Below, one piece after another: positions 1-56,067 of a DNA stretch of 56,067 bases. Under the pieces are notes generated by a model that did no database searches, had not been told where the DNA came from, and saw nothing but the letters and a program-made list of their open reading frames with translations. The stretch comes from an uncultured Oscillospiraceae bacterium (GTDB lineage: Bacteria; Bacillota; Clostridia; Oscillospirales; Oscillospiraceae): contig CAZEPQ010000001.1 of assembly GCA_964514175.1 (NCBI GenBank), forward strand, positions 1 through 56,067, read 5' to 3'. Position 1 is the stretch's first letter. Every line of letters begins with the position of its first letter. A program made the position numbers and the translations under genes.

Positions 1-1
1 G

Positions 2-457
2 ATCAATGGCATGCTTGGCAGCATCGACGCGAATCAGGGGGATTACCTTCTGGGGTGGGACACCGATGAATTTCCCTTTGATGTGTATGAGACAACCATG
101 TGTATGTACGAAGTGCTGAAGGCCGGAGGACTTACCGGAGGCTTTAACTTCGATGCCAAGAACCGCAGACCTTCCTACACTGCGGAGGATATGTTCCAGG
201 CCTACATCCTTGGAATGGACGCATTTGCGCTAGGTCTCATTAAGGCCGCCAAACTGATCGAGGACGGACGAATTGATCGTTTCGTGGAAGAACGCTATGC
301 AAGCTACAAAAGTGGGATCGGAGCGAAAATTCGTTCCGAAGAAACCACGCTGGAGGAATTGGCTGCTTATGCAGAGAATATGGGCGCACCTCAGTTGCCC
401 GGATCCGGTCGTCAGGAGTATCTCGAAAGCATTGTAAACCAGGTGTTGTTCTCCTGA
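2..457 (+). CDS. xylA: xylose isomerase, C-terminal ~150 aa (5-prime end lies outside the window)
   Basis: The frame is open from the window edge. The translation [31 protein letters not shown]...[11 protein letters not shown] matches the conserved C-terminal part of class II xylose isomerases. A xylulokinase gene follows directly. Confidence 0.9.
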
Positions 458-470
458 AAGGAGCGAAGCC

Positions 471-1949
471 ATGTACGACATTGGAATTGACCTTGGAACT
501 TCCTCGGTAAAATTACTGTTGCTCTCCCGGCAGGGCCAGGTCATAAACACCGTCAGCCGCAGCTATCCCATAGAATTTCCCCATCCCGGCTGGTCTCAGC
601 AAAATCCGGAGGATTGGTGGAATGCGATTCTGGACGGAATGCCTGCACTGCTGAAGGATCTCGATCCTGCAAGAATTGGCGGTATTGGCGTAGCCGGTCA
701 AATGCATGGATTGGTTGCACTGGATAAGGACAATCAGGTGATCCGTCCTGCCATTCTATGGAACGATGGCCGGACTGCGGAAGAAACGGTATATCTCAAT
801 GATAGAATCGGAAAGGAGTTCCTTCTCGAGCATACAGGAAATATCGCCTTTGCCGGATTTACCGCCCCGAAGCTACTGTGGATGAAGGCAAACGAGCCAG
901 AAGCCTTTTCCAGGATTGCTAAGGTAATGCTGCCCAAGGACTACGTTAACTATCGGCTGACAGGACAATTTACCACAGACTACTCTGACGCGGGGGGCAC
1001 CCTGCTTCTGGATGTCCAGCACAAACGCTGGAGCCTGGAAATGCTGAACATCTGTGGCCTCACAGAAGCAAATATGCCGGAGCTGCACGAAAGCCACGAT
1101 GTGATCGGAACGATTCTCCCGGCTGTAGCCGAAACATTGAACCTTCCCCCCACAGTTACGGTGGTCGCAGGGGCTGGGGACAATGCGGCAGCCGCCGTCG
1201 GCACCGGGTGCTTGCAGGAGGGCCAGTGCAACCTTTCCCTCGGAACATCGGGAACCGTGTTCCTTCCTTCCAATAGATTCCTGATGGATAAGGAGAATGC
1301 CACCCATGCATTTTGCCACGCCACAGGGAAATATCATCTCATGGGATGTATGCTTTCGGCGGCCTCCTGTCTGAAGTGGTGGACTGAAGAAATTTGTAAA
1401 ACCACAGACTATGCCGGTCTCCAGAACGAAATTTCGTCAGAACGACTGGGAAAGAATCATGTCTATTTCCTGCCATACCTGATGGGAGAGCGGGCTCCCC
1501 ACAACGACCCCTACGCCCGTGGAACCTTTGTCGGCATGACAATGGATACCTCTCGGTCTGATATGACGCAGGCAGTTCTGGAAGGAGTCGCCTTCGCATT
1601 CCGCGATATGCTGGAAGCGGCAAAAGCCCTTGGCCTCCGGATTGAGAAAAGCACCCTGTGCGGTGGTGGGGCCCAGTCGGATATATGGAAAGAGATTTTG
1701 GCGAATGTACTGAACGTCCGGCTGGACTTGCTGGAGGAAGAACAGGGTCCCGGACTGGGGGCTGCAATCCTCTCCGGGTTTGGCCGCGGCATCTATACCA
1801 GTCTCGCGTCCGCATCGGAAGCCACTGTCCGCATTGTCGGAACGGTAGAACCGGAGCAGCCTCTGGTTTCCGCATATTCCAGATGCTATCAAAGATTCCG
1901 GATGCTTTATCCTGCACTGCAAGGCGTATTCGCAGCAACGGAAGGATAA
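471..1949 (+). CDS. xylB: xylulokinase (FGGY carbohydrate kinase family)
   Basis: 492 aa. N-terminal MYDIGIDLGTSSVKLLL is the FGGY phosphate-binding motif; GAGDNAAAAVGTG and C-terminal CGGGAQSDIW motifs are present. The start lies 13 nt after the xylA stop and is preceded by AAGGAG. Confidence 0.9.
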   Translation: MYDIGIDLGTSSVKLLLLSRQGQVINTVSRSYPIEFPHPGWSQQNPEDWWNAILDGMPALLKDLDPARIGGIGVAGQMHGLVALDKDNQVIRPAILWNDGRTAEETVYLNDRIGKEFLLEHTGNIAFAGFTAPKLLWMKANEPEAFSRIAKVMLPKDYVNYRLTGQFTTDYSDAGGTLLLDVQHKRWSLEMLNICGLTEANMPELHESHDVIGTILPAVAETLNLPPTVTVVAGAGDNAAAAVGTGCLQEGQCNLSLGTSGTVFLPSNRFLMDKENATHAFCHATGKYHLMGCMLSAASCLKWWTEEICKTTDYAGLQNEISSERLGKNHVYFLPYLMGERAPHNDPYARGTFVGMTMDTSRSDMTQAVLEGVAFAFRDMLEAAKALGLRIEKSTLCGGGAQSDIWKEILANVLNVRLDLLEEEQGPGLGAAILSGFGRGIYTSLASASEATVRIVGTVEPEQPLVSAYSRCYQRFRMLYPALQGVFAATEG

Positions 1950-2025
1950 ACCATTCACAACAGGAATGCACTTACACTTTGTGTATGCAGATAATACGTA
2001 CAAATCACAAAAAGGAGATGTTGTT

Positions 2026-3678
2026 ATGAGCAAAAAGATTTTGGCAATGATTCTGGCTCTGACCATGGCGCTTGGCCTGCTGGCCGGCTGCGGTGGAACT
2101 ACAGAATCCGCAAGCGTTGCTGAATCGTCCGCAGCAACTTCCACAGCAGAAGCCCCGGAAGCTGTCGAAGCACCCGCTGTAGAGGAAAGCGAAGCACTTT
2201 CCACCGGTGGATTGGAGCTGCCTCTCGTAGACGAGCCCACAACCCTGACACAGTGGTGGGGCGGATTTAACAGCGACGAGCTTGGCATTGCCACTCCCGC
2301 AGAGGTTCTGGTTTCCATAGAGGCTGAGAAACGCACCGGAATCCATGTGGACTACATCGTTTGCGGCGAAAGTGCCGCGGCTGAAGTAGGCGCCATTATG
2401 TATGCCGCTGGCGACTACTGCGACATGATTTCCGGCGGTATGGTCACCTACACCGGTGGCTTTGAAAAGGGTGTTGAGGATGGCATTTACATCGAACTCA
2501 ACGACATCATTGATGAGTACTGCCCCAACTACAAGGCAATCCTTGAGGCTGATCCTGACGTGGATAAGAATGCCCGTACAGACAGCGGCAAGATCATTGC
2601 TTTCTATCAGATCGCTGACAATCCCCAGTGGCCCTGGTTTGGCGTTCTCGGCCGCGGTGACTGGCTGGAAGAGCTGAATATGGACGTCCCTGTTACCTAT
2701 GACGAGCTCCATGATGTACTGGTCGCATTCAAGAGCGAAAAGGGCGCAACCTATCCCATCGAAATCGGCTCCAGCGGCTACGGCTGGTGGTACAACTTCC
2801 TGGCAGGCTGCGGCGTGACCAACTCCTGGATGCAGATCGATGGCGAGGCTATGTACTCCCCCGTACAGGACGGCTATCGTCAGTATCTGGAGATCATGTC
2901 CTCCTGGTACGAAGAAGGTCTGGTCAACCCCGACTTTATGTCCATCAATCTGGGTGACACTACCAACATCGTCAACGGTACTGCCGGTGTGTTCCTTGGC
3001 CAGTACAACGATTGCGACACCTTCACAAAGATGATCGACGGAGCCAATGTCATCGGCTTCCCCGAACCCCGTCTGAACGCAGACGACGTAATCCACGTTG
3101 GACAGGTTAACGGCCGCATCGGCACCACCAGCAAGTGGGTCGCTATCTCCGCAAGCTGTAAGACTCCCGAGCTGGCAGCTCAGTGGATCGACTATGCATA
3201 CTCTCCCGAGGGCGAGCTGCTCAACAACTTTGGCATCGAGAACGAGACCTTCGTGTATGATGAGAACGGCGAAATTCAGTTCACCGAACTGATCACCGAC
3301 AATCCCGATGGTCTTTCCTTTACCAACGCCATGTGGCGTTACCTGGATGGCTGCTCCGGTGTGAGAAGCTACATCTGGGAGCGTGAGCTTCTGGTTGCCA
3401 GCGAAAACTCCAAGGCCTGCGAGGATACCTGGGCACACGACGGCGCTTACATTGTTCCTGACATGACCACACCTACCGCTGAGGAGAGTGCTGAGCAGTC
3501 TGCAATCATGGGCGATGTAGAAACCTATGTGAACGAAATGACGCTGAAGTTCATCACTGGACAGGCTGAACTCAACGATGACACCTGGAGTGAGTACTGC
3601 GACTATATTTACAGCCTCGGTCTGCAGGATGCCATTGACATCGAGCAGGTCGTAATGGATCGTTACTATCAGCGCTGA
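2026..3678 (+). CDS. large extracellular solute-binding lipoprotein (ABC family-1, LplA/YtcQ-like), no permease adjacent
   Basis: AAAGGAG sits 7 nt upstream of the ATG at 2026. Signal peptide plus lipobox MSKKILAMILALTMALGLLAGCGG, then an acidic linker ESSAATSTAEAPEAVEAPAVEESEAL. About 550 aa, typical of polysaccharide/oligosaccharide binding proteins. The ORF-track start at 1966 lacks an RBS. Confidence 0.85.
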   Translation: MSKKILAMILALTMALGLLAGCGGTTESASVAESSAATSTAEAPEAVEAPAVEESEALSTGGLELPLVDEPTTLTQWWGGFNSDELGIATPAEVLVSIEAEKRTGIHVDYIVCGESAAAEVGAIMYAAGDYCDMISGGMVTYTGGFEKGVEDGIYIELNDIIDEYCPNYKAILEADPDVDKNARTDSGKIIAFYQIADNPQWPWFGVLGRGDWLEELNMDVPVTYDELHDVLVAFKSEKGATYPIEIGSSGYGWWYNFLAGCGVTNSWMQIDGEAMYSPVQDGYRQYLEIMSSWYEEGLVNPDFMSINLGDTTNIVNGTAGVFLGQYNDCDTFTKMIDGANVIGFPEPRLNADDVIHVGQVNGRIGTTSKWVAISASCKTPELAAQWIDYAYSPEGELLNNFGIENETFVYDENGEIQFTELITDNPDGLSFTNAMWRYLDGCSGVRSYIWERELLVASENSKACEDTWAHDGAYIVPDMTTPTAEESAEQSAIMGDVETYVNEMTLKFITGQAELNDDTWSEYCDYIYSLGLQDAIDIEQVVMDRYYQR

Positions 3679-3691
3679 TATGATGCTTCCC

Positions 3692-3728
3692 GGCAGGCGC
3701 AAGGCATAAGCTTGCGCCTGCCCTTTTC
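3692..3728 (+). terminator. rho-independent terminator after the binding-protein gene
   Basis: 12-bp GC-rich stem ggcaggcgcaag / cttgcgcctgcc followed by cttttc. Confidence 0.6.
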
Positions 3729-3752
3729 ATTTCAACGCTACAGGAGGGCACA

Positions 3753-6641
3753 ATGAATTATCCAGATTTTTTCAGAAAACAGGATCGCAGGATTGAATCC
3801 GAGGAAGTAACTCAGAAAAAGATTGAGGCATTGATTCGGGCAATGACACCGGAGGAAAAGCTGAGTCTGTGCCACGGTGAGGCAAAAAATCCCGAAGATG
3901 TTGGCCAGATGGGAAATGGCGGCTATATGCCAGGTCTCCCCCGGCTGGGCGTTCCAGAAATTCGGATGTATGACGGCCCGGCGGGGGTTACATCTGTATA
4001 TGAAACCACTGGTCTGCCGGTACAGCAAATTCTCGCATCGACCTGGTCTCCGGCACTGTCCCGCGCGTTCGGCACTGTTATGGGCAGCGAAAATGTCTCC
4101 TTCTCCGGCAACTGTCAGTTAGGCGCGCAGTTCGATATCAATCGAATCCCACATTTCGGCCGGGGCAGAGATATGCTGGGAGAAGATCCCGTGCTCGCCG
4201 GAGAAATGGCGGCGGAACAGACCCAGGGGATTCAGGCAGAGGGTGCTGTGGCCACGTTGAAGCACTTTGCCGCATATACCCAGTCCGGCTCCCCGCTTGC
4301 CAGCGCTGATTGCCAGATCGGAGAGCAAACTTTACACGAAATGTACCTGAGGCCCTTTGAAGCCGCCTGCGCCAAGGGCGGTGCCGCCGCAATCATGTGT
4401 ACTTACAATAAGATCAACGGAAAATGGGCCGCCTCCAATTCCTATCTTCATCAGTATGTACTGCGAGATCTTTGGGGGTTTCAGGGTGCGGTCATGTCCG
4501 ACTGGGGTGCAACGCACCGGCTCTGCACTCATTTGGGTATGGACATTGAGATGCCCTATGGCATGTACAACAGCAACGAGCGTATTCTAAAAGGAATCGA
4601 CGAAGGAAAAATGACATGGACAGACGTGGACAACGCTTGTCGTCATGTCCTCAATGGCCTCGCTTCCTGTGGTTATCTCAGTCTGGTTCGGCTGGATGCA
4701 GACGGTGAGGTAATGGCTGATGAAACCAGAACCATTCCAATCCACACCACGGACACCTATGCAGAGGACGTGAAAAACGGCCTCTTGGACAAAAATGCAG
4801 AAACCGCATATGAAGTTGACATTAAGGGCATTACGCTGCTCAAGAACGATTCGCAGATGCTTCCTTTGCAGGAAACGGATACGATTGCAGCCATTGGCCT
4901 TGGCGCTGTCAATCTGGTCTCCGGATATGATCAGGAGCGTTCCTTTGGCCGAATCAATCGCATGATCAGTCCCGCGGATGCATTGGGCCAGCAACTTCCC
5001 AATGTAACCTCGGCAGTTGCCATTGACGTAGTAGGATCTGCAATCCCTCAGGACGCACTGTATCAGGATGCCGCTTGCACAAAGCCCGGACTTATTCGCT
5101 CTTACGGAATCTCCGAGGCAGACGGCGAATGCCCACCGAACTTTGGCCCCGGCGGCGCAGGCCAGGAGTTCAACGGTGTCCCCGTATTTGCCGAGGATGA
5201 TGCCGACGACGATCACTACGAGGTAGATATGGCCGTTTCTATCTGCACGCCCAATGCGGCAGCAGATATGCCCGGACAGGAAACCGGCACACGAGTCTGT
5301 GTGGATGATCGCATTGAATTTCTCTGCAAATCCGAAAATCCCGCCGATCCCTATCACAACGGCCCGGAGGGAACCGCTTTTGGCTTCGGCGATGCCTATA
5401 CGTGGAAGGGCTATCTCCGAGTGCCGGAAAGCGGCACCTACACGCTGGCGATCCACGCCATCGGTGGTCAAACCGCATTCCGTATCGCCTTGGATGGTGA
5501 GAACTATGAGTTCGTGGGCAACACGAATACCCGTGAGGGTACCCACTGGGCCTGGGGCGGTATCGTTCCTACCAAGGAAGGTATGGATATTCAGTCCAGA
5601 TTGCTTTACTTGGAAGCCGAGAAAGCATATCCGATCCTCGTCTTTGCCAGAGGAACTATGCCGCACAAGGATCTGCAGGTGCGACTGGCATGGATCACCC
5701 CGGCTCAAAAGAAACTGAACTATGAAACAGCACTGAAAGCTGCAGCAACAAACAAAAAGGTCCTGCTCTTTGTTAACAGCAAGAAGGAAGCGGAAAGCGG
5801 TATGATGACATTCCCCGTGACCACTGTAAGCCTTCGGCTCCCTGACGAGCAGGAGCAGTTGCTTGCAGATGTGATCCGCACCGCAAAGGAACACGGAAAC
5901 CGAGTGGCTGTATGCCTCTTCAACTCTGTGCCAGTGGTCATGGAACATTGGATCGACGATGTGGATGCGGTGGTTGAAGCCTGGCTTCCCGGTCAGGAAG
6001 GTGGACGGGCTTTGGCTGATCTGCTTACCGGAAAGAGAAACTTTACCGGTAAACTGGCTCAGTCTCTGCCGCGGAATGACGATGACACGCTGATCACAGA
6101 TACCCCTGAGCATAAAATCCGCCGACACGATGGTTTTACTGACGATGGCAATCATTTGGTAGTAGAATTCAGCGAAGGGATCTTCTTTGGATACCGCTGG
6201 TATGACATTACCGGGCGCAAGCCTATGTTCCCGTTTGGCTATGGACTGAGCTATACTACTTACACTTATTCCAATCCTCAGGTGAATATCTCCGGTAGAA
6301 ACGTTTCTGTCTCTGTAGACATTACAAACAGCGGCACCGTTTCAGGGGACGAGATCGTACAGGTTTACATAGGTGCTGGCACCGTTCCCGCGTATGCACA
6401 GGTGGCAAAAAAACAGCTCGTAGCCTTCCAGCGCGTCGAAGCGCTACAGCCCGGAGAATGCAAAAGAATTACGCTGCACATTGACCCCCGCAACCTTTGC
6501 TTCTGGGATAAGGCATCCGAAGTTGCTGTGTCCTCCTGGGGCACACTGGGAAAATGGCTGCCGGTTACCGGCGAAAGAGAAGTTTTTGTGGGCGGCAGTT
6601 CTCAGGATCTTCTTTGCGCCGGAACCATCAAAATTTCATGA
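3753..6641 (+). CDS. glycoside hydrolase family 3 beta-glucosidase/xylosidase with PA14-like insert
   Basis: 962 aa. KHFAAY motif, nucleophile motif GAVMSDWGA, PA14-like segment YTWKGYLRVPESGTYTLAIHAIGGQTAFRIALDG, and C-terminal FPFGYGLSYTTY plus an Fn3-like tail. Confidence 0.85.
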   Translation: MNYPDFFRKQDRRIESEEVTQKKIEALIRAMTPEEKLSLCHGEAKNPEDVGQMGNGGYMPGLPRLGVPEIRMYDGPAGVTSVYETTGLPVQQILASTWSPALSRAFGTVMGSENVSFSGNCQLGAQFDINRIPHFGRGRDMLGEDPVLAGEMAAEQTQGIQAEGAVATLKHFAAYTQSGSPLASADCQIGEQTLHEMYLRPFEAACAKGGAAAIMCTYNKINGKWAASNSYLHQYVLRDLWGFQGAVMSDWGATHRLCTHLGMDIEMPYGMYNSNERILKGIDEGKMTWTDVDNACRHVLNGLASCGYLSLVRLDADGEVMADETRTIPIHTTDTYAEDVKNGLLDKNAETAYEVDIKGITLLKNDSQMLPLQETDTIAAIGLGAVNLVSGYDQERSFGRINRMISPADALGQQLPNVTSAVAIDVVGSAIPQDALYQDAACTKPGLIRSYGISEADGECPPNFGPGGAGQEFNGVPVFAEDDADDDHYEVDMAVSICTPNAAADMPGQETGTRVCVDDRIEFLCKSENPADPYHNGPEGTAFGFGDAYTWKGYLRVPESGTYTLAIHAIGGQTAFRIALDGENYEFVGNTNTREGTHWAWGGIVPTKEGMDIQSRLLYLEAEKAYPILVFARGTMPHKDLQVRLAWITPAQKKLNYETALKAAATNKKVLLFVNSKKEAESGMMTFPVTTVSLRLPDEQEQLLADVIRTAKEHGNRVAVCLFNSVPVVMEHWIDDVDAVVEAWLPGQEGGRALADLLTGKRNFTGKLAQSLPRNDDDTLITDTPEHKIRRHDGFTDDGNHLVVEFSEGIFFGYRWYDITGRKPMFPFGYGLSYTTYTYSNPQVNISGRNVSVSVDITNSGTVSGDEIVQVYIGAGTVPAYAQVAKKQLVAFQRVEALQPGECKRITLHIDPRNLCFWDKASEVAVSSWGTLGKWLPVTGEREVFVGGSSQDLLCAGTIKIS

Positions 6642-6658
6642 ACAGGAGGAATTCCATC

Positions 6659-8830
6659 GTGAACGTTAGCTACTTACAAAACCCCAATGGTCCAACTCTG
6701 GGCTACTGCGATGTACCTATTTTACAGCAGGATGGTTTGTTTTTTAAAAATCTCAGTCGAACAGGGAATCTGCTCCCCTACGAAGATTGGCGACGCTCTC
6801 CGGAAGAGCGTACCGAGGATTTAGTCAAACGCCTTTCTCTGCAGCAAATGGCTGGCCTCATCATGCACCGCCTGTTAGGTGCGCCCAACAGCGGTGGAGA
6901 CGATTACGAAGAATCCTTTATTCATGCCTTTGGCATTATGGACGGGCTTGTGGACGTAGAGGACATTTGTGCCCAGCGGAATGAGATTCAGGAAAAGATG
7001 GAGTCCTTACCCTTTGGAATCCCGGCACTGATCACCGATGAAGGTGTCAACTACAGCGACGATTCTGTCCGTTCCAGTAGTTTCCGAAATGCCGGCGATC
7101 TGTTTTCAAAGTGGCCGGAGCCCTTGGGTATTGCGGCAACCTTTGATCCGAAGTATGCCCTTGGCTGGGGAACCGCCGCTTCCAGAGAGTACCGGGCTAC
7201 AGGCATTACGGTTGCACTGGAGCCACAGATCGACGTGGCAACAGAACCCAGATGGAATCGGTTTTATCAGACCTTTGGAGAAGGAGTAAAGCTGGTTACT
7301 GACATGGGAAGAGCCTTCATCGACGGCTTGCAGACTTCAGAGGGCGACCGTGAAATCCGGGATGGCTGGGGCTATGACAGTGTCTGTGCGACTCCCAAGC
7401 ATTTCCCAGGCGGGGCAACTGGCGAAAGTGGCCGTGACGCACATTTCAACTACGGGAAATACGCCGTATATCCCGGCGGTAATTTCGAAATGCACCTGAA
7501 ACCTTTTGCCGAAGGCGCCTTTCAGTTAAATGGCCCCACAAAGTCCGCCGCATACATTATGCCTTACTATACCGTATCTTATGGTCAGGATCCGGAAAAC
7601 GGCGAAAATGTGGGCAACGGTTTCTCTTCCTATATGCTGCAAACGCTGCTGAGAAAGCGGCTTGGCTTCACAGAGGGTATCTTCTCCGACTTTGGCATTA
7701 CTCCTGAGCCTGCCAACGGCACATTTATGACCGGTCGCTGCTGGGGCATTGAAGAATACTCCGATGAAGCCAAACGGCTAAAGGGCTGGCTGGCAGGAAT
7801 CTGCACCTATGGCGCCGATGACGATTTCCAGTCAATGCAGAAGGCTGTCTCCATTGCGGTAGAGCGCTATGGAGAAGCGTACGTAAGAGGCAAGCTAGAA
7901 GAAACCGTAAAGCACATGCTCCTTCATGGCTTCAAACAGGGCATGTTCGAGAACCCCTACTTAGACGCAGATCGCTCCGCACAGATTCTTGCAGACCAAA
8001 ACGCGCGAATGAACGGCTATGAGGCACAGTTAAAATCTCTTATTCTCTTGAAAAATACCAACAACACTTTGCCGATCAGCGAACGGAAAAAGGTTTACAT
8101 TCCCAATCGCACCCGCTCCGCACAGGCCAGTGCCCTGGATTTGCGATTTGCAGTGGGATTGGATGCCCTTGAGGCTGCGGAATACCTGCCGGTAAAGGAA
8201 TCCATCGTAGCGGATTACTATGACCTGGTAGCAACACCGGAAGAGGCAGATTTCGCAGTTGTATTCATGGAATCTCCTGAATCTGGTTCCGGATGGTCCC
8301 GGGCAGATAAGGAAGCCGGAGGCAACGGTTATCTGCCAATTAGCCTGCAATATCGCCCCTATACCGCAGATACCGCAAGGACTGTGAGTTTGGCAGGCGG
8401 TGATCTGTTCGAGGATTTCACGAACCGCAGCTATCGCGGAAAGTCCACCGCCACCACAAACGAATCTGATTTGGATGCCTTGCTGAACACGAAAGCACAG
8501 ATGGGGAATAAGCCCGTAATAGCGGTGCTGACTTTTTCCCGCCCAACCATTCCCGCAGAGTTCGAGCCTTATTGCGACGCAATCGTAGCTCACTCCGGCG
8601 TACAGACTGCGGCTGTAATGGATATACTCTCCGGCAAGGCCGAACCATCAGGCTTGCTCCCCTGTCAGATGCCTGCCAATATGGAAACTGTGGAAAGCCA
8701 GTTTGAGGACGTTCCCTTTGACATGGAATGCTATACTGACAGTAACGGCAATACATACGATTACGCCTTTGGCCTGAACTGGAACGGTGTAATCCAGGAT
8801 TGGCGAACCGAAAAGTACGGCCGAATTTGA
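6659..8830 (+). CDS. glycoside hydrolase family 3 protein (second, divergent copy)
   Basis: KHFPGGATGESGRDAH and GIFSDFG motifs, with a C-terminal alpha/beta domain. AGGAGG (6644-6649) lies 9 nt upstream of the GTG at 6659. An alternative ATG at 6638 overlaps the upstream stop (ATGA) but has no RBS. Confidence 0.8.
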   Translation: MNVSYLQNPNGPTLGYCDVPILQQDGLFFKNLSRTGNLLPYEDWRRSPEERTEDLVKRLSLQQMAGLIMHRLLGAPNSGGDDYEESFIHAFGIMDGLVDVEDICAQRNEIQEKMESLPFGIPALITDEGVNYSDDSVRSSSFRNAGDLFSKWPEPLGIAATFDPKYALGWGTAASREYRATGITVALEPQIDVATEPRWNRFYQTFGEGVKLVTDMGRAFIDGLQTSEGDREIRDGWGYDSVCATPKHFPGGATGESGRDAHFNYGKYAVYPGGNFEMHLKPFAEGAFQLNGPTKSAAYIMPYYTVSYGQDPENGENVGNGFSSYMLQTLLRKRLGFTEGIFSDFGITPEPANGTFMTGRCWGIEEYSDEAKRLKGWLAGICTYGADDDFQSMQKAVSIAVERYGEAYVRGKLEETVKHMLLHGFKQGMFENPYLDADRSAQILADQNARMNGYEAQLKSLILLKNTNNTLPISERKKVYIPNRTRSAQASALDLRFAVGLDALEAAEYLPVKESIVADYYDLVATPEEADFAVVFMESPESGSGWSRADKEAGGNGYLPISLQYRPYTADTARTVSLAGGDLFEDFTNRSYRGKSTATTNESDLDALLNTKAQMGNKPVIAVLTFSRPTIPAEFEPYCDAIVAHSGVQTAAVMDILSGKAEPSGLLPCQMPANMETVESQFEDVPFDMECYTDSNGNTYDYAFGLNWNGVIQDWRTEKYGRI

Positions 8831-8903
8831 CATAAGCAACTGAAATACGGCATAAAACCTCGAGGCTTTTCCTGTCTTTGTGCGGCCGTTGAGCACACCA
8901 AAA

Positions 8904-8938
8904 AATGCGCCTACCGCGTTCGTTGCGGTAGGCGCATT
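8904..8938. terminator. bidirectional hairpin terminator between the convergent GH3 and flavodoxin-like transcription units
   Basis: 14-bp perfect stem aatgcgcctaccgc / gcggtaggcgcatt. An A-run lies on the left side (a T-run on the minus strand); the T content on the right is weaker. Confidence 0.55.
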
Positions 8939-9121
8939 GTGATTTAGATATAAACCTGGCAGGTCAGGTCTTGCCACTGGTTGCGGCGGAGGATCTGTCC
9001 GTTGGCTTGGCGGAACTTCTTAGCTTCCTCGAAACCGATGGAAAATTCGAAGTACAGCTTATGCCTCCCCAGTTTTGATAGCAGCCTGGGCCGCGGTTAA
9101 GTACGGGCCGTTCTCACAAAG

Positions 9122-10024
9122 TTATGCAATACAGGTATACATGGAGTAAGGCGGTCTGGGATCGCCGGAAATCGTCAGGAAATGGTCCTCAATGATTTCC
9201 TCCAGGAAGATCTTTGCCTTGGCGATATCGCGGGGGGTGGGGCGACGCTCAAAGTCGTAGTGCCACATTCTGCAGCCGGGTCTGCCGCAACCCAGAGGGT
9301 CATTGTCCCCCATCATGCGGAAGCCTTCTCCGAAGCTGTCTTCATCTTTGGTGCCGGAGAGCTTTTTCAGCATGCGGAGCTGCTGCTTATCGTACACTTT
9401 GAATTCCTCTGCATCGGGATTCTCTTTAAAGCGTTGCATGAGTGCCTGTGCCTGATCGATGTTGATATTCAGCTTCTCTGCCAGATTGTCCACGGACTCA
9501 TGACGGAGCTCCTTGCCGGGGCAGGCGAATTTGCCAACTGTGCGGACACCGTTGACACGCATGTGCTCCACCAGAACCTCAATGGCCCCGATAACTTCCG
9601 CAGGGCCAACACCACTGCCGCCGTAGGTAGCAAAAACCACACCGTACAGGGTTTTGCAGAATTCGCCCTTGGCGCCGGGAGCAGAATAGCCCTGAGGGGG
9701 CGCCACGACACCGGGGATTCCGGGACCCATTTCCGGCGGCTTGCTGCTTTTCATGTTCTCAAGACCACATAGCCACTTTGTGCCCTGAAGACCCATGACT
9801 TCGTTAACTTCTTTATAGGGCAGTCCGGCAATGACAGGACTGCCAAGCAGGACTAGGTCATAATCTCGGATAAAGACAGGATCCTGGTCCCAGTCCCGGC
9901 TGGGCTCGATTTTCACCAGATCTGTTTCAAAGCCGTAATCGATACAGACTTCCTGAAAGGCCTTAGCGATTAACTCAGTATTTCCGGTGATGGAGCCATA
10001 CAATACCAGTGCTTTTTTGCTCAT
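9122..10024 (-). CDS. long flavodoxin-like protein, paralog F1 (300 aa)
   Basis: N-terminal ALVLYGSITGNTE is a flavodoxin FMN phosphate loop. YGGSGVG...VNGVRTVGKFACPGKE core. A Gly/Pro-rich insert and a ~100 aa C-terminal extension ending DPRPPYSMYTCIA. AAGGAG RBS. Confidence 0.7.
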   Translation of the reverse strand: MSKKALVLYGSITGNTELIAKAFQEVCIDYGFETDLVKIEPSRDWDQDPVFIRDYDLVLLGSPVIAGLPYKEVNEVMGLQGTKWLCGLENMKSSKPPEMGPGIPGVVAPPQGYSAPGAKGEFCKTLYGVVFATYGGSGVGPAEVIGAIEVLVEHMRVNGVRTVGKFACPGKELRHESVDNLAEKLNINIDQAQALMQRFKENPDAEEFKVYDKQQLRMLKKLSGTKDEDSFGEGFRMMGDNDPLGCGRPGCRMWHYDFERRPTPRDIAKAKIFLEEIIEDHFLTISGDPRPPYSMYTCIA

Positions 10025-10085
10025 AATAACTCCTTTTTAAAATCGGGAGTGCTGCATTTACAGCACTCCCGATGATTGTGTTAGA

Positions 10086-11861
10086 TCATCTTGCAAGGAA
10101 ACGGTCGTAAGCGTCCTGATAAATCTGGACGATGTCTTCCAGCCCCATTTCCACAAGCTGCTGACGGAATGCATCGTATTCGTCCATGCTGTTGGCACCG
10201 GTGATGAACTTCAGAATGTTCTCGGTGAGCATAGTGCTGATATCGCTGAACACTGCTGCATAGGTGTCGCTTTCCTCAGAGGTCAGAGAAACGAAATCCA
10301 CCGGGTAGGAATAGTTCTCTTCGATTGCAACATTCCATGCGTCGGCGAACGCCTGCTCCTGCTCAGTGAAGGTGTCCACATAGCGGGTGTAGTCTTCCAT
10401 GAAGGCGCCATACTGGAGGGTGTAGATATACACAGCGTTATCCATGGTCATGCCTTCGGCGTTATTGGTAATCACGTCGGTGAAATGAGGGACACCGTCG
10501 GCATCATAGGTAAAGGATACATCCTCCACACCGTAGTTGGCGAGCAGAGAACCGGCGGGGGAGAAGAAGTAGTCCAGGCAGGTGAGCAGGGACTCAAGCT
10601 CCTCGGCAGTAGCGGAAACAGTCCAGTGGTTTACTGCTGCCAGAGCCTGACCGCCTTCATAATCGAAGTCGTAGGCCTGACCGAAGTGGAGGGCGTCGCC
10701 CTCGTTGATAACAGGCTGGGGAGCGGGAGAAAGCTGGAATCCTTCGGTAGCGGACTGCTCATTGTAGGTACTCAGCATGGAGGAAGCGGAGTAGAAGTAA
10801 CCGGTTTCGCCGTTGATAATAGACTGGGTGCACATCTGGAACATGGAGATGCTCTCAATGTCCTGCACGATGAGACCCTCGCTATACCACTGGGACAGCA
10901 TGGTGAGATAATCCACATACTCATCCTCCAGCATAGCAAAGCGAACCTCGCCATCCACCACGTACAGGGGGAGGCTGACCTTGGGGTCGGTGGTCATATA
11001 ACCGTTAATGCCATAGCCCCAACCGAAGGAGCCCATGGACCAGGTGCCGGAGTTGTTCAGAAGCATGGGGGAAACAGCGCCCTTTTCACTCTTGAAGGCG
11101 GCTAACACATCATGGACCTCCTCATAGGTGGAGGGGATCTCAAGGTTCAGCTCGTCCAGCCAGTCCTGACGGATCATCATGCCTTCGCCGGCGGAGTTGT
11201 TTGTACGGATCATGTACAGTGCGGCGACATAGCCCTCGTCAGTGGTCAGAGCCTTCTTGATCATTTCATTGGTATTGATAGCGGTCATATAGTTCTGGCA
11301 GGAATCCATGTAATCCATAAAGTTTACAAAGATCTCGTCCTCAATGGCAGAGGTAACGCTGCCATTGTAATAACTCAGACCGTTGTCGGTGATGTCAGGG
11401 ATATCGCCGGCAGCCAGCAGCAGATTGAAATTTTCGGCTGCGGCGGAGGGATGGGAGTTGTTAAACTCTACCTGGATTCCAGTGCGACTCGTCCATTCCT
11501 GGATGACCTGATTGTCCTCGTATCCGTCAATAAAGCTGGATACGCCGGGGTTCAGACCCACGAGGAAGGTGTAGGTGGGGGAGTCTGTGATAATGGGGAG
11601 CTCATAATCGAACAGAGCAGGGATTTCCTCCACCGGGGTCTCCTCAGCAGGAGTCTCTTCGGCGGAAGACTCTTCGGCAGGTGCTTCCACGGCGGGCTCT
11701 TCCACGGCAGGCGCTTCCTCAGTAGCCTCCTGGGTGGAGACCTCAGCATCTGCAGCAGACTCAGCAGACGTGGAGCTTTCTGAAACAGTCTGACTACCGC
11801 AAGCGGCAAAACTGAAGATCAGAACGGCTGCCAGAAGCAGAGCTAGAATTCTGGATTTCAT
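10086..11861 (-). CDS. large extracellular solute-binding lipoprotein (ABC family-1), orphan
   Basis: MKSRILALLLAAVLIFSFAACGS lipobox, a ~60 aa acidic Glu/Ala/Pro linker, 591 aa. AAGGAGG RBS. Confidence 0.85.
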   Translation of the reverse strand: MKSRILALLLAAVLIFSFAACGSQTVSESSTSAESAADAEVSTQEATEEAPAVEEPAVEAPAEESSAEETPAEETPVEEIPALFDYELPIITDSPTYTFLVGLNPGVSSFIDGYEDNQVIQEWTSRTGIQVEFNNSHPSAAAENFNLLLAAGDIPDITDNGLSYYNGSVTSAIEDEIFVNFMDYMDSCQNYMTAINTNEMIKKALTTDEGYVAALYMIRTNNSAGEGMMIRQDWLDELNLEIPSTYEEVHDVLAAFKSEKGAVSPMLLNNSGTWSMGSFGWGYGINGYMTTDPKVSLPLYVVDGEVRFAMLEDEYVDYLTMLSQWYSEGLIVQDIESISMFQMCTQSIINGETGYFYSASSMLSTYNEQSATEGFQLSPAPQPVINEGDALHFGQAYDFDYEGGQALAAVNHWTVSATAEELESLLTCLDYFFSPAGSLLANYGVEDVSFTYDADGVPHFTDVITNNAEGMTMDNAVYIYTLQYGAFMEDYTRYVDTFTEQEQAFADAWNVAIEENYSYPVDFVSLTSEESDTYAAVFSDISTMLTENILKFITGANSMDEYDAFRQQLVEMGLEDIVQIYQDAYDRFLAR

Positions 11862-11910
11862 TGTAGTACCTCCTTGAAATTTGTATTCTATAAATGAATT
11901 ATAGACAGGT

Positions 11911-13398
11911 TCAAAGCGACGAGATATACTCTGCCGCGTTTTCTCCGGCCATAAAGCTGGAGTTCAAAGCCCAGGTCAACGATGTCATGCCCAGCCAACC
12001 CAGTTCGCTACACCAACCGCTGGCACTGTCGCCGGAGGCGTAAAGGCCGGGGATCGGTGTACGCCAGTCGTCCCGGATGACCTGCATCTTCTCGTCAATG
12101 GAGATGCCACCATGGGTACACTGATTAAACCTCATCATTTTCATGGCATAGAAGGGTGCGGTTTTGACCGGGCAGCGAAGATACTGGGGATCCTTGTACA
12201 TCTCTTCATCAACGCCGTTTTCGCAGTAGCGGTTGTAGTTGTCCAATGTGGTCTTCAGCACCTTGGAATCACAGCCGATAAAGGCGGCGAGTTCCTCAAT
12301 GGTTTCTGCACGGCAAATTCCGTTGACCTTCTTCATGCCGTGGAAATCCGTAGAGCCGGCAGCGATGGTTTCCTCCAAGTCCTTGCGGAGGGTAACCATG
12401 CGAGGGATCTCCTTCTCGTTGGGGACATAGCGCTTGTTGAGACGAAGCTCCTCCACGAGGGGTTCAATGGCGGCATCATCAAAGATTGCATAGCAGGTGG
12501 CATCAGGCTGATTGGCAGCGGCGAAATAACCATCATTGCCCAAAACCTCGGGCATGAATCTACGGCCCATCTTGTTTACTACAACGGAAAGGGGATTCAG
12601 CGCAGCCTCGCTGATACTCATGGGGCCGTGATGCGAGGGACCACCCACGACAATATCCACATGGGGATCCGGCCTGGAGCCTGCAGCCAGAGCCATTTTG
12701 ATTCCGTCACCGGTATAGGTGTGGAAGTTGATATCCATCTCCCAAGGCTTCTCCGGATCAAAGAATCTTGCACAGTATTTTTTCTTCATCTCACTGTCAT
12801 CACAGAAGCCGCCAGCAGCAATGATTACTGCCTTGGCCTCAATGGACAGCTCCTCACCATCCTTTGTGGTGGCGGTGGCACCAATGACTGTGCCATTCTC
12901 GTCCTGAATCAGAGTTTTTGCCGGGGTTTCCAGCAGGATCTGAATACCGCGCTCTTTTGCCTGTGCAGTGACCTCGTCAATAATTGCGTCGCCCATATTC
13001 TCGGTCTTTTTGCTGTTGCGCTTGACGTAGCCGTTCTTCAGCAGGAAACAGCGGTCACGCTCCGGGACAATGTCTGCAACGATACCCTTGGACTCCACCC
13101 ATTCCATAAAACGGCCAGATACCTCAACAAAAGCGCGAACCACGTGGGCATCTGCGGCCCAGCCGGACTTTTCCATAATCTCTGTGAAGAGAACACCCTT
13201 TGTGTGGTAGCAGTTCATTTCCTTCTGGCGTTTTGTCTCCACAGCACTGACGCCGCAGGCCATGACGCTGACACCGCCGACACGCTTCTGCTTTTCCAGA
13301 ACAACAATGTCATTCACGCCGCACTCGCTGGCCCTCAGCGCGCCGATAAGTCCGGCTCCGGCGCCGATGACCAGAAGATCTGTCTTCATCGTTTTCAT
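11911..13398 (-). CDS. FAD-dependent oxidoreductase (FAD_binding_2: fumarate reductase / 3-ketosteroid dehydrogenase / urocanate reductase type)
   Basis: DLLVIGAGAGLIGALRASECGVNDIVVLEK dinucleotide fold and C-terminal PIPGLYASGDSASGW flavin motif. 495 aa with no signal peptide. GGAGG RBS. Confidence 0.8.
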   Translation of the reverse strand: MKTMKTDLLVIGAGAGLIGALRASECGVNDIVVLEKQKRVGGVSVMACGVSAVETKRQKEMNCYHTKGVLFTEIMEKSGWAADAHVVRAFVEVSGRFMEWVESKGIVADIVPERDRCFLLKNGYVKRNSKKTENMGDAIIDEVTAQAKERGIQILLETPAKTLIQDENGTVIGATATTKDGEELSIEAKAVIIAAGGFCDDSEMKKKYCARFFDPEKPWEMDINFHTYTGDGIKMALAAGSRPDPHVDIVVGGPSHHGPMSISEAALNPLSVVVNKMGRRFMPEVLGNDGYFAAANQPDATCYAIFDDAAIEPLVEELRLNKRYVPNEKEIPRMVTLRKDLEETIAAGSTDFHGMKKVNGICRAETIEELAAFIGCDSKVLKTTLDNYNRYCENGVDEEMYKDPQYLRCPVKTAPFYAMKMMRFNQCTHGGISIDEKMQVIRDDWRTPIPGLYASGDSASGWCSELGWLGMTSLTWALNSSFMAGENAAEYISSL

Positions 13399-13431
13399 GT
13401 GATTGCCTCCATTTCTGTTACAATTGCATCC

Positions 13432-15477
13432 TTATGGCAGGATCATTAGGTTTCCACAATAGGTTTTACCGGGAGTGATCTCAACGGCAGTACCGTCCAC
13501 ATACATTTTGCCGTTGATCTTACAGTCCGCACCGAGCTCCAGACGGCTGAGGTAGGATACCTTCGTGGGACTCCATGTGCTCTTGTTCTCCAGAACAAGG
13601 ATCATTCCGTTGCTTACTGTGGGCGCAGGCTCCGCCGCGACATTACCAATTTCGTAGTAAGTGTCCTGTGTGATTTGCTGGCCCGGGGCAACGTTGATAT
13701 GGAACTGTGTCGCGGAAGAAATGCAGCCGTGAATCTGAACCGCATCGCCATGTACGCACAGATTTTGGCCGACCTTCCAACGGGAGTTATAAATGTCCCC
13801 CTGCAATGCCATGTCTGCAAACCGGACGTGCAGGGTGTATTCGGCGTCCGGATCAGAGACGTCCAGATCGGTTTTTACAGGGATCACCTCAGGAATCGTG
13901 AAGCCTGTGAGATTTGGATTACCTGCATCGTCACTTTCCATCAGGTGCAGCAGTACGCCATTTTCGCTGGAAAGCTTTGCACCGGAAGCCTGAATCCTTG
14001 TGGTGACCTCTTTCCCGGGCATGCTCTTGATCAGGAATACTGCCTGCCCGCTGTGAAACTCGGTTCCGGGTTCAAGGGTACAGTGGCCGCCCTGATTGCT
14101 GTGAATAAGGACTGCATTTTTTCGGGCATGAATCACTGTGGGAGCGTTGCGGCGATCCTCCGGGATTTCCGGATAGAGCTTGCCTGTATTTTCTTCGCTA
14201 GCAGGACCGAAGGTGCTTCCACAGAAGCCGCCGCCGATGACAACACCGTAGCTGGGAACAGTGATGGTTGTTCCGTAGAAGTAATCCTCCACACCCATAT
14301 CGCAATAGGCACCGTAGCCGCTTTCTCCGGTGATTGTGGCGGTTGTGTTGATGCAGGTCAGCTTTGATCCACGCCAGGAACCGTCGGTGGATAAAGCACC
14401 CCAGTTTTCGCTGAAAATATCGCAGTTGAGATATGTGCCGTTTGCCCATTCCAGCAGATTTGTGGTACGAAGATTTCCTTTGAGTCCCAGCGGCCAGGGG
14501 ACCTTGTTCATAACACCCACCGGGAAATCCGTGGTTGGGCCATCGTGGCCGTGGATCGTTACATTCTTTATCAGTGCGCTACAGTGACCACCAAGCCAGA
14601 TACCGGTACGGATAGAGCCAATGGTGTCAATCCGGGCGCCGTCTACGATGACTTCAGAGTCTCCGGTGACCATGATGCCAGCACCGTAGCCCGCAAAGTC
14701 GTCTCCGCCGTGACCATCCAAATCCAGCGTGGTGTTTTTTAATTCATATCTGGAGTTGTCGATTACGATGGGATTGAAGTAATCGTTGTGGGAGTGTATG
14801 ACCAAATTCTGGGACTGATCTGCATCGAATCTACCGTCGCAAATTGCCGCATTGACAGAACTACTTCCCACCTTTCCGTCCTGGATACAAAGGGCGGTCC
14901 GGGCCTCATACATATCAAACATGTGTGTAATCTCGTAGCTGGGGACAACAGAGAAACAGACATTTCCGGTGTAGGTTTTCCCGGCCTCAATCCGGGTTTC
15001 GATGCCGTCAACCGTCAGCGTTACCTGCTTGCCGGCAGGGGCAGCAATAAAGTGATTCTCCGGAACGGTATACCGATCACAGCAGAAAGAATCCTGCAGC
15101 AGAATCAGCCCCTGCTTCTGCATTTCGTCATAGCAAATTCCGGCGGCTTCATCCCGGGTCATTTCCCCTTGTGGCATGCGAAATTCTGGCAGAAGCAGCC
15201 GGACGGCAGCTTCCATGGCGGGGATGTCGGCAGGGGCTTCCGGAGCAAACTGATACGCCTCTCCTGCTTTGATCGCAGAGATCAACTTGAAATTGTACAG
15301 GAACCTGGCAGCCTCTTTGTTTTTGATCTGCGGATAGTCCTTGAGCACGTCTAGCTTTGCCGGCGGTACCGGCGGAGCGCCGGGCGGAATCATGGGACCG
15401 TCTCCCATAACGCCGCATCCGCCTGCGGCAAAGAGCATTGCGGCGCGGAGTATACGAAACAATCGTTTTTTCTTCAT
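13432..15477 (-). CDS. secreted/lipoprotein-like parallel beta-helix repeat protein, paralog P1 (681 aa), function unknown
   Basis: N-terminal MKKKRLFRILRAAMLFAAGGCG is a signal with a weak lipobox. Periodic Gly/Asn/Thr-rich ~22-25 aa repeats. LDGHGGDDFAGYGAGIMV motif is shared with the protein at 38788-40245. AAGGAGG RBS. Confidence 0.55.
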   Translation of the reverse strand: MKKKRLFRILRAAMLFAAGGCGVMGDGPMIPPGAPPVPPAKLDVLKDYPQIKNKEAARFLYNFKLISAIKAGEAYQFAPEAPADIPAMEAAVRLLLPEFRMPQGEMTRDEAAGICYDEMQKQGLILLQDSFCCDRYTVPENHFIAAPAGKQVTLTVDGIETRIEAGKTYTGNVCFSVVPSYEITHMFDMYEARTALCIQDGKVGSSSVNAAICDGRFDADQSQNLVIHSHNDYFNPIVIDNSRYELKNTTLDLDGHGGDDFAGYGAGIMVTGDSEVIVDGARIDTIGSIRTGIWLGGHCSALIKNVTIHGHDGPTTDFPVGVMNKVPWPLGLKGNLRTTNLLEWANGTYLNCDIFSENWGALSTDGSWRGSKLTCINTTATITGESGYGAYCDMGVEDYFYGTTITVPSYGVVIGGGFCGSTFGPASEENTGKLYPEIPEDRRNAPTVIHARKNAVLIHSNQGGHCTLEPGTEFHSGQAVFLIKSMPGKEVTTRIQASGAKLSSENGVLLHLMESDDAGNPNLTGFTIPEVIPVKTDLDVSDPDAEYTLHVRFADMALQGDIYNSRWKVGQNLCVHGDAVQIHGCISSATQFHINVAPGQQITQDTYYEIGNVAAEPAPTVSNGMILVLENKSTWSPTKVSYLSRLELGADCKINGKMYVDGTAVEITPGKTYCGNLMILP

Positions 15478-15596
15478 TATAGTCCTCCTTTTAATTTAAT
15501 TATAGCAAACCCTGTTTCATTTGTATTTGTTCTGTGATACAATAATTAAGGAGAATCCGATAAATTATTGTGACCGCAGACCAAGGAGGGGTAGGG

Positions 15597-16793
15597 ATGC
15601 TGAAAGAGAAGCAACTGGCGCTGTACCGCGCACTAAACTTTGAAAACCTCGAACAGCTTTTGACCTGCGCAAAAGAAAACTTTGATGACAGCGTGTATAT
15701 ATTGGACGGAAATCTAAACCCGCTTCTGGCAAGTCAGATTCTGGCCATAGAGCAAGATCGACCTCTGATCCGAAAACTGCATCCCCTGGACAGAATGTCC
15801 CCGCATCAGCCCGTTGTGGAAACTGACCGGGATGGACGGAAATGGATCATTGGCGCGGTATATCGGCAGAGCATTCCGGTGATCATTGTTGCGGCCTATC
15901 GATGTGATAGCTGGGACAAGGATTGTCTTCCGCTTTGCCATACCCTACTTGAAACGTTGGATCTGTGGCTTTCGGCGCAAAGTCCGAGGAATATGCTGTA
16001 CAGAAGGACAAGCAGTGTGTATATTAATTTCTTCACAGAGCTTCTGTATGAGAAAATCGTCAATCGGGACCTGCTACATCAGCGACTGCAGCAGATGTCC
16101 TTCACGCCTCCGGAAGAATTCTGTATCATGCTGATTGACTTTCAGGCCCATGAGACTATGGATGTCTCCTCTGCCCTTGCGGCTGAATTTGTAACGGAGC
16201 TGCTGGATTGTCCCATGTTCTGTTTTCACAACAATAACTTGATATTCCTGGTGGATACCACCACAAAAGCCCCGTGGAGAGATGAAATTGAGAAAGATCT
16301 GAGTATGCGTCTGTCCCGCTTCGGGCTGCAAGCCAGTTGCAGCCTCAGCTGTACCGATCTGTTCCTGATTCCAAATGCCTTTTCAGATGCCCAACGGACA
16401 CTGGATCTGGGACGCCGTCTGCGACCGGAGGTGGAACTGTACTTTGCTGCAAGATACATGACATACGTTATGTTGGATTTGGCCTCGCAGCAGTTGACCA
16501 TCACAAAGAGTATCAACCCTGCTATGCTGACGATTCTGGAATATGATCGGAAACATGGAACCAATCTTATGATGACGCTGTATGCCTATCTCAGACATAT
16601 GCGCAATCCCGAAGCAGCGGCCAGACAACTAAAAATACATAAGAACACGTTCTATTACAGAATGGGGATCATCAGGCAGTTTCTGGATGCTCCCTCTCTG
16701 GATGACGGAGAGATGATCATGCAGCTGATGATGTCTTTCCACATTATGTTTTTCAACGGTATGATCTCTCCACTGCCAGATTCCAATATTTGA
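15597..16793 (+). CDS. PucR/CdaR-family transcriptional regulator
   Basis: C-terminal PucR-type HTH LYAYLRHMRNPEAAARQLKIHKNTFYYRMGIIRQFL. AGGAGG sits upstream of the ATG at 15597. Divergent from the beta-helix operon. Confidence 0.75.
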   Translation: MLKEKQLALYRALNFENLEQLLTCAKENFDDSVYILDGNLNPLLASQILAIEQDRPLIRKLHPLDRMSPHQPVVETDRDGRKWIIGAVYRQSIPVIIVAAYRCDSWDKDCLPLCHTLLETLDLWLSAQSPRNMLYRRTSSVYINFFTELLYEKIVNRDLLHQRLQQMSFTPPEEFCIMLIDFQAHETMDVSSALAAEFVTELLDCPMFCFHNNNLIFLVDTTTKAPWRDEIEKDLSMRLSRFGLQASCSLSCTDLFLIPNAFSDAQRTLDLGRRLRPEVELYFAARYMTYVMLDLASQQLTITKSINPAMLTILEYDRKHGTNLMMTLYAYLRHMRNPEAAARQLKIHKNTFYYRMGIIRQFLDAPSLDDGEMIMQLMMSFHIMFFNGMISPLPDSNI

Positions 16794-16796
16794 AAC

Positions 16797-16835
16797 AAAC
16801 AGACCGTTCTGACTGTGTGTCGGAACGGTCTGTTT
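16797..16835 (+). terminator. hairpin terminator after the PucR gene
   Basis: 13-bp stem aaacagaccgttc / gaacggtctgttt directly after the stop codon. Short T tract. Confidence 0.5.
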
Positions 16836-17368
16836 GAATGACGGGCGGAGCCGGAGGCCTAGACGGAAAACCTAGGGGTATCTGATGTCAGAATCAACCT
16901 GTGCGGTCAAAGCCGAATACCGACTTTTCAAATTTATGATGTTGAAAAACAGCAAAGAAGATATTTTGACCCCTCCCATGACCAATAGTCACGGACTTCC
17001 AACGCACGCTTACGCGTGAATGCCTGCTTTAGGCAGGCGGACTACCTTTCCACCGTACGACCTCAACTCAGTAGCTGACAGGTTTCCGCCGCCAACACCG
17101 CATTGAGGTTAACATAATATTTGCATAGTAACGTCTTATTTATTATCCATGGTTTCTATAATTTTCCTCAGATCATTTTTTGATTTAGGGCCAATTGTAT
17201 AATCAAGTTGAACATTGAATGGAAAACCCATAGGGGTCTCTCTCGTGGTAGAATGTAGTCGACCAAAACAACATCACCAAGGAGAGATTGCCCTATGGAT
17301 CAGTTGGATTATACTCCAAAACCGGAGCGCGGTAAACACCTTTCCTAGCCATTTTTTAGAAACACAGC

Positions 17369-17412
17369 AAAAAACCTCGAAGCATATCAATCAAGAATGC
17401 TTCGAGGCTTTT
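17369..17412 (-). terminator. rho-independent terminator of the minus-strand NTF2/SBP/OYE operon
   Basis: 11-bp stem cctcgaagcat / atgcttcgagg followed on the minus strand by TTTTTT. Lies 90 nt downstream of the OYE-like stop. Confidence 0.7.
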
Positions 17413-17501
17413 CCTGTCTAATTCTTAGCTACACCTCGGCTTCTGCTTCTGGCTGCAGCTCTCTGCTCCGAAATCCCCAGAACAGCGCTTTCCCGACTCC
17501 G

Positions 17502-19490
17502 TCAGATCTGGGCTGCGGCAGAGAAGGCCCCTCTTGTACATGTGTGAATATTCCCCACCCGATTGCAGTCGCCAATGGCAAAGAACTGGTCGGCACAACC
17601 GGCAAACGCTACGGCCTCCTGCTGTAAGGGCCGCATTCCGCCGCAGGCCACAACGGAGTCTCCTTCCACGGTCACTTCCACGCCATCTGCATCCAGATAG
17701 GTGACAGTCCGGTCTGTAACCGCCACAGTCTTCGCATGGGTAATCGCCCGAAGCTGCTTCTGCTCCCTAAGAGCATTCTCCAGCCCACTGTAATAGTGCG
17801 AGAACTGAGCGTCGGTTGCCAGGCGCTCCCGGCGGGTAAGAATCGTAACCTGATGGCCGCACTGGGCCAGATACAGGGCTGTCTCCGTGGCGGACTCAGA
17901 GCCGCCCACCACGATCACGTGGCTTCCAAGGGCAGCCTCCCCGCCGAAAACAGCTATGTGCGTCAGAACGTCCGCGGAATTCGCACCCTGAACGGCAGGC
18001 TTCTTGGGAACTGCACCGACTGCGGCAATCACCGCATCATAGCCCATGGCCTGAATTTCCCCAGGCGAGGCTTCTTTTCCAAGGTATACAGTGACCCCCT
18101 GCTTCTCCATCTGCTTCTCCAGGTATTCCCGGAATCGGCGAATGGGCCACTTGAACTTTGCGTAGTCCGCATGGAGCATTTGGCCTCCAAGCTTTTCCGT
18201 CTTTTCATAGAGGTCTACCAGATGCCCTCGTTTGCGACATTCCAATGCAGCCCACATACCGGCAGGACCGCCGCCGATCACAGCCACCCTCTTGGGTTCA
18301 GAGCTGTCCGGGATCATCCGGTCGATCTTATGCTCAAGGCCCATAGTCGGGTTGACATAACAAATAACATTATCACGGCAGTGGCAACGATTACACTTGA
18401 GACAGGGCACCACGTCCTCTCCCCGGCCCTGCTTAAGCTTTTCACCATACTCCGGATCACAGATAAAGGCTCTTGCCACAGCAATCAGGTCTGCCCTTCC
18501 CTGGGCAATACATTCCTCCATAAAGGCGGGATCCTGGAAGCCGCCGTTGGGAGCTGTAAGGATATTGATACCGGCCTTCTTAACGGCCTCAGAGTACCGC
18601 AGCGTCAGGGGTTCCTGCTCCTCGGTATAGTTCAGGCCCGTGGGATGGGCCAGATCCATATCCGGGGCACGGAGCTGCAAAATATCTACCAGGCCTTCCC
18701 AGCCCTTGCAGTACCCCAGGAAATCCTCCAGGGTATATCCGCCCAGTTCCTCACCGGAAACCTGGGCCTCAATGAGAAAGTCCTGACCGCAAAGTTCCTT
18801 CACCCGACCAAATACGGCCTGGGTCAAAGCCAGCTTGTCCCCATACTTGTCCGTACGGCGGTTATGCACCGGAGAAAGGGATTTGGCCAGCAGGGAATTC
18901 CCGTAGGACATATAGAAGCAGACCATGTCAAAGCCCATCTGATAGAATGCATAGGCCTTCTGGGCCAGCAGCTCCACCAGATGATCCAGTTCCTCCGTAC
19001 TTGCCACATGGGTCTTCATGGGCGGACCCATCATTGGACGCCCCGCCGGCATCTCTGACAGAGTCAGATTCCTCGGCTCAATGCCCATCATAGAAGCAGA
19101 TGCCAGAGAGCCATAGAAATGGATCTCGTCCGTCATATGGGAGTAGTATAGCTTACATCCCCGGGTCTCCGCCTCCAGGTTTCCCATGCCTGGGCCGCCA
19201 AAGCTGCCAACGCCCCAGATATCCGGGCCGGCAGGGCCACCGGGACCGGGGCCCATTCCTCCGCCGGCATCTCCAAAGAAGGGATCACTTTTCCAGTCGG
19301 CGCCCTGACAGGTCACCACCGCGGCCCCGGACCGGGCCAACTGGGCCATATGGGTAATCATTGCCTCGCCGGGATAGTTCTCATCTCCCTGGAATGCGCC
19401 GGAGACACTGCGGGTCACAAGCAGACGGTTTTTCAGCAGCCGTCCTCCCACCAGAATGGGAGAAAGCAAATTCTTATATTCAGGTGCCAT
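17502..19490 (-). CDS. atypical OYE-like / 2,4-dienoyl-CoA-reductase-type Fe-S flavoprotein (OYE1)
   Basis: N-terminal TIM-barrel OYE signature LLSPILVGGRLLKNRL. Cys cluster CLKCNRCHCRDNVICYVNP (4Fe-4S). VAVIGGGPAGMWAALE and VVGGSESATETAL dinucleotide folds. AAGGA sits upstream of the ATG at 19490. The ORF-track start at 19550 would overlap a hairpin. Confidence 0.85.
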   Translation of the reverse strand: MAPEYKNLLSPILVGGRLLKNRLLVTRSVSGAFQGDENYPGEAMITHMAQLARSGAAVVTCQGADWKSDPFFGDAGGGMGPGPGGPAGPDIWGVGSFGGPGMGNLEAETRGCKLYYSHMTDEIHFYGSLASASMMGIEPRNLTLSEMPAGRPMMGPPMKTHVASTEELDHLVELLAQKAYAFYQMGFDMVCFYMSYGNSLLAKSLSPVHNRRTDKYGDKLALTQAVFGRVKELCGQDFLIEAQVSGEELGGYTLEDFLGYCKGWEGLVDILQLRAPDMDLAHPTGLNYTEEQEPLTLRYSEAVKKAGINILTAPNGGFQDPAFMEECIAQGRADLIAVARAFICDPEYGEKLKQGRGEDVVPCLKCNRCHCRDNVICYVNPTMGLEHKIDRMIPDSSEPKRVAVIGGGPAGMWAALECRKRGHLVDLYEKTEKLGGQMLHADYAKFKWPIRRFREYLEKQMEKQGVTVYLGKEASPGEIQAMGYDAVIAAVGAVPKKPAVQGANSADVLTHIAVFGGEAALGSHVIVVGGSESATETALYLAQCGHQVTILTRRERLATDAQFSHYYSGLENALREQKQLRAITHAKTVAVTDRTVTYLDADGVEVTVEGDSVVACGGMRPLQQEAVAFAGCADQFFAIGDCNRVGNIHTCTRGAFSAAAQI

Positions 19491-19504
19491 ATTCTCGTCC
19501 TTTC

Positions 19505-19541
19505 TGAAAATCCCCTCCGGGATTTGTATTCCCGGAGGGGA
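19505..19541 (-). terminator. intra-operon hairpin (partial terminator/attenuator) between the binding-protein and OYE1 genes
   Basis: 11-bp stem tcccctccggg / cccggagggga followed on the minus strand by TTTT. Confidence 0.5.
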
Positions 19542-19553
19542 CCGTTTCAACGA

Positions 19554-21299
19554 TCAGCGCTGGAGGTAACGGTCGTATGCGGCCTGATATACCTCGATGC
19601 ACTCCTGCATACCAAAGTCATCCATGGTCTGCTTATAGGTAGCAAAGCTTTCCTCCGTGAGGGGCTCGCCGCCGGTAATGTACTTCAGGGACATCTCTTC
19701 CACATAGGTGGTAATATCACCGATGTAGGTAGAGTATACAGAGCTTTCGTCTGCATTGAGAGATGCATAGCCGGGATAGTTGCAAGCGGTGTCGGAGTTG
19801 GTGAGCCAGTTCTTCCGAGCTTCCAGCTGAACCTCAGTGTAGTTGGAGTCGGTCTTGGCGTTGAGGATATAATAACCGCCGCCGTTGAACTCACAATATA
19901 CGGAGATCGCAATATCAAATGCCATGTCAGGGTTGTTTACAACCAGATCGGTAAACTGGGGATTGCCGTCGGCATCTCGCTCCCAGGACTTGCCTTCGAT
20001 GCCGTAGTTGGCCAGCAGGCAGCCTTCCTCGGTGTACCAGTAGTTACACCATGCCATGGCCAGTTCAGGATCGGAGCAGTTTGTGGAGATAAAGTTGCCG
20101 CCTCTGGTATCTACCTTGCTGGTAACAGTGGAGAAGTGGGTAGTTGCACCTTCTTCGCCGGCAGGCACAGGCAGACCGGAGATTGCGAAGTTGGGATCCG
20201 TAGAGGTCTCGCTGCTGTAGGAACGCATCTCATTGAGAGAGTTGAACCATACGCCAACCTGGCTGTTATTGACCATATCGCTGGGCGGGAACTGCTGAGA
20301 AGCAGACTGGGCAGCAAAATCGGAATAGAGCAGGCCCTCAGTAAACCAGCGGTTCATCATAGTCAGATAGTCATAGAAGCCGTCCTCATAGAAGCCATAC
20401 TTTACAGTATCGTCTTCCACATAGAAGCCGGGAGAAATGCCGTAGCCTGCAGTGGTTTCCACCACATAGCCAGCAGGATTGCTCCAGTAAGGAGCAGGTA
20501 CATTCAGCTCATTCTTGAACGCGATCAGAGCCTCTTCCAGTTCTTCATAGGTAGAGGGCATTTCCATGCCAACCGCATCCAGATAGTCGGTACGGATAAT
20601 CAGACCACCATTGACGGAACGGGCTTCGTCGTTAATTCCGCAGAAGGAGGGGATATAACCTGCATCCGTATGTACAGCCAGATTCACCTCTTCGTCGCTG
20701 TACAGATAATTGCAGTAATCGGGTGCAAATTCCTCCAGCTTGTCGGAAAGATCCATAATAATCTCGTCTTCCACAGCGCCTTCTACAGAGCCGGAATACT
20801 GGGAACCGAAGCCATAGATAATATCGGTGTAGTCGCCGGAGGCGATCATTAGCTGGAACTGCTCAGAGGCATTCACCAGAGAGAAGCCAACTACCTGAAT
20901 ATTCACGCCCACAGCCTCGTTAATTGCCAGATAAATTTCCTTATTGGATACATCGTCCAGGAAATTGGGCACAAAGGGCGGATAGCTGTACCAGTAGGTC
21001 AGGGTCTCAGAACCATCCGCTACGGGATAATTCAGGGAATCCAGCACCACAGGTCCTTCCTCTGCGGGTTCTTCCGCTACGGGCTCTTCCACCACGGACT
21101 CTTCCACGGGGGGAGCCTCTTCCTCGGGGGCCTCTGCAGTTGCTTCCTCTTCCACAGGAGCAGCTACTTCAGCTTCCTCGACTGTACTTTCCACCGCTGC
21201 GCTTTCAGGGGTGGACTCTGCCACGGATTCAGAGCTGCCGCAGGCCACCAGGCCAAAGAGCAGGCACAAAACCATCAGCAATGAAATTAGTCTCTTCAT
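19554..21299 (-). CDS. large extracellular solute-binding lipoprotein (ABC family-1), orphan
   Basis: MKRLISLLMVLCLLFGLVACGSS lipobox and an acidic linker EEAEVAAPVEEEATAEAPEEEAPPVEE. GGAGGAA lies 6 nt upstream of the ATG at 21299. Confidence 0.85.
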   Translation of the reverse strand: MKRLISLLMVLCLLFGLVACGSSESVAESTPESAAVESTVEEAEVAAPVEEEATAEAPEEEAPPVEESVVEEPVAEEPAEEGPVVLDSLNYPVADGSETLTYWYSYPPFVPNFLDDVSNKEIYLAINEAVGVNIQVVGFSLVNASEQFQLMIASGDYTDIIYGFGSQYSGSVEGAVEDEIIMDLSDKLEEFAPDYCNYLYSDEEVNLAVHTDAGYIPSFCGINDEARSVNGGLIIRTDYLDAVGMEMPSTYEELEEALIAFKNELNVPAPYWSNPAGYVVETTAGYGISPGFYVEDDTVKYGFYEDGFYDYLTMMNRWFTEGLLYSDFAAQSASQQFPPSDMVNNSQVGVWFNSLNEMRSYSSETSTDPNFAISGLPVPAGEEGATTHFSTVTSKVDTRGGNFISTNCSDPELAMAWCNYWYTEEGCLLANYGIEGKSWERDADGNPQFTDLVVNNPDMAFDIAISVYCEFNGGGYYILNAKTDSNYTEVQLEARKNWLTNSDTACNYPGYASLNADESSVYSTYIGDITTYVEEMSLKYITGGEPLTEESFATYKQTMDDFGMQECIEVYQAAYDRYLQR

Positions 21300-21322
21300 T
21301 AACAATTCCTCCATTCCTTAAT

Positions 21323-22219
21323 TTACAAACGGACGCCGCCCTTAACAATGGATGCCAAGGCAGAATACCGTTTTGTGATGTCGTTGTGGCCGGGAGCATA
21401 GGAATTCTCGTCGTCCAGGGTCTTGTAGGGCTCCGGCCAAGGCACCGTATTCTGAACAAGCTGGGTCATAGATGCATTGTTGTGCAGAGGACCCACATCC
21501 GTACAGGGAGGGCCTCCAAACTGTCCCCTGGGCTTCACGGGACGGAATCCGCCGGGGGCACCGCCCTGGCCTTCGCCGCCTGGGCCTGCATCCGCCTTCT
21601 TCTCTTCCTGGGGCGGAGGACCGAAACCGGGTCTGGGATGCACTTCCTCATCGTACATCTTCTGTCCCCAGTTGCTTGTTCCGTATTCCGATCCGACATC
21701 GGGGCACACATGCTCGTGGAAGTAGTACCACTTGCCATCCGTCTCATCGTAGGCAAAGTCAGAGCCATAACGTTCCCAGAGGAATCCGCCGTTACGGACC
21801 TTATTGGGGCTCATTCTGGCCATCATCGTACCGGGGGTCAGGTAGCAGCTTCTGCCGGTCTTTCCGTCCTCGGCCACCTCGATAACGCCGGAGGCCAGAC
21901 AGTGTAGGGCCGTGCAGCCTACGCTGCGTGCATCGAAGTAGGAAGCTCCCTTATAGTTCAGGATGTGGTTGCAATAGCGCTCGTAATAGCCCTCCTCAGG
22001 GTTAATAACGGAGCCAAACCAGACTTCGTCCCAGCCTACCATGCGTCCAAAGAAGTGTGCCCAGGTCACGTCTTCTCCGCGATACCAGATGGCGTCCCAT
22101 TCCTCCTTGGAATAGCCCATGCCGTGGGTGTATGCATGCCAGGCTTTGACCTGTTCGATTTCCTGAGCGCCGATTGCATTGTGCAGGCGCTGTTCGAAGG
22201 TCAGATTCTGATAGATCAT
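21323..22219 (-). CDS. NTF2-like (SnoaL_4-type) protein, subfamily C, copy 1, with Gly/Pro-rich segment
   Basis: GGGAGGG RBS before the ATG at 22219. IEVAEDGKT, WERYGSDFAYDETDGKWYYFHEHVCPD, GP-rich stretch GPPPQEEKKADAGPGGEGQGGAPGG, and tail PWPEPYKTLDD. Confidence 0.7.
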   Translation of the reverse strand: MIYQNLTFEQRLHNAIGAQEIEQVKAWHAYTHGMGYSKEEWDAIWYRGEDVTWAHFFGRMVGWDEVWFGSVINPEEGYYERYCNHILNYKGASYFDARSVGCTALHCLASGVIEVAEDGKTGRSCYLTPGTMMARMSPNKVRNGGFLWERYGSDFAYDETDGKWYYFHEHVCPDVGSEYGTSNWGQKMYDEEVHPRPGFGPPPQEEKKADAGPGGEGQGGAPGGFRPVKPRGQFGGPPCTDVGPLHNNASMTQLVQNTVPWPEPYKTLDDENSYAPGHNDITKRYSALASIVKGGVRL

Positions 22220-22232
22220 TTCGTTCCCTCCC

Positions 22233-23000
22233 TTACTTGTACAGGCCAATCTTATAGCAGGCAGGCTTTCCGTCTGCGTTGTAGGCCTTGGTGTTGTCGA
22301 AGGAGTAATAGGGTCGGGGCAGGCGCTCCCAGACGTCTACCCAGCCGTACAGAGAGTCATAAGCCACATCCCGGATCGTAGGATCGCCGCAGGCCTGTTC
22401 GACAATGTCTGCGCCCCAGGGAGCTTCGGGATCCAGATCGCCGTAGGACTTGCCGGCGGGGATAATGTGATCGTAGGTAATGAGCAGATGCCAGATCTTC
22501 CAGGTGTCATCCTCTTTTTTCAGATCCGCAAAGACTTTGGCAAAGGTAAAGTTGCTGTCAGAGCTGCCTTCGGCATCGCCCACACAGTAAAGACCGCAAT
22601 CGTAGCCGATATATTTGGCGGTAAGGCCGTCCCCTGCCAATTCAATGTAGGGCGTATTCATTGTGTGAACGAAGGATGCGCCATAGCCCAGGTTTTTCTC
22701 GCTGAGCTCCACGCCCTTCTTCTCATGGTACAGCTTCAGGTTGTCCACGCGGGCATCATACTGATCCTTCACATAGTGCTTTATGATATTCTCCAGGCCT
22801 ACGTAATAGCCGTTGTTATAGCCCAGAGACGCAGTTGCCAGATTTTCTTCCTTAGAGACCCAAAGCTCCGTGATGCAACGGCGGCGGTCATCGTTGGCGG
22901 TATAGTATGCATAGCGGTTTAAAAGATCCTTGATCTCTTCCTTGTCCCAGAGCCGCCAAACCTGCTCCTCAGGGGTCAAATGTAAATTCATTTCTGCCAT
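22233..23000 (-). CDS. NTF2-like (SnoaL_4-type) protein, subfamily B, copy 1
   Basis: EEIKDLLNRYAYYTANDD helix-1 motif, LWVS...TASLGYNNGYYVG, and DDTWKIWHLL terminal strand motif. AAGGAGG RBS. Confidence 0.7.
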   Translation of the reverse strand: MAEMNLHLTPEEQVWRLWDKEEIKDLLNRYAYYTANDDRRRCITELWVSKEENLATASLGYNNGYYVGLENIIKHYVKDQYDARVDNLKLYHEKKGVELSEKNLGYGASFVHTMNTPYIELAGDGLTAKYIGYDCGLYCVGDAEGSSDSNFTFAKVFADLKKEDDTWKIWHLLITYDHIIPAGKSYGDLDPEAPWGADIVEQACGDPTIRDVAYDSLYGWVDVWERLPRPYYSFDNTKAYNADGKPACYKIGLYK

Positions 23001-23014
23001 GGATTCTGCCTCCT

Positions 23015-23743
23015 TTACACGCTGTAGCTGAAGGTTTCAGCAAAGGTCTTGTATGGCTCCGGTACCCGAGGCGAGGGGGTAAAGGGGCGATCGGCCCGAT
23101 AGGTTTCCCGCAGGGTGCAGGGCTTTGTAGGAGCCGGGAACTGCAGGGAAGCCATCTCCGCAAAAGCGGGATCTACAGGCAGCGCTTCCGGCGTGTCCGT
23201 CAGATTGAGACCCTGGCGGCAATCCACTTCATGGAGGTCCAGCATATGCCAGATCTTCCAGGTGCCGTCCTCCAGGATAAAGTCCACGGCCCAATAGCTG
23301 AAATCCCAGAAGGAAACAGGGCCTGCTTCTGTGACCTTTTCCACCAGGCCACGAACCACCCAAAGTCCCTTGGCAGTCTGAAGATCGTCAGCTACCTCCA
23401 CCACCTGCGTATCTATGGGACGGTAGGATATCTGCCCAACGCCGAAGCATTCCTCGTCAGATTTATCCCCCAGTTTCTCCGGGAAGCGGGCCTTAATGAG
23501 TCGGCTTGCCAGAGCGATTTCCTCAGCCAGTGCGCTGTAATAACCTTTCACCGCCTCCTGGCCCAGATAATAGCCTTCATTGACACCAAGGCTCACATCC
23601 TCACGGCTGCTCCAGAATTTCGCCAGAGCGCCCTCCTGCTTGATGCAATAGCTTTGGGAATACTTACCCATAATGTTCTGGACCTCGCGGCGGATTTCCC
23701 AGCGGGTCAGAAGATGCTCCGCTGTAAAGTCTTTTTTTCGCAT
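23015..23743 (-). CDS. NTF2-like (SnoaL_4-type) protein, subfamily A, copy 1
   Basis: FWSSREDVSLGVNEGYYLGQEAVKGYY, GPVSFW, EDGTWKIWHML, and tail VPEPYKTFAETFSYSV. Confidence 0.7.
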   Translation of the reverse strand: MRKKDFTAEHLLTRWEIRREVQNIMGKYSQSYCIKQEGALAKFWSSREDVSLGVNEGYYLGQEAVKGYYSALAEEIALASRLIKARFPEKLGDKSDEECFGVGQISYRPIDTQVVEVADDLQTAKGLWVVRGLVEKVTEAGPVSFWDFSYWAVDFILEDGTWKIWHMLDLHEVDCRQGLNLTDTPEALPVDPAFAEMASLQFPAPTKPCTLRETYRADRPFTPSPRVPEPYKTFAETFSYSV

Positions 23744-23863
23744 GATATCCCTCCTAGTGCGTATGTAAAATACATCCAGTGAACAATATAATTATATATG
23801 ATGGAGGGGGGCCGAAAAAGAACCACAATTGGAGATTTCAAGCCAGAATTTGACTAAAGGCTC

Positions 23864-23892
23864 TTGAAGCCATCTGGAATTACAGGTATAAT
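23864..23892 (+). promoter_or_regulatory. sigma-A type promoter for the AraC regulator gene
   Basis: TTGAAG (23864-23869), 17-nt spacer, TATAAT (23887-23892). Lies 30 nt upstream of the ATG. Confidence 0.45.
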
Positions 23893-23921
23893 TACAGTGA
23901 CGCAAAACAGGAGGAATTCGC

Positions 23922-25244
23922 ATGGCTCAGGTAAGAAATTTAGAGGAAGAATGCCGCATTCTTCAGGCGGAAAATGCCCGGCTGCGGCAGGAGTGCCTGA
24001 AATATCGGCAGCAGGAACTAATGGAACATCTGCTCCGGGGAGAGTTTGTCTCCGGCCAGAAGATCCGTGCGGATCTCCACGAAGTAGGGATCGATCTGAC
24101 AAAGGATTCCTATATCGAATTGTATGTGAACGTACTTATGCTGCCCCCAGCCCCCGAAGGGCCCCCGGATGACATAGGGCTTCCCCCTGTGGACTTTAAA
24201 GCCATATATGAGGACGGCATCTCCGGTCTGATCCGGCAATGCTACCCGGATTCCTTTGCGGTTTCGGCCCGTTGCGGTTCCGGGATCGTGGCGATTTTGC
24301 AAATGGATCGAGTCTCCGGCGCCCTGCCGGAACAGATGGATCCCGGCAATTTCATAGATTCACTGAACGCAAAGGCCCTGGAATTGGCAGATGCCCTCAG
24401 CAGGGACCACGGAATCGAGGTCTTTGTGGCCATCAGCCGACCACATCACGGTGTTGACGGCATTCCCGATGCCCATCAGGAGATCCTGGAAATCGACAAC
24501 TATCGCGCGGTAATGGGAATCGACGTACCCGTACTCTGTTACCACGATTTCGAAATGGCAGAAGCGGACAATAACGGAGACTATACGATGCTGCGGATGG
24601 AGCAGCAATATCTCAGCAGCGTTGAGCTGGGGGAATACGAACAGGCCCGTCAAATCCTGCAAAGCATGATCGACCAGGAATTCCGCCATGCGGTCCCCTC
24701 GCTTTTCTCCCTGCGCTACAAGCTGTCTGCAAAGCTGGGCTTGCTTCTCATCACGCTTGAAAAGTTCCAGGAAAAAGAGCAGGTAGCGGTTTTTGACGAG
24801 GTGTTCCATCTTCAGAAATCCCTGACCCAGGAAGATCTGACTTTGGAGGATCTTCGCTCGAAAATAGATCTGATTTTCACCCATATCAAGGCATATACGG
24901 AGCAACAGAAAAATCCCAAATGGATGAATCCGCTGCTCAGCTATGTGGACGAGAACTATACCCGACCTGATCTCAACGTGGCATCCATTAGCGTGGTCTT
25001 TCAGCTCAATCCCTCCTATTTGACCCGGGAGGTAAAGCGCTGCACGGGCAGCAGTCTACTGGAGCTGCTGCAAAAGAAACGATTGGATCACGCCATAGCC
25101 CTCATTGACAGCGGTGCCAGCATGGCACAAGCCGCAACCCAAAGCGGCTTTGGCGATATTCGTTCCATGCGGCGTGCCTTCCAGAAATATGTGCAGGCCA
25201 CGCCTCAGCTATACTTCGATGAGCGCCATAGATCTGGGGAATGA
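23922..25244 (+). CDS. AraC-family regulator with long receiver-less N-terminal domain (AraC-1)
   Basis: 440 aa. C-terminal double HTH ...LNVASISVVFQLNPSYLTREVKR...AQAATQSGFGDIRSMRRAFQKY. The N-terminus has a coiled-coil-like LEEECRILQAENARLRQECLKYRQQEL. AGGAGG RBS. Confidence 0.85.
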   Translation: MAQVRNLEEECRILQAENARLRQECLKYRQQELMEHLLRGEFVSGQKIRADLHEVGIDLTKDSYIELYVNVLMLPPAPEGPPDDIGLPPVDFKAIYEDGISGLIRQCYPDSFAVSARCGSGIVAILQMDRVSGALPEQMDPGNFIDSLNAKALELADALSRDHGIEVFVAISRPHHGVDGIPDAHQEILEIDNYRAVMGIDVPVLCYHDFEMAEADNNGDYTMLRMEQQYLSSVELGEYEQARQILQSMIDQEFRHAVPSLFSLRYKLSAKLGLLLITLEKFQEKEQVAVFDEVFHLQKSLTQEDLTLEDLRSKIDLIFTHIKAYTEQQKNPKWMNPLLSYVDENYTRPDLNVASISVVFQLNPSYLTREVKRCTGSSLLELLQKKRLDHAIALIDSGASMAQAATQSGFGDIRSMRRAFQKYVQATPQLYFDERHRSGE

Positions 25245-25316
25245 GCGTTTCGAGGTCTGCATCCTGAAGAAAATCGGTGAAAGCTCTACTCTAAAAAACG
25301 CCTCTCTCAGTCAAAA

Positions 25317-25348
25317 GGACCTGTTGCAACGTTCGCCGCAACAGGTCC
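25317..25348. terminator. bidirectional hairpin between convergent AraC-1 and OYE2 genes
   Basis: 11-bp stem ggacctgttgc / gcaacaggtcc with T-rich flanks on both strands. Confidence 0.5.
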
Positions 25349-25468
25349 TTCGTATTCGGTTCTCTGTGAGATAAGGCTTTGTGAATAGCCATAAGCCAAT
25401 ACGTCTTGCTCCTTGAAGCCACGCCCAAAGGCTAGACTTTAGACATAGCCGCCCGGTTTTCCTGTTTC

Positions 25469-27424
25469 CTACAGCACCCTCAGGGCACCGAAATAAGCCG
25501 TATGGGTGGCATCATAGATGTTATTCCCGCCCTCGCAATCACCTACAGGGATGACACCCCGGGCATACTTCTCCTGAAGGGACTCCAACAGTATCCGCCG
25601 GGGCTTGACTCCCAGCGCTACGATGCAGGTATCCGCGGAGACCGCAGCCTGGCCATCCCGGGTCTCCAGAACCGCGCCGGTCCCGGTGAACTCTAGGATG
25701 CGATGCTCCGGCAGAAGGGTCACACCTTCATTCTTCAGGCACTGCATCAGATCCAGTCGAGGGAAATAGGGCATTCCGTCGGCAAACCGTTCCTCCGGAA
25801 GCAGATCGCAAACGGTCACATTGTGTCCCTCCCGGCGGAGGCTCAAGGCACATTCCAGGCCGGCAGAACCACCGCCACAGACCAAAATATCCTTGCCCAG
25901 CAGACTGTGGTCGGCCTCAGCGTCATGGAGCATTACCACGTTTCCGCCGTCAATGCCGGGGATGCCCGGACGGAGATATTCGGATCCAGTGGCAACGATG
26001 ACTGCATCGGGGCCGAAGGCCTCCACCATATCTGCGTTTACTTCTGTGTTCAGACGAATTTCCGCACCGCAGGTTTCGGCGGAATGGACCAGCCATTCAA
26101 GATATTTTTTCATATATCCCTTGCAGGAAGGCGCTGCCGCGTCAATGAGCAGACCGCCCAGCCGGTCAGAGCGCTCGCAGAGAATGACCTGATGGCCCCG
26201 CTGGGTCAGCGTCACAGCGGCGGTGATGCCTGCCGGTCCGCCACCCACCACAAGAACCTTTCTTGCGGCTTTGGGAAGGGGCAGTGCGCGAATGTCCTGC
26301 TCAAAACCGAGGGCAGGATTTACGGCACAGTGAATGGCCTTGCCCCGGGCGGAGTTGTCGATACAGCCCCGATGACACCGGAGACAAGGACGAATGTCCT
26401 CCTGACGTCCCGCAAGGCATTTGTCCACCATCTGATTGTCGGAAAGGTACGCCCGTGCCATGCAGATAACATCCGCCGCACCGGAGGCGATGACCTGCTC
26501 TGCCTCATCGATTGTACTGAAATTTCCTACGGTGGCCACAGGCTTTTTCACTCGCTGCTTGACTTTTCGGGCATATTCCACGTTGAGCATGGGTTCCCGC
26601 AGGAAGGTGGGCAGGGTGTAGATGCCTGCATCGTTGTAGACGATACCTCGTGAAACGTGAATCAGATCCACATATCCCTGTGCGGCTTCTATGAAGTCGA
26701 GAGATTCCTCCAGCTCCAGAGCGCCAGGGGTCATCTCCGTGGCAGAAACACGAAGTTCAATGGCTACCTTCGGCCCTACGGCCTCCCGGACAGCCTGGAT
26801 GACCTCCAATGGGAAGCGGCGGCGGTTTTCCGGGCTTCCGCCGTATTCGTCCGTACGGAGGTTGCTCAAGGGAGAGAGAAACTGTCCCAACAGATTGTTA
26901 TGGGCAGCGTGAATCATCACCATGGGAAAACCGGCAGATACCGCATGCTGAGCAGCAGTGACAAACTGTTCCTTCACCCGTGCCATATCTTCCTCGTCCA
27001 TGGGGCGCACATTCTGGCTGCATCGGGGAAAAGGCACTGCTGAAGGCGCAATGGCAGGACCGGAGATCAGATGATCCTTGGCGCCTCGCCCGGAGTGATT
27101 CAGCTCCACGGACAGTACCGCACCGTTGTACCGGGCAGCCTCCGCAAGACGGATCATACCGGGAATACTGGTATGCCGGGCAATGTTCATCGTTGCCATA
27201 AAAGCGCCGCCCAGATCGTCATCCACCTGCGTGTCGCCGATGGTCACATAGCCAACGCCGCAGCGCGCCTGCATGGTAACGAATTCTACCATGGCATCGG
27301 TAACGGTGCCGTCAATGGTGCATTGATTGCAGACCATGGGCGCAAAGCCCAGCCGGTTCTTCAGCGTCACCGGCCCGATCTTCAAAGGTGAAAATACATG
27401 CGTATAGGATTGCTTCTCCAGCAT
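25469..27424 (-). CDS. OYE-like / 2,4-dienoyl-CoA-reductase-type Fe-S flavoprotein (OYE2, canonical)
   Basis: 651 aa. FSPLKIGPVTLKNRLGFAPM, HAAHNNLLGQFLSPLSNLRTDEYGGSPENRRRF, Cys cluster CLRCHRGCIDNSARGKAIHCAVNP, and VLVVGGGPAGITAAV plus ILVCGGGSAGLECAL folds. Confidence 0.9.
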   Translation of the reverse strand: MLEKQSYTHVFSPLKIGPVTLKNRLGFAPMVCNQCTIDGTVTDAMVEFVTMQARCGVGYVTIGDTQVDDDLGGAFMATMNIARHTSIPGMIRLAEAARYNGAVLSVELNHSGRGAKDHLISGPAIAPSAVPFPRCSQNVRPMDEEDMARVKEQFVTAAQHAVSAGFPMVMIHAAHNNLLGQFLSPLSNLRTDEYGGSPENRRRFPLEVIQAVREAVGPKVAIELRVSATEMTPGALELEESLDFIEAAQGYVDLIHVSRGIVYNDAGIYTLPTFLREPMLNVEYARKVKQRVKKPVATVGNFSTIDEAEQVIASGAADVICMARAYLSDNQMVDKCLAGRQEDIRPCLRCHRGCIDNSARGKAIHCAVNPALGFEQDIRALPLPKAARKVLVVGGGPAGITAAVTLTQRGHQVILCERSDRLGGLLIDAAAPSCKGYMKKYLEWLVHSAETCGAEIRLNTEVNADMVEAFGPDAVIVATGSEYLRPGIPGIDGGNVVMLHDAEADHSLLGKDILVCGGGSAGLECALSLRREGHNVTVCDLLPEERFADGMPYFPRLDLMQCLKNEGVTLLPEHRILEFTGTGAVLETRDGQAAVSADTCIVALGVKPRRILLESLQEKYARGVIPVGDCEGGNNIYDATHTAYFGALRVL

Positions 27425-27456
27425 AAAAACGACCTGCCTTTTCTAGGGTTTTCCTT

Positions 27457-27485
27457 ATTATAAATTCTGGACGGAAAGAAAGCAA
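27457..27485 (-). promoter_or_regulatory. sigma-A type promoter for OYE2
   Basis: On the minus strand: TTGCTT, 17-nt spacer, TATAAT. Lies ~30 nt upstream of the ATG at 27424. Confidence 0.5.
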
Positions 27486-27645
27486 GGGTACGACGGGGAA
27501 ATACTCCCGTATCATCTCGATACAGGGGTATCATATGGGGCTGAGATCGCCACGCTCTTCCTCTGCCTCGGGAAAACCTGAAAACCTCTCGCCTAAAGGC
27601 AAATAAGTGCAGCAAAAGCTCTGTCAGAAGGAACTTTCGTCACAC

Positions 27646-27682
27646 AAAAACCGTTGCCGGACTTTCGTCGGCAACGGTTTTT
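27646..27682 (-). terminator. rho-independent terminator after flavodoxin-like F2
   Basis: 14-bp stem aaaaaccgttgccg / cggcaacggttttt with a T-run on the minus strand. Lies 24 nt after the F2 stop. Confidence 0.7.
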
Positions 27683-27705
27683 GTTGGGGGGCATATAAAG
27701 GAAAA

Positions 27706-28617
27706 TCAGCTGATGCAGGTATACATGGCATAGGGCGGTCTGGGATCGCCGGTGGTGGTGAGGAAGTAGTCCTCGATGATCTCTGCCATAAAGATCTTCG
27801 CCTTGGTCAGGTCACGCTTAGAGGGGCGCTTGGCCATATCATAGTGCCAGAAGGTGGAGCCGGGTTTACCGATGCCCAGAGGATCGTTGCTCTCCAGCAT
27901 AGAGTAGTCATCCTCCACGGCCATGTACTTTTCGATGACGGCAGTCTTTTCCGGATCAGAAGTAAACTCCTCTGCTTCGGGCTCGATGCTCCAGCGCTGG
28001 AGCATGGCCTGTGCGTCGGCAATGTTGATACCAAGTTCCTTGGCACAGCCGTCCACGGCCTCGTGACGCATCTCCTTGCCGGGGCAAGCAAACTTGCCTA
28101 CGGTACGGACACCGTTGACACGGAGCAGTTCTTCCAGAACGGCCAAGGTACCCTGGCACTCAGGCTCGCCAACACCGCTGCCACCGTAGGTGGTATAGAC
28201 CACGCCGTAAATCGTGGGAAGATGATCGCCCTTGGCGCCGGGGGAACCGGTGGCAACGGAGGGGGCAACGATGCCGGGAACGCCGGAATGATTCATCAAA
28301 CGGGCAATGGGATTCTTTTCGGGATCACCGGGATTACTGGGGTTGGAAGTAGTACCCATAATATTACGACCGCCGGTAAGGCCCAGGAGCTGATAGACCT
28401 CCTTATAGGGAAGACCGGCAACGATCAGGCTGCCCAGCACAACGATGTCATACTCCCAGAAGTAAACAGGATTTGCGGCCCAGTCCTTCTTGGGGGTGAT
28501 CTTCTCACAGCGAACTTCAAAGCCGTATTCTTCCAGAACCTCAGCCATGGCCTTGCCAACCATTTCGGTATTACCGGTGAGGGAGCCGTACAGGACTACC
28601 GCTTTACGTTTTTTCAT
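27706..28617 (-). CDS. long flavodoxin-like protein, paralog F2
   Basis: AVVLYGSLTGNTE, YGGSGVG...VNGVRTVGKFACPGKE, and tail DPRPPYAMYTCIS. It aligns along its full length with F1, and nucleotide-level similarity is visible near the 3-prime ends. GGAGG lies 9 nt upstream of the ATG at 28617; the ORF-track TTG at 28623 is too close to the RBS. Confidence 0.7.
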   Translation of the reverse strand: MKKRKAVVLYGSLTGNTEMVGKAMAEVLEEYGFEVRCEKITPKKDWAANPVYFWEYDIVVLGSLIVAGLPYKEVYQLLGLTGGRNIMGTTSNPSNPGDPEKNPIARLMNHSGVPGIVAPSVATGSPGAKGDHLPTIYGVVYTTYGGSGVGEPECQGTLAVLEELLRVNGVRTVGKFACPGKEMRHEAVDGCAKELGINIADAQAMLQRWSIEPEAEEFTSDPEKTAVIEKYMAVEDDYSMLESNDPLGIGKPGSTFWHYDMAKRPSKRDLTKAKIFMAEIIEDYFLTTTGDPRPPYAMYTCIS

Positions 28618-28814
28618 AGTCAATTACCTCCATTTTTGATCGTCAAGTTGCGATGCATCCATGTTGTTATTTTGAGTGTATCATACTTTCTTCCATGGAA
28701 CAATCGGCAAGTATTAAAAACATCCCAGATTTTAAACCCCAAAAACAAAACATCTTGTTTTTTTAATTCAACTGTGGTACTAATAAGAAAAATCACCCAA
28801 TATGGAGAATAAAC

Positions 28815-30074
28815 ATGGCACACACCGAATCCAAACAGGCTTATTTCACGCCTTTTGATCCATTTAACACCCCTTACGCGGCACGGCTTCTGGGAAATCT
28901 GCTACTGTACTCCGATCAATTGAACCGAACCCCGGAGTTAAATGACCCGGAATTAGAGTTTTTACTGGACTGCTCCGGCTTTGGCCTTTTAATTTGCTCG
29001 GCAGCCTATGGCAGTGGATCGCCCAAAACCCTTCGGGAGCATGTACTTCAGCAGGAGGAAGCCTACGGCATCCTGTCGGAGGCGCTGCACCGGGGGACGG
29101 AAGAAAAATACTTCGCCATCACGGCAGAGCTTGAAAATCAGTTGGTAGCCCTTTTGATCCCTCGGGATAAAAAGCCGTTGTCTGAGGACGATTTTTCACG
29201 GCATCTCTCGGAAATTCTGGATGAATGCCTGGGGCATCTGACGGAACAGCGTAGGATTCCTGTATACAGCGTTTACAGTTTACAACCGGAGCTAAAACGA
29301 CTCAGCCACAGCTATATCCGAATGAAAAACGCCATCGTATTTCTGAATTACATTGAATCCGGCGCAGGCATCCTGACCCGATTAGCGGAGCTGGAAACCA
29401 AAGGGCACATTGGCCTGTGGAATCAGATGGAAGCTGGCAGCATGGCCTTTGTAGAAGCCTTTATCCAGGATGACGTTAGTGCGGCCCAGGCCCAGGTGGA
29501 TGAGATAATCGAAGCCATTCTTGCCTGGATCCCACCTTCAAAGGACAGTCTGATGACGGACATACAGTATTACTTCGACACCATTCTGAATCGGCTATCC
29601 TCTCGGTTTGGAAACGATGTGATCCAGGGGGTATCAGTGACAGAGGCAATCTTTGAGAGCACCAGTCTGCAGCATCTGCGGGAGAATCTCCGGGAAGTAG
29701 TCCAGGCTATGTTCCGGAATATGCAAAAAAAAGCCTCCAAAGATACTCGCAGTCTGTTCCTGGATGTGCAGAACTATATAGATGAACACATCCGAGACTA
29801 CACCCTTTCGGCCGGAAGCGCCGCAGCTCATTTTGGGCTAAGTCCCCAATTGCTATCGATCCAGTTCAAGAAGTGTTTTGGCGTAACACCCAGTCACTAC
29901 ATTGAACTACGGCGGATCGAACTGATCCAGCAGGACCTGATCTCCACAGACCTGCCCATTGAGAAAATCTGTCATCGGGTCGGTATGGGCAGCGTATCCA
30001 CCCTTCATCGGGTGTTTCAGAAGCACTGTGGACAAAGTCCAGGGGCATTCCGTAGAAACGCAAAATCCATATAA
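28815..30074 (+). CDS. AraC-family regulator with long receiver-less N-terminal domain (AraC-2)
   Basis: 419 aa. C-terminal HTH pair ...LSAGSAAAHFGLSPQLLSIQFKK...IEKICHRVGMGSVSTLHRVFQKH. Divergent from F2. Confidence 0.85.
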   Translation: MAHTESKQAYFTPFDPFNTPYAARLLGNLLLYSDQLNRTPELNDPELEFLLDCSGFGLLICSAAYGSGSPKTLREHVLQQEEAYGILSEALHRGTEEKYFAITAELENQLVALLIPRDKKPLSEDDFSRHLSEILDECLGHLTEQRRIPVYSVYSLQPELKRLSHSYIRMKNAIVFLNYIESGAGILTRLAELETKGHIGLWNQMEAGSMAFVEAFIQDDVSAAQAQVDEIIEAILAWIPPSKDSLMTDIQYYFDTILNRLSSRFGNDVIQGVSVTEAIFESTSLQHLRENLREVVQAMFRNMQKKASKDTRSLFLDVQNYIDEHIRDYTLSAGSAAAHFGLSPQLLSIQFKKCFGVTPSHYIELRRIELIQQDLISTDLPIEKICHRVGMGSVSTLHRVFQKHCGQSPGAFRRNAKSI

Positions 30075-30188
30075 TAGCAGAATATCAGGAGCAGAGCATA
30101 CGAAAAGATGCCCGGCTCCTGATATTCTTATAATTCATAGATTTAATGAATTTTATGAAATTGACAACACAGCCCATGGGTGATAAAC

Positions 30189-31091
30189 TCACTCTATAGA
30201 GGCATAAAAACTTGCAATTTCGTTGTAAAATGACAGCGCCGCGGCGGGAAAGTGATGCCCCTTGCGGAACGTGACGCCGATCGTTTTTTTCGAGAAATTG
30301 TCAGCCAGCTTCACATGGCAAATCTTATAGGTGGGAGCGTGCGCAAGGAAGACGGAGACACCCTCGGTAATAGAGTGGGGCGTGATCTCCACGGCCCGGC
30401 CTGCGCCGATGAGATATCCCGCGATATCGGTATCGTAGCCCTCATAGAGGATCTTTGGCTCAAAGCCTGCCATGTGGCACAGATCCAGGGTGGCGTTATT
30501 CATTCCATAGCCCAAATTCGTCGTAATAAAGTGATCCTGGGCAAAGTCACTGAGATAGGCATATTCCCTGTTTGCCAGTGGGTGGGATTCCGGTACCAGC
30601 ATGGTCAGATGATCCTCATACATAGGATGCCATACAAGATCCTCACCGGGAATCTGATCCGTACTGAGGCAAAAATCCACCGTGCCGTGCATCAGACTGG
30701 TACTCATCTGCTCCTTGGATTGCAGCAGACAATACATGCAGACCTCTGGGTTTGTCAGCATAAAGTCCCGTACCAGATGCTTAATAAATACATCCGCACT
30801 GACGCCCACCCGGACGGTCTTATCCTGGAGCCCCGCCATGCTGCGGACTTGATACATACCGCTTTCCAGGTTTACCAATGCCTGAGATCCATACTGGAGC
30901 AGGGTCTGACCGTAGCGGTTGACCCGGATTCCGCTGCCGTGGCGGTCCAGCAACTTGACCCCCAACTCGTTTTCCAGCTTTGCGATGGATTTCGACAGCG
31001 TGGACTGAGTCACATGCAGCGTTTCAGCTGCACGGGAAAAGCTTTCCATTCGGGCAATTTCTTTCAAATAGATGAGCTGTTGAATTTCCAT
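30189..31091 (-). CDS. LysR-family transcriptional regulator
   Basis: 300 aa. N-terminal HTH MEIQQLIYLKEIARMESFSRAAETLHVTQSTLSKSIAKLE. Divergent from the ABC operon. Confidence 0.9.
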   Translation of the reverse strand: MEIQQLIYLKEIARMESFSRAAETLHVTQSTLSKSIAKLENELGVKLLDRHGSGIRVNRYGQTLLQYGSQALVNLESGMYQVRSMAGLQDKTVRVGVSADVFIKHLVRDFMLTNPEVCMYCLLQSKEQMSTSLMHGTVDFCLSTDQIPGEDLVWHPMYEDHLTMLVPESHPLANREYAYLSDFAQDHFITTNLGYGMNNATLDLCHMAGFEPKILYEGYDTDIAGYLIGAGRAVEITPHSITEGVSVFLAHAPTYKICHVKLADNFSKKTIGVTFRKGHHFPAAALSFYNEIASFYASIE

Positions 31092-31109
31092 ATTGAAGCC
31101 CCCTCGGCT

Positions 31110-31123
31110 TTATCTTAGCATAA
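31110..31123. promoter_or_regulatory. candidate LysR box (T-N11-A type dyad)
   Basis: TTATcttagcATAA dyad in the LysR / operon intergenic region. Confidence 0.3.
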
Positions 31124-31165
31124 CCCCATTTTTAAGGCAATCTTTTTTGTATGGGAGGACAGAAA

Positions 31166-32197
31166 ATGAAGAAATGTGCTGTAGTTGGTCTGGGCGCCAT
31201 TGGCTGTCTGGTGGGTGCAGGCTTGATCCACGGCGGGGAGGATGTGACCCTGATCTCCGCATTCCAGAAGAAAAAAGCGGAATCCTTAAACGCCTCAGGT
31301 CTGCGACTTACCGGTGACGGAACGGATTTCCGTGTTCCGGTGAAGGCCAGATTCCTGGGCGATATGACCCTGGAGGAACAGTTTGACGTAATCTTCCTGG
31401 GACTTAAGTCCAACGATCTGGAGACTGTGATCCCCAGGCTTCTGCCCCATTTAAAGCAGGATGGCTGCATTGTCAGCCTGCAAAACGGCATCAACGAGGA
31501 ATATCTCGTATCTCAGGCCGGAGAGGGCCGTGTTGTCGCTGGCACCACCTTTGCCGGAGGTCGGCTGATCGCTCCGGACCACATGGAAAGCCACGAAGGC
31601 CACTTCTATGTGGGTGAGACAAACGGAACCGTAACGGAACGGACGAAGGCTGTGGCCCAGATGCTCAGCAAGGTTCGGCCCACGGAGGCCACAGCCCAGA
31701 TCCGGGGCTATCAGTGGGACAAGCTGGCAAGAGTATGCCTTTCCGTGCCCTCCGCCACCATTTCGGGGCTACATCTTGGCTCTGTATTCATGGAGCCCAA
31801 GCTGCAGAAGCTTTTTGCCCTACTGGCACTGGAGCTGTTCCGAGTGGCAGAAGCCGACGGTGCCCCCAGAGTCACCGTTGAGGAAAAGACCGAGGAGGAA
31901 TGGAAGAAAGTCCTCACCGGGGAGCTTACCGGCCTGGAAGGTCGTGTAGATTCCTGGCCTCCCGGAATCGTGGATGCATACACCGCCGATATCCAGAAGG
32001 GCAGGCCCCTGGAGATCGGCTTCACCAACGGCGCCGTAGTCCGTTTGGGTGAAAAGTATGGCGTACCGACGCCCATAAACCGCTTCATGGTAGAGACCAT
32101 CTTTGCCATTGAAGCAGGAAAAGAAACCCGTGGATTTCATCAGGTTCAAAAGGCATTGTCGCTGGCTGGAATCTCCGAGCCGCTGCTGGGCCAATGA
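31166..32197 (+). CDS. 2-dehydropantoate 2-reductase family (ApbA/PanE-like) NAD(P)-dependent oxidoreductase
   Basis: MKKCAVVGLGAIGCLVGAGL Rossmann motif directly after a GGGAGG RBS. About 343 aa, typical of the KPR family. Confidence 0.75.
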   Translation: MKKCAVVGLGAIGCLVGAGLIHGGEDVTLISAFQKKKAESLNASGLRLTGDGTDFRVPVKARFLGDMTLEEQFDVIFLGLKSNDLETVIPRLLPHLKQDGCIVSLQNGINEEYLVSQAGEGRVVAGTTFAGGRLIAPDHMESHEGHFYVGETNGTVTERTKAVAQMLSKVRPTEATAQIRGYQWDKLARVCLSVPSATISGLHLGSVFMEPKLQKLFALLALELFRVAEADGAPRVTVEEKTEEEWKKVLTGELTGLEGRVDSWPPGIVDAYTADIQKGRPLEIGFTNGAVVRLGEKYGVPTPINRFMVETIFAIEAGKETRGFHQVQKALSLAGISEPLLGQ

Positions 32198-32241
32198 ACC
32201 GGGATGTCCTGATATGAACTTTCTTTGAAGGAGGAAACAAA

Positions 32242-33885
32242 ATGAAAAAACTCATTGCGCTGCTGCTGGCTCTGACCATGGTTCTCGGTCTGTGTGCTTG
32301 TGGCGGTGACGCTGCCAGCACTGCTTCTGCTGCAGAAAGCACCGCTGCTGAGGCGTCCACTGAGGCTGCGGCTGCTCCCGAAGCAGATGCCGCCACCGAA
32401 ACCGAAACCGAGCCTGAGATCGAAGCTGAAGCTGCTCCCGTCGAGGACTCCGCTGAGCCCGAAACCCTGACTGTCGGCACCATGGACACCACCGACACCT
32501 TTGACCCCTGCCTTGCTTCCAGTTGCCGTATCGGCCTGATGATGGTTTACGACACCGTTCTTCAGCTGGACTACGAGACCCAGGAGGTCAAGCCCTGCAT
32601 CGCCACCGACTGGGAGTGGGTGGATGACACCACTCTGAAGCTCACCATCCGTGACGACGCTGTCTTCTCCAATGGCGACACCCTGACCCCCGAGGACGTT
32701 CTGTACTCCCTGTCCCGTTTCGTCTATGAGAACGACACCTTTGACCCCGGCTATGACAACATTGACTTCGACAACTGCACCATCGAAGGCAACGTCCTGA
32801 CCCTGAAGCTCCTGTCCGTGGACGCTGACTTCCTGGCTAATCTGGCCAATGACCAGTGGGCATCCGTTGTATGTAAGGCATATGTGGAAGCCAACCCCGA
32901 CTCCTGGTGGGACGCTCCCTGCGGCACCGGCGCTTACATCTGCACTGAGAACGCTGAAGGCTCCCATTCCAGCTATGAGCTCCGCGACTCCTACTGGGGA
33001 GAGATGCCTGATGCAGAGTATGTGGAGATCCGCCACTATTCCGAAGCTACTACCCTGATCGCTGACTTCGAGAACGGCGTTCTGGACATTGCACTGGACG
33101 TGGGCGAAACGGACTATCTGGCAGCTCTGGACGGCGTCTACGGCGAGGACGTCCAGACTCAGATGTACTCCACCTACGACGTTATTTCCGTACAGCTTCC
33201 CGAATACAACCCCACTTTTGACGACATCCGTGTCCGTCAGGCTATCGCAATGGCCATCGACTACACTGCTTTCACCAACGCTGTCTACGGTTCCCTGGGC
33301 ACCGTTTCCGATTCCTTCGCCATTGCCGGCATGCAGTACTACAGCTCCATCGGCGTGCATGAGTACAATCCCGAGCAGGCAAAGGCTCTGCTGGCTGAGG
33401 CCGGTGTTGAAAACCTGGAAATGAAGCTGGTCATTCCTTCTACCCCCTCCAACGAGAAGGCTGCCGTTATCCTTCAGGCATTCATGGCTGAGATCGGCAT
33501 CACCCTGAACGTGGAGTCCTATGACTTTGCAACTGCAATTCCCATTCTTATGGCCAACGGCACCGATATCTCCATCGGCGGCACCGGCGGCGGTACTTAT
33601 CTGATCTCCACCCTGATGGACAGCATCAGCATGTACAACACCAATGGCGCTGCAAGCGTCACCGATCCCGAATTCAACGGACATCTGGACACTGCTCTGG
33701 CAACTGTCGACGAAGAAGTCCGTGCCGCAGAGTACAAGGCTGCTCAGCAGTGGATCTTCGACAACTGCCGTACCATTCCCATCGCTTCTGCCAACGCTGT
33801 CAACCTGTACCATGGCAACATCGAGTACGTTCCCGGTCTGGTTGCCCGTACTCCCGACCTGAGCGCTGTCGTTATCACCGGCTGA
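32242..33885 (+). CDS. ABC substrate-binding lipoprotein, family 5 (peptide/nickel/opine type)
   Basis: MKKLIALLLALTMVLGLCACGG lipobox, an acidic linker, and 547 aa. Followed by Dpp/Opp-type permeases. Confidence 0.85.
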   Translation: MKKLIALLLALTMVLGLCACGGDAASTASAAESTAAEASTEAAAAPEADAATETETEPEIEAEAAPVEDSAEPETLTVGTMDTTDTFDPCLASSCRIGLMMVYDTVLQLDYETQEVKPCIATDWEWVDDTTLKLTIRDDAVFSNGDTLTPEDVLYSLSRFVYENDTFDPGYDNIDFDNCTIEGNVLTLKLLSVDADFLANLANDQWASVVCKAYVEANPDSWWDAPCGTGAYICTENAEGSHSSYELRDSYWGEMPDAEYVEIRHYSEATTLIADFENGVLDIALDVGETDYLAALDGVYGEDVQTQMYSTYDVISVQLPEYNPTFDDIRVRQAIAMAIDYTAFTNAVYGSLGTVSDSFAIAGMQYYSSIGVHEYNPEQAKALLAEAGVENLEMKLVIPSTPSNEKAAVILQAFMAEIGITLNVESYDFATAIPILMANGTDISIGGTGGGTYLISTLMDSISMYNTNGAASVTDPEFNGHLDTALATVDEEVRAAEYKAAQQWIFDNCRTIPIASANAVNLYHGNIEYVPGLVARTPDLSAVVITG

Positions 33886-33978
33886 TCTACTATCCCAACA
33901 AAAAGCGACCGAGGGGTGCGGGTCTTCACCCGCACCCTCATTCTTTCGGTTTCATATATCCCACACTGAGGTGATCTT

Positions 33979-34959
33979 ATGGCAAAATATATCCTTCGCA
34001 GACTGCTTTGGATCATTCCTGTTATGCTGGGCGTAATTCTGATCGTGTTTACCATCAACAGATTCTCTCCCGGCGACCCTGTGGCCGCAGAACTGGGCGG
34101 CAGCTACACGCAGGAACAGTATGACGCAAAGAAAGCGGAGCTGGGGCTTGACAGGCCCTTCTTTGTACAGTTTGCAGACTATATCAATGGTATCGTAACA
34201 GAGGGCGACCTGGGCAAGTCCTACCATACCGGACTTCCTGTGGCACAGTCCATTCTGGAGCGTCTGCCCGTCACATTTAAGCTGGCTATTATTTCGATTC
34301 TGATTGCGGTGGGCTTTGGCGTTCCCTTTGGGGTCATCTCCGCCACAAGACAGAACTCGATTCTGGACCGGGGCGTCACCTTCTTCTCCCTGGTTTTTGC
34401 GGCAATGCCCGGCTTCTGGCTGGCCCTTATGCTAATGATCGCATTTTCCATCAATATAAAAATCTTCCCTGCCTCCGGCACGGAGACCTGGAAGCACTGG
34501 ATACTGCCCGCACTGGCTTCCGGCACCTCCTTTATCGCATCCATCACCAGAATGACCCGTTCCTCCATGCTGGATGTGGTCCGTCAGGACTATATCACCA
34601 CAGCTCGTTCCAAGGGCCAGAAGGAGGGTGTGGTCATTCGGAAGCATGCTCTGCGGAATGCACTGATTCCCGTTATCACCACCGTTGGCACGCAGCTTGG
34701 TATTCTGGTTGCGGGCTCCGTAGTAGTCGAGACCATCTTTAATATGAATGGCCTGGGCTCTCTGATGATGACTGCCATCAACAATAAGGATTACCCCGTA
34801 ATTGAAGGCATCGTGCTGGTTCTGGCGGCTTTGATCTGCCTCATCAACCTGATCACCGACTTGGTGTATGGTTTCGTGGATCCCAGAATCATGGCCCAGT
34901 ATACCACAGGCAAGAAAAAGAAAGCGAAAACTGCTGAGAAGGGAGGCGCTGAAGCATGA
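33979..34959 (+). CDS. ABC permease (DppB/OppB-like)
   Basis: 326 aa. MAKYILRRLLWIIPVMLGVILIVF N-terminus and multiple TM segments typical of the family. Confidence 0.9.
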   Translation: MAKYILRRLLWIIPVMLGVILIVFTINRFSPGDPVAAELGGSYTQEQYDAKKAELGLDRPFFVQFADYINGIVTEGDLGKSYHTGLPVAQSILERLPVTFKLAIISILIAVGFGVPFGVISATRQNSILDRGVTFFSLVFAAMPGFWLALMLMIAFSINIKIFPASGTETWKHWILPALASGTSFIASITRMTRSSMLDVVRQDYITTARSKGQKEGVVIRKHALRNALIPVITTVGTQLGILVAGSVVVETIFNMNGLGSLMMTAINNKDYPVIEGIVLVLAALICLINLITDLVYGFVDPRIMAQYTTGKKKKAKTAEKGGAEA

Positions 34960-35846
34960 CCGATGTAACGAATAGCCCTTCTGCCCAGGTGGAGCAGAAC
35001 CGCAAGCGATCCCAGTTCCGGGATACCTGGCGCCGACTCAGAAAGAACAAGCTGGCAATGCTGGGACTTGCCATTGTACTGATTCTGATCCTGGCAGCTA
35101 TTTTTGCTGATTTCATTGCACCTTACGATCCTGCGGCGCAGGACCTTCTGCATATGCGTGAGATGCCCAGCAAGGAACATCTGCTGGGCACTGACGAGTA
35201 TGGTCGAGATATCCTGTCCCGTATTATCTACGGCGGCAGAGTCTCTCTGCTGGTTTCTGTCCTGGCCATCATCTTCGGTCTGGTGTTGGGCGGCATCTTT
35301 GGCATTTCCGCCGGTTATTTCGGTGGTATCTATGACGGTCTTGTCATGCGTCTGATGGATATTATGATGGCAATTCCAGGCTTCCTTTTGGCGGTATGTA
35401 TATCGGCGGCCCTGGGCGGCGGCGTTACCAATACAGCGTTGGCCATCGGTATCGGCTGTATACCGGGATATGCCCGATTGTTCCGTGCGCTGGTGCTGGG
35501 CATTCGGGACCAGGAGTACATCGAGGCAGCCAAGGTCACCGGCTCCTCCAATGCACGAATCATGTTCCGGCAAATCCTGCCCAACATTCTTTCCACCGTC
35601 ATCGTGGATACGACCCTCCGGATTGGCGGCTGTATTCTAATGATCTCCTCCCTGTCCTTTGTGGGCCTGGGCGTTCAGCCGCCCACACCGGAGTGGGGCT
35701 CCATGGTCTCCGCAGGCCGCAGCCTGATCCGTTCCTTCTGGCCTCTGGCGACCTTCCCCGGCCTGGCCATTATGCTGACCCTGTTTGGATTCAATCTTTT
35801 TGGCGACGGACTCCGGGATGCTCTGGATCCCAAGCTTAAGCAGTAA
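34956..35846 (+). CDS. ABC permease (DppC/OppC-like)
   Basis: 296 aa. The start overlaps the upstream stop. HLLGTDEYGRDILSRIIYG motif. Confidence 0.9.
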   Translation: MTDVTNSPSAQVEQNRKRSQFRDTWRRLRKNKLAMLGLAIVLILILAAIFADFIAPYDPAAQDLLHMREMPSKEHLLGTDEYGRDILSRIIYGGRVSLLVSVLAIIFGLVLGGIFGISAGYFGGIYDGLVMRLMDIMMAIPGFLLAVCISAALGGGVTNTALAIGIGCIPGYARLFRALVLGIRDQEYIEAAKVTGSSNARIMFRQILPNILSTVIVDTTLRIGGCILMISSLSFVGLGVQPPTPEWGSMVSAGRSLIRSFWPLATFPGLAIMLTLFGFNLFGDGLRDALDPKLKQ

Positions 35847-35858
35847 GGGGGGCGCGAC

Positions 35859-36839
35859 ATGAACGAAAAAATTCTTGAGGTACGCGACCTGTCCGTTCAC
35901 TTCTTCACAGAGGATGGCGACGTTGCGGCTGTAAACAGCATGAATATCTCTCTGGAGCGTGGAGATGTACTGGGTCTGGTGGGTGAAACCGGCGCAGGCA
36001 AGACCACCACCGCCAAGGCCATCCTCCAACTGATCCAGTCACCTCCCGGCAAAATCACCTCGGGTGAGATCCTCTTTGAGGGAGAAAACTTACTGGAAAA
36101 ATCGGAAAAAGAGATGCAGAAAATCCGTGGCGGCAAGATCTCTATGATCTTCCAGGATCCTATGACTGCACTGAATCCAGTCCTTTCTGTGGACGAGCAA
36201 ATCGCTGAGGTCATCCAGCTCCACAACGATGTGTCCAAGGCAGAATCCATTCAGAGAGCCCTGGAAATGCTGGAGAAGGTAGGCATTCCCGCATCCCGTG
36301 GCAAGGACTATCCCCATCAGTTCTCCGGCGGCATGAAGCAGCGTGTGGTCATTGCCATGGCCCTGGCATGCAACCCAGCCCTTCTGCTGGCAGACGAGCC
36401 TACTACAGCCCTGGATGTCACCATTCAGGCACAGGTACTGGACATGATGAAAGGTCTGAAGGACGAATTCGGCACATCCATGATTCTCATTACCCATGAC
36501 CTGGGCGTTGTAGCGGAGACCTGCAACAAGGTAGCCGTTATGTACGCCGGCGAGATCGTGGAATTTGGCACACTGGAGCACATTTTCCGCAATGCAAGCC
36601 ATCCCTATACCAAAGGCCTGTTTGCATCCCTGCCCAGCCTGGATCGAAAGGAGCGGCGGCTCCAGCCCATTCCTGGCCTGATGCCCGACCCTGCCAATCT
36701 TCCCGCAGGCTGTAAGTTTAATCCCCGCTGCAGCCAATGCCAGGAAGGAAACTGTGACGCACAGGCTCCCGCCATGGCAGAAATCGAGCCCGGACATTTT
36801 GTCCGCTGCCATCTAATGAACGGAAAGGAGGACGCATAA
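35859..36839 (+). CDS. ABC ATP-binding protein (DppD/OppD-like)
   Basis: Walker [10 protein letters not shown], signature FSGGMKQR, Walker [13 protein letters not shown], and a C-terminal oligopeptide-type extension. Confidence 0.9.
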
Positions 36840-37804
36840 TGGCACCCCAGCTTGAGGTTAAGAATCTGAAAAAGTACTTTAAGACTCCCTCCGGCATGCT
36901 CCATGCCGTTGATGACGTTTCCTTCACCATCGAGGCAGGCAAGACTCTGGGTGTCGTTGGCGAGTCCGGCTGCGGCAAGTCTACCCTTGGCCGTACCGTT
37001 CTGGGACTCCACGATGCCACCGAGGGAGAGGTTCTCTTTGAGGGCAAGCCCATTTCCGGCGGCAGCAGAAAGGAACGGAAGGAGCTGCGGCGGAATATGC
37101 AGCTCATCTTCCAAGACCCCTTCTCCTCCCTGAATCCCCGCTACTGTGTTTCTGAGCTGATCGCAGATCCTCTGAAAATCTATAAGGAATATAAGAACAA
37201 GGCAGATTTGCAGGATAAGGTTTACGAGCTGATGGATACCGTTGGCCTTGCCAGAAGACTGGCCTATGCCTATCCCCACGAACTGGACGGCGGACGCCGC
37301 CAGCGGATCGGCATTGCCCGGGCACTGGCCCTGAATCCCAAGTTCATCGTCTGTGACGAGCCGGTATCCGCTCTGGATGTGTCCATTCAGGCACAGATCC
37401 TGAATCTTCTCCAGGATCTCCAGGAGGAGAAAAAGCTCACCTATATCTTCATCACCCATGACCTGTCTGTCGTAAAGCATATTTCTGACGACATTCTGGT
37501 TATGTATCTCGGCACCGTAGTGGAAAAGTGTCCCTCGGATGACCTGTTCGAGGAGCCTCTGCACCCCTACACCAAGGGACTGTTGTCTGCAATTCCCATC
37601 CCTAACATTGATGTGAAACGGGAAAGGATTCTGCTCCAGGGTGAGCTCTCCTCGCCTGTGGATCCCAAGCCCGGATGCCGGTTTGCAGGCCGTTGCCCCT
37701 ACGCAACGGACAAGTGCAGAGCCGAATCCCCTGCGCTGGAGGAAGTAAAGCCCAATCACTTTGTTTCCTGCCATCACGTTCGGGAAATCAACGATAAAAT
37801 TTAA
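36839..37804 (+). CDS. ABC ATP-binding protein (DppF/OppF-like)
   Basis: Walker A GESGCGKST, signature LDGGRRQR, Walker B FIVCDEPVSALD. TAATG start/stop overlap. Confidence 0.9.
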   Translation: MAPQLEVKNLKKYFKTPSGMLHAVDDVSFTIEAGKTLGVVGESGCGKSTLGRTVLGLHDATEGEVLFEGKPISGGSRKERKELRRNMQLIFQDPFSSLNPRYCVSELIADPLKIYKEYKNKADLQDKVYELMDTVGLARRLAYAYPHELDGGRRQRIGIARALALNPKFIVCDEPVSALDVSIQAQILNLLQDLQEEKKLTYIFITHDLSVVKHISDDILVMYLGTVVEKCPSDDLFEEPLHPYTKGLLSAIPIPNIDVKRERILLQGELSSPVDPKPGCRFAGRCPYATDKCRAESPALEEVKPNHFVSCHHVREINDKI

Positions 37805-37816
37805 GGAGGATCATCC

Positions 37817-38653
37817 ATGGCAACAGTAATGAACCCCAGAAGAGTTCTTCTGATGTACGCAACCATGACAAAAAATACCCAGAAAATCGCCGAGTGCTTC
37901 AAAGAGACCTTTGAGCATTACGGCTGGGAGGTCACCTTTGTAAAGGTGGCCGGCAGCACTGACTGGGCAGGACTTCAGGATCAGCTCTACTTTGACGACT
38001 ACGATCTCATTTGCCTGGGCAGCCCCATCGTAGGCGGCTTCCCGCTGCAGTCTGTCATCAAAGCCTTCTCCTTTGGCGCAGGCGGCGCTCTGGAGAAGGA
38101 GGTCCAGGACAACCTGAACAGCAAGAAGGCCGATGCCGCGGCAGCTGCCAAGAAGCCCGAGGGCGCTACCTGGAGACGTACCAAGGCTCCTTCTCCCGGT
38201 ATGGCGGATCACGCTGCTCGCAGACCTTACGGCATCGTATTTACCACCTACGGCGGCGGTTTCTATGGCACCGACGAAGCAACCTGTACCCTTGAAACCC
38301 TGAAGATGTACCTAAAGCTCAACAACGTGGATGTAATTGGACGCTTCTCCTGTGGCGGCAAGGAAACCGGCCCTGCGGGGTATCCTCTGGGTGTGAAACC
38401 CAAGAAAGATTTTGTCCCCGGCAAAAAGAACGTAGGGGAAGATGCAGACATCTGCGATGCCGTACTCTATACCATGGGTGACGGCACTCAGGTTCCCGGT
38501 TCTTACTTTGTCCACTATGACAACGACAACAAGCCCGGTCCCAGAGAACAGATGAAAGCCAAAGCCTTTATCGCCGATATCATCGAAGACTTCTTCATGA
38601 CCTATGACGGCGTGCCCAATCCCCCCTTGTCCGAAATCGTATCCCTCAGTTAA
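37817..38653 (+). CDS. long flavodoxin-like protein, divergent paralog F3
   Basis: It shares its architecture with F1/F2: VLLMYATMTKNTQ, DYDLICLGSPIVGG, TTYGGGFYG, IGRFSCGGKE, and AKAFIADIIEDFFMT near the C-terminus. The phosphate loop is degenerate. AAGGAGG RBS. Confidence 0.6.
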   Translation: MATVMNPRRVLLMYATMTKNTQKIAECFKETFEHYGWEVTFVKVAGSTDWAGLQDQLYFDDYDLICLGSPIVGGFPLQSVIKAFSFGAGGALEKEVQDNLNSKKADAAAAAKKPEGATWRRTKAPSPGMADHAARRPYGIVFTTYGGGFYGTDEATCTLETLKMYLKLNNVDVIGRFSCGGKETGPAGYPLGVKPKKDFVPGKKNVGEDADICDAVLYTMGDGTQVPGSYFVHYDNDNKPGPREQMKAKAFIADIIEDFFMTYDGVPNPPLSEIVSLS

Positions 38654-38787
38654 GGCTTCTGCCGAAAGCTGTCCATATCCGTTTTGGGTATAAACTTGTC
38701 CCATGCGGATAAGCCAGATGCCTCCCCTTCGGCAAACAACATGCTCGAAGAGGAGATACTCCACCTTAAATTTCAGGAGGCATTTTT

Positions 38788-40245
38788 ATGTCAAAAGTAT
38801 ATGTACCCTATGGATTGGCGGCCACCTGCGGCCCCGGCTGTCGTGCGGAAATCATTCCGGGAAAGGGCGGCTTCGGCGGTCCCCCCGATGTGTATCCTCT
38901 GCCGGACAACTATTGCTCTCCTCTTGCGGAACTGCCGGACTGGTTTACCTATGAGCCTCAGGCAGAAATCAGCCGGGAAGGGATTCAGCTGGGAGAAAAA
39001 GCTCAGATCCAGGGAACTCTCTCTGCGGAGCTTGCACAGGACATCACCATGAAAATTGACGAGCCCGGCGTCAACGGATTCGTTGTTAATGATGACTGTA
39101 AATATACCATCCGTAACGCAGTCATTGAACTCAACGGTGATGGCGTAGACGATTTTGCCGGCTACAGTGCCGGTGTCAAAGCGGCAAACTGCTCCACTGT
39201 GGTGCTGGAAAACACAAAGATTACCACGTCCGGTATCATCCGTCCCTGCACCTCTGCCACAGAGTACTCCACCATGATCATTCGCAACTGTGAACTCAAT
39301 ACCCTTGGCGGCCATTTGGACAAAACGCAGCCTGTCCGTCCCGGGGCAGGAAAAGCCATGAAGGAGCCACCTCCCGGCCTGGGGATCGGCGGAAATTGCC
39401 GTACGCATCTGTCCGTAGGCGATTCACATACCTATTTTTACGATTCCAAAATCTACGCAGAGGGTTGGGCCGGTCTTTCCACCGATGCGTGCTACGGGGA
39501 TCTCTATCTGGAAGCAAACCGCTGCGACGTGGAGATTCGTGGACTCGGCTATGCATCCTACTGCGACAACGGGGGCAATGTGGTACTCAACGATTCCAGA
39601 CTGAAAGCCACCGTGGGCGTGATCGTGGCAGGACAGTGCCGCGAATATCTCAATCGGTGTACCCTTGAAGCGGACCATTACGGCGCTCTGATCCACAGCG
39701 TCCACGGCAACACCCATCAGCTTGCAGAGCTTTCTGTAAACGGCGGTCGAATCCATACGGGCAGAGAATGCATGCTCATTAAGAGTCATAACGCATATCT
39801 GGACATTCGGGGTGCCGAGCTAACCTCTGACATTGGGACCCTGATTCATACCGTGGTAAATGACGACGCACATACAACGGAGCTTCCGGAATATGAACCG
39901 GTATACGGTGTAAAGGTTGCCCTTTCCGATATGACGGTGGAGGGAGATATTATCCACGAGGATGTTCAAAGAACGATGTCCCTTACCATGAAGCATGTAA
40001 ACATGCGGGGTCGGATTGAAAATGCTATCCTCGTCATGGATCCGGCAACCACTTGGGTTGCTACCGAAGATTCCCACGTGACAGTTACCGCCACAGGCCC
40101 TGTGGGTAATATCGATGCATTGGAGGGAGTTACAGTCTACGTCAAGGGCGATGTATATGCTCCTGGCACGGTTTTGAATCTCCCCTCTGGCGGCAAGCTG
40201 ATTTCTGTAGATATTCCACCCCAGCATCTGGAGTTATCCTTCTAA
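38788..40245 (+). CDS. parallel beta-helix repeat protein, paralog P2 (485 aa, no signal peptide), function unknown
   Basis: LNGDGVDDFAGYSAGVKA, PPGLGIGGNCRTHL, WAGLSTDA and GYASYCD align with P1 (13432-15477). AGGAGG RBS. Confidence 0.55.
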   Translation: MSKVYVPYGLAATCGPGCRAEIIPGKGGFGGPPDVYPLPDNYCSPLAELPDWFTYEPQAEISREGIQLGEKAQIQGTLSAELAQDITMKIDEPGVNGFVVNDDCKYTIRNAVIELNGDGVDDFAGYSAGVKAANCSTVVLENTKITTSGIIRPCTSATEYSTMIIRNCELNTLGGHLDKTQPVRPGAGKAMKEPPPGLGIGGNCRTHLSVGDSHTYFYDSKIYAEGWAGLSTDACYGDLYLEANRCDVEIRGLGYASYCDNGGNVVLNDSRLKATVGVIVAGQCREYLNRCTLEADHYGALIHSVHGNTHQLAELSVNGGRIHTGRECMLIKSHNAYLDIRGAELTSDIGTLIHTVVNDDAHTTELPEYEPVYGVKVALSDMTVEGDIIHEDVQRTMSLTMKHVNMRGRIENAILVMDPATTWVATEDSHVTVTATGPVGNIDALEGVTVYVKGDVYAPGTVLNLPSGGKLISVDIPPQHLELSF

Positions 40246-40309
40246 GGGGTGCCATATCCCCAAACCCGCACAAGCATACAGAACCACTAACCTTTTGAGA
40301 AATACGAAA

Positions 40310-40351
40310 CAGGGGCGATTTTGCGAGAGTTTTCTCACAAAATCGCCCCTG
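40310..40351 (+). terminator. hairpin terminator after the ABC/flavodoxin/beta-helix operon
   Basis: ~18-bp stem caggggcgattttgcgaga / tctcacaaaatcgcccctg with one mismatch. The T tract is weak. Confidence 0.45.
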
Positions 40352-40599
40352 ACTCGTCTGTTATTCTGGCGAATACCACAAATCATCGGACTGCCTCTTT
40401 TTTTCTGCAATCTAAATTCAAGTAGGATAAGTTTGGCAGCGTACTACCCCGGGGGCCAATAAAAGCTTGTGGGCATCCTCCACATCTCGTTTTCCCGCTT
40501 TTATGCCTCTACCCCTCTTATTTCCCCCTATCGCTCACGAATGTCTGCAGGATAAAGTAAAAACGACATTGCGTTACACATGAATTGAAGGGATTTCAG

Positions 40600-40628
40600 T
40601 TGTGATTTACTTCCGCCTGCGCTATAAT
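40600..40628 (+). promoter_or_regulatory. sigma-A type promoter for AraC-3
   Basis: TTGTGA, 17-nt spacer, TATAAT (40623-40628). Confidence 0.45.
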
Positions 40629-40684
40629 AGACATCGAGATCGAAATATCTAACCGTCGAATCAATGACACAAAGAGGTAGCAGA

Positions 40685-41929
40685 ATGAGACTATCAGAAT
40701 GTATTTTCTACACGGGAACCGAAAAAAGAACCTTCTCGGACTATGTTAGGGCTCGGGATATGGTTGACGAACTGTTTACTCACTCCGATGGCTTATCTGA
40801 GCTGTACCTGGCAGAACTTCAGGCGGTTGGGGTCGATTTGCCGAAGCCGCCCATCCGGGTCATTACCATAACCCCTGCCATGGGAACAGAGACATTTTCC
40901 ATTCAGCATGCGGAAACCTTTGCAAAGGACATGATGGATGCGCTGCCGAGATATCTTAGGACACACGGCCTTTTCTATTACATTAACAGCCGCATTCAAG
41001 GCGTAGTCGCCGAAGATTCAGCTTTTGGAATTCAGGATATTTATTTGGGCCTAAAGGAACTGGTTGCCGGAGCGGGTGGAGTTCGTACGCCCCATGCGTC
41101 TATCAGCAATCGGTATGACTCCCTGTGGGAGATTAGCCGTGGCTGTGAGGAAAACCAGGAAGCCCATGTATTTGCACGGTTTCTTCAGAAACCTGTAGAG
41201 CTGCTGGTACAGCCGAAGGATCTGCATCTTCAGGGGGATGACATACCCCAGGACGAGGACGAGGAATTCTTTGGTCAGATTTCCCAGAAGATCTGCAATG
41301 CCATGGTGACAGAGGACCGGGAGCGGGTTCACAGGGCATTAGACGAAGCCCTGCATTTTATGGTCGGCAAATTCCCACGGGTCTCCGGGGTCCATATGCG
41401 TGCGCTTCGATTCTGCCATGCGCTGGAACTGACGCTGGTGGGAGCAGACCTGATCGACAGGCTGTTTATCCAGCAGTTTCGGCTGTTACAGGAGGTTATC
41501 GAGGCCGAAAACGAACATGCACTTCGAGAAACCTTCCACAAGAAAATGGATGAGATTTGCGACTATGCCCAGCAGCGCAAGGATCTTCAGCAGAGTGCCC
41601 ATATGCGTCAGATCATGGAATACATTGAGCGGAATTTGACAGACTCCATGTTATCCATTGCAAGCATTGCAGAGAATTTTCACATGACCGAGGAAAAGCT
41701 GTCCTCCACCTTCCGTGGCTACTTCCAGGAAAGCATTCCCAATGTCATCCACCAGAAACGGGTAGAATACATCAAAGAGCAACTTCTGACCACGAAGAAA
41801 TCTGTTCGTGATATCTGCTTTGATGCAGGCTATATCAGCATTGCCACCATGAACCGGGCGTTTTCCAGGATCGAGGGAATGTACCCCGGACGGTATCGGC
41901 AGGAATATCGCAAAAGGAAAGGAATATGA
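40685..41929 (+). CDS. AraC-family regulator with long receiver-less N-terminal domain (AraC-3)
   Basis: C-terminal HTH pair ...LSIASIAENFHMTEEKLSSTFRG...VRDICFDAGYISIATMNRAFSRI. AAAGAGG sits upstream of the ATG at 40685. An alternative ATG lies at 40664. Confidence 0.85.
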   Translation: MRLSECIFYTGTEKRTFSDYVRARDMVDELFTHSDGLSELYLAELQAVGVDLPKPPIRVITITPAMGTETFSIQHAETFAKDMMDALPRYLRTHGLFYYINSRIQGVVAEDSAFGIQDIYLGLKELVAGAGGVRTPHASISNRYDSLWEISRGCEENQEAHVFARFLQKPVELLVQPKDLHLQGDDIPQDEDEEFFGQISQKICNAMVTEDRERVHRALDEALHFMVGKFPRVSGVHMRALRFCHALELTLVGADLIDRLFIQQFRLLQEVIEAENEHALRETFHKKMDEICDYAQQRKDLQQSAHMRQIMEYIERNLTDSMLSIASIAENFHMTEEKLSSTFRGYFQESIPNVIHQKRVEYIKEQLLTTKKSVRDICFDAGYISIATMNRAFSRIEGMYPGRYRQEYRKRKGI

Positions 41930-41933
41930 TTGT

Positions 41934-41960
41934 AAGGACGGCCTGCGGGTCGTCCTTTTT
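41934..41960 (+). terminator. terminator after AraC-3
   Basis: Stem aaggacg / cgtcctt followed by TTTTT. Confidence 0.55.
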
Positions 41961-42000
41961 GCTCATTTTCGGGCAAAACTGCTCATTTGGGAGTCTTATA

Positions 42001-42029
42001 TTTACATTAATTTGTGCCTTTTTTATAAT
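42001..42029 (+). promoter_or_regulatory. near-consensus sigma-A promoter of the plus-strand NTF2 operon
   Basis: TTTACA (42001-42006), 17-nt spacer, TATAAT (42024-42029). Lies ~70 nt upstream of the first NTF2 gene. Confidence 0.55.
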
Positions 42030-42097
42030 TTAGATGTATCACTGTTTCTGAATAGAGCTTTTTCTGAACAGCTCCATCCTACAGAAAGCGAGGTCGA

Positions 42098-42841
42098 ATG
42101 ATGAAATCTTTAACAAGCGAGCAATTGGTCGGTATCTTTGAGGATCAGCGAGATTTAAAAAATCTCATGGGTAAGATCTGCTATACCATCCTCCTGAAGC
42201 AGGAGAAGGATATGGTTCAGCAGTTCTGGTCCCAAAGAGCGGACGTTTGCCTGGGCACCAATGCAGGTTATTATGACGGCGCTGATGCGGTCAAGGGATA
42301 TTACGAGGCTGTCCATCAGCACACAGTGGAGGCAACTGAATTTCTGAAAAAGGCTTTCCCGGATCGGATGGGAAAGCTTACCGAAGAGGAACAGTTCGGC
42401 GCCGGCTCCATGGACGTCAAGCCCATGGATACCGCCGTCATTGAGATCGCCGGAGACGGGGAAACCGCCAAGGGAATCTGGTATTCTCGTGGCACCTACA
42501 ACGATTTGACAGAGCAGGGACCTCTGGCCTTCTGGAAGCTGGGCGTCTATGCCTGTGACTTTGTCCGGGAAGATGGTCAGTGGAAGGTATGGCATATGCT
42601 GAATCTGACGGACGTACTGGTTCCCGGCGGAAGAAGCTGGGCAGACGCCGAAATCGAGCCCTATCCCGATCTTCCGGAATGGGCCGGGGCCAAGTCCTTT
42701 GTACCTCCGGCACCCAATCGTCCCCAGGTATTGCGGGAGGTTTATTATCCAGGCCGCCCCATGGCACCCCTGCCGGAGCCCCCGGTGCCCTATGAGACAT
42801 TTGCCGACACATTCTCCTACGGCTGCGAAAAGGAGGCTTGA
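42098..42841 (+). CDS. NTF2-like protein, subfamily A, copy 2
   Basis: FWSQRADVCLGTNAGYYDGADAVKGYY, GPLAFW, EDGQWKVWHML, and tail PVPYETFADTFSYG. Confidence 0.7.
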   Translation: MMKSLTSEQLVGIFEDQRDLKNLMGKICYTILLKQEKDMVQQFWSQRADVCLGTNAGYYDGADAVKGYYEAVHQHTVEATEFLKKAFPDRMGKLTEEEQFGAGSMDVKPMDTAVIEIAGDGETAKGIWYSRGTYNDLTEQGPLAFWKLGVYACDFVREDGQWKVWHMLNLTDVLVPGGRSWADAEIEPYPDLPEWAGAKSFVPPAPNRPQVLREVYYPGRPMAPLPEPPVPYETFADTFSYGCEKEA

Positions 42842-42843
42842 AC

Positions 42844-43617
42844 ATGAATTACTACGAGGACAGACAGTATACCGATGATGAATTGATCATTCGGGTAATG
42901 GATAAAGAAGAAATTAAAAAACTCATGGCCCGCCGTGCCTTCTACTATGCAGGTGACCAGCGCCGCCGGGAGCTGGATGAACTGTGGGTCAGCACCCCGG
43001 AATACAAAACATCCGCATCCTATGGCCGCAACTGGGGTTATTATGTGGGCATGGATTCCATCGCAAATTATTATGTGATCGAACACACCAAAAAGCAGTA
43101 TGCGCTCCTTGAGGCCATTCATGCGGTTAAGCCTGAGGTGGAAGTGAACAATCTGAACCTGGGCTACGGCGCCTGTTCCTTCCATACTGTGACCACCCCC
43201 ATGATCTACATTGCCGGAGACGGAAAAACTGCCCGTGGCCTGTGGTATACCCCCGGACACGAAACCCTGATGCAGCCGGATGGCACCGCCAAGGCCTACT
43301 GGACCATGGACAATATGGCTGCTGACTTTGTTAAGGAAAACGGTCAGTGGAAGATCTGGCATCTGGTCGTGTGCAGCGACTTCTTTGTGGAAGCCGGAAC
43401 AGACTTTAAGACCGGCACCCTGGAACCGCTGACCGGACCCGATCCCTTCCGGGATGAGTTCGGCACCCCTGACATCCCCATGACGGTCCACAATCCCCGC
43501 TATAATCTCTCTGACAACTATCCCCCCATGCCTCTGCCTTATGACACCTACACTGTAGCCGGAAGCATGGCGCCGGAGGGACATCCCAACTATAAGAAGG
43601 AGGTTCTGAAACGATGA
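42844..43617 (+). CDS. NTF2-like protein, subfamily B, copy 2
   Basis: AGGAGG (42831-42836) lies 7 nt upstream of the ATG at 42844. EEIKKLMARRAFYYAGDQ, LWVS...SASYGRNWGYYVG, ENGQWKIWHLV. Confidence 0.7.
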   Translation: MNYYEDRQYTDDELIIRVMDKEEIKKLMARRAFYYAGDQRRRELDELWVSTPEYKTSASYGRNWGYYVGMDSIANYYVIEHTKKQYALLEAIHAVKPEVEVNNLNLGYGACSFHTVTTPMIYIAGDGKTARGLWYTPGHETLMQPDGTAKAYWTMDNMAADFVKENGQWKIWHLVVCSDFFVEAGTDFKTGTLEPLTGPDPFRDEFGTPDIPMTVHNPRYNLSDNYPPMPLPYDTYTVAGSMAPEGHPNYKKEVLKR

Positions 43618-44522
43618 AGACCCATCTGAGCTTACATCAGCGCATCCATAACGCCGACGGCAGCCAGCAGATTGAGAATCTCAAAGCCATCCATGCCTAT
43701 ACCCACGCCAGAAACTGGCCTGTGGAAGAATGGGATAACATTTGGGACCTGTCTGACGATTGCTCCTGGGCCCACGGCTTTGGCCGGTGGAGAGGCGGCT
43801 ATAAGGTCTATCTGAACTCCGTGACCGAGTGGGACATTCCTACCTTCACAAACTACATGAAGCTCTATAAGCTCTATCCCGATGTTATGGGTATGGATCC
43901 CAGACCTCTAAACTTCTCTCCCGTGCATAATCTCTCCAGCGAGATCATCGAGGTGGCGGACGACGGAAAGTCTGCCCGTGGCGCTTTCCTGACCCCCGGC
44001 AACATCTATGAATACTTGAAGCCTCAGCAGCGCCGCCGTGCCATCTTCATGTGGGAGCGCTATGGCGCCGACTTCGTCTGTGACGAGAACGGACACTGGA
44101 AGTACCTCCACGAGCATGTCTGCCCGGATTTCCAGGGCAACTATGACGACGCAAACTGGGGCCTAGAGGCATATCATCTTGCCACAAATCCCAATATGCG
44201 CAACTCCGCATCGCCTCCCCCGGATGCGGATGCAGCCGGTGCCGGCCCCAACAGTGTCAACTCCACCCCCAAGGATAAGGGCGAAGGCGGACCCGGTGGT
44301 CCCGGTGGCCCTGGCGGTCCTGGCGGAGCAGCACCGGAAGGCCCTCCCCCGGATACCGGTGGAGCTGGCCCGAGAGATATGATGCTGGATGATCCCGGCC
44401 CCCTGCATCGGGAGTATGAGTTCCTGATGCCCATTCAGAACACCTGTCCCTGGCCCGAGCCCTACGAGACCCTGGACAATAACAACACCTATACACCTTT
44501 TATCGGAAAAGACCGCCTGTAA
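43614..44522 (+). CDS. NTF2-like protein, subfamily C, copy 2, with Gly/Pro-rich segment
   Basis: ATGA overlap with the B2 stop. IEVADDGKS, WERYGADFVCDENGHWKYLHEHVCPD, GEGGPGGPGGPGGPGGAAPEGPPPD, and tail PWPEPYETLDNN. Confidence 0.7.
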   Translation: MKTHLSLHQRIHNADGSQQIENLKAIHAYTHARNWPVEEWDNIWDLSDDCSWAHGFGRWRGGYKVYLNSVTEWDIPTFTNYMKLYKLYPDVMGMDPRPLNFSPVHNLSSEIIEVADDGKSARGAFLTPGNIYEYLKPQQRRRAIFMWERYGADFVCDENGHWKYLHEHVCPDFQGNYDDANWGLEAYHLATNPNMRNSASPPPDADAAGAGPNSVNSTPKDKGEGGPGGPGGPGGPGGAAPEGPPPDTGGAGPRDMMLDDPGPLHREYEFLMPIQNTCPWPEPYETLDNNNTYTPFIGKDRL

Positions 44523-44543
44523 CGAAAGAAAGGAGACCTGCAA

Positions 44544-45434
44544 ATGACTGTTGAAGAACGCCTGGAAATTCTCGAAAAACAAGTTCAGCGCAACAAGGAC
44601 TACAATGAGATCCAGAATCTAATGGCCCGGTATGAATTCTTCCATTCCTGCGGACAGGATTCCTACATTGCCCGGAACCTCTTTGCCTACTGGCATCCCG
44701 ATGCAAATTCTGAATATGGGCCTCTGGGCGTGTTCGATGCCCAGGGATCTGTGGATTTCTTTGATAACCAGTCCTGCATGATGACCGACGGCACTTTCTA
44801 CCGTCCCGCCAAGGGTAACGCTATCATCCATCAGGTCACCACCCCCTGCATTGAAATTGCAGAGGACGGCATGTCCGCCAAGGGCACCTGGCTTTCCATC
44901 GGCGGCGAGCTTATGGGCGGCGATATGTACATGGGCCCCATGATCGCCCCCGGAGAGGAACTCCCCGCAGAGATGCCCAAGCCCCCCATGCCTCCTGCCG
45001 GCGGTGAAAAGAAGGAAGGCCCTCCGCCCCAGCAGGGCAGCGGCTTCCGCATCGACTTTGCCTACTATGCCGAGGATTTCATCAAGGATGAAAACGGCAA
45101 GTGGTGGATCCTCCATCACCATGTCTGTGACCGCTGGACCGCAGAGCTGGATACGGATTTCCTCCGGAATGTGAAATCCGGTCAGAAGAAGGCGCGGGAA
45201 TGGATGACCCAGGAGAAGATCGACGCCGCAAAGGGTCAGCCCGCAAAGCCCGGCGCACAGCCTTCTGCACCCACCACCTACCATTACGAGCTGGATAAGG
45301 ATCATGGCATTCCTTACTTCCCCGTGCCCCCAGAACCCTACACCACCCTGTCCGAGGCAAAGAGCTTCCTGCCTCAGGATTGGACCGATACCTATGACTT
45401 TATGAAAAAATTCCTAGATGAGGGGAATTTGTAA
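44544..45434 (+). CDS. NTF2-like protein, fourth type (D), BaiE-like N-terminus with internal Pro-rich insertion
   Basis: MTVEERLEILEKQVQRNKDYNEIQNLMARYEFF, IEIAEDGMSAKGTW, DENGKWWILHHHVCD, insert PMIAPGEELPAEMPKPPMPPAGGEKKEGPPPQQG, and tail PPEPYTTLSEA. AAAGGAG RBS. Confidence 0.7.
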   Translation: MTVEERLEILEKQVQRNKDYNEIQNLMARYEFFHSCGQDSYIARNLFAYWHPDANSEYGPLGVFDAQGSVDFFDNQSCMMTDGTFYRPAKGNAIIHQVTTPCIEIAEDGMSAKGTWLSIGGELMGGDMYMGPMIAPGEELPAEMPKPPMPPAGGEKKEGPPPQQGSGFRIDFAYYAEDFIKDENGKWWILHHHVCDRWTAELDTDFLRNVKSGQKKAREWMTQEKIDAAKGQPAKPGAQPSAPTTYHYELDKDHGIPYFPVPPEPYTTLSEAKSFLPQDWTDTYDFMKKFLDEGNL

Positions 45435-45473
45435 TCCGGCGCACTCATCAAAACTAAGTAAAGGAGAATTGTT

Positions 45474-47177
45474 ATGAAGAAATTACTCGCACTGCTGCTT
45501 GCACTTTGCATGGTATTCTCTCTGGTTGCCTGCGGCGGCGCTGCCAGCACCGCTGAAGAAGCCACCGCTTCTGCCGAAGAGACCCAGGCTTCCGAGCCCG
45601 TTGCAGAAGAAGCTCCGGCCGTGGAGGAGGCTGCTCCTGTCGAAGAAGCACCCTCTGCCGCAGAGGAAGCCCCTGTTGAAGAGGCCGGCCCTCAGAAGGT
45701 TGCGGTTGAGCTTCCCATCGTGGATGAGCCCACAACCTATACCATCTGGTACAGCGAACCCTTCGCAGAATATGTTGAGAATCCCGCAGAGGATGTTGGC
45801 GTGTTCGTTTCTCTGGCAGAGCGCACGAATATCAGCTTTGAGTTCAACCTGGCAAGCGTTGATACTGCCAGTGAGAAGTTCCAGCTCATGTTTGCATCCG
45901 ATGACCTGCCCGATGTGATCACCGATGCCATGCAGTATTATTCCGGCAGTATCGACGATGCTGTTTACGAGGATGCATTCCTGTATGATTACTCTGGCGA
46001 TCTCGACTCCATGCCCAACTACAGCTACACCCTGAATCAGTATGTGGAAGCCAAGAAGACCCTGACCAGCGAATCCGGCGCCATGGTATCCTTCCCTGAA
46101 ATGTATGAAGACATCGGCGATATTGATGGATTTATGATTCGCAAGGACTTCCTGGAAGGCTCCGGCCTGGATATTCCCACCACCTACGAAGAGTTCCATG
46201 AGCTCCTGACCGTAGTTTACAATCAGACCGGCGCAGGCCTGGGCCTGTCCTCCTCCGGCGGCGACAGCAAGCTGGGCGCAGGCTTCGGCATCAACACCGG
46301 CCTGGATGACGAGGATATTTCCGGCTGGTACCTGGACGGCGATACCGTTATGCTGGGCATCCTCCAGCCCGAGTTCCTGGATTACCTTGAGATGGTAAGC
46401 GAATGGTATGCTGAAGGCATTATTTATCAGGACTTTGTAAGCCTGGATCAGGCTGATCTGTCCGGTATTTTCAGCGGCCAGGTTTCCATTAACATTAAGG
46501 TTCCTGAAATCGTGGAAGTTTCCAACAAGGTTATCGGCGTTGAAATGGTAGCTATGGCTATGCCTCGCCAGAACGCTGGTGACGAGCTGCACATCTGCGG
46601 CGGCGCTACCTCTTGCCTGATGGATGCAAACTGCTGGAGCATTAACGTAAATGTTGACGACCCCACGCCTCTGCTTCAGCTTATCGACTACATGTACTCT
46701 GACGAGGGCTACTACCTGATGAACTACGGTGAGGAAGGCTTCTCTTATAACATGGTGGATGGCGAACCTGTTTTCACCGACATTGTTATCGCAAATCCCG
46801 ACGGTTACGATTATGCGCTGGCTGCTTATCTGTACGCCACCTCCAACCGTACTCGCCTGCCCTTCCTCAGCGACTATGACCGTTGCTTCGCACAGTACAC
46901 CGATGCTCAGTGGGATGCCATCAACATCTACGCAGAGGACTGCGACCATGCTGCTGACTTCCCCAACGGTGCTATTATGACCACCGAGCAGAAGGAAGCC
47001 TATAATACTGTTGCTTCCGATATTTCCACATATATCGCAGAACACGTTCTGAAGTTCATCTATGGCCAGACCGACCTGTCCGAGTGGGACGCATTTGTCC
47101 AGACCCTTTACGACATGGGCATCGAAACTGCCATTGCTGCAAAACAGGCTGCATACGACGATTATCTGGCTGCCTAA
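45474..47177 (+). CDS. large extracellular solute-binding lipoprotein (ABC family-1), orphan
   Basis: MKKLLALLLALCMVFSLVACGG lipobox, an acidic linker EEATASAEETQASEPVAEEAPAVEEAAPVEEAPSAAEEAPVEE, and 567 aa. AAAGGAG RBS. Confidence 0.85.
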   Translation: MKKLLALLLALCMVFSLVACGGAASTAEEATASAEETQASEPVAEEAPAVEEAAPVEEAPSAAEEAPVEEAGPQKVAVELPIVDEPTTYTIWYSEPFAEYVENPAEDVGVFVSLAERTNISFEFNLASVDTASEKFQLMFASDDLPDVITDAMQYYSGSIDDAVYEDAFLYDYSGDLDSMPNYSYTLNQYVEAKKTLTSESGAMVSFPEMYEDIGDIDGFMIRKDFLEGSGLDIPTTYEEFHELLTVVYNQTGAGLGLSSSGGDSKLGAGFGINTGLDDEDISGWYLDGDTVMLGILQPEFLDYLEMVSEWYAEGIIYQDFVSLDQADLSGIFSGQVSINIKVPEIVEVSNKVIGVEMVAMAMPRQNAGDELHICGGATSCLMDANCWSINVNVDDPTPLLQLIDYMYSDEGYYLMNYGEEGFSYNMVDGEPVFTDIVIANPDGYDYALAAYLYATSNRTRLPFLSDYDRCFAQYTDAQWDAINIYAEDCDHAADFPNGAIMTTEQKEAYNTVASDISTYIAEHVLKFIYGQTDLSEWDAFVQTLYDMGIETAIAAKQAAYDDYLAA

Positions 47178-47192
47178 ACCATAGGAATTACA

Positions 47193-47246
47193 AGGTGCTG
47201 TCTCAAAATGATTCTCAGGAATCAAAAGAGGCAGCACCTCTTTTTT
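47193..47246 (+). terminator. rho-independent terminator of the plus-strand NTF2/SBP operon
   Basis: 12-bp stem aggtgctgtctc / gaggcagcacct followed by CTTTTTT. Confidence 0.65.
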
Positions 47247-47405
47247 ACAATCAGACGCAACAAAGAATTTGCATCAGTGGTAGATTCTTTTTGCATTTGT
47301 GGTACAATAATACCGTGAAGAAGTATACCGCCTGGCATACTTTTATATTTTGTGTCTCTGAGAACGGCCCCGTCGTTCCCAAAGAAAAGGAAGGAGAACG
47401 AGGTA

Positions 47406-47831
47406 ATGTATGAAATCGAAAAGGTAATTCACGCCGGGATCAGCGTTTACAACATGCAGCAGAGCCTTGCGTGGTACGCCGATAATCTGGGGTTTCAGTT
47501 GCTCAGGGACGACGGCTTTATCCCCCCGCTGGAAGCACATATATGTTTTTTGGAGAAAGACGGTTTTCAGATTGAACTGTTTGAGTACAAGACCCCCAAA
47601 CCGCTGCCCACGGATCGCCTCATGCCAAATTCAGACCTGCAGACAGTCGGTACAAAGCATATCGCCTTTTCCGTAAAAGGCATGGATGAATTAAAAAGCA
47701 AGCTGGTACAGAACGGTACCGAAATTGCACTGGAAACAGAGATGAACGGCACGCGTGTGCTATTCATCCGGGACTGTAACGGCGTGCTGATCGAGCTTCT
47801 GGAACCTCCCCAGGAAGAAGTCACCCTGTAA
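47406..47831 (+). CDS. VOC / glyoxalase-bleomycin-resistance-dioxygenase superfamily protein
   Basis: 141 aa. IHAGISVYNMQQSLAWYADNLGF...HICFL...GFQIELFE...GTKHIAFSV...NGVLIELLE shows the paired beta-alpha-beta-beta-beta pattern. GGAGAA RBS before the ATG at 47406. Confidence 0.8.
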   Translation: MYEIEKVIHAGISVYNMQQSLAWYADNLGFQLLRDDGFIPPLEAHICFLEKDGFQIELFEYKTPKPLPTDRLMPNSDLQTVGTKHIAFSVKGMDELKSKLVQNGTEIALETEMNGTRVLFIRDCNGVLIELLEPPQEEVTL

Positions 47832-48097
47832 AAACAATTTGCGTTCAGAGGCATCTGGGGACGGTTGTGCTGGCCGAAAAGGACAGAGCAGAGCCTGAAT
47901 ATGACCACCGCCCCTTTCGAGCTGGGTGTGTAGAGTCTGTGCAAACAATATACCGCTGGTCGGAGCAGTCCATGACTTCACCTGTCTGCAAGTGGGAAAG
48001 AACTATTTTTTCTACCCACTCAGAAAACTATAATGGGGTTATGAAAGGAAATCGTTATGCGGCGCAGATCCGGAAATTGTTGTGTATCTGCACTGAT

Positions 48098-48152
48098 AAC
48101 AAAAGACCTCCCAAAAGTAGACCTTGGTATTTCCTTGGTTTACTTTGGGAGG
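48098..48152 (-). terminator. terminator after the CoA-transferase gene
   Basis: Stem cctcccaaaagta / tactttgggagg (one bulge) followed on the minus strand by CTTTTG. Confidence 0.5.
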
Positions 48153-48209
48153 ATCTTATTACAGATTATCGTCCGGTCTTTATGTGCAATGCGGCACCGC
48201 CTTCTTGCA

Positions 48210-49517
48210 TCAAATATATCCCAGCTTTTTCGCTTCAAACCGCAATTCATCCCGGAACGCCGGGTGGGCAATCTGGATCAACTGCATAGCTCGTTCCTTC
48301 ACCGTGCGGCCACGCATATATGCCACACCGTACTCGGTGATGATGATATCCGCAATATTCCGGGAAATGGTCACCACAGAACCGGGTGTCAGGATGGGCT
48401 TGATCTTGGAGATCGTCCCGCTCTTAGCCGTGGATGCAATGGCAATGATTCCCCGGCCTCCTTTGGAGTGCTGCGCACCGTATGCAAAGTCAAAAGCACC
48501 ACCGGTACCGGAATACTGCTTCGGGCCCATTGTCTCTGAGCAGATCTGTCCAGTCAGGTCAATTTCCATAGCAGTATTGATGGAAACCATGTTATCGATG
48601 CGGGAAATTACGAAGGGATCGTTGGTATAGCTGGCCTGCCGAAACCAGGTTTGGGGATTGGAAGACATGATGCGGTAAAGCTTTTCATCCCCAAGAATGA
48701 AGTTGCCCACATGCTTTCCAGTGTCTATATTCTTTCTGGCACCGGTAATAACACCCGCCTCGATCAGATCGCCCATGACCGGCGTGAACAGCTCTGTGTG
48801 CAGGCCCAGATCGTGCTTATCAAAGAAGGAGTTACCCACGGCATCCGGCATGCCTCCCAGCCCCAACTGAATGCAATCTCCATCGTGAACAAACTCTGCG
48901 GCGTAAGCGCCAATTTGCAGATCTATCGCACTGGGCGTGCTTCGCACGTTGTAGATGGTGGCAGGATAATCTGCCTCTACGATCAGATCTACATTCTCCA
49001 GCGGAATCTCCAGCGCACCGGGGAACCGGGGCAGATTGGGACTAACCTCTAGTATCACCGTTTCTGCGTGAAGATAGGCGTCTTCCTCCCACATGCCACT
49101 GCCGGAGATTGAGAAATCTCCGTTTTCGTCCATAGGTGTAGCCGCGGCGATAAATTTGTGAACGATAGGCTTGTAGTCCGTTCTCCGCCGCATCATGTCA
49201 TGGAGGTTAGAGGGAAGATGAGATGCAATCCCCATCTCATGGCACCTGCGCAGTGCTCCGTCGTAGAGGTGGCAGACCAGATTCAGGCGCCCCTTCAACT
49301 CCGGCATCTCCATAAAGGGATAAACGTATCCGCTGCCCCGTTTTCCTTTAACAAGCTCAATGTCCTGCAGCTTCGGTGCAACCCGGTGAAAATTCTCGTA
49401 GAACAACTGCGGCTCACAGAGCTCGCCGCCTCCGCAGATTACATCCCCGTCCTGTAACAGGGCAAGCATGTCTTCCACAGTACCAGTTTTATTTATATAT
49501 TCTTTCTGCAAATCCAC
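48210..49517 (-). CDS. acetyl-CoA hydrolase/transferase family protein (4-hydroxybutyrate / butyryl-CoA:acetate CoA-transferase type)
   Basis: 435 aa. GDCIQLGLGGMPDAV, NTAMEIDLTGQICSE (catalytic Glu region) and SGTGGAFDFAYGA motifs. GTG start with GGAGG 11 nt upstream. Confidence 0.85.
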   Translation of the reverse strand: MDLQKEYINKTGTVEDMLALLQDGDVICGGGELCEPQLFYENFHRVAPKLQDIELVKGKRGSGYVYPFMEMPELKGRLNLVCHLYDGALRRCHEMGIASHLPSNLHDMMRRRTDYKPIVHKFIAAATPMDENGDFSISGSGMWEEDAYLHAETVILEVSPNLPRFPGALEIPLENVDLIVEADYPATIYNVRSTPSAIDLQIGAYAAEFVHDGDCIQLGLGGMPDAVGNSFFDKHDLGLHTELFTPVMGDLIEAGVITGARKNIDTGKHVGNFILGDEKLYRIMSSNPQTWFRQASYTNDPFVISRIDNMVSINTAMEIDLTGQICSETMGPKQYSGTGGAFDFAYGAQHSKGGRGIIAIASTAKSGTISKIKPILTPGSVVTISRNIADIIITEYGVAYMRGRTVKERAMQLIQIAHPAFRDELRFEAKKLGYI

Positions 49518-49740
49518 AGTGTAAAATACCTCCTCATTTTAGCTCCGCTAATATCATATCACAAACCGCCAAGCATTCGCAAGGAACGAAATATGACCTT
49601 TAAACTTTGCGGCCGCCTTTCTGTTTTGCGTCTTTTTCTCTTCTAATCTCCATTGTACCCTTTTGCGTCCTCTTTGGGGGCGCTTATTTTTTCGCACATT
49701 TCCTTTTTGCTCAATACAAAATCGTGACACTTTTGCATAT

Positions 49741-49772
49741 GAAAAATTCCGGCAGCGAAACCGCTGCCGGAA
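49741..49772 (-). terminator. rho-independent terminator after NTF2-C copy 3
   Basis: 11-bp stem ttccggcagcg / cgctgccggaa followed on the minus strand by TTTTT. Lies 14 nt after the stop at 49786. Confidence 0.7.
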
Positions 49773-49785
49773 CGGATGTAAGCTA

Positions 49786-50790
49786 TCAGGGTTTCTTCTT
49801 GGGCTGAGCACCCTTGTTCTCACCCAAACCTACGCAGTAGTGAACCTTCACATCATCCAGCGTAACGAAGGGTTCCGGCCAAGGGGTGGAATCCTGTGCA
49901 GGCTGAACGGGAGACCAGGTCTGGTGGGATGCGGGCAATCTGCCCTGCTTGGGGCCCTCTGCCATCTTGGAATAGGCCTGCCCCTTCTTGGGGGCACTGC
50001 TGGGACCACCAGGAGCACCGCCAGGACCACCAGGAGCACCGCCGGGACCGCCGGGAACACCGCCAGGACCACCTGCTGCACCAGGCGCACCACCAGGACC
50101 GCCGGGAGCACCGCCAGGACCACCGGGAGCACCGCCAGGACCACCTGCTGCACCAGGCGCACCACCAGGACCGCCAGGGCCACCACCATTGCCGCCGGGC
50201 TGGGGACGTCCGCCGCCCTTAAACTTATTGTAGCAGTCAATGGCAAAGTTGGTAACATCCTGTGCACCGCCAGCATCATTGAGCACGCACTCGTGGAGGA
50301 TCTTCCAGAAACCATCCTCACGGACGTAGTCCTCACCGTAACGTTCCAGCATCCAGACAGCCATCTGCTTACCGCTGGTGGAGATACGGCGGTAGAGCAT
50401 ACCGGTGGAGTAGAACAGGGCACGGGCGGTCAAGAGATCCTCGCCAACCTCAACGATGGGAGTACCAATGGCGTGGAGAGAATACTCGGAAAGAGGCAGG
50501 GGATCCATATTCACGGTCTCGGGATACATCTCGTTGAAAACCTCAAACATCCGGCGGCCACCGCCCTCAAGACCATTGGCCCAGTTGGTCATAACTTCGT
50601 CACGGCCATAGTTGCCGGTCATATTGTAGCCCCAGTACAGGTCATCCCGGTACTTGGCCCAGAAAGTTTCGATCTCCTCGGTGGTGTGGCCGGAGGCATG
50701 AAGGATCGCATGCCATGCGTGAACCTTTTCACAGTTCTGACCAGCTTCAATTATGGCCAGCTTTGTCTCTAAATCAATGTTTTTTCTCAT
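49786..50790 (-). CDS. NTF2-like protein, subfamily C, copy 3, with long (GGPGGAP)n repeat
   Basis: AAGGAGGG RBS. VEVGEDLLT, LERYGEDYVREDGFWKILHECV, a ~65 aa Gly/Pro tract, and tail PWPEPFVTLDD. Confidence 0.7.
   Translation of the reverse strand: MRKNIDLETKLAIIEAGQNCEKVHAWHAILHASGHTTEEIETFWAKYRDDLYWGYNMTGNYGRDEVMTNWANGLEGGGRRMFEVFNEMYPETVNMDPLPLSEYSLHAIGTPIVEVGEDLLTARALFYSTGMLYRRISTSGKQMAVWMLERYGEDYVREDGFWKILHECVLNDAGGAQDVTNFAIDCYNKFKGGGRPQPGGNGGGPGGPGGAPGAAGGPGGAPGGPGGAPGGPGGAPGAAGGPGGVPGGPGGAPGGPGGAPGGPSSAPKKGQAYSKMAEGPKQGRLPASHQTWSPVQPAQDSTPWPEPFVTLDDVKVHYCVGLGENKGAQPKKKP
50010..50215 (-). repeat. imperfect tandem coding repeat (72-nt super-period built from 15/21-nt GGPGG / APGGPGG units)
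   Basis: acctgctgcaccaggcgcaccaccaggaccgcc occurs at 50071 and again at 50143. All six reading frames stay open across the tract. Confidence 0.8.
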
Positions 50791-50802
50791 GATGATCCCT
50801 CC

Positions 50803-51570
50803 TTAGCCTTTGTAGCCCGGGTTGCCCTCCAGGCCATTGCTGATGGTATCCGCGAAGGTCGCATGCTCCATGGTAAGCTCCGGATAGGGGAAGTAGTTGT
50901 AGAAAGAGGTATATGCCTCGAACTTCTCCGTGGGCTCGCCAAATTCCTTCTCCAGATACTTGTCGCAGGGAGTAGTCTCCTCGGTCTTCAGAGTGGCATA
51001 GGGGAAGCCGGGACGCAGGGCAAAGTCTGTACCTGCGAAATAGTGCCAGATCTTCCACTGACCATCCTCGTAAACCAGGTCAGCGCCGCAGCGCTGGTTG
51101 TCCCAGTAGCAGTCGGTCTCGGTGTCGTTTGCGGGGTTGATCTCATAACCAATGGAATACCATGTGACCTGAGCGGTCTTGTTATCGTCAGAGATGACGA
51201 TCATATAGGTGGTAAAGGGATGGCAGACATCGGTGCCTACGCCGCCGAAGGGATTGCTGTCCACATAGTACTTACGGATATTCTCAATACCCACATAGTA
51301 GCCCCAGTTACGGCCATAGGAAGCAGTGTCAGCCTGCTCCTTGGTCCACAGGGTATCGATAATCTCAGCGCGACGGTTGGCATGCTCCAGATAAGCCTTT
51401 TTGGAGAGGACCTTCTTTACTTCCTCCACCTGGTAGGCGCGCCAAGCACGAACTTCGGGAGAGAAGTCCTCGGGCTTGGAATTACTGGGCTTCATATGAA
51501 TCATGGACTGGCACTCATATCTGTCATAAGTTCCGCCAAAGGCTTCATGGGTTGTATACTTGAATTCCAT
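50803..51570 (-). CDS. NTF2-like protein, subfamily B, copy 3
   Basis: LWTKEQADTASYGRNWGYYVGIENIRKYYV and EDGQWKIWHYF. GAGGAGG RBS. Confidence 0.7.
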   Translation of the reverse strand: MEFKYTTHEAFGGTYDRYECQSMIHMKPSNSKPEDFSPEVRAWRAYQVEEVKKVLSKKAYLEHANRRAEIIDTLWTKEQADTASYGRNWGYYVGIENIRKYYVDSNPFGGVGTDVCHPFTTYMIVISDDNKTAQVTWYSIGYEINPANDTETDCYWDNQRCGADLVYEDGQWKIWHYFAGTDFALRPGFPYATLKTEETTPCDKYLEKEFGEPTEKFEAYTSFYNYFPYPELTMEHATFADTISNGLEGNPGYKG

Positions 51571-51584
51571 TATTTAGCCTCCTC

Positions 51585-52310
51585 TCAAATACCGTAGCTG
51601 AAGGTCTCAGCCAGGGTGGTGTAAGGAACAGGCATCTGCGGTGGCTCCTGATAAGGCCGATCCACGCTGTATGCCTTATAAACTTCCTTCTGGACATTGG
51701 GAACAGGCTCAGGAATGTCGAAGGCAGCAAACTCTTTCAGCTCGGGATACTTGCTTTCTTCGGTCCAGGGCTCTGCACAGGGATGATCAATATCCACTGC
51801 GTACAGCAGGTTCATGATCTTCCACTCGCCGTCTTCAATAACCAGATCCGCAGCCATGTAACCGATCTTCCAAATACTCAGAGGGCCTCTGGAAGTGACG
51901 CGGGTATCTGCTGCCTGGAACTGCCAGAGCGCCTTGGCACTCTGCATATCCTCGGCTACTTCAATGATGGGAGAGTGCATATCGGTACCTTTGACATAGC
52001 CGGCACCAAACATCTCTTCCTCGGTCTTTCCCTTCACCTTGTCGTGGTCTGCCCACTTTTCCATAACAAGTTTGGTAAGCTTTTTGGCATTCTGAAGTTT
52101 CTGATCGTAGTAGCCCTTTACAGCCTCTGCGCCCTTAAAATAACCATTGTTAAATCCCAGGCACACATCCTCGCTCTTGCTCCAAAACTGGGGAACCAGA
52201 TCATAGTCTGCAAGCATGTCGCAGTGTGCGACTTTACCCACAATATTCTGGACCTCGCGAATGATCAGACAACGGTCTGCCATTTCCTGCGCCGTATACT
52301 GTTTGCTCAA
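51585..52310 (-). CDS. NTF2-like protein, subfamily A, copy 3
   Basis: TTG start at 52310, 7 nt after AAAGGAGGAA. FWSKSEDVCLGFNNGYFKGAEAVKGYY, GPLSIW, EDGEWKIMNLL, and tail PVPYTTLAETFSYGI. The longer ORF-track version (to 52577) has no RBS and would overlap the HxlR gene start. Confidence 0.7.
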   Translation of the reverse strand: MSKQYTAQEMADRCLIIREVQNIVGKVAHCDMLADYDLVPQFWSKSEDVCLGFNNGYFKGAEAVKGYYDQKLQNAKKLTKLVMEKWADHDKVKGKTEEEMFGAGYVKGTDMHSPIIEVAEDMQSAKALWQFQAADTRVTSRGPLSIWKIGYMAADLVIEDGEWKIMNLLYAVDIDHPCAEPWTEESKYPELKEFAAFDIPEPVPNVQKEVYKAYSVDRPYQEPPQMPVPYTTLAETFSYGI

Positions 52311-52551
52311 CGTAATTCCTCCTTTAATAATGTTTTCCGAGACCAAGTGAATCTCGGTCTTTCTATTTCTAAATTTACCTAGAACAAAGGAAAAGGTCAA
52401 GAACGCACATTTTGATGACAATGAGTAGTTTCCCCCATTTTGGGGTGTTTTCCGAACTTTTTGACACATTTGAAAAGAATGTGCGAGAATTGAAAAGCCG
52501 CAAAAAAGGGATATAAAGTATAATTTAATCAGGCAGAAAGGAGGCGTTGAC

Positions 52552-53163
52552 ATGGTCTTTGCACAGAATTCCGGCACACATCCCCATATGGACTCGCTAA
52601 ATGGGAAATGGAAATTGGAGCTTCTGTATCACCTTTCAAGGGGAACTGTCCGCTGGAGCACCCTGACCCACAGCATTCCAAAAGCCGCACCGAACGTACT
52701 GACCCGACAGCTTCGCAAGCTGGAGACAGACGGGCTGGTGCTGCGGATCGTTACCTCTGCCCAACCGCCTCAGGTCATTGAGTATACGCTGTCAGGCCAG
52801 GGACGCCGGCTCGTTCCTATGCTGGAAGCTCTGGCTCGCTGGGACAAAACCTATCACAAAAACACGGAAACCGCTCCGGACTTTTCTGACTGTCAACGTG
52901 TCCTGTCCAGTCGTTGGATGCTACCCATCCTAACGCTACTTTCTGTCCCCCTGCGCTTCGGGAGCATTCAGGCCCATTTTGAAAACCTCTCGCGCGGCGT
53001 ATTAGCCGCCCAACTGGGCGAGCTACGGGATATGGGCTTTGTTTATCAGAAGCGCTATGACATATTCCCACCTCGGGTTGAATACGTTCTGTCAGAAAAA
53101 GGACGTGATTTCCTGGATATCCTACTGCCGAATGCCACAAAAAAGCCTGCCGAAAATGCATAA
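52552..53163 (+). CDS. HxlR-type winged-helix regulator with two tandem HxlR domains
   Basis: First half GKWKLELLYHLSRGTVRWSTL...LTRQLRKLETDGLVLR...VIEYTLSGQG. Second half SRWMLPILTLLSVPLRFGSI...LAAQLGELRDMGFVYQ...RVEYVLSEKG. AAGGAGG RBS. Confidence 0.75.
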   Translation: MVFAQNSGTHPHMDSLNGKWKLELLYHLSRGTVRWSTLTHSIPKAAPNVLTRQLRKLETDGLVLRIVTSAQPPQVIEYTLSGQGRRLVPMLEALARWDKTYHKNTETAPDFSDCQRVLSSRWMLPILTLLSVPLRFGSIQAHFENLSRGVLAAQLGELRDMGFVYQKRYDIFPPRVEYVLSEKGRDFLDILLPNATKKPAENA

Positions 53164-53210
53164 ACGGGTGTGCTGCAAAAAGCCTTGCAGCACACCCGTT
53201 GGTCGTATTA

Positions 53211-54494
53211 TCATTTTTTCTGCCGTAGCTTACCGGGAGCCACTCCCTCCACATTGGTAAACGCACGGTACATGGTAGCCAAGCTACAGTAGCCCACTGC
53301 CTCTGCAATGTCCTGAACGGAATCATTTGTGGTCAGCAGCAATTCTTTGGCCTTCTTAACTCTGGTTCTATGCAGAACATCGTTGATGCTCTCACCAAAG
53401 TATTGCCGGAAGGACTCTGCCGCATCTCTGGGTTTGAGTTTAAATTCTCTTGCCACCGCTGCAATCCCCATGTTCATGTCCGTGGCGTTATTTTCTACAT
53501 ACTTCTTTATATCCCGCATAAGCCGATCGTGTCGCTGCTCCGAACGGAGTTTGGCATGCTCCACCAATCGCTGCGCAATGGTCTCGCTGACCGCAAGGTA
53601 GTCCTTCAAATTGTGCCGGGACACCAGTTCGCGGCTAAAGTCGATCTGGGAAATATATCTCCAATCCGCCAGGTCCTGCTCCGCCAGCCGGTATTGCAGC
53701 AGCGAAATAAACCGGTTGGTAGTGAGATCCAGCGTTGTGGGATAGGGCATGCCAATGCTGTTTTCGGCAATCTTCTGGAGTTGCTCCTGTATGTACTGCT
53801 GTGCAGTCTGAACATCTCCCGCCTGAACACTGCCGCAGATCCGCTCTGTTGACTGGAAGAATGTCTGCTCAAACTGAGAACGCTGTCGAACATCTGAAAG
53901 CTTGTCCAGGGCATTGTCTGGGATCACATAGGCCTGTGGTATCTTATCCACGTAGAAGTTCCGGCTCTTTTCCACATCCTGCAGCATATTGTAGGCGGTC
54001 TCTATTCCCTCAACCATCTCCCATCGGCCACTTACGGTAACGTAGGCCCGGAAGCCCAGCGCTTTCTGGGCATATTGCACTGCCTCACAACACGCCTCCG
54101 TCACCTTCTCATCCTGATCCCCGGTATAGAGAATGCCGAACATGTAGCCCATCAATAGCACCAAAATGCCACCGGGCGTATCCTTCAGCTCCACGACCAA
54201 ATGCTCCCGCAGGGCACTGTACATATTCAGCTGACAGTTGTGTCGATAGCGACCGGACAAGGCTCGGACTCCGGGCTCCGCCAAGGTATACTGCACCACG
54301 CGAAACGCCCTGTCAGGAAGATCAAACCCCAAATATCTCAGCCGATCCTGAATGTCCCTACCCATGGCGCCTGCTCTTAAAAGCAAAGCGCTGATGACAC
54401 CGTAAAGTTCATCCGGGATTGACTGCTGTGCATATGCGCCGACACCGATTATGGACGGATGATCGATATCCTGACACCAGTGTTGAAATTCCAT
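53211..54494 (-). CDS. AraC-family regulator with long receiver-less N-terminal domain (AraC-4)
   Basis: 427 aa. C-terminal HTH pair ...MGIAAVAREFKLKPRDAAESFRQ...VQDIAEAVGYCSLATMYRAFTNV. AGGAGGGGG RBS. Confidence 0.85.
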   Translation of the reverse strand: MEFQHWCQDIDHPSIIGVGAYAQQSIPDELYGVISALLLRAGAMGRDIQDRLRYLGFDLPDRAFRVVQYTLAEPGVRALSGRYRHNCQLNMYSALREHLVVELKDTPGGILVLLMGYMFGILYTGDQDEKVTEACCEAVQYAQKALGFRAYVTVSGRWEMVEGIETAYNMLQDVEKSRNFYVDKIPQAYVIPDNALDKLSDVRQRSQFEQTFFQSTERICGSVQAGDVQTAQQYIQEQLQKIAENSIGMPYPTTLDLTTNRFISLLQYRLAEQDLADWRYISQIDFSRELVSRHNLKDYLAVSETIAQRLVEHAKLRSEQRHDRLMRDIKKYVENNATDMNMGIAAVAREFKLKPRDAAESFRQYFGESINDVLHRTRVKKAKELLLTTNDSVQDIAEAVGYCSLATMYRAFTNVEGVAPGKLRQKK

Positions 54495-54752
54495 AATCCC
54501 CCTCCTGTCCTTATGCGGATAAGCTAGTGCAATTATACCACATTTTCATGAAAACAGATACCATTAATATGTATTTTTTGCAAACAATATGGGCTCCTCA
54601 AATCTCGCTCTGTCTTCTCATTTCCTGCGAAAAGGGGGCATATGCCCATTGTCACCGGTTTGTACCTTCTTGACGGAAGCCCATGATCTGGGGAATAATG
54701 GGGGTGTAATCGGAAACCAAGCGGACTTTCCACACGACAGGAGGAATTTATT

Positions 54753-55652
54753 ATGGCAGAAATCAAACGCTTTAACTTTAATCAGGTAGCAGCAGATCTC
54801 GGCTATGTGGCTGAGCCTACTCCCGGCGGACCCGGCGGTAAGCCCGCAGGCGGTCCTGGTGGTCCTGGCGGCGGTCCTGGCGGTCCTGGCGGTCCTGGCG
54901 GCGGCCCTGGTGGTCCCGGTGGTGCCCCTGGCGGTGGTCCTGGCGGTCCCGGTGGTGCCCCTGGCGGTCCCGGCGGCGGCCCTGGTGGTCCCGGTGGTGC
55001 CCCTGGCGGTGGTCCTGGCGGTGGTCCTGGCGGTCCCGGCGGCAAGCCTGCTGGCGGCGCTCCCAACTTCAGCGACCCCGAGCTTATCCGCAAGAATGCA
55101 CTCCGCTTTAAGGCTATGTGGCCCGATGAGCGGTCCATGAAGCTCATCAACGAGTATTTTGTTGATTACGAGAAGTCCGGCGAACCCATCGACTTCGAAG
55201 GCCACTCCATCTGCTGGGCTATGATCGCACTTCAGCAGAAACTTCTGAAGAATACCGTCTACATGTACATGCCGCCCTTCGGCAAGAGCCTGGATCTTGT
55301 CCCCATGAAGCGTGTAGCTGAGCCTCAGGATAACCCCATGATGAAGTTTGATGTTACAGAGCAGGGCGACGACGTCCGCATTGTTGTAACACTGTTGGGT
55401 GGCGGCAATCCCGATCCCTTCCAGATGCCTCTGAGCGACGTTGAGATCAAGGAAATCGGTTCCGGCAAGAACATCTGGCTGGAACTGGTGGGCGGACACT
55501 TCCTGTTCATGTTTGCTTTCCCCAAGACCTTTGGTGCAGACTGCAACACCATGTACTATAAAGAAGGCGGAGAGACTTGGTACTGCGTAGCTTCCAATAC
55601 CCCGGATGTCAACGTGGGCGACAAGCCTGAAAAGAGTCCCTTTGAGGCATAA
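54753..55652 (+). CDS. hypothetical protein: ~80 aa Gly/Pro repeat N-terminal region plus ~200 aa unknown C-terminal domain
   Basis: AGGAGG RBS. (GGPGG / APGG)n from residue ~24 to ~103, then a non-repetitive domain NFSDPELIRKNALRFKAMWPDERS...WYCVASNTPDVNVG. I recognised no family motif. Confidence 0.6.
   Translation: MAEIKRFNFNQVAADLGYVAEPTPGGPGGKPAGGPGGPGGGPGGPGGPGGGPGGPGGAPGGGPGGPGGAPGGPGGGPGGPGGAPGGGPGGGPGGPGGKPAGGAPNFSDPELIRKNALRFKAMWPDERSMKLINEYFVDYEKSGEPIDFEGHSICWAMIALQQKLLKNTVYMYMPPFGKSLDLVPMKRVAEPQDNPMMKFDVTEQGDDVRIVVTLLGGGNPDPFQMPLSDVEIKEIGSGKNIWLELVGGHFLFMFAFPKTFGADCNTMYYKEGGETWYCVASNTPDVNVGDKPEKSPFEA
54826..55060 (+). repeat. imperfect tandem coding repeat (75-nt super-period)
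   Basis: ggccctggtggtcccggtggtgcccctggcggtggtcctggcggt occurs at 54903 and again at 54978. Open in all frames on both strands. Confidence 0.8.
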
Positions 55653-56067
55653 TTAGCATAGACTCTCATACCCTATCCTCTTTCCTTTAACCATTGGGCG
55701 GACACGCATAGACGTGTCCGCCCAAATGCTATGACATACAAAAAGGGAGAACCATTTACATTTTTGTTCAGTCGCAGATCCACATCCTCAACTTGCTTGG
55801 CGTATAGGTCGTCCTGAATTGCGAGAAATCTGTTTCCTGCCGATACTGTCATCTGCCCTCTGGGCCTCCGAGCCAGCGCTACGGCGGTAGATCAGCTCCG
55901 CGGGCAAACTCCCACCTCATCCCCATCGGCGGCTGTACGAAGCCTCAGCAGGTCACACAGGCTGTTCGCAGTGGCTACGATGCCGCAATTGTATTAGATT
56001 GATACCACAAAACGGGGCTGTTGCAAAATGCAAATTTTTGCAGCAGCCCTTCCTTATCTCCAACATA

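Follow-up and report, generated by a model that had tools for sequence, protein, structure and literature searches.

Past the end of the gene cassette A3-B3-C3, one of three such cassettes in the window (the whole stretch of 56,067 nucleotides that was analysed), lies a gene for a CoA-transferase. The original prediction tied this enzyme to the cassette and recognised in the island the component logic of bile-acid 7-dehydroxylation. Does the CoA-transferase belong to the cassette, and what do the three cassette genes encode?

Layout of the cassette

As had been predicted, A3 has a TTG start (52310-52308) behind a ribosome-binding site, AAAGGAGGAA, with the GGAGG inside it seven bases upstream, and B3 and C3 follow (Table 1). 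Every feature named in the original prediction was found at its given position or a few bases off. A TTG or GTG start together with a AAGGAGGAAT site is common to the A3 orthologues in seven loci. The intergenic gaps measure 14 bases (A3-B3) and 12 bases (B3-C3), B3 and C3 each have their own GGAGG site, and the A, B and C genes of cassettes are spaced by tight gaps or 4-base overlaps. The Pfam threshold of SnoaL_4 is passed by A3, B3 and C3, which agrees with their description as NTF2-like proteins. In C3, the NTF2 core is followed by a Pro/Gly repeat linker and a conserved tail, PWPEPF.TLDD, and the length of this PGG linker differs among C3 orthologues (ORFs of 282-344 aa).

The terminator that had been placed past C3, at 49772-49741, was mapped as a hairpin to 49773-49746: the stem has 12 bp, 8 of them G-C pairs, the loop has 4 bases and TTTTCATATG forms the tail (RNAfold, -23 kcal/mol). 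Its U-run is short, only TTTT(C), so read-through is possible. Ten orthologous loci were checked, and nine of them, all except L010, have a G+C-rich hairpin directly 3' of the C stop codon.

Table 1. Features of the cassette locus and OYE-type reductase genes of the window
Feature	Position	Strand	Evidence
OYE-type reductase	17502-19550		
OYE-type reductase	25469-27424		
4-hydroxybutyrate/butyryl-CoA:acetate-type CoA-transferase paralogue	48210..49517	-	GTG start; AcetylCoA_hyd_C E=6e-61
Overlapping pair of sigma-70-like promoter matches 5' of the CoA-transferase gene	49536..49582	-	consensus scan only
Intrinsic-terminator hairpin, 13 bases past the C3 stop codon	49746..49773	-	terminator scan, fold energy
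C3, SnoaL_4 paralogue, 334 aa	49786..50790	-	Pfam match, invariant residues of the C-family alignment
DNA tandem repeats encoding the C3 PGG linker, periods 12, 21 and 72	50003..50199	-	tandem repeat scan
B3, SnoaL_4 paralogue, 255 aa	50803..51570	-	Pfam E=3.6e-10
A3, SnoaL_4/NTF2, 241 aa, long C-terminal arm	51585..52310	-	Pfam, AF2, Foldseek
A3 ribosome-binding site	52316..52325	-	sequence read; kept in orthologues
Tandem HxlR (MarR/DUF24) regulator, divergent from A3	52552..53163	+	Pfam, NCBIfam, synteny
Hairpin with a 17-bp stem, between the convergent genes for HxlR and AraC	53163..53200	.	terminator scan
AraC-family regulator	53211..54494	-	Pfam; synteny with A3-type cassettes
X4, conserved N-terminal peptide, PGG repeat linker, orphan domain of about 200 aa	54753..55652	+	

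The CoA-transferase beyond the terminator

The original prediction called the CoA-transferase a separately transcribed enzyme of the 4-hydroxybutyrate type, and both parts of this description hold. Its closest solved relatives are 4-hydroxybutyrate CoA-transferases, matched over the full length (E=9e-78), it resembles the AbfT/But family in full-length homology and in its AcetylCoA_hyd_C domain, and the C3 terminator and the predicted promoters lie between it and the cassette. Its score of 258 bits lies far below the equivalog cutoff (674.8) of the butyryl-CoA:acetate model TIGR03948, and it is therefore regarded as a paralogue without assigned acyl specificity.

The functional tie to the cassette is contradicted by the contexts of orthologues and by the limits of synteny. 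An orthologous A3-type cassette occurs in 19 loci, 17 of which include sequence downstream of C; directly after C, these 17 have a binding-protein gene (14 loci) or another gene or nothing classifiable (3 loci), and a transferase in none (0/17). The orthologues of the CoA-transferase (74-86% identity) adjoin unrelated, variable genes. DNA similarity to cassette loci stops at the C3 stop codon/terminator, and DNA similarity to transferase loci is limited to the CoA-transferase coding sequence. Comparative synteny had been named beforehand as a check, and conservation of the CoA-transferase next to unrelated genes in relatives as an outcome that would speak against the tie; the orthologues show just this. 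Judged from these comparisons, the CoA-transferase looks like a free-standing chance neighbour and not a part of the cassette; as an independently transcribed gene, it would have landed at the junction of cassettes 2 and 3 and would stand outside the cassette chemistry. In 4 of 78 loci, a cassette does have a CoA-transferase paralogue within 10 kb, which leaves room for some loose association of the enzyme family; these four paralogues belong to at least three subfamilies, and none is orthologous to the CoA-transferase of the window. The prediction that no binding protein is linked to cassette 3 was correct within the window, and its absence is a peculiarity of this genome, since a gene of this kind comes right after C in the 14 orthologous loci mentioned.

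Three paralogues akin to LdpA

The A, B and C proteins belong to a single SnoaL_4/NTF2 family as three old paralogues, and the family is distributed almost only in uncultured Oscillospiraceae. Among the three cassettes of the window, proteins of the same type are 29-44% identical, whichever type is compared, and A proteins are 24-29% identical to B proteins; orthologous A3-type cassettes share 82-90%. The order A>B>C is kept for 86 of the 91 testable A genes (78 loci). Natural A-B fusions were found at least seven times, always in the order A-B, and in both fusions examined an overlapping C gene comes next. Transporter genes are present at 49 and OYE or FAD reductases at 32 of the 78 cassette loci; in 27 of the 78, the distance from the cassette to an OYE gene is 10 kb or less, and no OYE gene adjoins an A3-type cassette.

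The nearest characterised relative of these proteins is LdpA, rather than BaiE. LdpA and PcfL are NTF2-family C-gamma-formaldehyde lyases of sphingomonads (PDB 8abt, 8abu, 8abv, 8abw), which deformylate phenolic beta-1 or beta-5 dimers to stilbenes; LdpA is a cofactor-less diarylpropane (lignin-dimer) lyase that works without CoA. LdpA is homotrimeric, and its C-terminal arm stabilises the trimer (PMC9942872). In the profile search against PDB sequences, LdpA was the sole match (E=1.6e-10 for A, 4e-10 for B and 5.6e-6 for C). The AF2 model of A3 (pLDDT 94.9) also found LdpA as its best Foldseek match, over 227-257 columns including the arm (E=5e-10, TM 0.57-0.63, 15-18% identity in the fold alignment), followed by BaiE as second-best and by LinA, which are trimers too. 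LdpA/PcfL and the cassette proteins have in common a SnoaL_4/NTF2 core that is extended by a long C-terminal arm to about 240 aa. LinA and scytalone dehydratase are trimeric NTF2-fold enzymes that perform cofactor-less eliminations via a His/Asp pair, and the core of LinA superposes well on the A3 model (rmsd 2.8 A); unlike the cassette, each of the two is a short homotrimer encoded by a single gene, and similarity to them at the level of sequence was looked for without success.

In the numbering of NaLdpA, His97 and Glu143 are the acid/base residues and Tyr35/Tyr147 form the oxyanion hole (PMC9942872). Equivalents of His97, Glu143 and Tyr147 are present in 84 of 84 C-type proteins (His106, Glu149 and Tyr151 in C3). 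The B type has the His97 equivalent in 78 of 92 proteins (His117 in B3) with variable Glu143 and Tyr147 positions, and the A type retains none of the three. Tyr35 and Asp40, the latter being the dyad partner of His97, lie on helix 1 of LdpA; this N-terminal part did not align to the A and C profiles, and the positions aligned to it in B are variable. The C family has numerous other invariant residues (His, Glu and Asp), which could reflect a different chemistry or a metal site.

X4 lies beyond the AraC gene, a conserved fourth partner that had been overlooked in the original prediction. It accompanies all A3-type cassettes for which the upstream sequence was recovered, its orthologues share 78-82% identity within the domain, and in two loci (L016 and L017) X4>A>B>C are all on the same strand. 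Two independent C-X4 fusions were found (P0210 and L019:8332-9852), and searches with X4 against Pfam and PDB gave no match. Because X4 is conserved with A3-type cassettes and fused to C in other genomes, it is considered a putative accessory subunit.

Our preferred reading, which we give a probability of about 0.55, is that A3, B3 and C3 make up one heterotrimeric LdpA-like lyase/dehydratase, with C as the catalytic subunit, X4 as an accessory one and control by AraC and HxlR. The three genes would be co-transcribed and translationally coupled, and their products would assemble 1:1:1 as an NTF2-fold heterotrimer resembling the LdpA homotrimer, in which the long C-terminal arm clasps the neighbouring subunit. 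The A-B and C-X4 fusions and the strict 1:1:1 order are as expected of a complex; together with the analogy to LdpA, gene order and fusions suggest that the enzyme is probably built of three subunits. As the sole holder of the LdpA-type acid/base set, C would be catalytic, A and B would be degenerate subunits that shape the pocket or the assembly, and X4 would be tethered as the accessory subunit. The reaction may be a cofactor-less elimination (a dehydration or lyase step) on an imported plant-derived phenolic, possibly through a quinone-methide-like intermediate by analogy with LdpA, and in many sister loci the neighbouring OYE-type Fe-S flavoenzymes would reduce the product. Plant phenolics are the likely substrate class, and these, with the cofactor-less chemistry, would be what the cassette has in common with LdpA. 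LdpA is a homotrimer of one polypeptide, encoded by one gene in aerobic lignin degraders, whereas the cassette consists of three diverged and ordered paralogues with A-B fusions, from which we infer the heteromer, in strict anaerobes; two of the three paralogues lack the catalytic set, a Pro/Gly repeat linker tethers the C arm, and X4 is an extra partner.

The three proteins could instead be separate homotrimers that catalyse three consecutive steps on one substrate (e.g., isomerase, dehydratase, lyase) and share an operon with no complex. LdpA, BaiE and LinA are normally homotrimers, each type has its own invariant residues and B retains the His97 equivalent; yet separate enzymes fit poorly with the recurrent fusions, the strict gene order and an A type in which the mapped positions contain no conserved acid/base residue of the pocket, and we consider this arrangement unlikely. 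A non-catalytic NTF2 heteromer, which would bind or sequester a small molecule or serve the reductases as scaffold or chaperone (cf. NXF/NXT), appears very unlikely. NTF2 folds are often mere binders, the heteromeric NTF2 pairs 3nv0 and 6ihj are among the Foldseek matches, and A and B are without catalytic residues, but the His, Glu and Tyr of every C protein at the exact LdpA catalytic positions and the catabolic-island surroundings of the genes argue for catalysis.

Bile-acid-type CoA-dependent reductive dehydroxylation would have the transferase activate an alicyclic or aromatic carboxylate, the NTF2 protein dehydrate the CoA ester in the manner of BaiE, and OYE and FAD enzymes carry out reduction. 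Structurally, BaiE is a significant neighbour (E about 5e-7), and it has in common with the cassette proteins SnoaL_4 membership, gut Firmicutes hosts and a trimeric NTF2 architecture (predicted for the cassette). The OYE-type reductases that had been announced elsewhere in the island were located, BaiCD-like Fe-S flavoenzymes thus lying in the same island as with BaiE; BaiCD is the top model for OYE2, though at 417 bits against a cutoff of 825. The window also holds a FAD_binding_2 gene, and the few transferase paralogues near cassettes add to this side. However, BaiE, unlike the cassette proteins, is a homotrimer of about 170 aa without the long arm, and the sequence profiles fall short of it and reach LdpA as the closer homologue. 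No acyl-CoA ligase (AMP-binding), CoA_transf_3, SDR/HSDH or MFS/bile-acid transporter was found among the window ORFs scanned, in line with the predicted absence of ligase, transporter and hydroxysteroid dehydrogenase and in contrast to the bai operon. As had also been stated, the adjacent CoA-transferase differs in family from BaiF/BaiK (AcetylCoA_hyd_C type versus family III); it is not syntenic with the cassette, the terminator and separate promoter matches part it from C3, its orthologues sit elsewhere and the other cassette-proximal transferases are of different subfamilies. The combination of an NTF2 enzyme with an OYE ene-reductase is what stands of the proposed bai-like logic (27 of 78 loci, with BaiE as the second-best fold), and the CoA-transferase link does not. 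This reading is largely refuted by synteny, and we rate it as most improbable.

If the heterotrimeric LdpA-like enzyme is taken further, A-B-C triplets may tentatively be seen as an unrecognised heterotrimeric NTF2 enzyme class (one catalytic and two pseudo-enzyme subunits, sometimes with a tethered X4) that uncultured gut/rumen Oscillospiraceae multiplied into many substrate-specific cassettes. With Fe-S flavin ene-reductases, it would cleave or dehydroxylate phenolics from lignans and lignin anaerobically and without a cofactor. We hold this broader view to be possible but doubtful; if true, the class would be to these anaerobes what the LdpA/PcfL chemistry is to sphingomonads.

Regulators upstream of A3

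The divergent tandem HxlR gene and the AraC gene that had been described upstream of A3 were both confirmed by Pfam matches, and synteny reveals that X4, AraC and HxlR travel together with A3-type cassettes. The HxlR gene product contains two HxlR stretches (Pfam, E=1.5e-36) and classes as an HxlR winged-helix protein; the RrpA and RrpB models match it below their cutoffs. This regulator is kept with A3-type cassettes, but occurs as two ORFs in relatives. The HxlR family senses electrophiles, e.g., quinones and formaldehyde. Expression of the cassette would be set by the conserved AraC and the divergent HxlR-family regulator, and signals of that kind may be what the latter senses. At the hairpin between the two regulator genes, the sole Rfam match, a miRNA on both strands, was spurious, and the hairpin is likely a bidirectional terminator.

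Cassette 3 and its conserved surroundings

Cassette 3, the third A-B-C triplet of the window, comprises three SnoaL_4/NTF2 genes separated by 14 bases (A3-B3) and 12 bases (B3-C3). The anatomy described in the original prediction, with A3, B3, C3, a terminator, a CoA-transferase and regulators, was borne out by a read of the minus strand at 49500-52620, the ORF list and Pfam. Orthologous A genes keep a non-ATG start with a strong ribosome-binding site (TTG in six loci, GTG in one). The hairpin behind C3 has an RNAfold energy of -23 kcal/mol, and a hairpin directly follows the C stop in 9 of 10 orthologous loci checked, the exception being L010. NCBIfam had no model matching A3, B3 or C3, and an exact-sequence look-up found B3 solely on a 1.4-kb read assembly. 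An Rfam scan of 47000-56067 returned no riboswitch or leader. The hairpin between the convergent HxlR and AraC genes is probably a bidirectional terminator; a miRNA match in Rfam at this site, on both strands, was discarded as spurious.

Coordinates of features in and around cassette 3 and elsewhere in the window
Feature	Position	Strand	Remarks
LipO-like lipoprotein binding proteins (four)	1966-3678, 10086-11861, 19554-21314, 45474-47177		Paralogues, 30-34% identity; without adjacent permease or ATPase genes
Beta-helix-like protein	13432-15477	-	At most weak Beta_helix match
Cassette 1 (A-B-C)	23743-21323
Opp-type ABC transporter	32242-37804		Only complete ABC transporter in window
Beta-helix-like protein	38788-40245	+	Paralogue of the former (25% identity); at most weak Beta_helix match
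Cassette 2 (A-B-C)	42098-44522		Plus fourth paralogue D2
D2	44544-45434	+	SnoaL_4; 296 aa; Pro-rich insertion inside NTF2 core
Glyoxalase/VOC-family gene	47406-47831	+	Between cassette 2 and CoA-transferase
CoA-transferase	49517-48210	-	GTG start; AcetylCoA_hyd_C
Sigma-70-like matches (two)	49582-49536	-	Upstream of CoA-transferase start
Terminator-like hairpin with T-run	49665-49683	+	C3-transferase spacer; no plus-strand gene upstream
Terminator hairpin	49773-49746	-	13 bases past C3 stop; 12-bp stem, 8 G-C pairs; then TTTTC
Cassette 3 (A-B-C)	52310-49786
C3	50790-49786	-	SnoaL_4; own GGAGG site
Tandem repeats in C3	50003-50199		Encode Pro/Gly linker
B3	51570-50803	-	SnoaL_4; own GGAGG site
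A3	52310-51585	-	SnoaL_4; TTG start; GGAGG seven bases upstream, within AAAGGAGGAA (sequence read and ORF list)
HxlR gene	52552-53163	+	One 203-aa ORF, two HxlR domains
Hairpin	53163-53200		Perfect 17-bp stem
AraC regulator	54494-53211
X4	54753-55652	+	Conserved N-terminal peptide MAEIKRFNFNQVAADLGYVAEP; GGP/PGG repeat linker of ~80 aa; 200-aa domain
Tandem repeats in X4	54849-55043		Encode Pro/Gly linker

The gene order X4 < AraC > HxlR < HxlR < A > B > C > SBP (> SBP > second A-B-C), where SBP is a binding protein and X4 an orphan protein gene, was found in contigs carrying a 90%-identical B3 and in genome loci carrying A3 at 82-86% identity. X4 and A-B-C share a strand in two remoter loci (57-58% identity), X4 being the gene immediately upstream. 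DNA similarity between the window and the cassette loci runs from ~49749-49790 (C3 stop/terminator) to 55654 (X4 end) and no further. Given this synteny and these limits, X4, AraC, HxlR and A-B-C form the natural unit, to which most relatives add a binding-protein gene after C; the cassette 3 unit of this genome lacks one.

X4 was present at every A3-type cassette with a recovered upstream region, and its orthologues are 78-82% identical in the globular domain. The 200-aa domain showed no Pfam, NCBIfam or PDB homology, either alone or as a 9-sequence profile, and an AF2 model from a 2-sequence alignment was unusable (pLDDT 45). Tandem DNA repeats with periods of 12, 21 and 72-75 underlie both linkers, that of C3 and that of X4. 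Linker length varies, called C3 orthologues being 279-289 aa long vs 334 aa here (stop-to-stop ORFs 282-344 aa), which suggests slippage.

The single HxlR ORF corresponds in close relatives to two overlapping ORFs of 108 and 100 aa (L002:8397-9015), and the Cys before the conserved W (DCQRVLSSRW) is kept in the second domain only. The HxlR family includes a formaldehyde-responsive HxlR and the quinone/electrophile sensors YodB, CatR and QorR. Sensing of formaldehyde or quinones would be coherent with LdpA-type chemistry, to which the cassette proteins are related below.

Genomic context of the CoA-transferase

The transferase is a full-length homologue of 4-hydroxybutyrate CoA-transferase and scores far below the cutoff of the butyryl-CoA:acetate CoA-transferase equivalog (258 vs 675 bits). 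Its exact sequence was not on record. Orthologues with 74-86% identity occur in four different gene settings: with LysR and enoyl-CoA hydratase; with LysR, PrpD and a glycyl-radical enzyme; with an aldo-keto reductase and DegV; and with Fic and S-layer proteins. The window resembles these loci at the DNA level in the coding sequence only, and the transferase was absent from all orthologous loci of cassette 3 and cassette 2. The stretch 47178-49749, with the glyoxalase-family gene and the transferase, joins two conserved cassettes in a way peculiar to this genome.

In 4 of 78 loci (1.0 Mb of cassette-centred DNA), a paralogous transferase (41-51% identity) stands no more than 10 kb from some other cassette. 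These four belong to at least three subfamilies and differ in position and orientation. Since the transferase family is so abundant (4969 matches at E<=1e-20), this proximity demonstrates no link and is treated as unproven. The functional tie between transferase and cassette that had been suggested from their adjacency is therefore not supported, the orthologues standing in unrelated contexts and the orthologous cassettes lacking this transferase. The annotation thereby loses an attractive connection with bile-acid-like, CoA-dependent chemistry for which support is lacking, and the CoA-transferase aspect of the original finding is ordinary.

The terminator-like hairpin in the C3-transferase spacer may be left over from the rearrangement that made the junction. 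The A-B fusion P0044 has another VOC gene (L096:1181-1705) immediately upstream; the 78 scanned loci yielded no VOC gene at E<=1e-8.

LdpA-like fold and a putative three-subunit enzyme

From an alignment of 32 sequences, AF2 modelled A3 with high confidence (pLDDT 94.9, pTM 0.89). In a Foldseek search against the PDB, the LdpA entries 8abt, 8abu, 8abv and 8abw came out on top (E=5e-10 to 1e-8), followed by BaiE (E about 5e-7), LinA and a putative scytalone dehydratase. The alignment to LdpA spans 227-257 columns and so covers the C-terminal arm. LdpA was also the sole credible PDB match of the A, B and C family profiles (E=1.6e-10, 4e-10 and 5.6e-6, respectively); single-sequence searches with A3 and B3 gave nothing useful, LdpA being reached by the family profiles only. 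LdpA, a lyase that needs no cofactor, turns the lignin beta-1 dimer erythro-DGPD into lignostilbene and formaldehyde via a quinone methide, with His97 and Glu143 as acid/base residues and Tyr35/Tyr147 as oxyanion hole (PMC9942872). Its homologue PcfL acts on beta-5 dimers (PMC12997858).

An NaLdpA fragment (residues 12-180, rebuilt from the alignment) was compared with HMMs of the non-redundant A (n=103), B (n=92) and C (n=84) proteins. In C, His97, Glu143 and Tyr147 are matched by His, Glu and Tyr in 84/84 sequences (His106, Glu149 and Tyr151 of C3), and Tyr35, Asp40 and Tyr74 are not aligned. Many further polar residues are invariant in C, including His27, His31, Arg150, His166, Glu167 and one tail His. 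B has His at position 97 in 78/92 and Tyr at position 74 in 70/92, and is variable at Tyr35, Asp40, Glu143 and Tyr147. In A, Glu143 and Tyr147 are variable, Tyr35, Asp40 and Tyr74 are not aligned, and neither is His97, with no conserved equivalent. This alignment suggests that C may be the single catalytic subunit and that A and B may be degenerate.

At least seven natural A-B fusion proteins were found, always in the order A then B (P0044, P0045, P0164-P0166, P0168, P0172), and an overlapping C-type gene lies 3' of the fusion in both contigs read. Two independent proteins fuse a C-type to an X4 domain (P0210; L019:8332-9852). ORF/BLAST synteny located 103 A-type genes: B and then C come next on the same strand in 86, the contig breaks off in 12, and the other 5 are tandem paralogues in divergent orientation. 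Taken together, the constant gene order, the tight coupling and the Rosetta-stone fusions speak for A, B and C being physically associated.

With a probability of about 0.55, we favour a heterotrimeric LdpA-like enzyme in which C would be catalytic and X4 accessory. It would carry out an elimination or lyase step, without a cofactor, on a plant phenolic taken up by the cell; in many sister loci OYE enzymes would then perform an ene-reduction, and the CoA-transferase would stand outside the pathway. Three separate homotrimeric enzymes would be the familiar arrangement, the NTF2 fold (LdpA, BaiE, LinA, scytalone dehydratase) being known to us only as single-gene homotrimers; set beside the fusions and the fixed order, this is unlikely. 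A non-catalytic binder or scaffold would suit the variable positions of A and B, and is very unlikely beside the invariant residues of C. CoA-dependent chemistry of the bai type with the neighbouring transferase could draw on the BaiE match and on adjacency, and in view of the orthologous loci it is the least likely of these readings.

If the heterotrimeric model is true, the NTF2 fold would also occur as an obligate three-gene heteromer with one catalytic subunit, which would be unusual for NTF2 enzymology. The NTF2/SnoaL_4 fold, the LdpA-like active site and the 4-hydroxybutyrate-type transferase are of known kinds. No description of the obligate three-paralogue arrangement, the Pro/Gly-tethered arm or the orphan X4 partner was found in the literature or family libraries searched, and a literature search for gut or rumen anaerobes with heteromeric NTF2/SnoaL enzymes gave nothing relevant.

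Family distribution and the catabolic island

A profile of ten window proteins matched only 1700 cluster representatives among 1.84 billion at E<=1e-3, and 329 at E<=1e-30. The sources searched had no name for the family beyond 'nuclear transport factor 2 family protein' or 'hypothetical'. A scan with one genome per species gave 78 loci, nearly all from uncultured Oscillospiraceae or Clostridiales MAGs (human gut, rumen, deer), often several per MAG. Some cassette contigs among L010-L087 carry the bin names Bacteroidaceae, Barnesiella, Flexilinea or Bacteroides sp.; since they share 77-86% gene identity with Oscillospiraceae MAGs, they are probably mis-binned. Binding proteins or Opp transporters are neighbours in 49 of the 78 loci, OYE or FAD_binding_2 reductases in 32, and LysR, AraC, HxlR or PucR regulators in 37. 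Several copies per genome (three in the window), each with a binding protein and regulator of its own, occur across uncultured Oscillospiraceae of human gut and rumen, which suggests a large unexplored anaerobe repertoire for converting plant secondary metabolites. Very few enzymes are known that transform lignan or lignin dimers under anaerobic conditions.

When the remaining large ORFs were scanned with Pfam, the window proved to be a catabolic island. Besides the three cassettes, the binding proteins, the Opp-type transporter and the beta-helix proteins, it has two GH3 glycosidases, two BaiCD/FadH-like OYE Fe-S flavoenzymes, one FAD_binding_2 protein, flavodoxin-like proteins and several AraC, LysR and PucR regulators. 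The three cassette copies are 29-44% identical within a type, and A and B are 24-29% identical, which marks them as old paralogues rather than recent duplicates. All cassette paralogues of the window share the C-terminal tail motif P.PY.T(F/L). D-like genes adjoin OYE genes in L030, L057, L061 and L080. Six of the 78 loci have relatives of the beta-helix-like proteins close to a cassette, and in L090 such a relative adjoins an orthologue of the CoA-transferase.
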